A stretch of 64,000 nt of DNA. Source: Rhizophagus irregularis. Lineage: Eukaryota. Positions 1 to 64,000 of the stretch are shown here, piece by piece. The DNA is taken from contig NC_089434.1 in NCBI RefSeq assembly GCF_026210795.1, forward strand, positions 4,030,001 through 4,094,000. The letters run 5' to 3'. How positions within the stretch are numbered: position 1 is the stretch's first letter; the number at the start of each line of letters is the position of its first letter. Under the pieces are notes generated by a model that saw only the letters and a list, made by a program, of their open reading frames with translations, was not told the DNA's origin and ran no database searches. Position numbers and translations under genes: made by a program.

Positions 1-70
1 GGACACAACCCATCCAAATCAAATCAGGTTTTTAAAATTAGACTTAGTACAATCTGAATCTAAACCATGT

Positions 71-300
71 TTATAATTTATAATTATGCAATCCAATCCA
101 AATTAATTTATAATTATGGATTGTACTCAATCTAATCCAAATTAATTTATAATTATGGATTGTACTCAATCCAATCCAAATAATTTTATAATTATGGATT
201 GTACTCAATCCAATCCAAATAATTTTATAATTATGGATTGTACTCAATCCAATCCAAATAATTTTATAATTATGGATTGTACTCAATCCAATCCAAATTT
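71..300. repeat. 39-bp tandem repeat (~5 copies plus a partial copy) inside a GGATT/AATCC-rich region (1-480), probably MITE subterminal repeats
   Basis: Unit TTATAATTATGGATTGTACTCAATCCAATCCAAATAATT repeated head-to-tail; it generates the repetitive 13-aa ORFs in the track. Confidence 0.9.
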
Positions 301-936
301 TATATCAGGATTTTTGATGGATTGGACTCAACCCCATCAGGTTTTTAAGATTAGACTTAATTACAAATTATAAACCTGATTTAGATTCGGATTGAATTAT
401 GGATTGGACTCAATTCAATCCAAATAACGGATTGGACTCTATCTAATCCAAATGAAATCTAAGACAGATTGGATTCCAAATGATGAACCAAAATTTTTGA
501 AACTATTTCAATTATTATAGGTTGACAATAGTAACTTATTTCGTTCCACTTGTTGCGCCAATAAAAAAAAATAATAATAAAAAAATCATTTTTACAATTA
601 TATGTTAAATATGAATCCATTTTTAGTGTGTCGAACAAAAAAAAAATTAGCATTCCTGATTTGTCGATCAGTTTATTCGCGGAAGAGATCGGCATTTAGG
701 GAATGCGGCGGCATCATTGATTTTTTCAATACTAACTTAATTTAGGGGCCAGAAATGACGCCATTTTATTTCAGAGTTCTCCTATTTATATAGGCTAACT
801 CCCATGATTAGAAAAAAAAAGTAAAAATTAGGAAGACACAGTAAATCTATCACCGAAATTATGGTCTCTGCCAAATAATGTATTATTGGCTGATGATGAC
901 CAAAATAGGAACGTGATTTGCGGATCTTCTGGGCGG

Positions 937-1063
937 TTCTAGAATCTAGTCTAGTCTAAATCCGTAAAAATTTACAAAATATCTAGAACTTTCTCGATTA
1001 AAGAAATTACTAGAAAAACTTACTGTAAATTGTCTAGAACTTTCTTTATTAAAACTATAAATA
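937..1063 (+). promoter_or_regulatory. Heat-shock-element cluster and TATA box upstream of the BAG gene
   Basis: TTCtaGAA at 937-944, tCtaGAActTTCtcGA at 982-997, tCtaGAActTTC at 1033-1044 (inverted nGAAn units), TATAAATA at 1056-1063. Confidence 0.7.
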
Positions 1064-1180
1064 TGATAAAAAATTTTTTTCTTAGTTTTAACTTGAATAC
1101 ATAAGAAAAAAAAAATTTTTTTTTTTATTCACCTTTTATTTTGTTTAGCATCAGATACTTTTCTTTTCTTTTGATAAAAG

Positions 1181-1972
1181 ATGTTTATTTACCCAAGTTT
1201 CATGTACGAGCCAAGAACTCCGCCATCATTTTACCCTCATACAAGGAATTATCCATGTTCTTATCATCATAATAATTATAGTAATCAACCTGAACCTTTT
1301 TATTATTCTACTCCGCGAAATTACTTTCCATTTGATGAAGATCAAAGAGAACAATTATTAAGGGAACAATTTTTACGCAAACAACAAGAACATGAAAGAG
1401 AACAAGAATTAGAACGATTGAAAAGTTTTTATGATCATAAAGCAAGGCAACAGAAACAACCGGAAGTATCAACGTATAACACCAATTATCAACCAAAAAA
1501 ATCGTTTAAAGTAAAAATTCAGAGTGATGAGGACGAAGCAAAAGCCAAAATCAATAAATCTCAAGCGGCTCATAAAATATATAATTTTATTAAGAATCAA
1601 TCGGCAAATAAACAAACTCGTAAAATATTAAATAAATTACATATACTTCATAGAATTGAGAATGAATTAAAGAAAATTCAAAAAACGAAGCATTTAGGAA
1701 ATTTAACATTTGATACTAAAGAAAATGGGAAACAAATTTTACCAATTTCAATCGACAATAAAAAATTCCTAGAATATGAAGATAAAATTGTTAAATCATT
1801 TGATAAATTGGATGAAATACAAAGCGAGGGTGTTGATATTATTCGTGATAGAAGGAAATTCCTTGTAAATTTTGCTCAAACGTTACTAAATGAATTGGAC
1901 ATTGAAAAAGAAAATCAATGGAAAGTATTTTCCATGCCCCTTGAAAATGAGGGAAATAAAAATAATGTTTAA
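1181..1972 (+). CDS. BAG-domain Hsp70 co-chaperone with IQ-like motif
   Basis: 263-aa ORF; C-terminal YEDKIVKSFDKLDEIQSEGVDIIRDRRKFLVNFAQTLLNELD fits BAG helices; AAHKIYNFIK is IQ-like; HSEs upstream. Confidence 0.75.
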   Translation: MFIYPSFMYEPRTPPSFYPHTRNYPCSYHHNNYSNQPEPFYYSTPRNYFPFDEDQREQLLREQFLRKQQEHEREQELERLKSFYDHKARQQKQPEVSTYNTNYQPKKSFKVKIQSDEDEAKAKINKSQAAHKIYNFIKNQSANKQTRKILNKLHILHRIENELKKIQKTKHLGNLTFDTKENGKQILPISIDNKKFLEYEDKIVKSFDKLDEIQSEGVDIIRDRRKFLVNFAQTLLNELDIEKENQWKVFSMPLENEGNKNNV

Positions 1973-2389
1973 CAAAAAAATTAGAATCAGAAAAAATAGA
2001 AAATCCAAATGAAAATGTTTGATACCTTTATGAATCTTTGATTAAGACGGGCGAATAATATGATAATTTTTTTTATTATGTATATTTTTTAATTATATAT
2101 ATTTTTGTAAATTTTTTTTTCATATTTCTTCTTAATAAAAATGTAAATTTTGCTTAATATAAAGCGAATTTTTATTTTCAATTACTTCGCTTTATATCTA
2201 TACGTTTTGAAAATGTTTAATGACTATTCTTTAATATAATAAAGTTTTCGTATAAACCTTAATGAGAAAATGATTTATTATTCCAGATATTTCTCTAATT
2301 TTACATGCAATACTTTCTGCTGGCTGTTGTAAGCCAATTAGAATCATTTGCAACTTTATCCCGTGAAAAAAATATTAAATTTATCGAGT

Positions 2390-3315
2390 TTTATTTCCTA
2401 ATGCTTAATTTTTTTTTCGATACAGAAAATTTTGCGCTTTATTAGAAGAACAACGAGTTCAATATTGAAATTATCTGACGATTATTAAAATTTTAGGCGA
2501 TTTTATAGATATTTTTTTTTTACGCAAGAACGAATTAATAATTGAGTGTCCTCAAGTACTTAAAGCAAAAATTTCTTTTTCTTTTTTAAAAAGATTATTA
2601 TTCTCCTTTTGTTATTAAGCTGCTTAATAAAAATAATTGAAATTTTTTTAAGAATTATCATAAAAGTTCCCTCAAAACTAAAATAATTATCCGCAGTACT
2701 ACGTAGCAATTGTATGACAATATCATGTAGTCAATATTAACTTCCTTAATTACATTATAAATACATTTTTTATTAAAATTTATTTGTTTATTTATTAAAG
2801 TGGCATATGCAAATATACAAATAAATAAATGGCATCAAAAAGTTGTAGCGTAAAATTAAAAAATTTTTTTGTTCCGCAGAAGCACATCACGTGGTTTTTA
2901 ATCTTCTACTCAAAGATATTTAATCCATATACTCTTTTTCTCCATCAATGATTAGTAACTTTTAATTTATTTTTTTACGTAGATTTAACTCAGTGAAATT
3001 TAATTGTATCAGATAATACACACATATATATGTACAGTATTGTTAATTTTTGGGCGCAGTATTATATTAAATTTACTACGGTCCAAATGACATTAAACTA
3101 TTGGTTAAACGGCTTTTCATATTAATTAATTAGGGGACTGCGGAAGATATTAATTATTTATTAAAGTGGTTTATGTAAATATACAAATAAATAAATGATA
3201 TCAAAAAGTTGTAGTGTAAAATTAAAAAAATTTTTTTGTTCCGCATAAGCACATCACGTGGTTTTTAATCTTCTACTCAAAGATATTTAATCCATATATC
3301 TTTTCCTCTATCAAT
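2390..3315. repeat. Dispersed copy of the ~0.9-kb repeat family arrayed at 50960-55200 (left part; resumes at 18819)
   Basis: Shares blocks such as GTTCCGCAGAAGCACATCACGTGGTTTTTAATCTTCTACTCAAAG (2871, 3238) with the 51-55 kb array, including the ~365-bp internal duplication. Confidence 0.9.
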
Positions 3316-3697
3316 AAATACAAAAAAAAACTCTTTCCGATAACTCAAAATTTTCATAATTTGGCGCAGTAAAGTTTTATAACTTCACAACATTTATTTT
3401 TTTCTTTTCCGCTTAAAACCTCACACAAGTGCGGATACGTCTTTTGACGACATCATTCCATATCTTACAGTATATACATATGGTAAAGGTTTCGACCTTT
3501 AAAAGAAATATACGACCTTTTTCGAAGGGTGAAGTTTTTTTTTACACACTTTATAGTTTCAATAAATACACAAGTCACTTATTACAAAGAGTTTATTACT
3601 TTACGATATCTTATATTTTAAATTTTTCAAAATTTTATTATTTTGTGTTTTACATTATTATTACTATTAGATAATATTATTTTTACACTCTTTTATT

Positions 3698-5512
3698 ATG
3701 TCTTTATCAAAACCTTTTCATTTTCCGGTGGGAAAAAATTCTTTCTTGGTCTCTATGAAAAATTTTCACGTGACAAAACCCAAAAGATCTGGTTATAACA
3801 AGATTTATGATAGCCACCGCTCAAAAAGTTTCTTTTTTGAGCTTGCTGATCCTAACAAAAACACCAATGAAATTCATCTGAAGATCCACACTAACGATTA
3901 TACAATGGATACTACCCCAATTAGGTTTCATTCCACAAGTATACTCCCTAATCACAAATACCAAATTAGTAAAATGCTCACACACTTTTTTTCTTTACAA
4001 GAAGTTCTGCCTCGTAGAATACAAACAAAATTTTTTGATTTTATTCGTTCAAAATTATTGGATAGAATTAATATAATACGATCACGTGGTTTTAGCACTA
4101 GCGATCGTAATAGATCTACAAAAACTTTTTTCAATTTTTCTTACAAAAAATATCGCTTTCATTTCGGTATTTATATTCCTTGTATACCTGATTGTACATC
4201 TGACTCTTTATCAGATAAACCTGCTTTTCTTACACAAACTCCAAAAACTCTTCATTTGTGTCAAATTCCATCCCCTTTCATTATGTCGCATCATCGACGT
4301 GCTTGCGTGATGCATCAGAAGAAATTTTTTAGCACAGAAGTGAATCATTTCTTGCGTCCTACTCAGAATTTAAGGAATGAAATGAATAACAACAAAAGTA
4401 CACATGCTTCGAATGTGTTCAACAAATGGCTTTCGCACACAAAAAAAGAAATCTATTCAAATCGGTTAGGAATTAAATATACCACCAGTTATTACGCTAA
4501 CGGTCATCAAAATATTTTTAAGAAAAACAACAAATATCGCTATATGTACAAAAAGCGTTATAATAATTTTAGTCACAATTATAGTATCAATAATTCAACG
4601 AAAAAGAAACAAGAGGCTCGCTTTAAGCGGAATTGTACTCGTATCTACAACAAGAATAACAAATTACGAATACTAAATGATCGACAAAAACTTAGGTCGG
4701 CTGTTCGCCACAGATTTCTCACTTCAATATCGCAATATATAGATAAACCGGTCACCCATCTTCGATATTCAAACAAGAGAAGAAGTATCAAAAAATCAGA
4801 TTATAATTTTAATGTTCCATTTTTTTCTTTTAAAAAGAAAGTACCCCCTATTAGGAGAACAAATCATGTTATCTATGATTTTACTTCTAGTTATAATTAT
4901 GTACCTCGATCTCAGAAATCTTCTAGCCTCTATATTGATGATGTAGCTTCAACGACTACTTTCTGTAAAGATATCATTTATCCTCTTCCTCCTGATATGG
5001 ATCCTGTTCCTGATAATATTGATATTCCAAACGAACTTCGCCCATATATACCTGATGGACCAATATATATGTTGGATCCTTCATCAAACAAAAAGAATAA
5101 GAAAAAAGTTAAACCCCCAACATACACTTATTGCATCCCTGGATCACGTTTGTGGTTTGATTACTTACGAAAGAACATTAAAAACGGTATTTTACCCTTT
5201 CGAGACTTTAGGGTTAACACCTCTAGTCCTATTTCCACCCACCCTATTTCAGATAGTTCGTCACTTAGTGATTCTATTTCACGCAACAACAATAATTTAC
5301 AACAACACAATGACCTTTTAAATTTACAACAACACATTATTGAAAACAATAAACGTCAATGGAACGTCATCAATACACAACTTGATAATGTTATCATTCA
5401 AGATTCTCAAAACACTTCTAATCAACATTCAGTTCACAAAAAACCTAAACGAACTTATTCCAGTTACCTTGCTGACTCCCTGGATGAAGGTTTTACCTCT
5501 GCTCGATATTAA
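3698..5512 (+). CDS. 604-aa basic (K/R/H-rich) protein of unknown function carried by the non-LTR element
   Basis: Intact intronless ORF; no recognisable RT, endonuclease or RdRp motifs; Cys/His cluster near aa 162-206. Confidence 0.75.
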   Translation: MSLSKPFHFPVGKNSFLVSMKNFHVTKPKRSGYNKIYDSHRSKSFFFELADPNKNTNEIHLKIHTNDYTMDTTPIRFHSTSILPNHKYQISKMLTHFFSLQEVLPRRIQTKFFDFIRSKLLDRINIIRSRGFSTSDRNRSTKTFFNFSYKKYRFHFGIYIPCIPDCTSDSLSDKPAFLTQTPKTLHLCQIPSPFIMSHHRRACVMHQKKFFSTEVNHFLRPTQNLRNEMNNNKSTHASNVFNKWLSHTKKEIYSNRLGIKYTTSYYANGHQNIFKKNNKYRYMYKKRYNNFSHNYSINNSTKKKQEARFKRNCTRIYNKNNKLRILNDRQKLRSAVRHRFLTSISQYIDKPVTHLRYSNKRRSIKKSDYNFNVPFFSFKKKVPPIRRTNHVIYDFTSSYNYVPRSQKSSSLYIDDVASTTTFCKDIIYPLPPDMDPVPDNIDIPNELRPYIPDGPIYMLDPSSNKKNKKKVKPPTYTYCIPGSRLWFDYLRKNIKNGILPFRDFRVNTSSPISTHPISDSSSLSDSISRNNNNLQQHNDLLNLQQHIIENNKRQWNVINTQLDNVIIQDSQNTSNQHSVHKKPKRTYSSYLADSLDEGFTSARY

Positions 5513-5825
5513 TTTTTGTAATGAGCCAGGATTATCTACAGAACAACTCAAAATTAGTGTGAACCATTCCACCTCTAACAGTATTTACAGGTGGTGGCTT
5601 TTTTAGCCAAAAGAAAAATACGGATCATGAGAACACAACCTTATTTACTAAATATCAATGCGAATCCTCAATGATCGTTCGCACGTAGTTGCTTTTAATA
5701 GTCTATACTACTCTAGAACTATTGATTTTCTATATATATAATTTTTTTTTTATTTTTAGGTTCTCTCGTTACGGATGGGTCTTTAGGTTTTATTTTTTTC
5801 TTTTCCCCATTCGAAGTATTAGCGT

Positions 5826-6512
5826 TGTCACCCACGTCTGCCACCCGTGGATAAACACATCTTTCTCATTTAACTTATTTCTCGTTACTTTGCTTGGTTT
5901 AGATTTTATTTTTCTTTTAACTTCTCGCTTTCTTTTCTCATATATCCGTAGTATTTATTCTCAATACTACTGCTCATTCATAATATTCCCAAAATATTAT
6001 GCTGCCTGTAATATTTATTCTTTCAAATATTACCATCTTATTTCTTATAAACTGCGAGAGTTCTCCTAACTTCTTATATTTCATACAATAAAACGAGAAT
6101 AACTCCTCTTACTTTACTTTTCTGGACTTAATAATAATATTAATTAATTCTCAAGCGTACAATGAGCATATTCAAGATAACTTTTAATAATTAATATTTA
6201 TTTTATTAAATTTGAGTCAAAACTGACTGCGGAATTCCTAACGAATCCCACCTATATTTATACATTTTTAAGAAAACTATTTCTACCACTTCTAACTTTT
6301 CTACTAATAAAAATTTAAGAACAATAAGAAAATAAAGATATATTATCATATGACTATCTTGTGACTAAACTAAACTAAACTATAAATATTATTTTATCGG
6401 TTAATTATTTATCCTTCGGCTAATTATTTATCCATCGGTTAATTATTTATCCTTGTTCTATTCGGTCTTTTATTCATCTGCTCACGTGATTATCCTGATT
6501 TCTCGGGTTACA
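5826..6512 (-). repeat. 3' LTR (687 bp)
   Basis: TGTCACCC...GGGTTACA; matches 17953-18638 apart from a 1-nt T indel seen by eye; contains 21-bp tandem repeats near 6395-6452. Confidence 0.97.
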
Positions 6513-6523
6513 GCTATCCCCCC
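6513..6523 (-). other. Polypurine tract
   Basis: Minus strand GGGGGGATAGC immediately before the 3' LTR. Confidence 0.7.
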
Positions 6524-6542
6524 AAGAAAAATTTGAGTCCCA

Positions 6543-7730
6543 TCAAATTCTAATTATAACTTCGAAACTTGACCTGTCTATATATTCCTTCAATAATTCT
6601 CCATTTACTGGCGTTTTCTGTATTCTTCCCTCCATAGTTTTAATTTTATAAGATCCTTTAGAAATTATTTCGTGTATATAATACGGTCCTTTCCATTTTT
6701 CTTCTAGTTTTCCAGACCATTGTTTTTCTTTTGCTGCATCATAATATAGTACTTTATCCCCTATTTGAAAGTTCTTTTTCGTCTTATATTTCTTATCATG
6801 ATATTTCTTCTGTTTTTCTTGAGATTTTTCTATATTCTCTCTGGCTCGGCTTCTAATGTTCGGTAGATCTTCCATTAAACTATTAATCCTTTGTGTTATT
6901 GTAACATTTTCATCTTCCATATTTAGTAATGTCCTCATTTCCCTTCCATATATTAGATATCCTGGTTTTAACTTGGTCGAATCATTCTTCTTTGTTCTAT
7001 ATGCAAATAAGACTCCTGGTATTCTTAAATCCCAATCTTTAATGTTACTCAATTTTGCTAATGATTCACATAGTGTCTTATTGAACCTTTCTATTAATCC
7101 ATTCGTCTTCGGGTGATAAGGTGTCGAAAAATTGTGTTTTATCTGAAATTCCCTCATTAATAATTCTACTAATTTGTTATTAAAATGACTTCCCCTATCA
7201 CTTAATATCTTCTTTGGACATCCGTGTCTACATATTATATCTTCATAAATGAATCTTGCAATTTCTTTAGCATCTGCTGTTTCTAAGGCTCTAGCTTCTG
7301 GCCATTTCGTAAAATAATCCATTGCCGTAACTATGTATCTATTATTTCTTTCTGTTATTGGTAACGGTCCCACAACATCTATTCCAATCTGATAAAATGG
7401 TTCTTTAACTTTTATTACATTTAATTCGTGTTTTCCAATCGGTTTTCCTCTTCTTTGACAACTATTGCATGATTTAACATATATTTCTATATCTTGTCTC
7501 ATTCCATTCCAGTAATATTTCTCTCTAATCCTTTCATATGTTGCATCTATTCCAAAATGTCCAGATAATTCATGGTCGTGTGCAATATACATTAATCCTT
7601 CAAACTCATATTTTCTTATTACTCTCAATTCTCTATTATCCTTTATTCTATATAACAAACCATCTTTCATCCTATAGTGTTGTTTATTATCTATATTTTT
7701 AATTATCTCATTATATTTATCTTCTTCCAT
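6543..7730 (-). CDS. Integrase as a stand-alone ORF (HHCC zinc finger, DDE core, GPY/F C-terminal module)
   Basis: HDHELSGH...CNSC; IGIDVVG, ILSDRGSHF, NGLIERFN; KLEEKWKGPY; in-frame TAA two codons upstream of its ATG. Confidence 0.95.
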   Translation of the reverse strand: MEEDKYNEIIKNIDNKQHYRMKDGLLYRIKDNRELRVIRKYEFEGLMYIAHDHELSGHFGIDATYERIREKYYWNGMRQDIEIYVKSCNSCQRRGKPIGKHELNVIKVKEPFYQIGIDVVGPLPITERNNRYIVTAMDYFTKWPEARALETADAKEIARFIYEDIICRHGCPKKILSDRGSHFNNKLVELLMREFQIKHNFSTPYHPKTNGLIERFNKTLCESLAKLSNIKDWDLRIPGVLFAYRTKKNDSTKLKPGYLIYGREMRTLLNMEDENVTITQRINSLMEDLPNIRSRARENIEKSQEKQKKYHDKKYKTKKNFQIGDKVLYYDAAKEKQWSGKLEEKWKGPYYIHEIISKGSYKIKTMEGRIQKTPVNGELLKEYIDRSSFEVIIRI

Positions 7731-7869
7731 TAATTAGTATATCTTCTATTTCTTCTTCAAAAGGTAAAATAAACCTAATATTTTTATCTTCAAATAACAC
7801 GCAGTGATAATTCGTATTCCTGTGTATGATGTAAATATATATTCCTATTCCAATATTTTCAGTAGTCAT
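7717..7869 (-). CDS. Small 50-aa ORF bridging the RT-kinase ORF and integrase (not in the ORF track)
   Basis: MTTENIGIGIYIYIIHRNTNYHCVLFEDKNIRFILPFEEEIEDILINGRR*; starts 2 nt after the RT-kinase stop and overlaps the INT ATG. Confidence 0.5.
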   Translation of the reverse strand: MTTENIGIGIYIYIIHRNTNYHCVLFEDKNIRFILPFEEEIEDILINGRR

Positions 7870-7871
7870 TT

Positions 7872-10193
7872 TTATTTTTCCAATAGCTTTTCTACTCGTT
7901 TATATACTTTTTTCCAACTTTTGTCATCGTTTTTAATTTTAATTCTCCTATATTTTCCTTTATTCTCATAAATATTCTGATGCTCTTTAAACATTTTCAC
8001 CATGTCCATGTATTCCTCTTCGTTCAACGTTTCATATGATGTTTTATGTCCTTCATTACTTTTCTTAGTTTCTCTTCCAATATAATTATTCCAACATTCT
8101 TTATTCTCTAAGAAAATTATTATCGCATTATCTATAATATCTTTATATTTAAATATCTCTTTCTCCATTTTATGATTCCCATATGGAGTAATATATCCTC
8201 TGTCAAAACTTTTGGTCTTTTGATAAAAGTATTCACAATATGGTGACTTATCCAGTATTATAATGTCTTCATCTGTAAATTCAACTATTCTCCTATTGAT
8301 TTCTTCTACAACTTGTTTTCTAAATAACCATTCATATTCTTTTGAAGGTTCCTCAAATCTCTTATCATCATTTCTTCTTCTTTTAAACTTATTAAATATT
8401 ATTTTTAAATCATCCTTTTCTTTTAATCGTTTAATTATATTTTCTACTATGGTGGATTTCCCTACACCATCAACCCCATCAACAATAATAATCTGTGGTT
8501 TACTCTTCCTTCCTAATTTCTTTAATAATTCTTTTTCTGTCTTTTCTTCTAAGTTCAGTAATATTGCTTCTTTATCATTAAAATATTTCATATCATCCCA
8601 TTTTCCCTTAAATCTTCTAGCGTCGAACCATTCATTTCCTGATCTAACATATCTCAGCTTTTTCTCTTTATTATTTTCCATTTTCATTATTTCTTGACTT
8701 AAGTCTCCAGGGTCCCTTTTTATAACTTTCTCTTCAAATTCTAGTCTTGATAACGCATCTGCATTCTTATTTTCTTTACCGCTTCTATGTATTACTTCAA
8801 AGTCATATTGTTGTAACTCCATTACCCATCTTGCTCTTCTTCCTGTAGGTACTTTAGCATTCATTAATCCTTTTAACGCAGCATGATCCGTTATAACCGT
8901 AAATTTTCTTCCTGCTAAGAACTTATGGAAATACTTGATCCCCCAGAATATTGCTAAACATTCTAATTCTGTTATTGCATAATTCTTTTCTGCTCCCACT
9001 AAACTTCTACTAGCATAGGCGATAACAAATTCTTTATTTTCTTCATTTTTCTGAGATAATACTGCTCCTAACCCTTCTCCTGACGCGTCTGTAATCAATA
9101 TAAACTCCTTTTCGAAATTAGGGTGATCTAATACTGGTTTTTCCATTAATCTTATTTTTAATTCTTCAAATGCTTCCTGCTGTTTCTCTGTCCATTCAAA
9201 TGGTACATCCTTTTTAACTAAGTGATATAAAGGTTTTGCTATTTTCGCAAAATTCTTTATAAATCTTCTATAATATGAGCACAATCCTAAAAATGATCTC
9301 ACTTGTGTAACAGTTTCTGGTATCTTTATTTCTTTAATCTTCTCCACTTTCTTTGCATCTGGTTTCAAACTATCTCTTCCAACTATATGTCCTAAAAATT
9401 CTATATTTCGTTCACCGAACTTACATTTCTTCAATTTCACAATCAAGTTGTTTTTCTTTAATTCGTTCAACACTTTATCGATATGTTCCACATGTTCTTC
9501 AAAATTTTTTGAATAAATCATTATATCATCTAGATATACTATTACAAATTCTCCAATATATTCTTTTAATATCTCATCCATTATCCTCTGAAATGTTCCT
9601 GGTGCATTCTTTAAACCAAATGGCATAACATTATATTCATATAATCCTTGTGAACATATAAATGCTGTCTTTTCTTTATCTTCTTCTACCATTTCTACTT
9701 GATGATACCCTGCCGCTAGATCCAAACTCGTAAACCATCTCGCTGTTCTATATTTTTCTAATAATTCGTCTATTCTTGGTAATGGGTATGCATCCGACTT
9801 AGTTATATTATTCAATTTCCTATAATCAATGCAAAATCTATAATTTCCTGTTTTCTTTCCTGCTAGTGTTACTGGAGACGCCCATGGACTCCATGACTTT
9901 CTAATTTTCCCCATTTTTAATAACTGTTCAACTTCTTTCTTTATAAACTTTCCCTTTTCCTCGGTCTCTTTATACCTCTTCTGTGCTATTGGTTCTTGAC
10001 CTTCTTTAATTTCTATTTTATGTCTAACAGTGTCTACCCTTCCTAATTTTTCTCCATCGTATTCAAATATCTCTTCATAACTTTTGATTAGCTTTATTAT
10101 ACCATCCTTTCTTTTACCTGTTACTTCTCCCAAATTTATCTTTTTATCGAACTTTTCCCATTTAGTTTCATTTTTATCATTTTCATTTATCAT
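7872..10193 (-). CDS. Reverse transcriptase - RNase H fused to a C-terminal thymidylate/deoxynucleoside kinase-like P-loop domain
   Basis: RT: SPWASP, RFCIDYR, MPFGLKNAP, YLDD; RNase H: TDAS, ELECL, TDH, NADALSR; then IIIVDGVDGVGKST and IILDKSPYCEYFYQ. Confidence 0.93.
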   Translation of the reverse strand: MINENDKNETKWEKFDKKINLGEVTGKRKDGIIKLIKSYEEIFEYDGEKLGRVDTVRHKIEIKEGQEPIAQKRYKETEEKGKFIKKEVEQLLKMGKIRKSWSPWASPVTLAGKKTGNYRFCIDYRKLNNITKSDAYPLPRIDELLEKYRTARWFTSLDLAAGYHQVEMVEEDKEKTAFICSQGLYEYNVMPFGLKNAPGTFQRIMDEILKEYIGEFVIVYLDDIMIYSKNFEEHVEHIDKVLNELKKNNLIVKLKKCKFGERNIEFLGHIVGRDSLKPDAKKVEKIKEIKIPETVTQVRSFLGLCSYYRRFIKNFAKIAKPLYHLVKKDVPFEWTEKQQEAFEELKIRLMEKPVLDHPNFEKEFILITDASGEGLGAVLSQKNEENKEFVIAYASRSLVGAEKNYAITELECLAIFWGIKYFHKFLAGRKFTVITDHAALKGLMNAKVPTGRRARWVMELQQYDFEVIHRSGKENKNADALSRLEFEEKVIKRDPGDLSQEIMKMENNKEKKLRYVRSGNEWFDARRFKGKWDDMKYFNDKEAILLNLEEKTEKELLKKLGRKSKPQIIIVDGVDGVGKSTIVENIIKRLKEKDDLKIIFNKFKRRRNDDKRFEEPSKEYEWLFRKQVVEEINRRIVEFTDEDIIILDKSPYCEYFYQKTKSFDRGYITPYGNHKMEKEIFKYKDIIDNAIIIFLENKECWNNYIGRETKKSNEGHKTSYETLNEEEYMDMVKMFKEHQNIYENKGKYRRIKIKNDDKSWKKVYKRVEKLLEK

Positions 10194-10277
10194 TTTAAAA
10201 TTTATTTATTATTTTATTTCTTATTATTATTTCAACAATTTTACATTTTGGGACAATTTTAGCCCTTTTTATATAAT

Positions 10278-10913
10278 TCAATCCTCATTTTCACTAGATA
10301 TTTCACTATCATCAGACGAGCTTTCTTCACTGGAACTTTCACTATCTTCTTGAGACTCATTTTCTTTTACTACTTCCTTTTCTTTTATTGCTTCTTTTAC
10401 TGTATATAACTTCTTTCCTTCTTCTTGTTCATAATCAGATTCTCCTGATTCACTTTCATAGTCGGATTCTTCTGACTCTTCCACTTGTTTAATATACCAC
10501 ACTGGTATGTCTATTATTTCTTCATCATTTTCTAATTCCAATATCTTTTCTTTATAGTTGATATTTGCATTCCATTTATCCAATAAATCATTTCCTATAA
10601 TCATTTCTTTTTGCTTTGAATCTATTACATCTAATGTTACTGGTAATACTAATTCTTTATAAACTTTTATTTCTGTATTCACTTTTCCTAATGAAGCAAT
10701 CTTTCCTCCATCTGCTAATGTACACGTAATATTACTTTTTCCTTTTATTGGTATATTTAACTCTTTTCTTAATTTCTCTGTTATTACACTTATTGCTGCC
10801 CCTGAATCTATTACAACTTCGATTTCCTTATCATTTATTATAAACTGTGTTTTCATTGCCGTTGTAACTTCTTTTTCTCCACTTATTTCAGTCTTTTTCA
10901 CCTCCGAGTGTAG
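10278..10913 (-). CDS. Retropepsin aspartic protease, in frame with Gag after a single UGA
   Basis: VVIDSGAAISVI and MIIGNDLL motifs; acidic tail; frame continuous with Gag across TGA-CTA. Confidence 0.9.
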   Translation of the reverse strand, partial: LHSEVKKTEISGEKEVTTAMKTQFIINDKEIEVVIDSGAAISVITEKLRKELNIPIKGKSNITCTLADGGKIASLGKVNTEIKVYKELVLPVTLDVIDSKQKEMIIGNDLLDKWNANINYKEKILELENDEEIIDIPVWYIKQVEESEESDYESESGESDYEQEEGKKLYTVKEAIKEKEVVKENESQEDSESSSEESSSDDSEISSENED

Positions 10914-13900
10914 TCACTCTGTTTTATCTCCTTTTCTTATCATTTTCTTTATCATTCTTCCTTGTTGTTCCACAATATTAAGTAGATTTCCATAATCTAC
11001 TGGATCTTTTGATTTAACTCCTATAATTTTATCTTCTCTTGGTCTACGTTTTCCCCCTGCTTCTTTCCATCTATTTATTCCTTCCATTGTGTCATAATAT
11101 TCTCCTCTCTTTTTACTCCATTTATATCTTTTTGGGATATTCGTATTGTCTGGTCCTATTGGTCTATTATACATTGGTTGCTCATCCTCCACATATTCTT
11201 CCATCGGAACTTCTCTTCTATTTCTATATTTATGTTCTTCTTTCCCTCTTTCCTCAATCTCTTTGTCTAAATTTGGCTTTCCAAAATTTTTCCATCCTTG
11301 TTTAGGATTTATTCTATTACTTCTCCTTCTTTCTTGTACTGGGTTATCTTTTTCATACAAATCACGATTGTAGTTATACAATTGTGGATCATCATATTCA
11401 TTATTTTCATAGTCGTAATCATCATCTGATTCTTCATTTTCGTAGTCATAATCTTCTTCATGGTCTTCTATATCCATTAAATTAACTCTTCTCTCATTTC
11501 TTCTGATATTATTTCCTAATGGACATCTAGTCGCAAAATGACCTCTTCTATTACACCTAAAACAAGTTATTTCATCATAATTAATTGGTGCTCCATTATT
11601 TCTTCTCTGATTCAATTGGTTTCTATTCCCATTATTATTCAACTCCCTTTCCATATTTCGTACTTGTTTTTCCAATTTGGCAATTCTCATTTTCTCTAAT
11701 TTTTCCACTAAATCGTCCTCATAATCTTCCTTTAACGGTTTGTTAAACTTATTTTCTTGTTCATTTCTTTTATCACTGTTTTGTCTAATATCTTGAATAT
11801 TATTATTCTGAATATTATTCTGATTTAACAAACTTTGATTCATCATACTTTGTATCATCATTTGATTTCCTGTCTCTATAATTTTAGCTCTTTCAACAGC
11901 TGCATCCAACGTCGCTGGTGCTGTTTCCATTACTCTTGATATCATAACTGGATTCAGTCCCTGAATAAAATAGTTAATTTTATACATTTCTCCTAAATCA
12001 TTAACTCCTGGTGCTATTTTTCTTATTAACTTTCTGAATCTGCTTGCATATGCTCCTACTTTCTCATTCATTTCTTGTTTAATCGTTTGTAACTCTCTAA
12101 TCCATTGATTCTTTCTAACATCGCTTGCATAATGTTCCTTCAGTATTTTAGTAAAATCATTATTCCCATGGTTATGACCATTGTCCTCCCATCTTTGTAT
12201 ATCTCCTTGTTTGTTTTCATACCAATCAGCTGCTTCTCCTCGCATACATGCTGCTGCTTTTCTTATTTTATCTATTTGATTAGCTCCTTCTTGATAACCA
12301 TTTGCGCTCCAAACAACCTCAAAATCTCTAATCCACTCATATGGATCTTGATCTCCTCCATAATATAATGGTAAATCTCCTACTTTCGCTGCTCTATTCA
12401 CTGGTCCTGTCAAATTTCCAACTCTTGTTTCAACTTGATTAATTCTTCCAAATATTGTATCTGCTGGTGGAACTAAAGCATTCCAATCATTTCCTATATC
12501 ATGTCCTAATATTATATTTCCAAACGTTCTCAAATCTTCTCTGATGTGATTTCTTTCTGCCATATTCAATAATATATTCTCTTGAAATAAATCCTGTAAA
12601 TTATAATCAGATAGTTCACTTTCTGTATCAGAATTTTCAATATCAGAATCCTTAATATTTAACGAATTATTCGAATCTGAATTTTGACTTAAGCCAAAAT
12701 CTTCCGTATTTATAATATTTTCCTCATTGTTTTCAATTCTATTTTCATCAAAGTCTTCAGAATTTTCTTCCCAAATCTCATATTCTTCTGGATCTAATAT
12801 CTCTCCAATCTTTTCCGAATCATCTGAATTATCATTTTCTTCTTCACTTTCTTCAATCTCGAATTTCCTTAAGTACTCATCCAATATTCTCTTTATTTCC
12901 CTTTCTGATTCATTTTTATATTCTTGAAATTTTCTTATAAAGTCTGCACTTAATATATCAACATCTCTATATCCCATACTTATTAATCTTAATAATTCTC
13001 CATCAGAAACTTCAATTTTTAAAACTTTAATTAAGTTCCTTAGCTGTTCTAATCTTTTCTCTATTTCCGTTTCATCATCCGATTTATTCTCGTCTTCTAA
13101 ATTTTCTGGTCCTTTTTCATAACAACTTTTACATATCTTTTCTATAAATTCTTTATTGTATTCTACCGCTTCTATTGCTTCTTTCTTTAATATTATTTTA
13201 TTGCACATTGGGCATTCTATCGTATACATATAATGCCATATTCTTAACTCTTCTTCTATTCTTTCGTCATCTAATTCTTCAATAGTTTTATAAAAACTCA
13301 TAAATTCTTTAGTCTTCATTATTTCATATTCCACTCTGAAATTTATTATTCGCCTTATCTCTTCAGTATCAATTTCATAACCATTTTCTAACCAATAATT
13401 TCTGTATATTCTTTCTATATGTTCATCTCCTTCATTCGAACTTGATTCTCCTAAATCATCTGAATTTTCCAGTTCTCCTACATCACTTTGTTCTTCAACA
13501 AAACCTTTTGCTTCTACAATTTTCTTTATTATCTTATCTGTTATGTCGTCATCTATCCATGGTTTCGGGTATTTATTTCCATCCCACCATTGATATGTTA
13601 TACTTTTCTGAAACTTTCTGACTTTCTCTCTATTCTCTTCTTCTACTATATTTTCTTCTAAATGCAATATTTCCTTGAAATATCTCATTGTGCTATATCC
13701 TTTGTTTTTAATGGTTATTGGTTCTGTTTTTTCTAACCATTCCTCAAATTTTGCAAATCTCATATCTAATTCATCATCTTCTATAATATATCTATATGTT
13801 AACAATTCCCTATTTCCTAATAAATTCTCTTCTGTTTGTTCATCTAATATAAGTTCATTATCTTCATTCAGTATGTAATGTTCACATATTACTTTTATTA

Positions 13901-14297
13901 CTGATATAATTCCTATTTTTCTGTAGTCCGGTTTATTTCTATACCTTATTGATCTTACGACTACATCCAACAGTTTTTCTCCTTCTTTTCTCATTCTCTC
14001 AAATTCTTTATTTCTTTTCTTTTTACTAGATGGATAATTTTCTTCCCCATCCTTTCTTGTTAGTATTATGTATTCCATTAATTTCATATACGTATTTCTG
14101 TTATAACTCATTGCTTCTAATATTACTTTTTGAAAAATTTTCCAAAATCTTTTAAACCAATCTTCTATCTTTATTTCATCAATACCATAACATTTCAGGC
14201 ATGAAGGATCTACTTGATATTCCTTCCTCGATTCATTATGTTTTTCTATTTCATGTTTATTTTTGATCTCTTCTAATTCATCGTATATTTCAGACAT
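10914..14297 (-). CDS. Gag with a ~575-aa acidic, CxxC-containing N-terminal extension
   Basis: Capsid-like LPLYYGGDQDPYEW...MRGEAADW...IKQEMNEKVGAYASRF...FIQGL; zinc knuckle CFRCNRRGHFATRC; N-terminal CLKC, CPMC and CKSC. Confidence 0.92.
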   Translation of the reverse strand: MSEIYDELEEIKNKHEIEKHNESRKEYQVDPSCLKCYGIDEIKIEDWFKRFWKIFQKVILEAMSYNRNTYMKLMEYIILTRKDGEENYPSSKKKRNKEFERMRKEGEKLLDVVVRSIRYRNKPDYRKIGIISVIKVICEHYILNEDNELILDEQTEENLLGNRELLTYRYIIEDDELDMRFAKFEEWLEKTEPITIKNKGYSTMRYFKEILHLEENIVEEENREKVRKFQKSITYQWWDGNKYPKPWIDDDITDKIIKKIVEAKGFVEEQSDVGELENSDDLGESSSNEGDEHIERIYRNYWLENGYEIDTEEIRRIINFRVEYEIMKTKEFMSFYKTIEELDDERIEEELRIWHYMYTIECPMCNKIILKKEAIEAVEYNKEFIEKICKSCYEKGPENLEDENKSDDETEIEKRLEQLRNLIKVLKIEVSDGELLRLISMGYRDVDILSADFIRKFQEYKNESEREIKRILDEYLRKFEIEESEEENDNSDDSEKIGEILDPEEYEIWEENSEDFDENRIENNEENIINTEDFGLSQNSDSNNSLNIKDSDIENSDTESELSDYNLQDLFQENILLNMAERNHIREDLRTFGNIILGHDIGNDWNALVPPADTIFGRINQVETRVGNLTGPVNRAAKVGDLPLYYGGDQDPYEWIRDFEVVWSANGYQEGANQIDKIRKAAACMRGEAADWYENKQGDIQRWEDNGHNHGNNDFTKILKEHYASDVRKNQWIRELQTIKQEMNEKVGAYASRFRKLIRKIAPGVNDLGEMYKINYFIQGLNPVMISRVMETAPATLDAAVERAKIIETGNQMMIQSMMNQSLLNQNNIQNNNIQDIRQNSDKRNEQENKFNKPLKEDYEDDLVEKLEKMRIAKLEKQVRNMERELNNNGNRNQLNQRRNNGAPINYDEITCFRCNRRGHFATRCPLGNNIRRNERRVNLMDIEDHEEDYDYENEESDDDYDYENNEYDDPQLYNYNRDLYEKDNPVQERRRSNRINPKQGWKNFGKPNLDKEIEERGKEEHKYRNRREVPMEEYVEDEQPMYNRPIGPDNTNIPKRYKWSKKRGEYYDTMEGINRWKEAGGKRRPREDKIIGVKSKDPVDYGNLLNIVEQQGRMIKKMIRKGDKTE

Positions 14298-14713
14298 CTT
14301 GATTTATTTTATTTACCTATTTACTTGCAAAATGATTTCATTTCATATTTCCCGTCTATTTATATTTTTATTCATATAGTATTTATTCGTTTATCATTTC
14401 AATCTTTATTTCTTTTATATTTTCATGTTTACAACTTTCTACTACATTTCTTTATTATATTTTATATTACATGGTATTCTATTACTTATAACTTGATATT
14501 CTTCTAACTTCATTAATTCTTAATTAGTTTAACGTCTTTCCGGACAACTATTTGTCCCTAAATTCTTATTATTTACATTTTTCCTGTATTTCCATCTTAA
14601 CCGCTTGATTTCTTCACGCTTATTATTCTTCTTATGATATTCTTTTATTCCACCTGTTATCTTCTAACGTCTTTTTGTATATTTATTTCATCCTTTAATA
14701 TTCATCTTATTCT

Positions 14714-15040
14714 TCAATTCCTATATTCTGTCTGTTCATAAATTTTCTGATTATTCCTGTATGCAGCTATTTTACATTCTCCCATTCGCAATATATTCCT
14801 ATTTTTGTGTTCACATCTTTCTTCATGTTCATTAAGATATTCCATTCTTTTTCGAAAGTATTCTTTACATAACATTTCTATTTTGTTTCTTAAACTTTCT
14901 TCGCTTTCTTCCCTGACTTCAAAATAATTAATTTCTTGTAACGTTACATTCTCTATTTTCTCGCAATATTTACATTTTACTTTACCGTCTATTCTAATAA
15001 AACCTTTTCCATTTATATTTTCAAATACCGTTGTTTCCAT
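14714..15040 (-). CDS. Accessory ORF (108 aa from ATG 15040), putative zinc-binding
   Basis: CKYC...HEERCEH; TATAAAAG 75 nt upstream. Confidence 0.6.
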   Translation of the reverse strand: METTVFENINGKGFIRIDGKVKCKYCEKIENVTLQEINYFEVREESEESLRNKIEMLCKEYFRKRMEYLNEHEERCEHKNRNILRMGECKIAAYRNNQKIYEQTEYRN

Positions 15041-15127
15041 TTCTCGTATTTTATTCAAAATTTCTCATTTATTATTATTTTATTTTGTCATTATTCATTT
15101 CCTCCTACTTTTATAATAATTGATTAC

Positions 15128-15388
15128 TCAGTTTCTATCATCACTCGAATATTTATCAATTATTCTAAATTTTAAATTCAACCATTTAATCTCATTTTTA
15201 TCCCAATCTGCAATACACATTCCTTCATTTTCAAACCATTGTAGCGCATTTCCTAACAAATGTGTCTTTGCAATCTTAAATATTCTTTTATCATCCTTAA
15301 TTCCTATTTTCGACAAATATTTCTCAACTTGATTCGTCCATTCTTTCGGATTTTCTCCTTTTATACCATAAAATATTGGTATTTCCAT
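15128..15388 (-). CDS. Accessory ORF: stand-alone 86-aa Gag capsid N-lobe-like protein
   Basis: IPIFYG...NPKEW...HLLGNALQWFEN parallels LPLYYG...DPYEW...CMRGEAADWYEN in the element's own Gag. Confidence 0.7.
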   Translation of the reverse strand: MEIPIFYGIKGENPKEWTNQVEKYLSKIGIKDDKRIFKIAKTHLLGNALQWFENEGMCIADWDKNEIKWLNLKFRIIDKYSSDDRN

Positions 15389-15519
15389 TTTAATCTCTCG
15401 TATTACTCCTTAAAATATATATACTTCATATTCTTTTCACGGTACAAATTTTGCCCTTTTTATAACTTTATTTTAAACATTTCAAGGTTCTCAGACTTTA
15501 ATCTCTATATTTTGACCTT

Positions 15520-16425
15520 TCATTCCTCTATTTCTTGTCCTCTTATAAGATCTTCCGCTATTTCTGTTATTTCTTTCTTAGTACAACTATCTACTGATGT
15601 AATATCACAATTACTTTCGAATACTCTTTTCTTTCCTATCTTATTAACTAATAAACAAACTTTTTCTGCTTTTTCCATCATTCTTTTTAATCCTTTTCTT
15701 GTTCTTACTACATCTGTTTCCAACATTTCCTTATATATCTTTTCTCGTTCCTCTTTATCTGTTCTCCTTTTTCTATTTTTCCCTTTTCGCTTATTAATTT
15801 CTTGTTCTAATCTTTCTTCAAACCTTTTTCCTAAATAATAATGTATTTCCAATAACATCTGATTATTCCTTCTCATTTTATGACATAATTGTAATAACGA
15901 TAGTCCTCCATTCTCCTTTTCTAACATTTCTTCGTCAATATCTTCCTTCTTATGTTTTAATCTAATCATTAAAACTTGGTAATTTTCTGATCTAACTATT
16001 TCTTCATTTTCTTCACTATCATCAGTTCCATTTTTCTCACTACTATTATCTTCTTCCTTTTCTCTAACCTTATCATTCTTGTCATCTATTTCCATTAATT
16101 CTGATCTTTCTTCATCAGCTATTCCATCATTATTTATTTCATCTATTACTATATTATCATTATCATTCTCATCATTTTCTATATTAAATTCTGACTCATC
16201 ATTAACATTCCTATTTCCTGAACTATTATCACTTTCTTCTATCATATCTTCATCAAGTTCAATTTTTTCTTCGTTAAATATTCTTTCAGTAACTATCTCG
16301 CATGTGACAATCCAATTCTTTAGTCTCATGTCATTTTCATCATAAAATTCCACTTCAATACAATCATTTAGTTTTTCTTCAACTTTTCTCAATTCTCCTT
16401 TCGATATTTTAATTTTTAATTTCAT
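15520..16425 (-). CDS. Accessory ORF, 301 aa, unknown function (acidic middle, basic helical C-terminus)
   Basis: Intact ORF with the same strand and composition as the other element ORFs; TATATATA ~70 nt upstream. Confidence 0.7.
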   Translation of the reverse strand: MKLKIKISKGELRKVEEKLNDCIEVEFYDENDMRLKNWIVTCEIVTERIFNEEKIELDEDMIEESDNSSGNRNVNDESEFNIENDENDNDNIVIDEINNDGIADEERSELMEIDDKNDKVREKEEDNSSEKNGTDDSEENEEIVRSENYQVLMIRLKHKKEDIDEEMLEKENGGLSLLQLCHKMRRNNQMLLEIHYYLGKRFEERLEQEINKRKGKNRKRRTDKEEREKIYKEMLETDVVRTRKGLKRMMEKAEKVCLLVNKIGKKRVFESNCDITSVDSCTKKEITEIAEDLIRGQEIEE

Positions 16426-17060
16426 GATTTATTATTTCTTATTTATTTATTATTTTATTAGTCAGTCGTCCCTGCCCAGGGGCAACTATATATATACTCT
16501 TAATTTGATATTTTCCTATTATTCTATTGGTTATTCATTCTTATTGTTCCATCAACCGTTCTCAGTATTTCATTAAATTCTTTATTTCTTTTATAATTCT
16601 TTATTTCTCAACTTCAATCTCCTTTTCTCTAATTATTTCTTTCGCTCTTTAATTCCTTTCTACTTTCTTTCTTAACTTTTCTCTTACTGTGCCTTGTACT
16701 ACTCACATGATCTGTATTACTCACGTGACTTGCCGCAGTATAATCTCATTTTATTCACTCACATTTGTAATTGAACTGAAGATCATAAGCCCAATTGTTC
16801 AAACACTTACCATTATACCAACAACATATAGTTGTTACATTTAAACCTTGGATTCATATTTAATTTTTATAACTCCGTTCTTACAACATCAAATATTCAA
16901 CAATACTATTTCTTTTTATTTCATACTTGATACAATTCTTTTATTATACTTCTCATAATCATTAACATCATTCTTTCTTTTATTATAGTTGGATAGCCAC
17001 AGATTTTTAAGCGATCAACTTACTAAAATTTCTGTTGACAAACGCCCCTGGTGACACAAC

Positions 17061-17105
<45 letters not shown>

Positions 17106-17931
17106 TCTCTTACTTGACCAGCAAGTTTCTTCAAAAATAAATTAATATGAGGGTTTAACACCGCTTTACCCACAACGTACAATAATAATAATGGGGGTTT
17201 CTTACAGTTTAACCCGCAACTTACAATCTAGAGGGTTTATTACAGCTTAACCCACAACTTACAATCTTATAGTGTTTTAAAGGTTCCCACATAACCACTA
17301 GTGTTTTTCTTGTAAGGTTCCCACGCAACCTCTTGGGTTTATAGTTCACCCGCAACTTTTGCATTATTTCTTTTATTAGATTTACTTTCTTACCGTGAAA
17401 TCTCAATACGGTCTTATTTTCTTTTATAGTCAATTATCGTGACTAACTTAACTCCAATAATTCTTATAGAATTATCTCCTTTTATTTCCAATAACCTATA
17501 CTAGGCTTATCTCTACCTTCATATCGAAGTATGATAGTTTCTAGGTTTGTCATTAACAACTTTTTATTTCTTATTTATCAGGCTTATACATCGTCTAGTG
17601 TATTTCTTTCATTTCATGTTAGTCCTTTTTCATACTAACATACACTTCTTGTTAGTCCTTTTTCATACTAACATATACTTCTTTCAACTTCTTATAATAA
17701 ACTTCATAATTTCCTGATAAATCTCCTAATCACAAGCAATACACGCTTTGATTATCCTTCATTACTTGTACTTCTTTTATTTCTCATTGTACACTTAATA
17801 ATTTTTTTTTTTTTTTTTTTTTTATACTCAAGTCCAGATCCTCTAGGAATACCACACAGGTACCTAACTATATGAAGATAGTCAGAATGATCATATTTCA
17901 TTTCTTTTAATCTTTATTGATCATTTCCTTT

Positions 17932-17949
17932 CTCGGAAGCATTGCACCA
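17932..17949 (-). other. Primer-binding site
   Basis: TGGTGCAATGCTTCC begins 3 nt after the 5' LTR; complementary to a tRNA 3' end ...GCACCA (tRNA-Gly-like; identity inferred). Confidence 0.7.
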
Positions 17950-17952
17950 AAT

Positions 17953-18638
17953 TGTCACCCACGTCTGCCACCCGTGGATAAACACATCTTTCTCATTTAA
18001 CTTATTTCTCGTTACTTTGCTTGGTTTAGATTTTATTTTTCTTTTAACTTCTCGCTTTCTTTCTCATATATCCGTAGTATTTATTCTCAATACTACTGCT
18101 CATTCATAATATTCCCAAAATATTATGCTGCCTGTAATATTTATTCTTTCAAATATTACCATCTTATTTCTTATAAACTGCGAGAGTTCTCCTAACTTCT
18201 TATATTTCATACAATAAAACGAGAATAACTCCTCTTACTTTACTTTTCTGGACTTAATAATAATATTAATTAATTCTCAAGCGTACAATGAGCATATTCA
18301 AGATAACTTTTAATAATTAATATTTATTTTATTAAATTTGAGTCAAAACTGACTGCGGAATTCCTAACGAATCCCACCTATATTTATACATTTTTAAGAA
18401 AACTATTTCTACCACTTCTAACTTTTCTACTAATAAAAATTTAAGAACAATAAGAAAATAAAGATATATTATCATATGACTATCTTGTGACTAAACTAAA
18501 CTAAACTATAAATATTATTTTATCGGTTAATTATTTATCCTTCGGCTAATTATTTATCCATCGGTTAATTATTTATCCTTGTTCTATTCGGTCTTTTATT
18601 CATCTGCTCACGTGATTATCCTGATTTCTCGGGTTACA
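17953..18638 (-). repeat. 5' LTR (686 bp)
   Basis: Near-identical to 5826-6512; minus-strand TATAAATA near 18388 and downstream AATAAA. Confidence 0.97.
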
Positions 18639-18818
18639 GCGTAGTTCTAGTAGTTTGAATAGTATTGTTCGAAGGGTGGGGTCCCGTAGGGGATTAATTT
18701 CCAAAATTCTATACTAGCCTATTTGTACCATCATGTAAATGATGTTTTACTCTTATTTTGTAATAGTTTTGGGAGTACTACTCTTTTAGTAATAAAATAA
18801 AATAAATAAAATAAATAA

Positions 18819-19115
18819 ATCTTTTCCTCTATCAATGATTAATAACTTTTAATTTATTTTTTTACGTAGATTTAACTTAGTGAAATTTAATTGTATCAGA
18901 TAATACACACATATATATGTACAGTATTGTTAATTTTTGGGCGCAGTATTTTATTAAATTTACTGCGGTCTGAAATGACCTTAAATTATTGGTTAAACGG
19001 CTTTTCATATTGATTAATTAGGGGACTGCGGTCAGGAATGACGTTAAACTATAATTTCTACTTTAATGGTTATTTTACTTTATCTTTTTTATTGGTATAT
19101 TATTTTATTTAGGAT
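18819..19115. repeat. Continuation of the interrupted ~0.9-kb repeat copy
   Basis: CTTTTCCTCTATCAATGATTAATAAC...GGGGACTGCGGTCAGGAATGACG matches the 51-55 kb array. Confidence 0.9.
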
Positions 19116-19750
19116 CGGGTATTAGATAACGTTAATACTCTTGAAATGATCTACTATTACGCGACGAATGGCTGAACGAATTATTAATATATGTCAAAAT
19201 AAGAAATTATCATTTTAATTGGTTTTTTCTTTGTAATTTAAAAAAAGGGAATTTAAAATTTTATTTAAATATTTTAGTTCAGATCTAATTAGAAGTTAGA
19301 CTTCAAATTTATTTTCTTACCGACTTGAATTTTTCATTTTATTATTATATTTTGATTTATTATGAAACTCGAGAATTTGTTATGAATTTTTATCAAATTT
19401 AATAAGTTCTTTGTAGCTTGTGATGGCAAACGTCGTTATGACGGGCACAAGTGCTACAGTATATAAACAAGTGAATAATAATCCACAAAGAAATTTGATT
19501 TTTCTGTTACACAATCTTTAATTTAAATTTTATTTCAGTCTTTAAAGAACCCTGAAATATACATACACTCATACAGTATAAAGGCCAGATCAAAAAAAAA
19601 ATTTATATTAGCTGTACACATTATATTATATTTATTTGTTTAATATTTTAAATAGCTAGATTGTAAGTAATATATATAACTTTTGTATTATATGTATTAA
19701 ATTTATATCTAACTAATTGTACTACAGGGTGTAAGTTATATGATATATAT

Positions 19751-20312
19751 TAGGGATTGGACCCGGTTGGACTATACCCGGGTTACCCGCAGGTGAGTGG
19801 GTATCCGGGTGGTAATAATTTCCACCCGGGTGGAGGCAGGTGGAGACAGGTGGGTCAACCCGTCAGGTCAACCTGGCAGATTACCCGTCAGGTCACCTGT
19901 TTAGTCAACTGTTGTTGATTAAATTTTTTTATTGATCAATATGAATCATTTAAAAGTTCCCGTTTAGTATTAATTATTAATAAATTAGTAAAATGATGAA
20001 GTTACATTTATCTTCAAAACATGATATTCATTGTTATTTGTTAAAAGAAATAGTTTATATTGTAAAGCTTGGAGTTAATAATATTTGAAATATCATAAAT
20101 TTGTCTTTTTTTAATCATTATATAACAAAAGAAATTAATATATAATATAAATGTTTTACAAGTTTTAAAATAAATAGTAATTTTTATATGAATTACGGGT
20201 GGGTAGCGGGTGGGTTGACGGGTTGGGTTGACCTGACTTTCACCCGGGTGACCCGCGGGTCCATCTGCCAGGTGACCCGGGTAGAGATTTTTTTAGACGG
20301 GTCCAATCTCTA
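19751..20312. mobile_element. hAT-like MITE
   Basis: TIR TAGGGATTGGACCCG / CGGGTCCAATCTCTA; ACCCG/CGGGT subterminal repeats; no TSD, abuts a truncated TLDc exon. Confidence 0.8.
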
Positions 20313-21782
20313 CCTCCAAGAATTTCATTGGTGTCTTGCACTTTAATTATTGCTACAGTACGAGATTGATTATCACATATCTTATGAAATTGTCTAGCTG
20401 TAAATCCATTACGAGGTCCACGAAAAATTAATTTTAATTTTCAATTCATCTGTAATTTCTAATCTATCAATCCATTTTGAAATTAATTCAGCGTGTTGGT
20501 TTTTAATTATTTTGGAATCAACTATTTTTAGTTGATGGACTATAATTGCTATTCAGAAATAGTTTTAATAATTCTATATAAAACTCATTGGTAGAATTTT
20601 CCTATAAGGAAACACATTTTTCAAGAATTCTCTTGGGTTAAATTAAAGAATTTCATAAAAGGAATACATTGTTGCAAAGTATTTTTAAAGTATTAAAATC
20701 ATCATTTGAATAACATGAAGGATCCGACAAAAGCCCAGCTAGGGATTGGAACCTGTTAATGTTAACCGGTTAATTAACCGGTTAAGACGGTTAACCGGTT
20801 AAAGGATTTTGAAAATCGGTTAACCGGTTAAAACTATATTTATCATAATTCTAGTCAGATTTATATAATGCGGCCCAGAGACATGTAAATTGCGGCCATG
20901 TGTTCCTAAACTTGAAGTTTTAATGCCGAATTTTTTTCTATTTATTTATAATAATTTTAGTGATATATAGTCTTCCTATAACTAAAATCCAAAATTGGTA
21001 CAATTTGCAGTAAAAAAATTTTTTAAAATATTTTTAATATTAACCGGTTATTAACCGAGACCCTTGGTTAACCGGTTTTTAACCGGTTAAGGTTTTTTGG
21101 ACGGTTCCAATCCCTATATTGAGCAATACCTCATTTAAGTACATGCACCAAACTTGAACCTCAGTCATTTGATGATTATTAAAGCTTTTTCTGGAGTCGA
21201 AGTAAAATCAGATGAATCGAAAATTTTTTCTGGATGTTTGGATAATAACTCTGCACAAAACTTTGGAGATCCAAGAAAGTATTATGTCCAAAACTCGTCT
21301 GGTATATTAGGTTAAAATTTTGTTTCAACCAGTTTTCATTGTTTTCAATCAAAAACGATTGAATATGAGGAATTAATTCTTGAAGACTTAGTTCATTAGC
21401 GGCAATCAAGATTTTAACAATATCTAAAATATCATATTCTACTAAAGAAATTCTTCCACCATAAATATATCTAAGATATAATTAAAAAAATATTTTTACA
21501 AAAATAATGACTTTTTTATAACAATTTAGTTTGTCATTTCTTTATAATTATTTGAAAAATTTTAGATAAAATATTTGGTAATTTAATATGTGCTAAAGTT
21601 CCGTCATTTTCTTTTTATTAGTTGATAAAATTCTTCGTAAATAAGGAGAACGATAAATTAAAATGACCATGTGAGAGCGAAATGTTTTTATCGACTTCAA
21701 TTGTAATATCATAATATTCATCATCATATAAAATTTCGATTAAATTTTGTGATAATTTTGGTAAAAATTTATTCTCAGCCAT
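20313..21782 (-). pseudogene. BTB-BACK-TLDc pseudogene
   Basis: MAENKFLPKLSQNL start, FRSHMVILIYRSPYLRR, IAANELSLQEL, NEILGG; frameshifts, an internal MITE, and 3' truncation at a MITE; paralogous to 42045-43641. Confidence 0.85.
20740..21116. mobile_element. hAT-like MITE inserted in the BTB pseudogene
   Basis: Perfect 14-bp TIR TAGGGATTGGAACC; TTAACCGG subterminal repeats. Confidence 0.85.
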
Positions 21783-23085
21783 TATTGTCAATGTTAAAAT
21801 AAAGAAAAGAGTATAAGAATTTTGCTTAATTTGTTTAATTTGTGGAATTGTTTTATCTGATAATAAATAAATTCATATTTATTAATAACCGATGAAATTT
21901 ACTCAAAAAAAAATCATTCTAATCGTCAAAAAGATTTTCATACTAATTCCATTAAAAATAAATATGAAATTTCGTAATTATAATATATCATAGTAACATT
22001 AAATCATTTTTTCAATAAGAGCGAGAAAATAAATTATTTTAAAGAAATATTTTATAAATAAAAGTTAATGATGAAGAATCGAAAAAACAGTCATGAAAAT
22101 ATTAATATTGTCTCAATTTAGAGAATGATCATGTGTAGATCAGACTCGGTCGCAGAAATGATTAATGTTTCCCATTTCGGTAAAGCAATACGATAAATTT
22201 AAATTAAGATTACTAAATTTGATATATTCAGTATTAAAAATCTTACATTAAATATAAACAAATAACAAATTATTGTTAAAAAATCATCTGAACTGCTTTG
22301 CAGTTCGCCTATACTTGGAAGGGTAAATTAGTAATATCACTGAATATGCTACGTCCAATCGTCCATTGTAGTTCTATTAGTATCAGATATTACAAATACA
22401 AAGTATAGTAGTTAACGTAATGAAGGCGATAAGAACGTGACTATACTTGTCCTACGTTACTAATTGATTTAAAATATCGCGAACTCGTAAGTCGTAACAA
22501 AGAATCAAAAAGAACAATCAAAATGGGTAATTACTATTATTATTCACCTTATAATCTACTTTCTGCTATTAGCTTACTTGTTATATCAATTTTTTGCAAT
22601 AAAAAAAAACGCTTCTCATCTAATTATTTCGCTAAAAATGAATTCTACTAAGCTTTTAAAAATTGAAGATTAACAACTTTATGTTTGTTCTAATTTTCCA
22701 TGTATTTTGGATTTAAATAATTTATATTTTTAACAAAAACAAGGGAACTAAAAATAATACGTAAATTGTTCCTCCCTTGTATAATTTGGGTAATTCAGAC
22801 CTACAGTACCAATCTCTTATTATTTATTATCGGTCGTCGATTTAATAATGTCTGTGCTATGAGAAATAATATCAAATTATGTAACTTAAAGCCATGATCA
22901 TTTCTATCTATATTAACCGATGAATGACTTTTTAATAAAATATTTGAGAATATTTAAAAATTCTTTTAAGTTACTCAATTTGATCTTAAATTTTTAAATG
23001 AACTGATTTAGGGGAAGGAATTCATACCAAATTTGTAATATAATTGGATAAATTTTAATGTAACTTAATTATTTAAATATTTGAA

Positions 23086-23115
23086 CTAGCAACAAGCCCG
23101 TTGCTTCGCATCAGG
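23086..23115 (-). mobile_element. Helitron-like 3' terminus
   Basis: Minus strand: imperfect GC hairpin CCTGATGC-GAA-GCAACGGG followed by CTTGTTG-CTAG|T. Confidence 0.5.
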
Positions 23116-23937
23116 ATTAATGATTACCTTGAGATAAACAAAAATTTATAATATACGGATATAAAATGATAAGAAAAAATCTATTTTCGTTTCTTGATTA
23201 ACTTTGGAAAAGAACATCATTATGATGACAATATTTCCATGAACTTGGACAATGCACATTTCGTCAACTTTGAAATTCAAATAATATTCTCAAAAATGGA
23301 TATATTTGATTGAAACGGGTTACCAGCAGTTGGATATTGTTTACAGGATGAGAACTGGACGTAATCTAATCAAATGCTGTATTTAAATGTGATTAAATGA
23401 ATTAAAAATGGGTTAACACTTTTTGATGAATAATAATCATTTAGATATTCTGATAATTTTATGTATTAGTTATTTACTAATCTAGTAGTATATAAATGGG
23501 TTATCATCCGAAGGATGATGGCCCATTTATATACTAAACTAGATCAGTAAATAACTTTTTTATCATCCTAGATATACTAATTGGTCCGCCAGTTTATAAC
23601 TGGCGGAAAAAATCCTAAATACCAATTAGTAGCCAGGTGATAAAACATAATTATTAAATAAAATTTATACAATTTAAAATAATAATCAAATGAATGTTTT
23701 ATAAATAATTTTTATTAAAAAATACTAGTGCGTTGTTACAAAATTAACTTGCTTGTACATGATATTTTTTATAATTATCTTTATTTAATAATTGAAAAGT
23801 CCTATAAAAAAATAGAGAATTGAATTATTTAAATTACAAACTAAGAATCTTTTTAATACTCTAATCTTAGTGTTTAAATAATTTCAAAATAAAAATAATA
23901 AGTAGTGAAAAATGAATTTGTTATCAAGTAAATTAAT

Positions 23938-26177
23938 TTAAAATCCATCTAAAGAGGATAAATATATTAGTGAATGAATATAATATATTATTTTAATCTT
24001 ATTAAAATATTAAATTATAAACAAACCATCAGGAATTTCTTGTTTATCCTTTTTTTCTGAATGAAGATTTGGATTATTTTGTACTTCATCTATAAAAATA
24101 TGATAAGTTAGAATAATAATACTGGCCATTATTATATATAATTTATTTTACTTACCATTAATACTAATATTTGTTCGTTGCTGCATTATTTCTCTCTCAT
24201 AGTCATTTTGAACGTCGTCTATTATTTAATAAATCAAATTTAATAAAATATTCATTCTTATATTTAACGAAAATTAGAATTAAATGTTTAAGACTTTACC
24301 ATTCTCCATTTTCAATTTTTTAAATAATCTGGATGATTCTTTGCTATCATTATCTGTAATCAAGATATAAATTAGTATTTATTCATTCAAAATTCTAATA
24401 TATACTTTTAAAATTAATTGATGTACACTGATTACTTGATTTACTAAGATTACTAGCTATAATGAAAATCAATCATATAATATTTTATTTATATAAAATT
24501 CAATATTATTTTAATAAATACTTACCATTACTAGAAATACTAAAATCATATGATCTAGTGGTATAAAATGCTATTTAAAAAAAAAGATCATTAATTAAAG
24601 GATTTATACTAAAACATTATTAACTTTATATTACCTATTTGTTCTTCTATTATTATTTAATTAAAAAAAAGGTATCGTTAATTATAATGTTAAAGAAAAA
24701 AGAATCAAATAGTTAATAAACATTAAAAAGCATACCTTCCGTTGCATTTTTTGGTTCATGTAGATTTTCAAAATTATGAATTTTACTTGTAAATATTTTA
24801 CTACTCATTATATTATTTGGTTTTTTACCTACTTTTATTATTGATAGAGGTAGTTCATCAGGTTTATTTCGATAATATGTCATAATTTCATTCATCTTAT
24901 CACGAAGTGTATTAATATCAGGCCTTTTTAATGGATTAGCATCCCAACATTGCTCAATTAGATTTTTATATTTGGAAGGAATTTCTGATATAATTTTTGG
25001 TCTTATACCATCAATGATATTGATTGCAAAAATACAATCATGTTCATAATTCATAAATGGAGGTTGCCCAAATGAAATTTCCCACATAAGAATTGCAATA
25101 CTATAAATATCAGATTTAAAAGTATATCCTTTTCCATTAATAACTTCAGGAGCTATGTAAGGAAGATTTCCATATATACTTGTTGATGGTTTGTCTGCAG
25201 GGCCACAAAATCCAAGATCACTAATAAACCAATGACTATTAAACTGTGAATATAATATATTTCCAGAATGCAAATCTCTATGAATTGAATTCTCTTTATG
25301 AACATAATAAAGTGCATTGATTATTTCAAAAGTAATTCTAATTCTTTCATTCCATGTAAGTTGATTATGATTTTGTTGTAAATATTCTCTTAAATTCAAA
25401 TCAAGCTTATACATTACAAGTAAATAATTTCCACTTGATGGATTTTGTGTTAAACCATAACATTGAACGACATCTGCCCATTTATTACTTATAGTTAAAT
25501 GTGATTTAGCCTTGAATTTAAAATTTAATTGTTAATAATATTATTTATTTTTTTTAAAGTTCTTTAAATATTTTTAACTTACAAACCTCTTCAAACCAAC
25601 TTTGACTTGCATTTTCAACATTTTTTAATTCTTTAAGTATTATAGCAAGAGTTCCATGTCTTATTAATTGTCGCTCTTTAGAATCCCATTCTTCATATCC
25701 ACCATTAATCCAATCTGCTGTATAAATCTCTGAGAATCCACCTTTTGTCAGATATTTAATATTTTCTAAATTATTAAATGGGATCCATTCAATAATAACA
25801 TCTGGTCTAAGTGTTTCCATTTGACAATTTATTATTAAATTATCAATAACATTATTTCCAGAAGTCCAATTTGAAAAATTAGATTTTAAATAATTTCGAA
25901 CACAAAATTCACAATATAATGTAGCTAAACATTTTTGGTTACAATTTTCACAAACTCTTCTTGTCCCATCATTATAAATAATTTTAGCTCGGTCATAATT
26001 TTTATTATTTGATTTTATTGCTTCCGTTTTTTCTTCTTCTGTAAGAGAATTATCAGCAAGAATTGTTTGTTGCATAAATTCATGTTGTTCATGGAAGCTA
26101 TTGTGAACATTATAATCAATTAATGCAAATGCTCTACTAATTGCTGCACGTATTAATTCTTTCCGAATATTGGACAT
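23938..26177 (-). CDS. TKL-type Ser/Thr/Tyr kinase, multi-exon with C-terminal micro-exons
   Basis: CxxC pair, WTSGN, KGGFSEIY, HRDLHSGN, SDLG, YGNLPYIAPE; GT-AG intron 25586-25511, then short exons ending ...NNPNLHSE...EIPDDGF*. Confidence 0.85.
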
Positions 26178-27063
26178 TTTTGTAAAAGAAAAAAAAAATA
26201 TTTTTAAGTTGCAAAAAAAAAATAAAGTTTTCATAGACGGTTAAACAAATAAGTTGTGCAACCACCAAAATTTTATGTCATGTGCTGTATTGTAAACAAA
26301 ATAATGATCATCTGATCATACAATATAGACAAAAAATCCGACATTGCCAGCAAACATATATGATGTAAAAACTACAAAGGTACAAATGACGTTAAGTTTA
26401 AGCTTTTGTAGACTAGAATTATTTATTGCAAATTTAATTTTGATGTTCTTGGAAAAAAACCTATTTTATCAAATCATCATAGAATTCAAATGTGAAACAC
26501 CTCTAAATTCATAGTAAAATAAAATTTTAATTGCCATATTTGTGATGGCGATTGTCTATGTTATCAATAAATTTCAATGGTAATAAAAAAATATTAAATA
26601 TCAATAATGGGTTAATTTTCTTAACTTTTTAATATTATTTATTTTAGTTATTGCTTGGGATTTTTTTATTGGCAATTGATGTTTAATGAACCAAATTTGA
26701 AGTTTCGAATGAAAAGGCGAAATCAAAAATTCAATTTTGATTGTAAAGTGTTATTTGCATATTTCGATATTATAATAAAGTAAAATATTTTTCAGACAAA
26801 ATTCATTACCTTTTTCGTAACATAATGAGCTTATAAAAATTAAAAATTAACCATATTTAGATAATTTCTCTACACAATAAAACTTTTTTTAAAAAAAAAT
26901 TCAGAGATCATTTCTTAATAATTTTTTATTGCAGGAAAAAAAAATTATTGTAGTTGGAGACTAAAGTCAATAAATGTTTAAGAGTACAAGACATTACATA
27001 CTATCCATTTTTTAGATATAGCTGGAATTCTGGATGACATTATTGATGACTATATCTATTTGG

Positions 27064-27542
27064 TAGAGTTTGGAACCGGTTCTATTTTCGAACCGAATTT
27101 AAAACGGGTGCAACCGGTTCGATCCGTTTCAAACCGATTTCGCAAAACCCGATTGAAACCGAATAACCGAATCGTATATATTTGATAATTCCGGCCAGAA
27201 TTAAATGTGATCGGCATAAATCTGGCCAAGTTATAATTCCGGCCGGAATTACAACCCTTGTGTAACACAATACGAAATTTTGTGGGACACAATTATCTGT
27301 AATAAAATTTTGTGTAACATAACTTACCCGGTGGCTAAACTATTTAGCCGTGGTCACGTGATTTTAATTCGTAATTCGGGCCAGCACTATAAAGTTTCAA
27401 TATCAAACCGGGTTGGAAATCCGGTTGCACCCGTTTTAAACGCAAACCGGTTTCAGAATATGAATTCGGGTCAAACCGAATTGTCAAAAAATCGGTTGGA
27501 ACCGATTTTTAAACCGGTTGGTGCAACCGGTTCCAAACTCTA
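27064..27542. mobile_element. hAT MITE
   Basis: TIR TAGAGTTTGGAACCGGTT; perfect 8-bp TSD CTATTTGG (27056-27063 / 27543-27550). Confidence 0.92.
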
Positions 27543-28050
27543 CTATTTGGTGATCGACTCTATAAAATGATCCATCGTTTTTTATTCACTTTTTAATGCA
27601 AAAAAAAAACATTTACTAGGACTTCCTAAGAATTTAGGCCATTAGAAAATTTTACTCACCATTTGCATAAAATTCTTGAAGAATAAAGATTTAAAATCCT
27701 GAAGTTGATGGTACAATAACCATTTCGGGATTTTGTAATTTTATATTACGAAGATTATGAAGTGCCAAGGAATTAACATTTCGGGATTACGATTTTTTGG
27801 GATTATGATATTTTGAACATGCTTTTTATGTCAGATTGTGCTACATTTGAGTGGAGATATACAAAAGAAATATTAACTATAATATATATTTTGATATTTT
27901 TATAAGAAAGTGTAATAATTACAACTTGAAATAATTAAAGTGTAGCTTCAAGAATCAAGGCTTTTAAAGATGTACAAATTGTCAATGTTTCCATAAAATT
28001 AGTGAAAACCTCTAACTATTCTACCCTTTCTTTTCTCGATATCCAGATCC

Positions 28051-28339
28051 TAGTGATGGCCATGCTCAAATGACTGGTCACGTGCCATTTGGGTCATTTC
28101 AGCATTAAATGACAAATGACCTAGCCATTTAAAATTACATCATAATTCTGGCCAAAGTTATCTAGTTATCTATGTAATTTCATTGTTTCAAGGATAAAAT
28201 TATATTACGTGATAATATGAATTTGTAATTCCGGTCGGCATCATAAATTTGGTCAATTAATTCTAAATGACTCAAATGACAAATGACCCGAATGACTAGG
28301 TTCGGTCATTTCAAAATGGTCAAATGACCTCCATCACTG
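28051..28339. mobile_element. Degenerate hAT-like MITE
   Basis: YAGTGATGG / CCATCACTG termini, AAATGAC subterminal repeats; no TSD seen. Confidence 0.6.
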
Positions 28340-28597
28340 ACGCAATGTGATACAAAATGTCCATAATTCTGATTGGCACAACAAAAATCTTAATTAGTTT
28401 AAAATCTTTACTATTCTCACATGATATTATAATGTAACCACAAATAGTAATAATAAGATCCATATGATTTTTTTTGTTTGTAATACAGTATTGAACGTAG
28501 AAGCAAATGTTTTACTTTTTTAAAAAAAAAAAATTCCAAAACTCTTACCTTTTCATTTTTTAAAATTAAACCTAAATTTTTCAATAATATTAACAAA

Positions 28598-30052
28598 ATG
28601 CCTCAACTTCTCGCTGATTGTCTTGATGAAGTTATTGAATATTTAAATGATGATAAATATAGTTTACATTCATGTTTATTAGTTAATCGCCTTTGGTGTC
28701 GAGTTACCGTGGGAATTTTATGGAGAGATTGCAATAATTATAGTATTTCGGATTATAGAACTTTAATTAATTGTCTTCCAGATGAGTCCAAAAAAAATTT
28801 AAAAGAAAATGGAATTATTATTTCTACCTCACATCCAATTTTCAATTATGCAATATTTTGTAAAGTTTTATCAATTAGTAAAGTTCATGAAAAAATTATT
28901 CACCTTCTTGAAAATCAATATAATCTTTTACTTGAAGATCTTATCAATTATACACACGTAACAGTACAAGAAATATGTAAAATGTATATGAATCAGACCT
29001 CTTTAAAAGTTTTAGAATACGTTCAATATTCTGATGTAACTTATGATATTTATCCTAGTCCAAGAGATTTCTTAAAAAATCTTACAGAATTAACTTTTAG
29101 TTCAAATATTTCACCTGAACTTCTTATTAATTTGACTCAAACATGTCACAATTTATTCCTTTTAGATGTAGTAATTATTTATCATGTTCCAAAGGAATTA
29201 GTTGATTTAATTACCATTCAGAAAAATTTAAAATGTTTTGGTATGATGATACATGATGGACCGAAAGATGAAATCAATTCAATTCCATTATTAACGATGG
29301 AACTTCCTAAAACTTTAACCAGATTTGTTGTTGTTGGAGGGAATTATAAAATTTCATTGTCATTTCTAGTAAATTTTACAAATTTACAAGAACTTGAAAT
29401 ATCATTTGATTTTAGTGAATGTATTGAGAGTTTTGAAAAGTTACAAGATGCTATTTTCCCACAATTACAAATTTTAATAATTAAATATTCATGTCCAAGA
29501 ATGGAGTTTTTAATAAAATTTTTAAAAAATAACGGAAAAAATTTAAAAAAAATTCACATAGATGTCGATGATTGTGAAAGTGGAATTAGTGAGGATAGTG
29601 ATGTAGATAGTATTAATTCCTTGAACTTAACTATTGCTAAATATTGTCCAAACATCAGAAAACTTTCTACTGGATTTAGTGATAAAGCATTGGAAACGTT
29701 AAAAATATTATTTAATAATTGTCAATACTTAGAAAGTATTAAAATTTGGTGCGGAGATAGATTTTTGAACGAAAAGGAAGCATTGGAGACGGTTTTGAAA
29801 TATTCAAAAAATATTTATGAAATAATTTTACAATATCAGTTTGACTTAAAATTTGAATTATTTCCAAGTGAATTAGAGTCCTTTTTTATAGATTGGAAAA
29901 AACGTATACCACAAAAACCACTTTCTTTTGTGATCATTGATAGTGCATTTTGTAAAAATAGATTAGATAAAAATGTTGAAAATATGAAAATTATTGAAAC
30001 GTATACCAAATTAGGTGTTGTTAAGAATTTTGAAATTGGTGATTATTCGTGA
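28598..30052 (+). CDS. F-box-like / LRR (RNI-like) protein
   Basis: MPQLLADCLDEVIEYL...LHSCLLVNRLWC..LW N-terminus, LRR-like C-terminus (NCQYLESI). Confidence 0.85.
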   Translation: MPQLLADCLDEVIEYLNDDKYSLHSCLLVNRLWCRVTVGILWRDCNNYSISDYRTLINCLPDESKKNLKENGIIISTSHPIFNYAIFCKVLSISKVHEKIIHLLENQYNLLLEDLINYTHVTVQEICKMYMNQTSLKVLEYVQYSDVTYDIYPSPRDFLKNLTELTFSSNISPELLINLTQTCHNLFLLDVVIIYHVPKELVDLITIQKNLKCFGMMIHDGPKDEINSIPLLTMELPKTLTRFVVVGGNYKISLSFLVNFTNLQELEISFDFSECIESFEKLQDAIFPQLQILIIKYSCPRMEFLIKFLKNNGKNLKKIHIDVDDCESGISEDSDVDSINSLNLTIAKYCPNIRKLSTGFSDKALETLKILFNNCQYLESIKIWCGDRFLNEKEALETVLKYSKNIYEIILQYQFDLKFELFPSELESFFIDWKKRIPQKPLSFVIIDSAFCKNRLDKNVENMKIIETYTKLGVVKNFEIGDYS

Positions 30053-31599
30053 ATTATGGATTTATTAATTTATTCTGACTTATACATGTATTTTTTTTTT
30101 GTAAATCTAAGGAACTTTCTTTTTTATTATTACATATTTTAAATCTTATCTATATATATTTTTAGTAATATATAAGAACATTTTTATATATTAAAAAAAC
30201 TTTAAAAAAATATAAAAAAAATGTAAAAAATATAAAATAAAAAAAAAATAAAGGATTTATATTTTATGAAAAATATTTCTTTTGTTTCGTGTGTCTAATG
30301 GATCAAACATAGCTTTTTTGTATTTTATATCTCAATACGTGTAAGTCAGCACTTTTTTAGTATATCCGTGTTTAGATCTGATTAACCACATTAAAAACTC
30401 GTCACACCACTTATGACGCTTACTTCTGTGATATCACTCATCTTTACTTACAAAACCTACCACGAATAACCCTTATTTTCTATATACTATCACTTTATAC
30501 ATGACACATAATCATACCAAGGTTTGAAAAAAGCGTTTTGCATTCTGAAAACTGATTATCTTAAAATTTTCATCCAGTATTTATTTATATTTTTACAGGG
30601 ATTAAACACCAGGGTTAAATATGGGTAAATCTGGGGGAAATTGATCAATTCAAGTTTTATTCCAAATTTTATCCCAGATAAATCTGGAGTTTAGCCCTAG
30701 ACTTTTAATCAGAACGGTAATTCATAGTTAAAAAAGCATTGTTTTCGCATCAATCGTATTTTCATATAATCTACAGATCAATTTCCCGTCTTCATTTTTT
30801 ATTAATGAGATTTTTTATAAAATTAATGTATGACATTAATTAATTTAACAAAAAAATATATATATTTATATTTATATTAGAGTAACTTTCAATTTCTCAT
30901 TTATTTAAAACAATGCTTCCAAAAATCAAATAAAAGCTGGGTATAAAAGTCATAGCAAGGAATCATCAAGAAATTTCCAAAATAGTATTAGATGTATTAA
31001 TGAACGAAACATCAGGTTATTTATAATTCCAACATTGATAAATGCGACAACGAGTACATTAAACGGATATGACACTATTATACAATGAAATATATGATAT
31101 ACATTACATATATAGTATGGTATTATTTGCTACCTATAATCAAAAAAATTAAAAATTTCTTATCTTAATATTTGTCACGTATTCTCTTGCATAATGAATA
31201 AATGTAATGTTAAAGCATTTTCTTAGAATATTTTATAAATATTTCACTTTCAATACTGCTCTTATTATTCTTTCGACCATAGTATATCGGTAATTTTTTG
31301 TTCTAATTAATATAGTAATGAATTTATTGTTCAATTACAAACTGATATTACTCAAAATAAACTTATATGTTACACGTTTACTTTATAATCAATAATGTTA
31401 TTAATTACTATTATGTAAATATATAATCCTAATTATAAACCCAAAAGATAAAGTTAAAAAAATATTTCAAATAATATAATTATGTATTCAATCTATTATT
31501 TCACATTCTAATTATCAGATTTTAAAAGATCTTGATCTAAAATGTAAATAAGTATATCAAATAAATAAATTATAGAAGTTTGTTTAAGATGAAAATTAT

Positions 31600-32360
31600 T
31601 AAATACCTGAATCTAGCACGTCGGTAAAGGCAAATTATTAGTATCTAATAAATTAAAATTAATATCAATTTTTAGCTAATTCTGTTTGATTTTCTTTACT
31701 ATTTATGTACGCACTAAGTTCATTCATCCATTTATAAAATATTTTTGAAAGATCCATTGCATTTGGTTTATCTAAAACAATTTTTAATTAAAACCAGAAT
31801 TAATTGAGGTACTTTAATATTAAAATTTGGCCTCAAACCTTCACAAATATTTAATGCTAAATATTGAGCAGCATTATCATAATACGGAGGAAATCCTGAG
31901 ATTATCCTAAACATAATTATACCAAAACTATAGATGTCAGAAGATTGGGTATAAATTTGACCTCTTAAAATTCCAGGAGCTACATAAGGTAAAATACCAT
32001 ACACATTATCTTCTAATTCTTCATAATTTACTGGTTTACAAGAACTCATACCAGCTATACAAATCACACTATTAAAACATACTATATTTCCAATATGTAA
32101 TTCTCGGTGAATTAATCCTTTTATGAGAATTCTCTTAAGTCCAGATTCTGTATTTTGTAAAACATTAAATTTACGTTTCCACTTCAAATCAAAAAGCATG
32201 TTTGTTATATGATTTTTCCCTTAAATAATTTTGTAAATTTCTTCGAACAGCATATGCCATAACAATAATATAATTTTTTGTACTTGTATCTTGGCATATT
32301 CCATAACATCTCACAGTATGATGGGATGGTTTATCTTCAAATATTTTAATATATGATGTA
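31600..32360 (-). pseudogene. Degenerate TKL kinase pseudogene
   Basis: HRELHIGN, YGILPYVAPG and SDIYSFG, with catalytic residues lost and the frame broken; boundaries approximate. Confidence 0.75.
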
Positions 32361-33776
32361 ATCTAACTGAAATTATTAATTTTCATCATTATTAACCAGG
32401 AAAAGAAAATTTATGACAAAAATGAAATCAGTAGAGGAAATCTATCGAGCTCAATTTATTATTATATAAATCAATTATATAGAACGATTAAACTATTGTA
32501 AATCATATTAGGAAAATTTATTTGTAAGTACAGAATAATTATTCAAGTATGATAGAGTAATATATTTTAAGGAATTTCTTTTTAGAATATCAAAATAGTA
32601 AATCATTATTGGTAAATATGAAATAACGTCATTGATTACATTTGATTATTCTATCAAAACTCTACAAGTATTATTTTCAATGATCAATACATATCAATAA
32701 AATCGGAAATATAATTTATAAATGTTTTTCCATTATAGCAGATGCTTTTATATGCAAAATTCTTGATATAAACGAACTTTGTGTTCATATTGTTACAAAT
32801 AATCGTACGTGTTTAAAACAATTCTTATAAATATTATAATAACAATTTTCTGAGAGAGAAGATGATTAGAGAATTGGCAATTTATTTTGTGTAGAACATA
32901 GAATCAATTATTCCTATTGCTATCATGTACGGTACATTATGACACTAGTATCCAAAATAATCCAATGCAATGTTCTTAATTTTCATATCCACCGAATTTA
33001 GCTGTTATATATACACATATATTATATATACTGTACATATATAATGATACTTTTCCTCTGATAATTGTGAAAGATTAGGATTTATATTACGAAATAAAAA
33101 TCAATTAGGTAATTGCTGAAATTAAAAAGTGAAAAAAAATAACGTGTTTGCTTATTAAAGTTTATATAATTTGATAGAATATCATGTGATTAATCGTAAT
33201 TCGAAAAAAAAAATGAATTTTAGTTAACTTGGTCTAAACTACCTTAGGAATTTAAAAAAAACTATTTTAAAACATAGCCTATTATTTAGGAACTTTAGAT
33301 AATGTACTACGGTTATTTGATTAAAACATCCGACTTAATAGTTGTATATTAATAATTAATTACGAAATTATTGAATATTTGAATCCATTAAACTATAATG
33401 TGTGTAATATTGCATCAAAATTTCCATTGTCAGTTATATTAAAAATCACATTTAGACATTTAGTATAAAATTGCTTTTTTATCCTTTTAAATTTAACTAT
33501 TAAAGTTAAATTAAATTCATCAATTATTTAAACCCTTTAGGACAAATTAAACAAAAACGATTTATTACGCATAAAATGATATAATCAAATGTTAAAATCG
33601 TTATTTATATAATTTATATAGAATATTCTTAAATATAAAATCCAATAAATCTATATGTAAATATAAAAACTAAGATAAAAATTTATAAAGTATAACAAAT
33701 AAATAGAACTTCAATAATTTCAATACATAAACTATCTGACTTCAACTTTCGCATGAAAAAGAAACTTCATTCAATA

Positions 33777-35964
33777 TTATTGTTCATCATCTTGACAAAT
33801 TTCATTTAGTTCTATAAAAAAATAATAAATTAGATATAGAATATTAATAAAATTACAAATAATAATAACTTACCTAATTCACTTAATTGAACATCTAAGC
33901 ATTCTGAAACTGTATATTATGTATTTATAGTATTTAAATGTTAATAAATTTAAATAAAATAAATTATTATAATAATAAAGGGAATACTTACTTGGATTTG
34001 CTGATGTTGATTGAGCAGTAGAATTAGAGTCTATTAAAAATAAAAATAACATTAATAATGTAAATTGGATTATATAATAAAAAAAAATTAAATTTAATTA
34101 CCTGAACTGAATTGAAAAAATGATAAATCTGAAGAATTTACTGGTTTTGGAAGATTTTTGAAATTTAAAAGTCTACTAGTATAAATTGCTTGTGGATGCG
34201 TTTTGAAGCTTTTGGATTTATCTTCATTTGATCTGTTTTTGAATTTTTCTTTTCTAATTTTATCACATTCTTTTATTTGAAAATATATTTCACTATTTTG
34301 ATTATTGTCACCATCTTCACTATCTTCATTATCTTCATCTTCAACATCTTCAACATCTTCAACATCTTCAACATCTTTAACATCTTCACCATCTTTAGCA
34401 TTTTCACCATCTTTACCATCTTCACCATTTCCACCATCTTCACTATCTTCGCCATCTTCATCATCTTTAACATCTTTAACATCTTCACTATCTCCACCAT
34501 CTTTACCATCTTCACCATTTCCACCATCTTCACTATCTTCGCCATCTTCATCATCTTCACTATCTTCACTATCTTCACTATATTCAATATCTTTAGTACC
34601 TTTAATTTCATTATTCCATTCATTTAGTGTTTGATACAACTCTTTAGTGATTGGTCTATTTTTTATTTCAGCATCCCAACATTTTATTATCAAATCTGCA
34701 AGTAACTTTGGTACATCTTTAGAAATTGTTGGTCTAAATCCCTTACATATTTTAATAGATAAAAATTCATCATGAGGAATATCATTAAAAGGAATTTCTT
34801 CAGAAAGAAATTCGTTCATTATTATTCCAAATGAGTAAATATCTGCTGCTTTTGTATATTGTTGTCCACGTAAAACTTCTGGTGCCATATATGGTAATAC
34901 TCCATAAATTCCTTCTTCCTTAACTGTTTGCTTTATATTTGCTGGTTGACACATTCCTAAATCACTTATAAATGGATTATAATTAAATAATATATTGCCT
35001 GAATGAAAATCTCTGTGAACTTTTTCAGCATTATGAATATCCAAAAGTCCTTTTGCAATTTGTTGTAATTGATCAATTTTTAATTTATAATCGATATAAT
35101 TTTCAGATTTATTTAAATAATTTCTCAAATTTCCATCATTAATATATCGTATAACCATCATATACTCTTTATTATTTGGATCTTGAGTAATTCCAAAACA
35201 TTGAACAACATTATTAAGATAAATCTGAAGATGAGATTTAATCTAATTATTATCAAAAAGGAAAAATTTTATTAATAAATAAATGCAAATAACAAACTTT
35301 ATATATAAGACAAAGTAAGTTTAAATTACCTCATTTAAAAAATCTGAACATATATTAGAAGAATTATTCAAACTTTTCAATGCATATTTTTCATTTTGCT
35401 CTCTATACCATTTTTGATTCTCAATATCCCAATATTCAATATTTCCCTCAGGCCATTCTGCTGAATAAATCTTACCAAAGCCACCTTCTGCAATATAAGT
35501 GATATTTTGAAATTTTTCAAAAGGTATCCATTCAAGATATTTCATATAATATACAGCATTAAGTTGTGATTGCTGTATAAATTCATCAATAACTTTATTT
35601 CCACTAGTCCAATTTTTAAAGTTATCTTTAAATCTTTTAGCATTACAAGATTGACACCATTCTACTCCTGTGCCAGGTTCTTTACATTCTCCACATATTC
35701 CATACGCTTGTTTTCTTTTTTCTAAATCTCCTATATAAATTACTCTTTCATCTACATTTTCTGATTCAATAGTTGAATCAGTAGCAGGAATTGTAACATG
35801 GAGCTTTTAATAGACAAAAAATTATTAATATTTTTAATTACAAAAATATAATAAAATAATTATAATTATTAAAAATATTAAATTGCTATTACCTGATATT
35901 TACTATTATAATACTTCCATAAATTTTTGGGGGTTTCATCCATATTAATTGAGCTGTGGATCAT
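33777..35964 (-). CDS. TKL-type kinase, multi-exon, with an acidic tripeptide-repeat insertion
   Basis: CGEC...WCQSC, WTSGN, AEGGFGKIY, YALK, HRDFHSGN, SDLG, YGVLPYMAPE; GT-AG introns; ends in micro-exons. Confidence 0.85.
34312..34580. repeat. Coding 9-bp minisatellite (xED/xKD tripeptides) with a higher-order duplication
   Basis: Repeating CATCTTCAC/CATCTTTAA units; the DDEDGEDSEDGGNGEDGKDG block occurs twice. Confidence 0.9.
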
Positions 35965-38162
35965 AATTTTAATTTTAGTTATATAAATAAATAACTACGT
36001 TACTCAAAAATAATTTCAGAATTATTATGGGCAAAAGAAAAAAATTATGATTTGAACGAAGTTCCGCACTTATTTGTATTACTATTTGTACTACTATTGT
36101 AACAAAATTACTATTTTTGTAACAAAGAAAATTCGTAAGCAGCAGCTGATCATCATGAAAAATTCCGAAATGGTTAAAATGAAAAATGCGAAGTAAAATT
36201 ATTTTCGGTAATGTAGATCATATAATTTTTTTCCTGTATTTTCAAAAAAAATAAAATAGCAATAAAAAAATCATAGCCAAATTATATATCAGAAATAAAT
36301 TAGTTTGGAATAAAAATTTTAATTAATATAATGAAAATCAAGGTGGATACAGATTATAGTTCGCATATAAGCTTTTTTTATCTTTACGTAGGAAATAAAT
36401 AAAAATATTGTATGATTGGCTTAAATGAACCTTGTCAAGGACTGTAATAATTACAAAAGGCAAAATTTTGTGTAGTAAATATGGTAAATGAAAGTCATGT
36501 AAGGTATTTCATAATATTATCCGTATAGAGAAGATAATATATGATCAAACATTGAATGATCGAAAATTTTATTGTATATACGTAAAGTATATACGTAAAT
36601 CAATAATGATCTTGAAAAGTTTATTATGCAATTTTAAATTGAGTAAATTTTAAAACAAAAAGAAAATTTATTTATCTTTTATCTTAAATGATATTTATTT
36701 AATTATGTATTAAGAGTATTAAGAGATACATTTTTTGAATTGAGACCATATCTTCCTAATCTTTGATGAGGCGTAAAAAAATTAAGAATGAATAAAGTGT
36801 GAAAATTGAGGTCAAGTAGTAATAACAAATCTATTTCTACGATAAAATATTAATAAATGTTTTTAGAAAGGATAATCTAACGGACAACAGGTTTCATGAA
36901 GATAAATACATCGTATTTTGAATATTGTATTTTATAGAGAATTTTTCAAAATTAAAATTAATGCAAAAGAATGTCAAATACTTCACACAGAAGGAATGAT
37001 TTGAGAACATAAAGAGCAATAATTGGAAAGATCAGGATTCAGAAACATATGAAGTAATGTTCAAAAGTGAGAAATTCAGTTGGTTTGATAGATGTATGTT
37101 TTAAATTTATTTACAAAATTACATTTCTATTAACTCATATCAAGCATAAAACTATAGTTTATGACATAATTGAGTCACTTTATAGATGAATTCATAATAG
37201 TAATGCAAATTCATCGAGATTTTACACAGGAAATATTTTATATTCACAATATCATAATTCCTAGTATATAGTGATTTTGGATTTCGTGACCTGCTGCTAA
37301 AATTATATGAATTATATGCGATTTTTCTTATGAAACACTTGTCCAAGATTTTAATTAATATTGGTGCGTCAGGTAGCTAAATACATGTTTAGTATCAGTT
37401 CTAATTTATTTTTTTTATAGGTCTTAGAAGAATAGGTAAGTAACATTATTCGATAAAAGATCATTACTTTTAATTTGAATGATGAGTTACAATGATTATA
37501 ATTTATGGAGAAAGAAATTATTTAAATTTTTTTATACAAGTTCAACATTTGTCTCGATTTATTTAGATATCTGATTATCATAATTTGTATAGTCTCTTTT
37601 TATATACGTACAAAAAGATCAAATGTATCAAGAGTATTAGAGTAGTATTAGCAGTTTTTAGATTAATATATACATTAGCTTTATATTTAAGCAATTAATA
37701 AGTATAACAATTTGAATCTTTATTTATAAAAATTCTTTACTTTTAATATTTCATACGCTTGTTCACTTTTATCTTATAAATACAATACATACATACATAA
37801 TTATGGATTTAGGAACATTTTTTTGATAGAAAATTTTAGAAAATTAAAAAAAAATTTAAAATACTGTAAATCCAAAATTGATATCCGCATAGGTCAATGG
37901 ATAGTGATTGTTATTATAATTATATTTTATATTTTTATAAATATCTAATAAGAAACATGTATTAGTTGATTTGATCTAATAAGTAGGTTTGATTTAGTTA
38001 ATCTGAATAATTTTGAACAGAAATTTAAAAATTCTAATAAAGAAATTTTCAAAAATTCAATAAGTGACGTTTGATTATGGATCGACAATTTGCATAACTA
38101 GCTAGTATAAATTCAATTAAATTAAATATTTTTTTTTTTTTCCTTAAACATTTTAATTTAAA

Positions 38163-39658
38163 ATGATGTCTTCAAAATTTTTGGCAGAATTATCAAGTGA
38201 TTATGAAAAACTTTTTGAAACAGAATTAGGATATGATGTTATCATTTATGCTGGAGAGGAGTCAAACATTAAAGAAATTTATGCTCACTCAAATATTTTA
38301 TGTATCAGGTCTCAATATTTTCGTTCTGCATTTTCTAATGAATGGGTTGAGAAAAAAGATGGAAAATTTATTTTAAGGAAACCAAATATTTCTCCTCGTC
38401 TATTTAATATCATTCTCAGGTAATGTATAAATATTAACAATGAAAATTTTATTTGTACTTTAATAATTAACACTATATATTTTGTTAATAATAATTTATT
38501 AGATTTATTTATTGTGGAAATATTGAATTGAAAAATTTACAAGGTCCTGAAATATTGCAACTTTTGATAGCAGTGGATGAACTTAATATTCAACAATTGA
38601 TTTCTTATATTCAAGAATATTTAATTGAACATCAAACCGAATTTTTGCATCAAAATCCAACTGGTATTCTTGAAATTATTTATCAATATGAAACATTTAC
38701 GGATTTATGGAATTTTTGTCTTGAAAAAATTTGTGAAGAACCTAAAATTTTATTTAATTCAGATAAATTTATTGAATTAAAGGCTCCATTATTAGAAATG
38801 TTGATTAAACGAGATGATTTAAATATGAAGGAAATTGAGATTTGGGAAGGTTTATTGAAATGGTGCTTTGCTCAACAAAATATGTTAAATGATCCAACCA
38901 AATGGAGTAAAGATGATGCTATAAAAATTGAGAGATCATTACACAGATTTATTCCTTTAATTAGATTCTATGATATTAACCCTGCAGATTTCTTTTATAA
39001 AGTTTATTGTTATAAAGAAATATTGCCTCAAGATTTAATTCATAATCTTTTAGAATTTCATATAGTCCCTAATATAAAACCTAAAACTAATGTAGCACCT
39101 TCAAGAAAGCCAAACTTAAAATTTAAACTTGATTCAACCTTAATTGAATCAAATCATATCCCACTGTTTGCTTCATGGATTGATAGAAAAGATTCTTATA
39201 AAAAAAATGATATTCCTTATGAATTTAAGTTATTATATTGTTCAAGTAGAGATGGATTTGATGCTGCATCATTTCATAGAAATTGTGACAATAAAGGAGC
39301 TACTATTTGGATAGCAAAAATTCAAGGTACAACAAAATTAATTGGAGGTTATAATCCAATTGATTGGAGTGGAGATGGTTGGAGAAGCACTACAGATAGT
39401 TTTTTATTTAATATTACAGATGAAAAAAATGTTTCTACTGCAAAATTAGGTTATGTTAATAATAACAATGCAAATTATGCTATTTATTGCATGAGCGATC
39501 GAGGACCACACATGGGTAATTTCTATTGTAAAGGTAACGACAATTGGACATTTTATCGTTCGGGTATTAATGATGCTAATTTTGCTTATCCTAAAGTAGG
39601 AATTCCAGAAAGTTTTAAGGTGGAAAAATATGAAGTATTTCAAGTAATTAAAAAATAA
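38163..39658 (+). CDS. BTB/POZ-BACK-TLDc protein (intron 38421-38502)
   Basis: DVIIYAGE...AHSNILCIRSQYF; SRDGFDAASFHRNCDNKGAT...IGGYNP...YEVFQV. Confidence 0.9.
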
Positions 39659-42044
39659 TTACTAAATACATCTCCATTTTTTTTATTAAATCTTTACAAA
39701 ATAAAATTCAATTATTTATATATCAGAAGGGTTATTTGATATGAATTTATGTTAAAAAATTTTTCTACGGTGGTAATTATTAGAAAAGAGCTTAATTTTT
39801 GATTTTTACAATACTACTAGAATTTTTTTTTAAAAAAAAAAATTTCGTTTACATAAGAAAATTAATGTATGTAAAAAAATAAAAAGTATTAACTGTAATT
39901 CATGTGATTCCTCTCAGAATTTTCTTTATTTCGTGATTAAATATTTATCATAAAAGATGAAGAAATTATATTAAAAAAATTATTAGATAAAGTGGTAAAA
40001 TTCATCTATTTTTGAAATATGATCTTACTTGTCACTTTTAAGTCGTATACGGCATTTTTTTGTTTAACCCATTTTTCTTTCATTCTTCAAATCGTTTTGG
40101 TATTGCGTGTTGATAATTACTATTATCGATTTCTTTGTGGTTGGCTGACAGCTGACTAGTTTGGTTTGAAACGGGATTGTCTATTTGAAGTTTTGCTCCA
40201 GATCATCGGGTTTTGCGGCATAAATTATTTCAATCATTGATAATTAATAAACGTTCGTACTGCGTTAAAAAATTAATAAAAAATAAATATGTTCAATATG
40301 TTTCATTTACTATAATTAATTAATCATAATCTTGTAATTTATTTTCGTCTTTTTTTTGATTTTCTTCTTTTCTTTCCTTTCCAAATATCTTATAAATTTT
40401 ACTTTGTCTTTAATAAAATAAAAATTTCGGTTTAATAAGAAATATACCAAAAAAAAAAAAATAATAAAAATTTAAAAAATTTTTGGTTCAAAAAGCTGGA
40501 AAAAAAATAAGAAAATAAACTAAAAAAATATTTCTGTTCAAAAGATCGAAAAAGTAAATAAAATAAAAAAAGAAATTTCTGTTTAAAAACTTTTTTTTTT
40601 TTAAACTGAAAAAAATAAAACATTAAAATATTTAAAATATCATTATAATACACTGAATCAAAATTCGTTGCTCCATAGATCGTTGACAGTCTAGCAGTCC
40701 TATACAACAAAAATGATGATTCCCACAAAAAAAAAACATTCAAATCAACCGCAGTCAGCTAAACCGTGAACCCCTTTAATGCGTATGCTACTCTCTCCCT
40801 AAATATAAAAATCACCTACCATTAGGAGAAATTCAAATTACGAAGATCTCATTGCGATGTGATATGTCTCAGATAATTTTAATTCACAAGTTCTTAGTCA
40901 ATTCTCTATGTAGCAAGAAATAAATTTTTAAATTTGTTATTTTAGCATATTAAAAGAAGTAATTTAACATTTGTCATGAAACTTTTCAAATTGGAAATTT
41001 TATAATGATGCCGATTATCAAAGTTTTTAATGTCAAACTTATTTACAAAAATGTGATTTGATCGAGTAAGAATTATATTAACTTCGATTATCGATTTGAT
41101 ACATTTGAACAATCAATGATTAATCAATTCAATCATGATGCCTCAATTCACTAATCGTTGATACATACTTAAAAAATTTATCATTATAATAAAAAAGAGT
41201 ACACAATTAATCAATAAAAAAAAATGTGACATAATTTATTGCAAAAAAAAGTATTTATTAAAATGTTTATTCGATTTAGGTGGGAAAATCAAATTTGTGT
41301 ACGTCTGTCTGTACAATTGTAGTTATTTGCGACATAATCATAACGAATCTAAACAAAATCATTATGAACTAGTTTAAAGGAAGCACACCGAGAAAGCTAG
41401 TGAGAAATTATTCTGAAAGAGATGAAGAGATGATTACTTCGTCTGTGATCGTACATTTACAATGTGAAGCAACTTTTGGAGTCTACTATTTTTTTTTTAT
41501 AGAATTTTCGAGAAATTAATTAACGTCACGAACAGACAAGCATAACTTATTATGGTTAATTTATTTCTGTCATCGCATGTCTCAATGATTCCCATTTTAT
41601 TTTATTCAGCAGAATCATTTGTTAATTTAGACCGTAGAAACTTATAACGAAAAACTGGTCTGAAGGCACTAATATAAACATTTAAAACGAATTCATGTAT
41701 ATGAAATATTTTCCAATAATATCATGACTAGATATGTATTGCGCGAATAGGATGAATATTTTGCATAGGCAAAAAAAGGAAAGACCTATATGATTGTTCT
41801 AAGTATCATCATATTGTATAACTTTTATGATACTAATATACTATTTCATTTTGCATAATATCAATTTTAATTTTTTAATAATAATAATAATAAATCAGAT
41901 TGGATCGAAATTTCATCTTTAAAAATAATAATAATAATAATAATAATAATAATCACCATGCCAATAATTTATAGGAATGATGAAAACAAAAAAAAAACAA
42001 TAGTTTTGATAATGGAATTAAAAATAAAATATGTACTAAAAATT

Positions 42045-43641
42045 TCAAGATAAATTACAATTTGAGTCCTCCTTAGGCTCATTTCCTGTCACAATTTCCT
42101 TAGGCTCATTTCCTTTCATAATTTCCTTAGGCTCATTTCCTTCCGTAATTTGAAATATCTCATATTCTTCTACGTTAAATCTACCATTAATTTTTCTAAT
42201 CGATTTTTCATAACGTAATGGATTAAACGTCGTATTTCCACATTTGTTTCCATACAAAACAAGATCATGACTAAATCCTAGACTGCGGCTAGCGTAATTA
42301 AATATAGCAAATTCTTCATCCTTTACTCGGCTTAAAATATAATCTTCAATATTTTCCTTATTCCTAAACGAAAATATAAAACTATCCTTAGTAATACCAA
42401 AACTACAATCAGTTTTCCATGTGATCGGATTATATCCTCCAAGAATTTCATTACTATCTTCCACTTTAATAATTGATATAGTATGAGATTTATTATCACA
42501 AATTTTATGGAATATACTAGGTGAGAATCCATCACGAGATCCACGAAGTATTAATTTGAATTCATATGGATTACTTATCTCGTCCGTAATTTCTAATTTA
42601 TCAATCCATTTAGAGATTAATTCAGTATGTTGGATTGTGATGATTTTTGAATCCATATTTTTTGAACTAATTTCTTTAGTTATCACTGGTTCTGGCTTAT
42701 TATCTGGTTGATTTATAAAGTGTTTGATTAAATTTTCACGTAAGTCTTTTGGTAAAACCTTCTTATAAGGATAAACGTTGTTCAAAAATTGTTTATGGCT
42801 TAAATTAAAGAATTTAATAAAAGAAGTACATTGTTGTAAAGTATCCCTTAGAGTGTTAAGATCATTTTTTGAGTAGTTTGAAGGATCTGAAGGAAGTTCT
42901 GGATTTTGAGCAATACCCCATTTTAGTACATGTTCCCAAACTTGAATAACATTCTTTTGAAAATTTTTATGTTGAATAAGAGAAATCACACAACTTTCTG
43001 AAAGCGAGGTAAAATCGTTTGAATTAAAAAATTTTTCTGGTTCATTAAATATCAATGCTTTACAAAAATCTTGTAATTTCAAGAAAGAATAATTCTCAAA
43101 ACTTGTTTTATATATCAAATTAAAATTTTGTTCCATCCATTTTTTTTTATTTTTGATCAAAAATAATTGTAAATGAGTGATTAATTCTTGAAGTCCAAGT
43201 TCACTGGAAGCAATTAAAATTTTAATAATATCCGAAGTATCATATCCTTTTAAAAAAAGGCTTCCTCCATAGATATATCTAAAATTAAAATATTTGAATA
43301 ATTCTGTAAGTACGTACGTAAATATAGGGTTTTTTTAAATAAAAGAATTGTTATAATTTATTATTTCATTTCTCTCACCTTAAGATCGTTTGAAAAATTT
43401 CCGGTGAAATATTTGGTAATTTAATATGTGTTAAACTTCCATCATTATTATTTCTACTAACGCTAGTTGATAAGATTCTTCGCAAATAAGGGGAACGATA
43501 ATTTAAAATGACCATATGAGCTCGAAAAATTTTTACATAAGGATCATTACCAACTTCAATTGTTATATCATAAAATTCATTATCCTCTAAAATTTCAAGT
43601 AAATTTTGTGATAGTTTTGGTAAAAATTTATTATTGTTCAT
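42045..43641 (-). CDS. BTB/POZ-BACK-TLDc protein (one intron ~43280-43378)
   Basis: MNNNKFLPKL...FRAHMVILNYRSPY; GSRDGF...FHKICDNK...ILGGYNP...EEYEIFQI; GNEPKE repeated three times at the C-terminus. Confidence 0.9.
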
Positions 43642-44207
43642 TATAGTCGTATTTCGTTTTTTTTCAAGAAATGAAAGAAATTTTGTCCTAGTTGGTTGAA
43701 TGACCGACCTTATATATCTTGTACGGAAAATCCTTCGGCCCGAAATACCGAAACACCGAAACACCGACTCAAGGTTGATCACGTGATTATTGATGTCGCG
43801 CTTATCTTCAAAATATTTAACGTATCTTTAATGCTTAGACCATTAGACACTTACAAGACTATCACGAAGTATATTACGGTTATGTATAAAAGATTTATAT
43901 AACTACATTATTCCTAAAATCCATTTATTAAGAAAAATTTTAGAATACTATTTCTTTTTTTTTTTTACGACGTGGCAACCGTGGCGTGGTAATATCTATA
44001 AATTTGAGATATTAAGTTTACCATTAAATCAATTTTATAAATTTTTGATTCATACATTCAACATTGCTAACTATTTTTGAGATTCCATAAAACTGGATGC
44101 TATTTGCATGATAATCAACTCCAAGTTGCATTTTTAACTTAATATATTTTAAAATGCAGTATAATATTAGCAAGTATATATATTATATGGTGCCACCACT
44201 CTGTGAT

Positions 44208-44612
44208 GGAGCTTTGAATCCGACGGATCGAGTGACCCGACAGGTTGACCCGAAATATTCGGGTCGGGTCAGTGTCAGCCGGTTACCCGACCCGTTGACC
44301 AAACATACATTTGGGTCAATGCTTATTCGCACGAATTTCTCTTAAAAAGTTTAATAAAAAACGTTACGAACACGTTTTTTTGATAAATGTTTTAATTAAA
44401 AAAACGTTTCTCAACTTTTTTTTTAAAATTTTTTTTTAATAATTTGAATATAAAGAGTTTTGGCATTTTTTATATATAAAATGCAAAACCATTTTTCTTA
44501 TTAACTTTTGGGTCGGGTCACCCGACCGTGATATTCGGTCGGGTCATCAAATTCATGACCCACCTCGGGTTTGATCAAGTCAATTACCTGACCCGACCCG
44601 TTCGGTGTGGCT
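44208..44612. mobile_element. Degenerate MITE with GACCCG/CGGGTC subterminal repeats
   Basis: GC-rich motif clusters at both ends around an AT-rich core; exact termini unclear. Confidence 0.5.
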
Positions 44613-44859
44613 TTTGAGGCTTTTAACTTTGATCCGGCTTTGATTTGTTTACTATGCGACAAAGATATTATAAATAATATTGTAAACAACTTTTAACTTG
44701 TTTATTATGCAAAACAAAAAAGTTTACAAGTTTGTGGCATTTTGTGGCATTTGTGGTTGTGGACATAAAACAATTAATAAGAGAATTTGTTAAATTCAGA
44801 GATAAATCACTTCTTCGCATAAAATTTATCTTGTTTGATCAATCATTACGAAAGATAAA

Positions 44860-46067
44860 ATGCAATATAAACAATATAGACTTCAAATTCTTGTAAATGG
44901 CATGCCTTTGGAAGAATGTTGGGAACCTTTGGATAGTAATGATAATAAACTTTCCAGTTACACTCGAGATAACATCACTAATTTAAAATATGAAAGGTAT
45001 TTGATTTTACTTTTTTTATAATATTATCATTATAGATACTAAAAAAATGCTTTGTTATTATCGTAAAAAGTGAATCGATTCATTACGCAGCAGTCAATGT
45101 AGATCATGGTACTCGTTTCTCCGTACGTTTCTCGGCTGAAGATGCGACAAAAGATGAACCAATAAAGGCTTATCTCTCAGTTGATGGAAATTGGGATTTT
45201 ACGTATTATCAGCTTTATAATGAAAAATTTTGTAGAGCAAATGGGTTTTGGAATAAAGATAGAAACAAAAAATATTATTTCAAATTTATTCAAACAACAA
45301 GTTCATCATCATCAGATACTAACAACAGCATCACCAATGTTAACGAAGAAACCAATGCCGACATTGAAGAAACCAATATTGATAGCAAAAAAGCCAATAT
45401 TGACAGCAAAGAAAATGAAACCAACAAAGAAACTAATGTTAACAGCAATGAAACAAATATTAAGGAAAAAGGACCAAATGATAATAGATTTTCTTTAATG
45501 AAATCTAGTGGTCCCGGATGCGTTTCAGTGTATTTTTATCGTGCTAAATGGGTAAATCAACAGTGTAAAGTTCCAAATTTTATTATTAATAAAACATCAA
45601 ATGCTGAAGATATAAGTTTATATACTGGATTTGATGAAGAATTTGATGACCAAAATTTTATACAAAATGGTGTTGTTAATTTACGAAGAATATCCAAAAA
45701 TCCAATTGCCGAGTTACATATTCATTATAGGGATATTTCGTATCTCACAGATCGAGGATTTATCTTCCCTAATTTGAATACTCCAAAGAGTGATTTAATT
45801 CGAGAGGATTATTTTGAAAATATTACTACTAATAAAGAGAATAGATTAATTAAATATGTAAAGCCAACAATAATTATCACTAGTCACTTCGATCAAACTG
45901 GACTAATTGACAGAGAAGAAAGCAACTTAATTAAGAAAGAGAGGTCAGATAAAGTGTTTTTGACTGTAGAAAAATCAAACAAACGATCTTTTGATCCTGA
46001 TGAAGAGGAGTCAATTAATAAACGAGTAAAGTATGATGTTACTGAGGGGAAATTAACGAAAATGTAA
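44860..46067 (+). CDS. Uncharacterised fungal-type protein (intron 44997-45070), resembling the DUF7918-like beta-rich family
   Basis: Spliced frame MQYKQYRLQILVNGMPLEE...TRFSVRF...YLSVDG...YYFKF...PGCVSVYFYR...PIAELHIHYRDISYL is open to 46067; family assignment from memory of the motif pattern. Confidence 0.65.
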
Positions 46068-46537
46068 TTATTATTGAAGAATCTGATGATAGAAATATTT
46101 TAATGTCCAATGCTTTTTTAATCAATGTGATGCAACATTTATGCAACATTTAACTTCTTCTTCATCACTAACAGTGATAAGATTAAAGTGTCTAATCTTG
46201 TTTATGACATAAATAAATTTGATTATGCAATAATATTTATTTAACTAATAGCTAATATCAATACAAATTAAATAATTTTCAAAAAAAAAATATACTAAAC
46301 GCTTCAAAACTTATGGTATTATATAACAGCTGTTCTATTAGAACTAGAGTACTTCAAAATTGGGACGCCTTTTAAAAGAAATACAGTACGCAAATCAAAA
46401 TTAAAAGTTTATTCATTTCTTTGTTGATATGTTTGTACGTTAATTCCTATTCTATTCACTGTTATTCATAAATTATCAATTCACTTTCCCCTTTATATTA
46501 TATTTATTAGAGATAAACGCATGAGTGATTTTGAATA

Positions 46538-46685
46538 GAGTATTGCTAAATCTCACCGCTAGTGATTGTCACCTTACGATAGAATTTTAGACCGAATTAA
46601 AAATGTCATGAAACTCCGCCCATTAATATTATTTTGCTAATGCTGGTACGGTGAAAATCACCTGCGGTGAGATTTAGCAATGCCC
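46538..46685. mobile_element. MULE-like MITE
   Basis: ~40-bp TIR (...ATTGCTAAATCTCACCGC...); 9-bp TSD TTTTGAATA / TTTTAAATA. Confidence 0.75.
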
Positions 46686-46759
46686 TTTTAAATAATCTAT
46701 TTTTTCAAATTAAAACCTTAATTTAATAATCAAAATTTTATATTATTTGAAAGGAAATT

Positions 46760-49480
46760 TACTAGAATCCAGAATCTGGAAGAGTTATTGCAGATTTCCA
46801 ATCACAGTCTGACTTTAAATTTACTACCATCTAAATTAATGATCATTCTCGTTGATAATCCATACATAATCGAGCCAAAATTGCCAAAATTATAATTGAA
46901 AAGTTGGTTTATCTTCAAATATATTATACGTTGCAAGTAAATTTCTTTTGATCAAAATAGGGCACTTACTCCATTGTTTCTTTCTTACAAATAGTTTTCA
47001 CGTAGTTTCTCCTATTTCCATTCTTTATGAAACCACAGTTATATAAGAGTAAAGTTTTGGAGGTTTTCTGACTACATCAACTTTTGTATAAACGTCAAGA
47101 TGCATATCATGTAAATGTCAGGTGATTGATATTTTTGTTTAGGAATATGATCGGAAACCTGATTTAAATCCAATGCTAAAGAAGTATCAGTTTACCGATG
47201 TTTGTCCAGAATCTAAACATTAATTTGCAACAGGAATGATCATCAGGCTATTATAATGGTACAATCTATGAAGAATCAGTGAAGAATCAGGATTGTGATT
47301 CTTCAATATATTATCATTCAACCAGTGATTTACTTGCGTAGGAAAGGATGGTTTATAGATTAATTATATTAATATAGCTTAGTTTTTTTTTTACTATATG
47401 TAATGTTTTGCTATATAATGTACTGCAGTTAAAAAAAAACATTTAACCTGAAATATCAGATTATTCAGATAGTTTTGATTTATTTTACTTTTTAGCCTAC
47501 TTCCATTGATGTTTTCATATACTAATTAATACATAAGGCTAAACTTTAGTAAATTTCATTAGAGCATTAAAGTTTTAGTTCTTTAATATTGATACGCTAA
47601 TACACTTTCCTTGTCTTTAACTAAGTCTTTTAAAAATATTAAAAAAGAATGATCATATTAAAAAACCTAATTTAAAGATCTTATAAAACTGACCAATATG
47701 ACTAACAAGAAGGATGCAAAAAAGAAAAAATTGATAAGTAGCAACTGCTGCTAAAAAGCCTAAACATGTAAATAAGACTGATGATAATTGATAAATATAA
47801 AGTTCTAGTAGTTTTATAGAAAATAAGTAGTATCATATAAAATTGGTAATTTATATATCTTTGCATAAAATGAATGGCTATCCTCATACATGACTACCTT
47901 ATGTCATTATGATGCATTTTTTTGTTTGCATTCATGGATTCTTCTAACTTGTTTGGCTTTTCCCTTCAGTAAATTCTGCATTGAGTTTATTATATTTGTA
48001 ACTATACCAAAGTTCTTCTTTTACACTACCATGAGGGTAAATGACTTTGTTACTTGAGACCTTTGAAGTCATTTGGTTACCCATTGCTTCTAAATGTTGT
48101 TCATCATTTGCAAAAGAAGGATTACTGGTTTTTATAGTTGCCCTTTGACTTCTCAACCCGGTAATGAAGTCTTCTTTACTTAAAAGTTTGTTTTGGTCTT
48201 CCATTTCCAAATTCTTCAGTCATTCAGAATCATAAATTGCCTTCATAAGATCCTTTTTATTGTTAAAATAGATCAATATATATTTTGTTTTGTTCGCTCT
48301 AACAACTTTTGCAAAGTTTTTCCATATTTCTCTATATAATCATAGATAATCATGTGGTCAGGATTTTAAATTAGTTTGATAACGCAGATACAGTATTTGG
48401 ATAAATTCAATATCCGTTTATCCCGATTAATTAACGGATTGATATGACACATTATTGTACACTCTTCAGATAAATGATCTTCCGTTGGAATTGAAAAATC
48501 GTTGTTGTAAATATTTTTGTACCTTATTTGCTTCTGGTAAATTATTAAAGATATTTTCCAATCCTTCAAAATTAGATCTTTCTATATCTTCTGTAGAACC
48601 CATATCATTTATTATTCACATCCTCACTTGTAAAAGAATGTCAGTTTTAAACCAACAAATCCGAATACCATGATGTAGAAATATAATTAATAGCCTCTTT
48701 AATATTTAACTTCAGTTATTCCTAAAATAAGAAAAAGAAATTACTTGGAAAATCTCACAAATTTTAGGTGTTAAATGTAAATTAAAAATCAAATTTAACT
48801 TTTCACAACATTTCTCCTATCTTTAACTCGCACCAAATGTCACAGGAATACTTGTATGAACGATTTTACAATTTTTTGCGCTAATCGATCACGTTATAAA
48901 TGACGTTAATTGCCGAATCAAATTCTCGCTTATACTTGGACTTAAAGCATCCATATGCTGAAGATGAGCCGTTCCCTATAAAAAATTTTTATCCGAATAT
49001 TTCCATTATTTCTCCGTGTCTTCCGTAAAAATTCCGTGAAAATGATACATTCACGGATATCCGTATTAGCGAGATGAAAATTTCCATGATTTAAGGCTAT
49101 AAATTCCATTAAAATGATACATTCACGGAAAAAACATGGAAAGATAAAACACGGATCAGATTTTTTACAGGGGTTATATTAGGAGGAAAAGAAATAAGCT
49201 TAATATTGGTAAGTTTAATATCAGGATTTTCTTTGTTAATTTTTTTTTTGTTTGGTTGGGTTGCTTTCTCTACGTCTTTTTTTTGCTTTGAAGCTGAATG
49301 GATGATTTAGGTACCACTTCTTCGCTAATATCATCATCTACCTCTTCTCCTCTTCTTCAGGATCATCAGCTTTCATCAAGTATTTTTAGACCACCCTGCG
49401 TTATCACATTATCAATAGTGTAAAACCAGGTTGAAGTCGCCTGACGTTATCCAGTCGGCACAGTAAGTTATAAGAAGTAC
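46760..49480 (-). pseudogene. Highly degraded LINE-like remnant (ORF1 RRM-like and endonuclease-like fragments)
   Basis: Stop-riddled frames include VRANKTKYILIYFNNKKDLMKAI and LDYVWI; boundaries approximate. Confidence 0.4.
48974..49172. mobile_element. CMC/CACTA-like MITE
   Basis: TIR CCCTRTAAAAAAT; 3-bp TSD GTT. Confidence 0.7.
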
Positions 49481-50959
49481 TGATTTGTTTAACATTTTAA
49501 GACAACGTGGATTAGGTAATTTTCCAATCACTAAAGGTTCGGAGCTTTCATGAAATGTTTTAAATATTTTTAATGTTTTATTAGAGGGGGGTATCAAATG
49601 TTTTTTTAATAGAATTTTTTTTAAAAGAATTAATGAAACTATTTAATATAAATAAAGTTTTTTTTTGGTTTTTTTAACGAAAAACAATATTATTTTATTT
49701 TTATTTATTTATTTTTTTATTTTTTTTTAAAAAAAAAAGATGTTGTTCTATACTTTTAAAAAAAAAGATTGTCAATATTTTTTTTAAAAAAAAGGATGAC
49801 GATATTTTTGTTTAAAGAAAAGTGACAAAATATTCTAAAAAAAAATAAAAAAATGATGAAAATATTCTTATTAAGATAAGAAAAAAAAACGATTTTTTAT
49901 ACAAAAAGGTGACGAAGCAAACTATTATTTTTTTAAAAAAAAATGAAAATAACAATTTTTCTCGTCCGGATATCCGGATACTTTATCCGTACTAAAAGTT
50001 GATTTGGTTCCATTAAGAAAAATAAGTCTGTTTCATTCGTTTTATAAATATGATCTTCTATGATATACTGACCATTTCCCTTTTTGGATTTGATAATATT
50101 ATTTCCTTAGTTTTTTGGAACTATAATTCGGGACAGCACTATAAACTCAGCCCGAATTAAGCATGAATCCAAAACCCATAATTCATCTGATGTCCTTAGA
50201 TCCGTGATGGATATCCGGATAGATAAAATTAATTATGGATCAGATTAATGGATCACCACGTACTTAACGGACGCATGGCAATAGAAAGCCATACAAGCTA
50301 CAAGATTAAGATATTATTGGTGGTATGTGAATCACGCAATATTTATTAGAAATTATGTAACGCCACTTCTACAATGTATTCACCAGTTATGTTATTTAAA
50401 ATTATATATCATATAATGCAAAATTTTGACTGCAAGCCTTCGCGGCTTATGCTAAGGATCAGCTGATTGCTCAACACCACAAAAAAATCTAATCAGAAAT
50501 TTTAATTAAAAATTTTGTTAAATAGAAAATATAAAGGAAAAATTTACAGTAATTCACTTTAAATAATAAACTATTATTTTATAATAATGATCAATCATCT
50601 TTCATAAAAATCATGTAAACTTTAGTTCACATTTAATAAAAGAATGTAGGAAATTCACATCTTTAAATTATTGCAAACAGCTGATTAATTAATTAACAAT
50701 TGTTGGTAATTCGTCTTCTTATATTAATAATAATGCAGTAATATTTAAATCATGACTAACTATCCCTGTATATTCCATCTTTTTTTCGTAAAAGCTCATA
50801 TCCTCGAAATTAATAACCTTTTATTACGGAATTTATCAAATTACATTTTCCATGAATGGATGTCCGCGAAAGGCTCATTTTTACGGAATTTTTACAGAAA
50901 TAACGGATAAATATTTTATAGAGTATAACGAAAAAATACGGTAACATCGACTACTTCGA

Positions 50960-53900
50960 CTACTTAAAGCAAAAATTTCTTTTATTATTATTTTTCTATT
51001 TTTAAAAGATTATCATTCTCTTTTTTTGTTATTAAGCTTATTAATAAAAATAATTGAAAATTTTTTAAGAATTATCATAAAAGTTCCCTTAATTTAAATA
51101 TATTTATAATGATTATCCGCAGTACTACATAGCATTATCATGTAGTCAATATTAACTTCCTTAGTTATATTATAAATACATTGTTTATTAAAATTTATTA
51201 ATTTATTTATTAAAGTGGCTTATGCAAATATACAAATGAATGAATGGCATCAAAAAGTTGTAGCGTAAAATTAAAAAAAAAATTTTGTTCCGCAGAAGCA
51301 CATCACGTGGTTTTTAATCTTCTACTCAAAGATATTTAATCCATATACTCTTTTCCTCTATCAATGATTAATAACTTTTAATTTATTTTTTTACGTAGAT
51401 TTAACTAAGTGAAATTTAATTGTATCAGATAATGCATATATATATATGTACAGTATTGTTAATTTTTGGGCGCAGTATTATATTAAATTTACTGCGGTCC
51501 AAATGACCCTAAACTATTGGTTAAACGGCTTGTCATATTAATTAATTAGGGGACTGCAGAAAATATTAATTTATTTATTAAAGTGGCTTATGCAAATATA
51601 CAAATAAATAAATGACATCAAAAAGTTGTAGTGTAAAATTAAAAAATTTTTGTTCCGCAGAAGCACATCACGTGGTTTTTAATCTTCTACTCAAAGATAT
51701 TTAATCCATATACTCTTTTCCCCTATCAATGATTAATAACTTTTAATTTATTTTTTTACGTAGATTTAACTTAGTGAAATTTAATTGTATCAGATAATGC
51801 ATATATATATATATACAGTATTGTTAATTTTTGGGCGTAGTATTATATTAAATTTACTGCGGTCCAAAATGACCTTTAAACTATTGGTTAAACGGCTTTT
51901 CATATTAATTAATTAGGGGACCGCGGTCAGGAATGATCATTTCTACTTTATTGGTTATTTTACTTTATCTTTTTTATTGGCAAATTATTTTATTCTGGGA
52001 TCGAGTATACGTTTTGATCTAATATTTTGATATTTGTACAAGAAAACATAATATTTTCGATTTTCATATGTTTTATTTCCTAATACTTAATTGTTTTTCA
52101 ATACAGAAATTTTTGCGCTTTATTAGAGTTCATCATTGAAATTATCTGACGATTATTAATATTTTAGGCGATTTTATAGATTTTTTTTTACGTAAGAACG
52201 AATTAATAATTGGGTGTCCTCAAGTATTTAAAGCAAAATGTCTTTTATTATTATTTTCTATTTTTAAAAAGATTATCATTCTCTTTTTTGTTATTAAGCT
52301 TCTTGATACAAATATTTGAAAATTTTTTAAGAATTGTCATACAATTTAAATATATTTATAATGGTTATCCGCAGTACTACATAGCATTATCATGTAGTCA
52401 ATATTAGTAACTTCCTTAGTTATATTATAAATACATTTTTTATTAAAATTTATTAATTTATTTATTAAAGTGGCTTATGCAAATATACAAATGAATGAAT
52501 GGCATAAAAAAGTTGTAGCGTAAAATTAAAAAAATTTTTTGTTCCGCAGAAGCACATCACGTGGTTTTTAATCTTCTACTCAAAGATATTTAATCCATAT
52601 ACTCTTTTCCTCTATCAATGATTAATAACTTTTATTTAATTTTTTTACATAGATTTAACTTAGTGAAATTTAATTGTATCAGATAATGCATATATATATA
52701 TGTATAGTATTGTTAATTTTTGGGCGCAGTATTATATTAAATTTACTGCGGTCCAAAATGACATTAAACTATTGGTTAAACGGCTTTTCATATTAATTAA
52801 TTAGGGGACAGCGGTCAGGAATGACGTTAAACTATCATTTCTACTTTATTGGTATTTTACTTTATCTTTTTTATTGGTAAATTTTTTGTTCGGGATCGAA
52901 AAATTTTCGATATTCATATGTTTTATTACCTAATGCTTAATTATTTTTCGATACAGAAATTTTTGCGCTTTATTAGAGTTCAAAATTGAAATTATCTGAC
53001 GATTATTATTAATATTTTAGGCGATTTTATAGATTTTTTTTTACGCAAGAACGAATTAATAATTGGGTGTCCTCAAGTACTTAAAGCAAAAATTTCTTTT
53101 ATTATTATTTTTCTATTTTTAAAAGGATTATCATTCTCTTTTTTTGTTATTAAGCTGCTTAATAAAAATAATTGAAAATTTTTTAAAAATTATCATAAAA
53201 GTTCCTTCAATTTAAATATATTTATAATGATTATCCGCAGTGATACATAGCATCGTATGGCAATATCATGTAGTCAATATTAACTTCCTTAGTTATATTA
53301 TAAATACATTTTTTGTTAAATTTATTGATTTATTTATTAAAGTGGCTTATGCAAATACCCAAATAAATGAATGGCATCAAAAAGTTGTAGTGTAAAATTA
53401 AAAAAATTTTTTTGTTCCGCAGAAGCACATCACGTGGTTTTAATCTTCTATACAAAGATATTTAATCCATATACTCTTTTCCTCTATCAATGATTAATAA
53501 CTTTTAATTTATTTTTTTTGCATAGATTTAACTTAGTGAAATTTAATTGTATAAGATAATACATATATATGTGTGTACAGTATTGTTAATTTTGGGCGCA
53601 GTATTAGCCCTATAAAAACGAAATGTGTTAAATTTGTTGTTCATGTGTAATAAATGTCTAAAAAAGCACCATTTTGTTTAATTTTCGTTTTTTTGTAATA
53701 AGACATAAATCGGACAAAATGGTGCTTTTTTTAGACACTTATTACACACGAACAACAAATTTAACACATTTTGTTTTTATAGGGTATATTAAATTTACTG
53801 CGGTCCAAAATGACCTTAAACTATTGGTTAAACGGCTTTTCATATCTGATATTGATTAATTAGGAGACTGTGGTAAATACATTCAAAAATTGATTTTATT

Positions 53901-55200
53901 AAAACCTAGTATTAATTTATTTATTAAAGTGGGCTTATGCAAATGTACAAATAAATGAATGGATGGCATCAAAAAGTTGTAGCGTAAAATTAAAAAAAAA
54001 TTTTTGTTCCGCAGAAGCACATCACGTGGTTTTTCATCATCTATACAAAGATATTTAATCCATATACTCTTTTCCTCTATCAATGATTAATAACTTTTAA
54101 TTTATTTTTTTACATAGTAGATTTAACTTAGTGAAATTTAATTGTATCAGATAATACATGCATATATATATATACTGTATGTACAGTATTGTTAAATTTT
54201 GAGCGCAGTATTATATTAAATTTACTGCCGTCCAAAATGACCTTAAACTATTGGTTAAACGGTTTTTCATATTGATTAATTAGGGGACTGACGTTAAACT
54301 ATTATTTCTACTTCATTGGGTATTTTACTTTATTTTTTTATTGGTAAATTATTTTATTAGAGGATCGAATATACAGTACATTTTGATCTAATATTTTGAT
54401 ATTTATTATTTTGCGATACAGAAATTTTTGCGCTTTATTAGAGTTCAAAATTGAAATTATCTGACGATTATATTTTAGGCGATTTTATAGATTTTTTTTT
54501 TACGCAAGAACGAAATTAATAATTGAGTGTCCTCAAGTAGTACTTAAAGCAAGATTTCTTTTATTATTATACATTCTATTTTTAAAAAGATTATCATTCT
54601 CTTTTTTTGTTATAAGCTTCATAATAAAAATAATTGAAAATTTTTTAAGAATTATCATAAAAGTTCCCCTTAATTTAAATATATTTATAATGATTATCCG
54701 CAGTACTACATAACATTGTATGTCAATATCATGTAGTCAATGTTAACTTCCTTAGTTATATTATAAATACATTTTTTATTAAAATTTATTAATTTATTTA
54801 TTAAAGTGGCTTATGCAAATATACAAATAAATGAATAACATCAAAAAGTTGTAGCGTAAAATTAAAAAATTTTTTTGTTCCGCAGAAGCACATCACGTGG
54901 TTTTTTATTTTCTACTCAAAGATATTTAATCAATATACTCTTTTCCTCTATCAATGATTAATAACTTTTAATTTATTTTTTTACGTAGATTTAACTTAGT
55001 GAAATTTAATTGTATCAGATAATACATATATATATATGTACAGTATTGTTAATTTTTGGGCGCAGTATTATATTAAATTTACTGCTGTCCAAAATGACCT
55101 TAAACCATTGGTTAAAACGGCTTTTCATAGTGATTTTGTTCGGGATTTACGATTTTCATATGTTTTATTTCCTAATGCTTAATTTTTTTCGATACAGAAA
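50960..55200. repeat. Higher-order tandem array: ~870-890-bp units with ~365-410-bp sub-duplications
   Basis: Anchor GTTCCGCAGAAGCACATCACGTGG at about 51287, 51652, 52541, 53413, 54006 and 54877. Confidence 0.92.
53608..53784. mobile_element. Fold-back CMC-like MITE inserted in one array unit
   Basis: ~70-bp inverted arms starting CCCTATAAAAAC; 3-bp TSD TAG/TAT; other units show the empty site GTATTATATTAA. Confidence 0.85.
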
Positions 55201-56147
55201 CTATTGCAGAATAACGAGTTCAAAATTGCTGGATATTCCTCCGTGCTTTATATAAAAAATATTGTCCAAACACTGTTCGGTTTTTTGTTCAGAAAATCGA
55301 CCTCGTTCCGAACATTTACTTGACATTTATTTGACATTCATGTACGTTTTTTATGTGGTTAAAAATTCTCAATCTCCGCATCTTGTATTAAATTGTAACA
55401 AATATTGTATAATAGCGTGCGAGTGTCCGGAAAATTGACCCCATTCCGAATATTTATCTGTCAAAAATTTTTTATAAGGTATATATATACGCAAAATAAT
55501 GACAATAACTATGCATAACAGATAAACTTTCTTGTTATAGAGCCAGCATGGTACGCACAGTGGTAGCGGTACGCTACTATATTTTGGAAATTTTATCAGC
55601 TATACCGATAATAATACAGTACAAGTTATATGTATAACAAGTATGGTACGGTATGTTGTTTTGAATTATATGAAGAAATTCAATTAATTTATAACTTTTA
55701 TTATTAATAACGAGCACGTATGAAATGTGTGACAATTTTAGATGGTCATCAGCATGACATGGAAATTATGGTTGGTTGATCACCTGGTGACAAATAACTT
55801 TAAATGAATCTTGACCGACCAATAAAAAATGATAAAACTTTTTTTTTTTTATTTTTTAATCACTTAAATCAAATGCTATCACAATACACTAAATTATTGG
55901 AAACATTGCAATTTTAAAGAATTTTTATTAAAAATATTGAAACAAATTATATTATTATTAACATTAATGAATGAAATTACGCATCTAGCTTGCAAGTGTA
56001 ACATTTTTTAAAATAACTGTTTATTCATTTATAAAATATTTATAAATATAAACTACTATATAAAAGAAATTAAATCTCTCGATGAGATCATCCGCCGCAA
56101 CTTGTACCTTAAATAAGAACAAATTTTAAATTAAATATATACCGTAA

Positions 56148-56277
56148 TTTCGGATATAATTTAAGCTATTAAGTAAATTAAGTTGTTTACTATGGTTTTC
56201 GGATATAATTTAAGCTATTAAGTAAATTAAGTTGTTTACTATGGAAGATAATTTCGGATTTCGGATTTCGGATTTCA
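56148..56277. repeat. 49-bp direct duplication followed by (TTTCGGA)n
   Basis: TTCGGATATAATTTAAGCTATTAAGTAAATTAAGTTGTTTACTATGG twice; TTTCGGA three to four times. Confidence 0.85.
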
Positions 56278-57797
56278 GCTTTACTGCCATCTATAATCAT
56301 AATCATAATAATAAAAGATGCGATTTAAATATGAAAGTAATATAATTGATACATAATAGCTATACTAAAACAACTAATAATGATAATAATGAACAGTCTA
56401 TTAAAAAAAATGATATCCAATAAATATATTAAAATTGGGCATCAAATTTATGAAACACGGAGAACTGAACTAAGAGAACTAAAATAAACAACAAATATTT
56501 TATTTATGATGGTCCCTATTCTAAAAATTGAAAGAAATAATAATTCGTCCAAGTGTATTGTTATGTTAATATTTAATTCTGGAACGCCAACATGCATTGG
56601 AATTTCCAATCCAAATATAATACTATACATATATATATATATTTTTAGTTAATAGTATATTATCCATTTAGGTAAAATTTTGAAAGTTCTCATGACACTT
56701 TTGTATATAGAAACTCATTGTGAGATCATACGACAGGTCTCTTTTATATGTTTCACATGTTTATCCAAAGAAGTTTATAATATATTTTTAATAAAAAATT
56801 TTTAATTGGTTTCATTATTCCATTCCATTTACAGGTTCATTATCCATAAGAAATGCATATAATATTATTTTATAAACCAGATTGTTCTGTTTACATTCTT
56901 TTTGCGATTCTTTATTAGCTTTTACTACGCCCTGTATATCTAAGATCTGCAAACTTTAAAAATTGCTATTGTGTTATACTTTTGGTCAATCATTTCATTT
57001 TTTTTATTGGAATTTACAATACTGTCAGTATATCTAGTGTATCACAAAAACATTCAAAACAATGAAACCACCAAAGGATTCGGCTTGCAACACAATTTCT
57101 TTCTTACAAAAATCATTTATGAACGTCGGTGTTACCATTCCATATCGATTTTAGGGGTGTTTCAGATTTTCTTTTTTAGCTCTTCTATTCTAATAGACGC
57201 AGTTAAGTTGTGATATCAGTGTATGAAATATTGTTACCCTACTTTTTATTAATTAAATGATTTTACAACATAATTCTATACATAAAAAAGCAATGAACAA
57301 TTTTTTGGTTTACTTACAATTTATTAATAATTTTAGGAAATGTGTTACATTTTCGGAAATGCCGACGCATATTGGCGTTTCGGAATTGATCATATTGATG
57401 CCGTCTTTTATTTTTTTTTCAAAAAAAAAAATAATAAGTCAAACCAAATTAAGCATGGTATTCAAAAAAGGGGTTAAAATTTTTTTAAAAAGAAATTTGG
57501 AAAACTAATTATTCATGATCCAAAAACCTCCAAATATTTTATTCTAAATATTCGATTAATAAAAAGTTCTTTGTAAATACGGAATATTAATATATATTAT
57601 ATTTTAATGTCAATTTGCTATAATTGGCACTCTTATATATAAAACATGTTACACGCAATTAATTGGCATGAATCGACATATCCGGAATAGTTCATTTCGA
57701 AAATAGATATATATATACCTTGTTCAGCATGATGATAAAAAAAAATTCGATACTTTCCCTTCTCACTTCTCACCCCCTTCTCACTCTTAATTATAAT

Positions 57798-59354
57798 ATG
57801 TCATGTTCAAAAATACTTTCAGGAGATTTACCTGAATTAACCTACGAAATTATAAAATATTTTCGAGATGATTACTCAACTTTACATTCATGCATTTTAG
57901 TTAATAGATCATGGTGTCGTTTAGCGATTCCATTATTATGGGAAAACCCATTTTCAATTTGTGCCGAAAATTATAATTTTGTTGAAATTTACATTCATAA
58001 TTTAAACGATGATTTGAAGATAAAACTAAATGAATGTAAAATTATTGATAATAATTCATTACATTTGAATACACTGTTCAATTATCCTAGTTTTTTAAAA
58101 TATTTGAATATATACAATTTTGTTCACTCCGTTAACGAATGGTTTAAAGCTAATACAAAACATGAAGATCAATTATGTTCAGTATTTGATTTTATTAGTA
58201 TGTCACTGTTCGGGATATTTATTGAAAATGAAGTAAATTTACATACTCTTGAAATTGAGGTCCAGAGTAGTTATGACACATATATTGATAATATTGTTGA
58301 ATTTATTTTAAAAAATCCAAACTTCATTCTCAATATTAGAAATTTAAAACTTTATATTTTACTTAATTATGATAACGAACATTCTTCAGATCGTATATTA
58401 CAAATAGTTAATTTGCATCAAAATCTTAAAAAAATTATTTTAAATAATGATTATTTATCTTTATTACGATCATTATTGCTATCAAAAGATTATAATTGTT
58501 CAAATACCTTAAATACAATTGTATTCTATGAAATCGATTTTAATTTTTTAAACTATGAAATATTTGAACAATTAAATGTTTTAGAATCTATTCATATCAT
58601 TTATTGTTCTTTGAGTAATAATTTTTTTCATCAAATTATTAATTTATCTAAACAATTTAAATTAAAATCTTTATTTATAAGAGAGATACCACAAATTGAT
58701 TCAATAGAATTATTATTACAAACATCTGGACATTATTTAAGAAATTTCGGGTATAATTTTGGATTTTACCGTCATATAAATATATCATTAAGAAATCAAT
58801 TATTAGAATTAATTACAAAATATTGTAAAAATATTAAATATCTTTATTTAAGCCATGGTGATGACATGAATATTTATCCATTATTCAATTTTATTGAAAA
58901 TATGAAACAAAGTCTTGATTATCTTACGATCGATATATCAAGTTTTACTTATCATCCTTTGAAGCGTTATTATAGTGAAGCTAGTCAAATTATTTTACAA
59001 AATTTAGGACAAGTTCTTCCTCCTAAATTAGAATATTTATGTTTAGATCTTTTTTATGTTGAATCAAATGATTTCGAAGTATTTCTAAAAAATTCTCAAG
59101 ATACTTTTATTAATAAATTATTAATTCGCAAGATTAACAGTCAAGATATCTTACCCTATATAAAAGAATACTATATCATGAAAAATAAAAGGGTTAAGTA
59201 TCTATCTATTTATGATCTTTCCTCGGTTGGTAGTAAAAGAGATATTGACCTATTTTCATTAAAAGATGAAGTGAAGGAATTTGGGTTGTATAATATTAAA
59301 GTACAAAGTTACAATAGTTCAGTGATTTATGATCATATGAGAGTAATTGATTAA
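57798..59354 (+). CDS. F-box-like / LRR (RNI-like) protein
   Basis: MSCSKILSGDLPELTYEIIKYF...LHSCILVNRSWCRLAIPLLWENPF; LRR-like repeats; LGQVLPPKLEYL. Confidence 0.85.
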   Translation: MSCSKILSGDLPELTYEIIKYFRDDYSTLHSCILVNRSWCRLAIPLLWENPFSICAENYNFVEIYIHNLNDDLKIKLNECKIIDNNSLHLNTLFNYPSFLKYLNIYNFVHSVNEWFKANTKHEDQLCSVFDFISMSLFGIFIENEVNLHTLEIEVQSSYDTYIDNIVEFILKNPNFILNIRNLKLYILLNYDNEHSSDRILQIVNLHQNLKKIILNNDYLSLLRSLLLSKDYNCSNTLNTIVFYEIDFNFLNYEIFEQLNVLESIHIIYCSLSNNFFHQIINLSKQFKLKSLFIREIPQIDSIELLLQTSGHYLRNFGYNFGFYRHINISLRNQLLELITKYCKNIKYLYLSHGDDMNIYPLFNFIENMKQSLDYLTIDISSFTYHPLKRYYSEASQIILQNLGQVLPPKLEYLCLDLFYVESNDFEVFLKNSQDTFINKLLIRKINSQDILPYIKEYYIMKNKRVKYLSIYDLSSVGSKRDIDLFSLKDEVKEFGLYNIKVQSYNSSVIYDHMRVID

Positions 59355-60801
59355 TTATTATTTAGTAACAAGTAAATAAGATTCAAGTTACTTTTTCCAA
59401 AATTATGACTCAAATAGTATTTAACTGGGTTAACCGATTTTTGAGATGCCCTAAATAGACATTAAATATCGCTAATTTAAATATTAATTTTTAAAAATCG
59501 GATAATTTAAAGAAAATTAAACATCTTTTCTTTTTTATTTTCAAATTAAATGTTTTATATTTCATTTTTACTAATATTCTATTATTATGCGTGATAAGTT
59601 TTTTGTTTATGTAATGATTTTATATAATAAACGTTGAGTAAAATAGAAAAAATCATTTTAAAGACGATGAAAATTCAAGCTAATGGATTTGTTTGTACAG
59701 TACATGTATTGCTTATGGTGTATATCTCATCCTCAAATAAGAAATTTTGTTGTTTCAGAAAAATTGATATAAAATGAATCATTTAAAATCCAGACATAAT
59801 ATACGTACTAATAAACGTGATCGTGAATAAAATTTGTGTCTCCAAAAAAAAAGGCAAATCAAAAATAGTTGAAACAAAAAAATGGTTAGAGATTTTGTTA
59901 TTTGCATCATTTTTTATTAAAATAAATTTCTCTCTTTTTCAAGTAAAATTTTCAATATTTTCTTTCATAAAATCAATTTCTTATATTTATTATTTGTATT
60001 AAAAAAAGAATCTTACACTATTAATGTTAAATTTTTATTAGCATAAATCAACTTTACTAGTAAACAAACATTTTATACTATTGATATTTAACTAAAAAAT
60101 ACATAATTGGCAAACTCAAATAACAAAATTGTTGTTATTTTAAGGAACATTTTATTGAAAGAAATATAGAATGTATAGTATCCAGTTAACAATTCAAATA
60201 TTGAATTCTTCGTAGCGGACATCGATCATTTATTTAATTTTATTCATATCGTATAATATAAATGCCGTTATTAAAAAATTCTACATAATAATATACGCTC
60301 AAATTTTACAAATAATTTGATTTCAGCTTTGATTTGCTATAAATTAGATTTTATTAGAATCAGATTGTTACATTTGTGCAAAGTTTTAAGTTTCGTCCAT
60401 GCATATTCATTTTCGCCTATCAATTTTTGTCTGATGATTGACAAAAATGAATGAATTATCACACACAAATAATGTATTATAACAATATTAAAAACTAAGT
60501 TAGTAAGGGCAGTGACATATATTAGCTAAGCCAGAAGGCTTTAATGATCCAAGCAATTAAACTTATTAAAAAATACTAATATTATTTATGGATGAATTCA
60601 TGTTTTAATATTATCAAATGTTTGATTAATTATTATTATTTTAAAGAGAATAATTTTATTAATTTGATAGTAAGAATCGGCGCTTACGTGGTACTGCAGC
60701 AGTAAGCGCGTCTCCCTAATTTGTGAGTTCCCAATCCGAAAAGACAAAAAAAAATAAAAACAGAAGAACGGGAGATTGGTGCTCACCATAGTACCATAAG
60801 A

Positions 60802-61229
60802 GGACCCCGGATAATTATAATTGAGGTCATATCTTACTATGTTTTAAACTTTATTTTTCTTTTAACATGTAATTTTATTAAGTTAATATTATTTTTTACC
60901 ATAGAAAAAAATGTTTCTTTTGAAGAGAAGAATCTTTTGATACCAAAATCTTGTAAATCTACTGATTAGAATTTGAGATAAGTATCGTTACACAGGCAAA
61001 ATTTGGCAAAAAAATATACGCTTTTTCACTATCGGTATACATAGAAATATACAAAAAAATAAAAATTACTATTATTAAATATTACTTTTTAAGTAACAAA
61101 ATTATAGATAATAGGAGGGCAATTATTATTACAAAGTTTTGTATCTATAGCTTTAAAAGTAAGTTCAGGATGACAAGGGTAAATTTTTAGCATAGAAGAT
61201 ATGACCTTAATTATAATTGTCCGGGGTCC
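60802..61229. mobile_element. MULE-like MITE
   Basis: TIR GGACCCCGGAYAATTATAATTRAGGTCATATCTT; 10-bp TSD TACCATAAGA (60792-60801 / 61230-61239). Confidence 0.9.
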
Positions 61230-61589
61230 TACCATAAGAGCCCGAGTTTCTGATCCTAAGGATGAAAAAAAAAAAAATTTTTTTGAAATGAAGCAAATTA
61301 GCGTTTACATTTCACCAAAGTTTTTGTCGAATCTGATCCAAGGTTTCTTTAAAAAAAAAAAAATTTTTTTTGTCATATTTCTGATCAACATATATAGAAA
61401 CAAGGGGTATAAATGCCGAAATAGAAATGATATCTTTTATAACTAAAATTGAAAAATGTCTTTGTACTGATGATGTAGTGGAAACTTGTGATTGAATACT
61501 GTTTCAAAGTAAATACGTATTACTTATCCCCTGCCATTTACACAATAGCAAGTGTTTTATAGTATATCGTGAGTATAATATGGTATATT

Positions 61590-62055
61590 TAGAGATGGGC
61601 ATGTTATATAACAATATAAAATAACACAATGTTATATAACATATATAACATATATAACAGTTATATAACATAAATAACAATGTGTAACAAATATAATACT
61701 GGCCAAAAAAATTGTATAGTGACTATAATTCTAGCCAAAATTATATTAAAAAATTTCTGATGTGATCGACGAAATAATTTCCTTTTTTGATTCTTGTGTA
61801 ACAACTGGCAAAGATTTTCTCAATTTTTATTGGGAGACAAAATTTCCTTTTTTGGATTTTTGTGTAACGTCACGTGATATGTGCCGAAATTAGAACTTAA
61901 TTCCGGCTAACTTAAATTAATTTTGGCCAATTTTGTTATATAATGTTATATAATGTTATATATGTTATATATGTTATATAACTAATATCAAAAAATGTTA
62001 TATATATGTTATATATGTTATAAATGTTATATAACGTGTTATATGCCCATCTCTA
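61590..62055. mobile_element. hAT-like MITE
   Basis: TIR TAGAGATGGGCAT; GTTATATA subterminal repeats; right TSD apparently interrupted after GG by the LINE. Confidence 0.85.
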
Positions 62056-62128
62056 GGGAAAAAAAAACTCTCTCCTGCATAAATCGATTTTCATAAGAAT
62101 CCGCAGCAAAATAAAATTTACTAGAAAT

Positions 62129-62586
62129 ATGGGTATAACACCGTCAAGAGAAGACTTCGTAGCCCTAGAAGGATACGCAAAAAAAGCGAAGAAGAGCGCA
62201 GAGCAATAATACAAAACGCGGGAATGGAAATAACCGATAACGACAAAGAGATAGCACAATTTTTGGGTTCAGAAGACGAAATACTAGGTTGTTTTATTAG
62301 GGGAATAATCACGATATGCTTAAGACACTTTAACAACCAAAGAACAAAAGAATTTAACGAATACATAGAAGATTACAAGACAGCAACAAACGATATGATA
62401 CAACAAAAAACTGTAGAAATGAACAAATGGGCCCGACTAAAAGAAGAACAATGGAACATCAAAGAAGAATATTATTTCAAAAATACATCGATAAAAGCGC
62501 ACCAAATACAAACCGAACTAGGAGCGGTAGATAACGAAGACAGGATAAGGATAGAAAAACAGGAAAAAAGAGAAAATTATGAATGA
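62129..62586 (+). CDS. Extra upstream ORF of the LINE (~152 aa if one A is restored in the A-run at ~62179-62185)
   Basis: MGITPSREDFVALEGYAKK/SEEERRAIIQNAGMEITDNDKEIAQFLG...; its stop overlaps the next start (ATGAATGA). Confidence 0.55.
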
Positions 62587-64000
62587 ATGTAGAAAGATAA
62601 CTATGAACAACCTCGACGAGGACAGCGACAAAGACGAAGAGATAATTCAACATACGTGGGAAATAGAAAGCAACACACCCAGTGAAGAATCATGGGACGA
62701 AGGGAAAATGAACCAAAAATACCACGTTTACAACAATGCATCACACCAGACAAATGAAAACACCAATAATACTTCGAGAATGCAGGTCGAGAATAAAAAT
62801 AGAAATTTTACAAAATCAAGAGACCAATCATTAACAATGGCGATCACTGCCGATCACAACATGGAAGAAAAACCTAATAAAAGTAAAGAGTCCGTGCATC
62901 AACCAAAATCAGAAAAAGATCTGAAATATTTCGCAGGACTTTTTACAGTCCAAATAAGGGATAGACAAACTGACCAATCGATAATAGAATATCTCAACAC
63001 CAATAAAATTTTAGAATATCACGTGAACACACTAGGTAGAACTACTCATCACGGCAACGAATACACGTACTTAGGCTTTTTCACAGAAGCAGCGAAAAAC
63101 GATTTTATAAACGACGGAAGAATATTGGGAACGATAGGAAAATTCAGAGATCTAGAATGGTTAAATAAATTGAACAAAACAATCATCATATCAGCAACCG
63201 GAATAGACGGAGAAAACACAGATATCAACGAAGTTATCCAAGCAATAGAAGACAAATTAGGTAAACTCAAAAACGTAACACAAAAAACAGGAAATGGAAA
63301 ATGGATAAGTATGAAACTAGAAATGGACATTAAATGTACAGAGGACGAACTATTTAACACCTGGGGAGTCCTAGTCAAAAACAAAATGATAAAAATCGAA
63401 CCAATGAATTACAAACATCATATAACCAAACAACGAGGAAGAATTATGGCGGAAATACTCGATATACTTAACGAAATCGACGAAACAACATTCTCAAAAA
63501 TACTTAAAACTACCAACGCAAGATATTGGTTCAAAACTAACAACAGGATGAAAGGAACATACAACATGAAGATATACTTCAACAACGATGAAGACAGAAA
63601 ACAAGCAATTAACAAAAAAATCAAAATCGACGGAAAGATTTTTACTTGGTTTTTTCGGACTGGACCGGGAAGACAGAATAATTTTCGTAATGAAAGAAGA
63701 AATGATAATGGATTTGGCAAACGATTTCAACAAGAAATGTACGATGGAAGAAAGACTGGAAGATCCAGATGCAATATATGCAAAAGGAATAACCACATCA
63801 CAGACGAATGTTATTTCAACAATAGAAACAGAACACATGAAAACAGAAGAAACTGGAACGACAACTGGAATGAAACATATAGACATAGAAAAGGTAGATA
63901 CGACAATGAAGGAAAGTTCAGATATGACACGCAACAACAACAATTCAGTGATCACGACGACAACAGATACAACGCCTACACCAACAGAGGAAAACAAATA
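62579..64000 (+). CDS. LINE ORF1-like nucleic-acid-binding protein (partial; missed by the ORF track because it has no stop)
   Basis: Open frame MNECRKITMNNLDED...YTYLGFFTE...YNMKIYFNNDEDRKQAI...CNICKRNNHITDEC. Confidence 0.8.
   Translation, partial: MNECRKITMNNLDEDSDKDEEIIQHTWEIESNTPSEESWDEGKMNQKYHVYNNASHQTNENTNNTSRMQVENKNRNFTKSRDQSLTMAITADHNMEEKPNKSKESVHQPKSEKDLKYFAGLFTVQIRDRQTDQSIIEYLNTNKILEYHVNTLGRTTHHGNEYTYLGFFTEAAKNDFINDGRILGTIGKFRDLEWLNKLNKTIIISATGIDGENTDINEVIQAIEDKLGKLKNVTQKTGNGKWISMKLEMDIKCTEDELFNTWGVLVKNKMIKIEPMNYKHHITKQRGRIMAEILDILNEIDETTFSKILKTTNARYWFKTNNRMKGTYNMKIYFNNDEDRKQAINKKIKIDGKIFTWFFRTGPGRQNNFRNERRNDNGFGKRFQQEMYDGRKTGRSRCNICKRNNHITDECYFNNRNRTHENRRNWNDNWNETYRHRKGRYDNEGKFRYDTQQQQFSDHDDNRYNAYTNRGKQI

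Follow-up and report, generated by a model that had tools for sequence, protein, structure and literature searches.

In LTR retrotransposons and most retroviruses, the enzymes reach the particle, and do so in the proper ratio, by being fused to Gag. Foamy viruses, the known exception, retain a Pol precursor all the same. The Candida albicans element Tca2 is a Ty1/copia element. Within the Metaviridae, a family defined by its reverse transcriptase (RT) and by its domain order, protease (PR), RT-RNase H (RH) and integrase (IN) usually form one Pol polyprotein (PMC3248453). Foamy virus Pol is a PR-RT-RH-IN precursor made from a spliced mRNA, with PR not carried on Gag and with Env present (PMC7828637, in excerpt). 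In plant Ogre elements, the stretch between GAG-PROT and RT is an intron with a mean length of 274 bp, and RT-RH-INT remain one ORF (PMC6317226, in excerpt), while Tca2 Pol derives from gag-pol RNA despite a junction promoter, a cautionary case for any internal-promoter model (PMC2194720, in excerpt).

Here, we describe a 12.8 kb Ty3/Gypsy LTR retrotransposon in a Rhizophagus genome, located on the minus strand of the window (the whole 64,000-nt stretch of DNA that was analysed; all element features below lie on this strand), with eight co-oriented ORFs that were all verified at the sizes given in the first-pass annotation. The 5′ LTR (17953..18638; 686 nt, TG...CA) is preceded by the 4-bp target duplication ACGC (18642-18639), which recurs after the 3′ LTR (5826..6512; 687 nt); a primer-binding site starting with TGG (17932..17949) lies 3 nt past the 5′ LTR, and a polypurine tract (6513..6523) precedes the 3′ LTR. 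No tRNA gene that might supply a candidate primer for this site was found within the 64,000-nt window. A single indel separates the two LTRs, in agreement with the initial estimate of about 1 nt, and with near-identical LTRs, a target duplication and unbroken catalytic motifs, the element is recently inserted and intact.

Pfam families matched include the Ty3 capsid, zinc knuckle, aspartic protease, RT, RNase H and integrase, and both the domain order Gag-PR-RT-RH-IN and the combination of TG...CA LTRs, primer-binding site, polypurine tract and target duplication are those of Ty3/Gypsy elements. Compared with solved structures, the RT was closest to Ty3 (E 7e-111), followed by 8r0s (2e-72), with foamy/Pr125Pol entries at 7e-33 to 1e-29, and in the RT phylogeny that had been proposed as a check, a FastTree tree of 64 chosen sequences without named reference clades, the element was nested among Gypsy polyproteins. 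The usual Metaviridae Pol polyprotein is missing at the DNA level. No chromo family was matched at the integrase C-terminus at E 0.1, where the protein ends 47 residues past the GPY motif; the archaeal-type extra RNase H of Ogre/Tat elements is absent, with only RT_RNaseH matched and a kinase following RH; and we found no Env family by Pfam and no membrane-spanning stretch in any ORF (maximum 19-residue hydropathy of 1.17 over the ORFs and at most 0.68 in the accessory ORFs). The foamy-virus or complex-virus flavour initially ascribed to the element is not upheld, given an RT far nearer to Ty3, a foamy Pol that is still one precursor, and no membrane stretch. Genetic code 4 or an origin from endobacteria was also dropped, as the 773 RT codons include no TGA, and LTRs and a primer-binding site are present.

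A 1.5-kb leader (16426..17931) containing more than 30 ATGs and A-runs precedes ORF301 (16425-15520; 301 aa, acidic/coiled), which has a TATA box (16496-16488) 69-71 nt before it, matched no Pfam family, and has only unnamed Mucoromycota clusters as neighbours in the Atlas. Downstream lie ORF86 (15388-15128; 86 aa, TATA at -76), an isolated copy of the capsid domain's N-terminal part, sharing 31% identity with Gag residues 641-728 of this element, and ORF108 (15040-14714; 108 aa, CxxC, TATA at -75). The expected minimum of four accessory ORFs was reached, the fourth being a 50-aa ORF ahead of the integrase; other copies retain those of 301, 108 and 50 aa (301-308 aa for ORF301 and 104-108 aa for ORF108 in sister copies), but ORF86 was seen nowhere else among the annotated copies examined. 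No accessory ORF resembled a known translational transactivator by Pfam or Atlas, and neither an upstream tethering signal nor a transactivator was identified in the element.

Gag (14297-10914; 1127 aa, TATA at -67) carries a Ty3 capsid, a CCHC knuckle and a family-specific N-terminal extension of ~580 aa, for which the fold model was weak (pLDDT 63, pTM 0.37) and structural searches found nothing similar (lowest Foldseek E 1.0, highest Z 5.1). The Gag stop lies in the context TGA CTA CAC TCG G (10904..10916), a likely readthrough signal, UGA CUA G being a high-readthrough motif (PMC12233894). These 13 bases, TGACTACACTCGG, are identical in the distant relative L011, although the Gag ends differ, which argues that Gag-PR is likely made via UGA readthrough; no stable RNA structure was found 3′ of the Gag stop. 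The aspartic protease (10278..10913; DSG, acidic tail, stop TGA) is in the Gag frame and, counted from its own ATG (10856-10278), measures 192 aa, a length that recurs on 8 contigs. Since 19 further codons without a stop connect this ATG to the Gag stop, and the PR frame continues that of Gag behind TGA CTA, PR is probably not the free-standing gene that it was first taken for, but likely a Gag readthrough product. Sister copies end PR with TAA where the window has TGA (4/4 covering contigs, from 3 runs).

Between PR and RT lies a non-coding spacer of 84 nt (10194..10277) with six in-frame stops and a TATA box, TATATAAAAAGGG (10275-10263). The RT-RNase H-kinase ORF (10193-7872; 773 aa) begins at its own ATG and has the same ends in sister copies; the in-frame TAA five codons before this ATG was verified, as was the one two codons before the integrase ATG. 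The former is lost in one sister copy, where stops of this frame farther upstream carry no listed change (frames read by hand). As the spacer has six in-frame stops and, in two sister contigs, an insertion of 1 nt, simple readthrough or frameshifting is excluded in this subfamily, so that the original claim that no PR-RT-INT polyprotein can form in these ways holds here; it may not hold for some branches. In L011, the spacer is just 36 nt long, without a good TATA, the RT frame is open right behind TTTAAA TAG, and the RT frame ahead of Met (IGSLGSEERETKK) is similar to the linker between PR and RT in P0085, an R. clarus model (IVSLGSKRRETLKR), suggesting that PR and RT may still be joined in some branches. 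Each of 16 RT proteins chosen by hand from the search matches, four of them metagenome ORF calls, starts with a Met 6-13 residues ahead of the same KF motif, and this Met is kept over 66-99% identity.

Each of the five spacer-led ORFs has a TATAWAW ahead of it, at -67 to -82 (boxes at 16496, 15464, 15115, 14364 and 10275), a spacing matched by 3/20000 dinucleotide shuffles in a test that was framed post hoc and on AT-rich spacers. Host genes in the window (7 candidate starts, 6 genes) had a TATA at -75 in one case and at -88 to -95 in another, with none in four, and so, without clear spacing, provide no calibration for the distances in the element. Two further candidate signals were rejected: a hairpin beside the RT TATA box, with three changes in sister copies, and a TATA-like string in the kinase end, missing from some relatives. 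Four RNA runs with the same species label yielded 24-123 reads each, too thin for start sites or splice joints; a 2-read joint (10023/10297) in one run, with five foreign letters and out of frame by hand count, was set aside.

The C-terminal part of the RT ORF (about 7875-8519) encodes a P-loop kinase (GVDGVGKST, DKSPY) of the TMK/dNK fold. Pfam gave a sub-cut-off match (Thymidylate_kin, E 1.2e-4) and sequence comparison with solved structures nothing below E 0.07, so that the fold search alone placed the domain, with thymidylate kinases as top PDB matches (E 7e-6, TM about 0.5; model pLDDT 70). The kinase also matches viral dNK/TMK; viral contigs held no relatives of the RT or kinase, and prokaryote genomes no kinase relatives. 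The P-loop GxGK[ST] is invariant in 12 sequences, and the domain is under purifying selection (pN 0.06-0.26 versus pS 0.44-0.80, 11 comparisons). Thymidylate kinases carry a DR motif, at the position of which DKS is found here, so kinase activity stays a prediction; the fused domain is predicted to replenish the dNTP precursors used in reverse transcription, and the fusion itself points to dNTP supply as a limit on transposition in these fungi.

Starting 2 nt past the RT stop, the 50-aa ORF (7869-7717) is likewise under purifying selection (pN 0.06-0.22 versus pS 0.42-0.60, 5 comparisons), and its stop is overlapped by 14 nt by the ATG of the integrase (7730-6543; 395 aa, own ATG, H2C2 finger, D118-D178-E214, GPY motif), whose length is the same in 7/15 cluster members among the matches listed. 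In none of the 14 metagenome loci that include the end of the kinase does its ORF continue into the integrase; the kinase-to-INT frame relation varies among loci, an unrelated ORF often lies between, and the slot ahead of the integrase is, depending on the locus, empty or occupied by the 50-aa ORF, by a coiled coil or by an F-box. At 11 of 15 junctions (14 metagenome loci and the window), the next ATG lies at most 14 nt from the kinase stop, the forms including AUGA (three) and UAAUG (two), and at four it is farther; between the small ORF and INT, stop and start lie within 14 nt in 4/7 cases and farther apart in 3/7. The shorter distances are in the range of coupled termination-reinitiation (stop and start within about 14 nt), whose listed forms include those junction types (PMC5972666, in excerpt). 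Five NCBI predicted gene models (P0009, P0012, P0015, P0033, P0036) join the kinase to INT.

Alignment of ORF boundaries, suggested in the first-pass annotation, gave the same ends in sister copies (RT 773, INT 395 and PR 192 aa; ORF301 and ORF108 clusters), and shared ends reach relatives with kinase identity as low as 54%. The layout is therefore not due to chance or decay, and the early view that the split is no decay product can be extended to the family as a whole. Among the matches listed, integrase was present in 3 and protease in 65 of 71 long relatives with at least 50% RT identity, and integrase in 36 of 49 relatives below 50%, which fits a stepwise splitting on the RT tree, with IN apparently split off before Gag/PR and PR/RT.

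As PR, RT and integrase lie in separate frames, they are likely separate proteins that would need a route into the particle. The split of pol into separate frames runs throughout the subfamily, and we lean, with moderate confidence, towards a model in which its parts are expressed separately. Gag-protease would arise when ribosomes read through the UGA; RT-RNase H-kinase would be transcribed from an internal TATA promoter and translated from its own AUG; stop-restart translation behind RT-kinase would then yield the small ORF product and integrase. Packaging of RT and integrase in trans is the natural inference and might rely on the genomic RNA or on the long extension at the Gag N-terminus; being free, the two enzymes would have no need of protease cleavage.

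Other ways of expressing this layout were weighed against the model. Serial reinitiation on a single long RNA, as in CaMV, could produce all of the proteins, perhaps with a TAV-like accessory ORF and with incidental TATA-like boxes. The close spacing of the co-oriented ORFs and the long leader rich in short ORFs are consistent with this, and TAV-type reinitiation works across gaps of a few to 700 nt (PMC5972666, in excerpt); nevertheless, the near-constant distance of five TATA boxes from their ATGs, the 1-12 extra ATGs per spacer, which would divert scanning ribosomes, and the lack of similarity between any accessory ORF and a known transactivator make it unlikely. We consider it quite unlikely that an Ogre/Bianca-type intron excises the PR-RT spacer in some transcripts to yield Gag-PR-RT, leaving integrase alone separate. 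Nine kinase-clade NCBI predicted gene models (P0013, P0018, P0019, P0023, P0024, P0025, P0030, P0034, P0085) do join PR to RT-kinase, but at differing junctions, and the one in-frame route in the window, via CAG at +76 of RT, uses a sole YAG acceptor without a pyrimidine tract, no in-frame single-intron acceptor occurring before +42. Its use would delete the first 25 RT residues, including the KF motif, which is conserved even in continuous polyproteins, and the preceding Met is itself retained across relatives.

That ribosomal recoding (frameshift, hop or readthrough) fuses the frames into polyproteins appears very unlikely: the PR-RT spacer of the window subfamily, with its six stops, no overlap and an indel among copies, and the variable kinase-INT frame relation, with unrelated ORFs often intervening, speak against it, even though Gag-PR readthrough is likely, the RT frame of L011 is open behind its TTTAAA TAG, and in another locus (L005) INT is in frame after the kinase with one TGA between. 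Truncation of many annotated copies, scarce RNA and the failure to find ORF86 in another copy would be expected of a decayed or non-autonomous copy whose small ORFs are noise, an explanation that is largely refuted, and highly improbable, in the light of near-identical LTRs, intact catalytic motifs, a stop-to-stop substitution, purifying selection and ORF ends common to copies and relatives.

If, as in the favoured model, the element spreads with free RT and free integrase, it would represent a second solution to enzyme delivery and offer a clean system for studying trans packaging and stop-restart on fungal nuclear mRNAs, with its relatives forming a series of steps in pol splitting. A bolder version, which we put forward tentatively, is that a lineage of LTR retrotransposons in arbuscular mycorrhizal fungi has wholly abandoned the polyprotein strategy for a multi-promoter, operon-like genome, in which free RT and integrase would be recruited by a new mechanism, RT would bring its own kinase, the capsid-fragment ORF86 would regulate copy number or assembly, and a coupled pre-integrase slot would capture cargo such as F-box genes. 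For Rhizophagus genome annotation, such elements are labelled as host genes or given predicted introns. Many annotated copies are truncated. No paper describing this layout, or a fusion of RT to a kinase, was found; supplements, subscription papers, the TE libraries of PMC11075540 and PMC8647823, and Repbase/Dfam, which may contain the family, lay outside the search.

Compared with yeast Ty3 and other Metaviridae, the element shares LTRs, primer-binding site, polypurine tract, target duplication, Ty3-type capsid and knuckle, and the order PR-RT-RH-IN, but has no Pol polyprotein, PR, RT-RH and IN lying in three frames with their own stops, and has in addition a kinase fused to RNase H, the ~580-aa Gag extension and four accessory ORFs. 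Caulimoviridae, to our knowledge, have no integrase and no LTR provirus, whereas the element has both integrase and LTRs. Its tight or overlapping stop-start junctions recall the AUGA, UAAUG and AUGnxUGA forms of CaMV, caliciviruses, influenza B, CHV1 and SART1 (PMC5972666, PMC2699510, both in excerpt); those stop-restart cases are viruses and non-LTR elements, in contrast to this integrase-bearing LTR element. Like plant Ogre/Bianca elements, it has a non-coding stretch between the GAG-PROT and RT ORFs, and like Ogre-type elements extra ORFs 5′ of gag (PMC6317226, in excerpt), but its spacer is 84 nt long, contains a TATA box and lacks a good acceptor, and the split extends to IN. With foamy viruses, it shares enzymes that are probably not fused to Gag and would have to be packaged in trans, and a putative internal promoter (PMC7828637, in excerpt), yet it has neither env nor a PR-RT-RH-IN precursor, and its RT is far more distant. 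Tca2 likewise has a UGA between gag and protease, and its minor junction promoter resembles the putative one here, but its pol is one ORF (PMC2194720, in excerpt). Finally, LTR elements with a dUTPase, described from fungi, rotifers and planarians, have also captured a nucleotide-pool enzyme in pol, with the dUTPase placed between PR and RT, whereas here a TMK/dNK-fold kinase follows RNase H (PMC6431247, in excerpt).

The split pol genes belong to an LTR element of 12.8 kb that runs from 18638 to 5826 on the minus strand. Its LTRs, of 686 and 687 nt, differ by a single indel, and the element also has a primer-binding site, a polypurine tract and a target duplication of 4 bp. Pfam searches identified a Ty3 capsid and zinc knuckle in Gag, and aspartic protease (PR), reverse transcriptase (RT), RNase H and integrase (INT) domains in other ORFs; INT carries an H2C2 finger, D118-D178-E214 and GPY, and no chromodomain was detected in it by the same search. 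Since none of the eight ORFs contains a membrane-spanning stretch, there is no env, and by its RT, domain order and termini the element is Ty3/Gypsy. The eight ORFs and the in-frame TAA codons upstream of RT and INT match the first-pass annotation, and the split layout is real and family-wide rather than an oddity of one copy; PR, which had been listed as a separate gene, is in frame with Gag behind a single TGA. We are highly confident that in the window's subfamily the reading frames are separate at the DNA level. For RT, Gag and the accessory ORFs, the named homologs belong to Rhizophagus irregularis, R. clarus, R. diaphanus and Glomus cerebriforme.

At the Gag-PR junction, PR lies 19 codons past the TGA, in the context TGA CTA CAC TCG G, and the identical 13 bases follow Gag in the metagenome locus L011, whose kinase is 61–63% identical to that of the element and whose Gag end is unrelated. 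The accessible text of PMC12233894 gives UGA CUA G as a high-readthrough motif, from which the element differs by a C at the seventh base. Because PR is in frame, the 13 bases recur in L011 and the motif is nearly matched, the sequence suggests that Gag-PR is likely made via readthrough; in Tca2, such gag/protease junctions can act otherwise (PMC2194720, in part).

Between PR and the RT ATG lies a spacer of 84 nt that contains six in-frame stops. For sister copies, contigs from four public runs were aligned to 10060-10560; among the variants listed, the PR stop is TAA instead of TGA in all four covering contigs (three runs, the fourth being without coverage), two contigs carry a 1-nt insertion in the spacer, and 9 of 13 substitutions in a contig over 10060-10316 fall in the spacer and stop. 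With frames read by hand, this contig has lost the two stops closest to the RT ATG, and three farther upstream have no listed change. All 16 RT proteins hand-picked from the matches, four of them metagenome ORF calls, start with a Met that stands 6–13 residues ahead of a shared KF motif. The main rival explanation, by analogy with Ogre elements, is that the gap would be a partly spliced intron, and in the kinase clade nine NCBI models do join PR and RT, at junctions that differ among models; however, enumeration of single introns across PR-RT returned no in-frame acceptor upstream of +42 of RT, and the sole YAG acceptor, at +76, lacks a pyrimidine tract and its use would delete the conserved RT N-terminus. 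Because of these nine models, and because L011 has a spacer of just 36 nt and an RT frame that upstream of its Met resembles the linker of the R. clarus model P0085, the PR/RT split is established for the window's subfamily and probable in other subfamilies, and PR and RT may still be joined in some branches.

The kinase was found in 15 of 69 candidate metagenome stretches. The ORF stops at the kinase end in all 14 loci that include that end, and the integrase start, visible in 10 of the 15, is always behind a stop. Counted from the kinase stop, the next ATG lies at +2 (window), +38, +2, -8, +3, -4, +33, -11, -4, -4, -1, +2, -19, -22 and -1 nt, at most 14 nt away in 11 of these 15 junctions, with the overlaps AUGA (three) and UAAUG (two); L004 and L014 appear damaged. 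Small ORF to INT distances are -14, +8, -14, +46, -8, +32 and +32 nt. Such spacings are patterns of coupled termination-reinitiation (PMC5972666, in part). In five NCBI models kinase and INT are joined; those inspected lack the last kinase helix, as expected of predicted introns. Between kinase and INT, the slot is occupied by a 50-aa ORF in the window and five loci (pN 0.06–0.22 vs pS 0.42–0.60), an 81-aa coiled coil in L004 and L012, a 33-aa ORF in L007, a 139-aa F-box protein above the Pfam cut-off in L013 (670-1089) and ORFs related to it in L014 (945-1128) and L015 (335-766); it is empty in L005, L008, L010 and L011, with INT in L005 in frame past one TGA. The F-box ORFs belong to a distant subfamily.

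Upstream of the ATG in all five spacer-led ORFs (301, 86, 108, Gag and RT), TATAWAW begins at 67–82 nt, and none occurs within 130 nt upstream of PR or INT. Dinucleotide shuffles gave five boxes clustered to within 13 nt in 3 of 20000 cases, a test framed after the pattern was seen, and five boxes at any position in 5%; the TATA spacing of the window's host genes gave no calibration. We lean slightly towards a mechanism in which internal promoters would serve the spacer-led ORFs, stop-restart translation would act at kinase, small ORF and INT, and RT and INT would be packaged in trans, with Gag-PR arising from UGA readthrough. Reads from four RNA runs under the same species label numbered 123, 110, 114 and 24, and many derive from diverged copies; at this depth the lack of start sites and intron joints speaks neither for nor against splicing. 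The sole region of notable depth is 16376-16732, where the reads, which in three runs carry a duplicated stretch of 54 nt with 13 extra letters, stem from a variant leader copy; the leader sense strand has long A-runs at 17062-17100 and 17803-17823. In L011, several CGCTATATAAA-like boxes (5700-5966) lie upstream of an ORF resembling the Gag N-terminal extension, which is common to 43 proteins and gave no recognisable fold by structure model and fold search. ORF301 (301–308 aa) and ORF108 (104–108 aa) recur in other copies, and ORF86 shares 31% identity (E 7e-6) with the element's own capsid over residues 641-728, which brings to mind restriction factors derived from Gag, for example Ty1 p22.

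The domain following RNase H has a P-loop and DKSPY invariant in 12 aligned sequences, and pN of 0.06–0.26 vs pS of 0.44–0.80 in 11 comparisons. Compared with the PDB, its structure model (pLDDT 70) resembles thymidylate kinases (best E 7e-6, TM ~0.5); it also matches viral dNK/TMK proteins, consistent with a predicted TMK/dNK-fold kinase. A profile searched against 1.84 billion representatives returned 60 matches in all; beyond the element family these were NUDIX-kinase proteins on metagenome contigs (nearest P0260 and P0264), then weak TMK/dNK matches. Two related Gypsy ORFs, P0180 and P0182, have a NUDIX domain ahead of protease. Together, the NUDIX and kinase cases may reflect repeated capture of nucleotide-pool enzymes, for which dUTPases captured by LTR elements are a precedent (PMC6431247, in part).

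Among the best 120 of 7671 long relatives, 71 have RT identity of at least 50%, 65 of them containing protease and 3 integrase, and 36 of the 49 below 50% contain integrase. A FastTree RT-RH tree of 64 chosen sequences, with the remaining matches set aside as redundant or partial, united the kinase clade with a kinase-less Rhizophagus family of continuous Gag-PR-RT-RH (support 1.0), nested among integrase-less metagenome ORFs, known as ORF calls alone, whose order is Gag-PR-RT-RH, some followed by a Cys/His-rich tail; the integrase-bearing P0192 falls among the same ORFs. P0115, P0126, P0140, P0162, P0183 and relatives form a sister clade of Gag-PR-RT-RH ORFs that end in an acidic Cys/His-rich tail of 200–400 aa, without Pfam family or integrase. 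In the simplest order of events, integrase would have split first, the kinase been gained, and the Gag/PR and PR/RT splits followed.

The region around the element looks like nested insertions: a 95–96% identical repeat flanks it (2933-3143 and 18820-19031), and 2788-2931 is repeated at 3154-3298. A 604-aa intronless ORF (3698-5512, plus strand) without Pfam family ends ~310 nt before the 3' LTR and is possibly part of another mobile element. Elsewhere, the window holds kinase, BTB/TLD-like and F-box-like genes, recognised by eye, a tandem array of 39-nt units (50-337), and a stretch of two plus-strand ORFs (62125-64000), which we take to resemble ORF1 of a non-LTR element; its second ORF carries a CCHC knuckle and continues past the window end.

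Within the literature covered, a Ty3/Gypsy element with split genes in this layout is apparently undescribed, no description being found in the accessible main text of sources including PMC8647823, PMC11075540, PMC13465315, PMC3248453 and PMC6338049. As in the element, the GAG-PROT and RT ORFs of Ogre and Bianca stand apart, the Ogre gap being a partly spliced intron (PMC6317226, in part). Foamy viruses make Pol apart from Gag, yet as a PR-RT-RH-IN precursor packaged through genomic RNA (PMC7828637, in part). The foamy likeness drawn by the first-pass annotation does not extend to RT, which in the element is of Ty3 type (E 7e-111) and only distantly related to that of foamy viruses (7e-33 or weaker); the analogy is limited to the putative packaging in trans.

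Follow-up and report, generated by a model that had tools for sequence, protein, structure and literature searches.

What is a kinase-like domain doing between the RNase H and the integrase of a Ty3/Gypsy retrotransposon? The domain lies in a 64,000-nucleotide stretch of Rhizophagus irregularis DNA (hereafter, the window; contig NC_089434.1, positions 4,030,001 to 4,094,000), and a sequence-only reading of that stretch had taken it for a captured thymidylate- or deoxynucleoside-kinase-like enzyme, kept as functional cargo that supplies dNTP precursors for reverse transcription. dUTPase is a nucleotide-metabolism enzyme known from retroelements, and it is large DNA viruses and phages that typically carry nucleotide kinases; to our knowledge, most Ty3/Gypsy elements do without a nucleotide kinase. 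Such cargo is apparently new to retroelements, and our literature search found no paper describing a retroelement that carries it.

The element is young and occupies the minus strand throughout (all coordinates are those of the window). Its LTRs (5′ LTR, 17953 to 18638, 686 bp; 3′ LTR, 5826 to 6512, 687 bp) are identical at 689 of 690 positions, with one 1-nt indel, have TG..CA ends, and are flanked by a 4-bp target-site duplication, GCGT (18639 to 18642 and 5822 to 5825). A PBS-like sequence that begins with TGG (17932 to 17949) lies 3 nt inside the 5′ LTR, and a polypurine tract, GGGGGGATAG (6515 to 6524), adjoins the 3′ LTR. Together with these LTRs, duplication, primer-binding-like site, and polypurine tract, all of them features of Ty3/Gypsy elements, the expected order of Gag followed by protease, reverse transcriptase (RT), RNase H, and integrase is retained, with the kinase inserted between the last two. 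Upstream of gag are two extra ORFs, one encoding an acidic protein of 302 amino acids without a Pfam family (15520 to 16428) and a smaller one of 116 amino acids without a significant Pfam family (14714 to 15064). The Gag ORF (10914 to 14303) encodes a Ty3 capsid and a CCHC knuckle along with a long N-terminal extension; it terminates at a TGA in a TGA-CTA context, directly past which, and in frame with gag, lies the aspartyl protease (10278 to 10913), presumably translated by readthrough. The integrase ORF (6543 to 7733; own ATG at 7730) has an H2C2 zinc finger and an rve core, and its ATG is overlapped by a 50-amino-acid spacer ORF (7717 to 7869) that starts 2 nt past the kinase stop. Three sequencing runs presumed to be of RNA contained, within the element, only short pieces at low depth.

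The kinase forms the C terminus of an ORF at 7872 to 10205, a single stop-free frame of 777 amino acids (first ATG at 10193) that encodes the RT core (residues 117 to 275; 9381 to 9857; RVT_1, E = 6.5e-43) and RNase H (residues 338 to 487; 8745 to 9194; RT_RNaseH, E = 2.7e-37). Beyond the NADALSR that ends RNase H at 8745, the frame had been said to stay open for some 290 residues and to contain a Walker A motif and a thymidylate-kinase-like motif with Lys in place of Arg. It runs on for exactly 290 amino acids, to a TAA at 7874 to 7872, and contains both IIIVDGVDGVGKST, with the P-loop GVDGVGKST at 8451 to 8477, and IILDKSPYCEYFYQ, in which DKSPYCEYFYQ (D652 to Q662; 8220 to 8252) aligns with the thymidylate kinase DRx..S...YQ motif and Lys replaces Arg. 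The extension consists of a 78-residue linker (8511 to 8744) and the kinase proper (residues 566 to 777, 212 amino acids, 8510 to 7875; 7872 to 8510 with the stop codon); the boundary first set at 8700 leaves 44 nt of the linker outside, the linker starting at 8744. The claim of an intact frame holds for this ORF and not for pol, which is split in three, with Gag-protease, RT-RNase H-kinase, and integrase as separate ORFs; since relatives have the same split layout, we regard it as the architecture of the family and not as decay.

The kinase domain is modeled by AlphaFold at a pLDDT of 90. When compared with 48,161 chains by VIA-align, the model is closest to Staphylococcus aureus thymidylate kinase (4dwj; Z score of 15.8, rmsd of 3.2, 180 residues aligned), human dGK (2ocp; 15.7, 3.1, and 194), and Giardia dAK (8puu; 15.5, 3.2, and 195), and Foldseek searches of PDB and BFVD agree with a fold of the thymidylate kinase (TMK) and deoxynucleoside kinase (dNK) type. 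The predicted fold is a tie between the two groups, their Z scores lying within 1 of each other. Among profiles, the best match is a phage family labeled thymidylate kinase, phrog_761 (E = 1.5e-11; residues 2 to 209 against profile positions 16 to 214 of 362), which is matched by 40 of 40 family members; Pfam Thymidylate_kin (PF02223) is matched by 35 of 39 at E ≤ 0.05, and neither dNK nor PPK2 appears among the best 25 of the 70 Pfam families listed for 39 members. The curated cutoffs are missed (22.8 versus 27 bits for PF02223; 20.7 versus 83.25 bits for TIGR00041). Nevertheless, given the phrog_761 E value, the pLDDT, and the more than 100 homologues recovered, the match is not due to chance, and the kinase-like identity first read from the motifs is upheld by profile and structure searches. 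FtsY/SRP GTPases lead the searches of PDB sequences, whether run with one sequence or with a profile, but they cover the P-loop only and were set aside, since over its full length the fold is that of TMK/dNK. Pfam matches to NB-ARC, AAA, and NACHT, likewise confined to the P-loop, were rejected in the same way.

In thymidylate kinases, a Phe, a Tyr, and a Gln line the nucleotide pocket, and an Arg four residues past the Phe binds thymine; dNKs have a general-base Glu after strand 2. We counted residues over the 117 homologues, using the sequences that cover each site. In the predicted active site, the pocket Phe and the YQ of DKSPYCEYFYQ, which aligns with the thymidylate kinase YQ, are kept (F628 in 100/101, Y661 in 100/100); R711 (98/98) sits in the helix leading into what, by the order of secondary-structure elements, would be the LID. 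Past the Phe, the fourth residue is Val in 96/101 sequences and the first an invariant Arg (R629, basic in 44 of 44 rows). Where thymidylate kinases carry R/K-E-P, after strand 2, there is instead a conserved basic cluster, K-R-R-R (K608 to R611; 8373 to 8384), with K608 basic in 43, R609 in 39, R610 in 40, and R611 in 43 of the 44 rows, and R638 and R639 in 39 each; the same rows show no conserved Glu at 600 to 616. The P-loop residues are similarly constant (D579 in 89/92, G580 in 88/92, K583 in 92/94), and by its residues this P-loop is of the bacterial type II, Asp-Gly, as opposed to the Asp-Arg of type I and of the human enzyme; Asp-Gly is the type II pattern, and among NMP kinases only TMPKs have this Asp (PMC3169407).

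A departure that bears on catalysis is in the DR motif, whose Arg is replaced by Lys in all 101 covering sequences, an invariant substitution and not a drifting one, shared by the NUDIX-fused relatives described below. That Arg is essential for catalysis in dTMP kinases, its replacement accounts for an inactive paralogue, and proteins annotated as thymidylate kinases can be polyphosphate kinases (PMC12995831). With the catalytic Arg replaced by Lys throughout and a putative basic cleft compatible with a polyphosphate-driven kinase, dTMP is at most the probable substrate. Overall, the domain resembles type II thymidylate kinases (EC 2.7.4.9; 4dwj and 2pbr) in predicted fold, Asp-Gly P-loop, D-x-x-x-x-S-x-x-x-YQ register, and LID Arg, whereas it differs in having DK for DR, Val at Phe+4, and no R/K-E-P, in an identity of 14%, and in falling below the curated cutoffs.

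Judged from its distribution among homologous sequences, the kinase domain is a hallmark of a whole Glomeraceae retrotransposon family. Of 23 metagenome loci with the kinase, 21 also carry RT/RNase H or integrase, and the gene order RNase H, kinase, integrase is constant across loci. The fusion to RT-RNase H described for the window recurs in 5 of 11 informative loci but is dispensable, the kinase being a separate ORF in the other 6. Median dN/dS is 0.24 for the kinase (120 of 274 pairs), versus 0.32 for integrase and 0.21 for RNase H, RT having only 3 usable pairs; the closest pairs also lie well below 1 (L015/L016, dN of 0.012 and dS of 0.110), and the kinase persists over identities of 54 to 88%, with synonymous sites near saturation. 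Kinase and integrase distances are correlated (r = 0.73; 1/5000 permutations), and we used only this correlation because the trees have low support (3 of 11 branches starred in each). Decayed copies do occur (three stops in L014, one in L016), as do truncated proteins; none of the 15 joints listed from four runs skips the whole kinase, noting that contigs cannot prove absence. Conservation in sister elements, proposed as a check on the cargo, thus stands, with purifying selection like that on integrase, and the sequence-level outcomes named as damaging, namely another P-loop fold and loss or decay in sisters, did not materialize. Being conserved in sisters, under purifying selection, and divergent in step with integrase, the kinase qualifies as maintained cargo; it is this family-wide selection that carries the argument, and not, as first argued, the young LTRs of one copy.

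Where the gene came from is less directly read. Its nearest distant kin are NUDIX-kinase fusions, one of which (P0129) matches Pfam dNK (1 to 182 of 203; E = 2.4e-4). Two of the fusions, P0158 and P0169, lie on contigs of 10.8 and 16.2 kb, and Atlas look-alikes of the fusions are bacterial NUDIX/kinase clusters. The window protein has no Pfam match to NUDIX. Part of its linker may derive from a NUDIX C terminus. The first ~25 residues of the linker are a low-confidence tether, and residues ~515 to 564 form a confidently folded β-hairpin/helix subdomain that corresponds to the N terminus of the stand-alone kinase ORFs and is missing from one subfamily. Profile-profile comparison places 43 ungapped columns in register (probability of 55.6%; 0/100 shuffles as high), but the linker HMM does better than shuffles in only one of six relatives (P0138, itself without a NUDIX match), and a NUDIX-remnant origin is suggestive only. 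Fold searches with linker plus kinase return lists filled by kinase matches.

Phage kinases were compared as well. The PHROG 761 family (YorR-like, DRxxxSExxY) shares with the retroelement kinase a whole-domain profile match and the S-E-x-x-Y ending, but the searches found no close phage homologue, and the family's “thymidylate kinase” label is annotation only; in 3 of 3 loci examined (of at least 8), thymidylate synthase and/or dCMP deaminase adjoin the gene, and one phage relative has a weak UDG-like C terminus (E = 0.011). The phage link is not exclusive, because cellular-type thymidylate kinases outscore phage kinases with the family profile (39 to 44 bits versus 20 to 30 bits for 8 phage kinases). 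Among viral contigs, the family alignment gave 0/108 pattern matches and two NUDIX-kinases used as queries gave none, while a wider alignment gave at least 8 weak loci; prokaryote genomes gave 0/7 pattern matches, and phage records only weak, partial ones (at best 24 to 26% over part of the domain). As to a viral, bacterial, or host donor, the evidence points to one of prokaryote or phage type and not of host type, but these searches found no close viral or prokaryotic homologue. One cluster member is labeled as a gammaproteobacterial MAG and lies on a 3.9-kb contig; it is probably a mis-binned fungal contig.

What would such a protein do for the element? We give an even chance to the reading that this cargo, with its predicted TMK-family fold, is an ATP-dependent dNMP kinase, likeliest a dTMP kinase, that raises the dNTP supply for element copying. 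The kinase would phosphorylate a dNMP with ATP, host NDP kinase would complete the path from dTDP to dTTP, and the larger dNTP supply, dTTP above all, would feed element copying; the element sense strand is 45.7% A, and minus-strand synthesis therefore uses mostly dTTP. As half of the family makes the kinase as a free protein, it would serve the cytoplasmic pool instead of channeling nucleotides to its own RT, with a benefit, when host pools are low, of more cDNA or of less uracil in the cDNA. The gene itself would trace back to a NUDIX-kinase lineage of prokaryotes or phages and not to a host gene. Our search of the literature on fungi without salvage kinases found nothing usable. Against this reading, dTMP kinase is usually not rate-limiting in dTTP synthesis. 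In yeast, too, Ty1 cDNA did not increase with enlarged dNTP pools, and at permissive temperature mobility was stimulated by hydroxyurea (PMC3002893).

The foremost alternative, itself unlikely, is a nucleotide kinase driven by polyphosphate and convergent with PPK3/PPK2: polyphosphate would bind in a putative basic cleft on its acceptor side, and (d)NDPs or (d)NMPs would become triphosphates for reverse transcription with no need of ATP. Mycorrhizal fungi store bulk polyphosphate, the basic residues K608 to R611, R629, R638, and R639 are conserved (44 rows), and one ESM Atlas cluster has mixed PPK2 and TMK labels. Structures of Sulfolobus tokodaii ST1543 (presumably, from its locus number, the cPPK3 homologue STK_15430) and of PPK2 reach Z scores of 13.5 and 12.3, respectively. 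PPK3, which arose within the TMK superfamily when dTMP-binding residues were swapped for a positively charged cleft, shares the TMK fold and, putatively, an altered basic acceptor side, but PPK2/3 likewise need the DRx Arg, which here is Lys (PMC12995831). Moreover, TMK and dNK structures stand 2 to 3 Z units above the PPK structures, the pocket Phe and Tyr, as well as the Gln, are retained, Pfam PPK2 has no match to the window protein at E ≤ 1, and basic runs come cheaply because the whole protein is Lys-rich.

Quite unlikely is a pool-editing or counter-defense enzyme, which would keep a modified or damaged nucleotide (dUMP or methylated or oxidized dNMPs) out of the cDNA, put it in, or offset nucleotide depletion by the host. 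The fused NUDIX hydrolases of the nearest distant relatives, base-binding residues that deviate from canonical thymidylate kinases, the UDG-like C terminus in one phage relative, and the methylation of transposable elements by the host (PMC8647823) are consistent with such a role; the NUDIX catalytic part, however, is missing from the retroelement version.

We consider it decidedly unlikely that the domain is a salvage dNK, giving the element a route from nucleosides to dNMPs. dNKs have the motif E/D-R-S-x-Y-S-D, which the D-K-S-x-Y-S-E spacing here resembles (E658, the acidic residue six past the motif Asp, is present in 98/101 sequences); dGK (2ocp), dAK (8puu), and Drosophila dNK (1ot3) tie with or closely trail TMK in fold searches, and a NUDIX-fused relative matches Pfam dNK. 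But the general-base Glu after strand 2 is missing, the Asp of the P-loop follows the TMK pattern, several basic residues would fit an acceptor that is already phosphorylated, and dNK is, as noted, absent among the best-ranked Pfam families of the members.

Just as doubtful is a protein that is no small-molecule kinase at all, that is, a nucleotide-binding accessory domain or nucleic-acid-end kinase working with RT/RNase H or integrase via a basic surface. This would accommodate the basic cluster K608 to R611, the constant placement between RNase H and integrase, the tRNA kinases and KTI12 found further down the fold list (Z scores of 10.2 to 10.5), and an Arg-to-Lys change in the catalytic motif of the kind that marks an inactive regulatory paralogue (PMC12995831). 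It does not sit well with the near invariance of the P-loop Lys and Asp, LID Arg, and pocket residues, with a Lys that is invariant even in the NUDIX-fused relatives, or with the free kinase ORF in 6 of 11 loci. That the kinase is a neutral passenger, acquired once and propagated without benefit, is extremely improbable, this reading being largely refuted, broken copies notwithstanding, by the low dN/dS even of L015/L016 and by retention of the kinase across deep divergence.

A broader reading has, in our judgment, slightly better than even prospects: a lineage of LTR retrotransposons would have acquired a NUDIX-kinase from prokaryotes or phages, lost the hydrolase part, and come to make its own dNTPs for reverse transcription with this kinase, possibly driven by polyphosphate, which would make it the first case of a retroelement with a dNTP-synthesis enzyme of its own and its cargo a new DK-motif kinase family. 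A functional parallel is the dUTPase carried by LTR elements and retroviruses, including fungal and rotifer Ty3/Gypsy elements and planarian Burro (PMC6431247), also a nucleotide-metabolism enzyme in the pol region, with a presumed role on the thymidine side of cDNA synthesis; that enzyme, however, is a pyrophosphatase between protease and RT, whereas here a P-loop kinase lies between RNase H and integrase, fused or free. In orchids, too, a lineage of Ty3/Gypsy elements has acquired and kept an enzyme, an AlkB m6A demethylase; that RNA enzyme is host-like, has an ORF of its own, and was tested biochemically (PMC9289625), in contrast to the predicted, prokaryote-type kinase in the pol region here.

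Within the TMK superfamily, the kinase family would form a new branch marked by the DK motif, and its presence in a eukaryotic transposon points to gene flow from prokaryotes or phages. It also offers a direct handle on whether dNTP pools restrict LTR elements, a restriction that, for cDNA synthesis, the yeast Ty1 study renders doubtful. That the kinase is kept under selection of integrase strength suggests nucleotide supply as a limiting factor for retrotransposition in these symbiotic fungi, which are multinucleate and long dormant.

The kinase is carried by a Ty3/Gypsy LTR element of 12,813 bp on the minus strand of the window, whose LTRs (5826-6512 and 17953-18638) end in TG..CA, are flanked on both sides by GCGT, and match at 689 of 690 positions, as near-identical as first described. 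Along the element sequence, a PBS-like site starts with TGG and the PPT is G-rich, and Pfam families follow in Gypsy order: Ty3 capsid and CCHC knuckle, aspartyl protease, reverse transcriptase (RT), RNase H, and integrase. The sequence-only reading held that the frame stays open for ~290 residues beyond NADALSR, the RNase H end, and that this extension contains P-loop and DK-type motifs; the ORF at 7872-10205 indeed runs without a stop over 777 aa, 290 aa of them past NADALSR, and both motifs are present. The stretch from the 5' LTR to gag holds two additional ORFs (14714-15064 and 15520-16428, both minus strand) that lack a significant Pfam family, and Gag has an N-terminal extension of ~670 aa.

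TGA-CTA is a leaky-stop context. In the window, gag and protease share a frame and are divided by a TGA (10914-10916, minus strand) followed by CTA CAC TCG G; the same context recurs at 372-374 of L012, a metagenome locus whose RT is only 68% identical. Because this context is leaky and common to both elements, the sequences suggest conserved readthrough. In the window (6543-10913) and in 23 metagenome loci carrying kinase relatives (L001-L023), pol consists of separately started ORFs for protease, RT-RNase H-kinase, and integrase. The integrase ATG lies -11 to +3 nt from the stop codon of the kinase in 10 of 16 loci, and a spacer of 135-433 nt separates the two in the remaining 6 and in the window, an arrangement that looks like termination-reinitiation, which is unusual in Ty3/Gypsy elements. 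An F-box ORF (L015:667-1083; Pfam E value of 2e-5) lies between kinase and integrase of one related element, and small coiled-coil ORFs adjoin the kinase in L004, L013, and L007.

The region at 3671-6319 (plus strand) holds a 613-aa ORF that matches no Pfam family and stops 300 bp short of the 3' LTR. Contigs from two runs, guessed to be RNA, continue from this ORF into the LTR (as two pieces over 3822-6289 and as one over 3822-6319), and insertion of the element may therefore provide this gene with its 3' end, the RNA nature of the runs being uncertain. A ~210-bp repeat on either side of the element (2933-3143 and 18820-19031; 95-96% identical, 15.9 kb apart) is probably a separate small repeat, and a 39-bp tandem repeat array (50-456) and a Pfam BAG-domain ORF (1178-1972) are unrelated to the element.

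The AlphaFold model of the kinase domain (aa 566-777) has a pLDDT of 90; when the linker is included, its first 25 residues are of low confidence and are followed by a confidently predicted hairpin/helix subdomain of ~50 residues. Against 48,161 PDB chains, the top matches of the predicted fold are Staphylococcus aureus thymidylate kinase (TMK; Z score of 15.8, rmsd of 3.2, 180 aligned), human dGK (15.7, 3.1, and 194), and Giardia dAK (15.5, 3.2, and 195). TMKs and deoxynucleoside kinases (dNKs) dominate the Foldseek match lists in PDB and BFVD, and the ESM Atlas neighbors are phage TMK-like clusters (0.95-0.96). The phrog_761 "thymidylate kinase" profile spans the whole domain (E value of 1.5e-11) and matches all 40 aligned family members.

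Fungal host TMKs are type I enzymes. The P-loop, GVDGVGKS, has Asp followed by Gly; according to PMC3169407, TMPKs alone among NMP kinases carry this Asp, and the residue after it sorts them into type I (Asp-Arg, as in human) and type II (Asp-Gly, as in bacteria). Of the three motifs named in PMC8679000 (P-loop, DRX, and LID), the second corresponds to DKSPYCEYFYQ, which aligns in the same register throughout with DRYYFSSVVYQ, from a TMK of bacterial type (hhalign probability of 96.8) and is also in register with Aquifex TMK. Counting only those of 117 homologues that cover each site (37 long proteins from a region search and 80 shorter ones from a domain search), conservation is nearly complete at D579 (89/92), K583 (92/94), F628 and R629 (100/101 each), E658 (98/101), Y661 (100/100), and R711 (98/98). 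The family departs from TMKs in having Lys (K653, 101/101) in place of the DRx Arg, a residue called essential in section 7 of PMC12995831, Val at Phe+4 (96/101), and, instead of R/K-E-P, a K-R-R-R run whose positions are basic in 43, 39, 40, and 43 rows, respectively, of the 44 full-length ones selected; on this sequence evidence, the domain has its own motif set. The original assignment as thymidylate/dNK-like holds for predicted fold and phrog_761 profile but not for the DRx Arg or the curated TMK profiles, below whose cut-offs the domain scores. It is predicted to work as a TMK-superfamily kinase, outside strict membership of EC 2.7.4.9.

Named homologues come from Rhizophagus irregularis, R. 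clarus, R. diaphanus, and Glomus cerebriforme, one being 97% identical across half of the query, which points to R. irregularis or a near relative as the probable host. Of 155 pattern matches in metagenomes, our scan confirmed 23 (54-88% identity), with RT/RNase H upstream in 11, integrase downstream in 16, both in 6, and either in 21; the two loci with neither are contigs of 1.1-1.2 kb. The kinase is an in-frame fusion in five of the 11 RNase H loci, two of which lack the linker, and a separate ORF in six. Contigs of four runs contain many related copies spanning the kinase, the linker-less join among them. The proposed check for conservation in sister copies came out in its favor: NG86 dN/dS relative to the window copy is 0.06-0.25 in 22 of 23 loci, one being saturated. 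Median dN/dS values for pairs with 0.1<dS<1.2, which are non-independent and close to synonymous saturation, are 0.24 for kinase (120/274 pairs), 0.32 for integrase (62/96), 0.21 for RNase H (21/36), and 0.23 for RT (3/10). For the 14 sequences that cover both genes sufficiently, kinase distances are correlated with integrase distances (Spearman 0.73; 1/5,000 permutations), and the means are similar (0.37 and 0.39). The base composition of the kinase is that of the rest of the element, which fits long residence.

Exhaustive phmmer over 1.84 billion representatives returned 51 matches. Outside the family, these are proteins 31-41% identical with the DK motif, several bearing an N-terminal NUDIX domain, followed by ordinary TMKs (E values of ~1e-4 to 1e-3). 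The NUDIX fusions (P0129, P0158, P0132, P0169, P0179, and P0180) lie on short metagenome contigs, with a cluster of 71 members among them. The linker's final 43 residues form an ungapped alignment with the C-terminal tail of NUDIX (probability of 55.6%; 0/100 shuffles as high), but a plain HMM test of the linker was negative for five of six relatives. At three scanned loci of at least eight weak viral ones, each kinase is a phrog_761 member adjoining thymidylate synthase and/or dCMP deaminase, two also being near DNA polymerase. With the family profile, three cellular-type TMKs, preselected as phmmer matches, outscore these phage proteins. These relatives, phage loci, and profile scores narrow the putative donor, initially left among virus, bacterium, and host, to prokaryote or phage type, without separating the two.

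We favor an ATP-dependent dNMP kinase, acting on dTMP first and raising dNTP supply for reverse transcription, a reading we hold with about even confidence. A polyphosphate-driven kinase resembling PPK3 is unlikely; PPK3 arose inside the TMK fold through gain of a basic cleft (PMC12995831), and in the PDB fold search a putative PPK3-type structure reached a Z score of 13.5 and PPK2 12.3. Somewhat less probable is a pool-editing or counter-defense enzyme. TMK, dGK, and dAK are tied as best match of the predicted fold, and a deoxynucleoside kinase is a doubtful reading. Equally doubtful is a noncatalytic or nucleic-acid-directed role. Broken copies of the kinase occur, and a mere passenger is very improbable.

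No description of a Rhizophagus Gypsy retrotransposon with thymidylate kinase was found among the articles searched; supplements and TE libraries of such articles, Repbase, GyDB, and subscription journals may include the family. From titles and abstract openings, no retrotransposon with thymidylate kinase or dNK cargo, and no fungal gypsy LTR element with NUDIX, was apparent, nor is an LTR-element nucleotide kinase mentioned in passages of three AM-fungus TE papers, a fungal LTR survey, a giant-transposon review, and an orchid AlkB paper. Automatic annotations already label some family members "thymidylate kinase," with no mention of a retroelement. The giant-transposon review records dUTPase in fungal and rotifer elements (PMC6431247). 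A retroelement with an accessory nucleotide enzyme is a known kind, and the apparent novelty is an enzyme class for which no record in retroelements was found.

Under the dNMP kinase reading, the enzyme would phosphorylate dNMPs with ATP, dTMP foremost. The sense strand of the element is 45.7% A, so minus-strand synthesis uses mostly dTTP. Counting against the supply reading, a yeast Ty1 study found that dNTPs limit recombination-mediated mobility, with no rise in cDNA (PMC3002893). Because the kinase is frequently encoded as a protein of its own, it would work on the nucleotide pool rather than channel to RT, and the larger dNTP supply would serve reverse transcription of the element.
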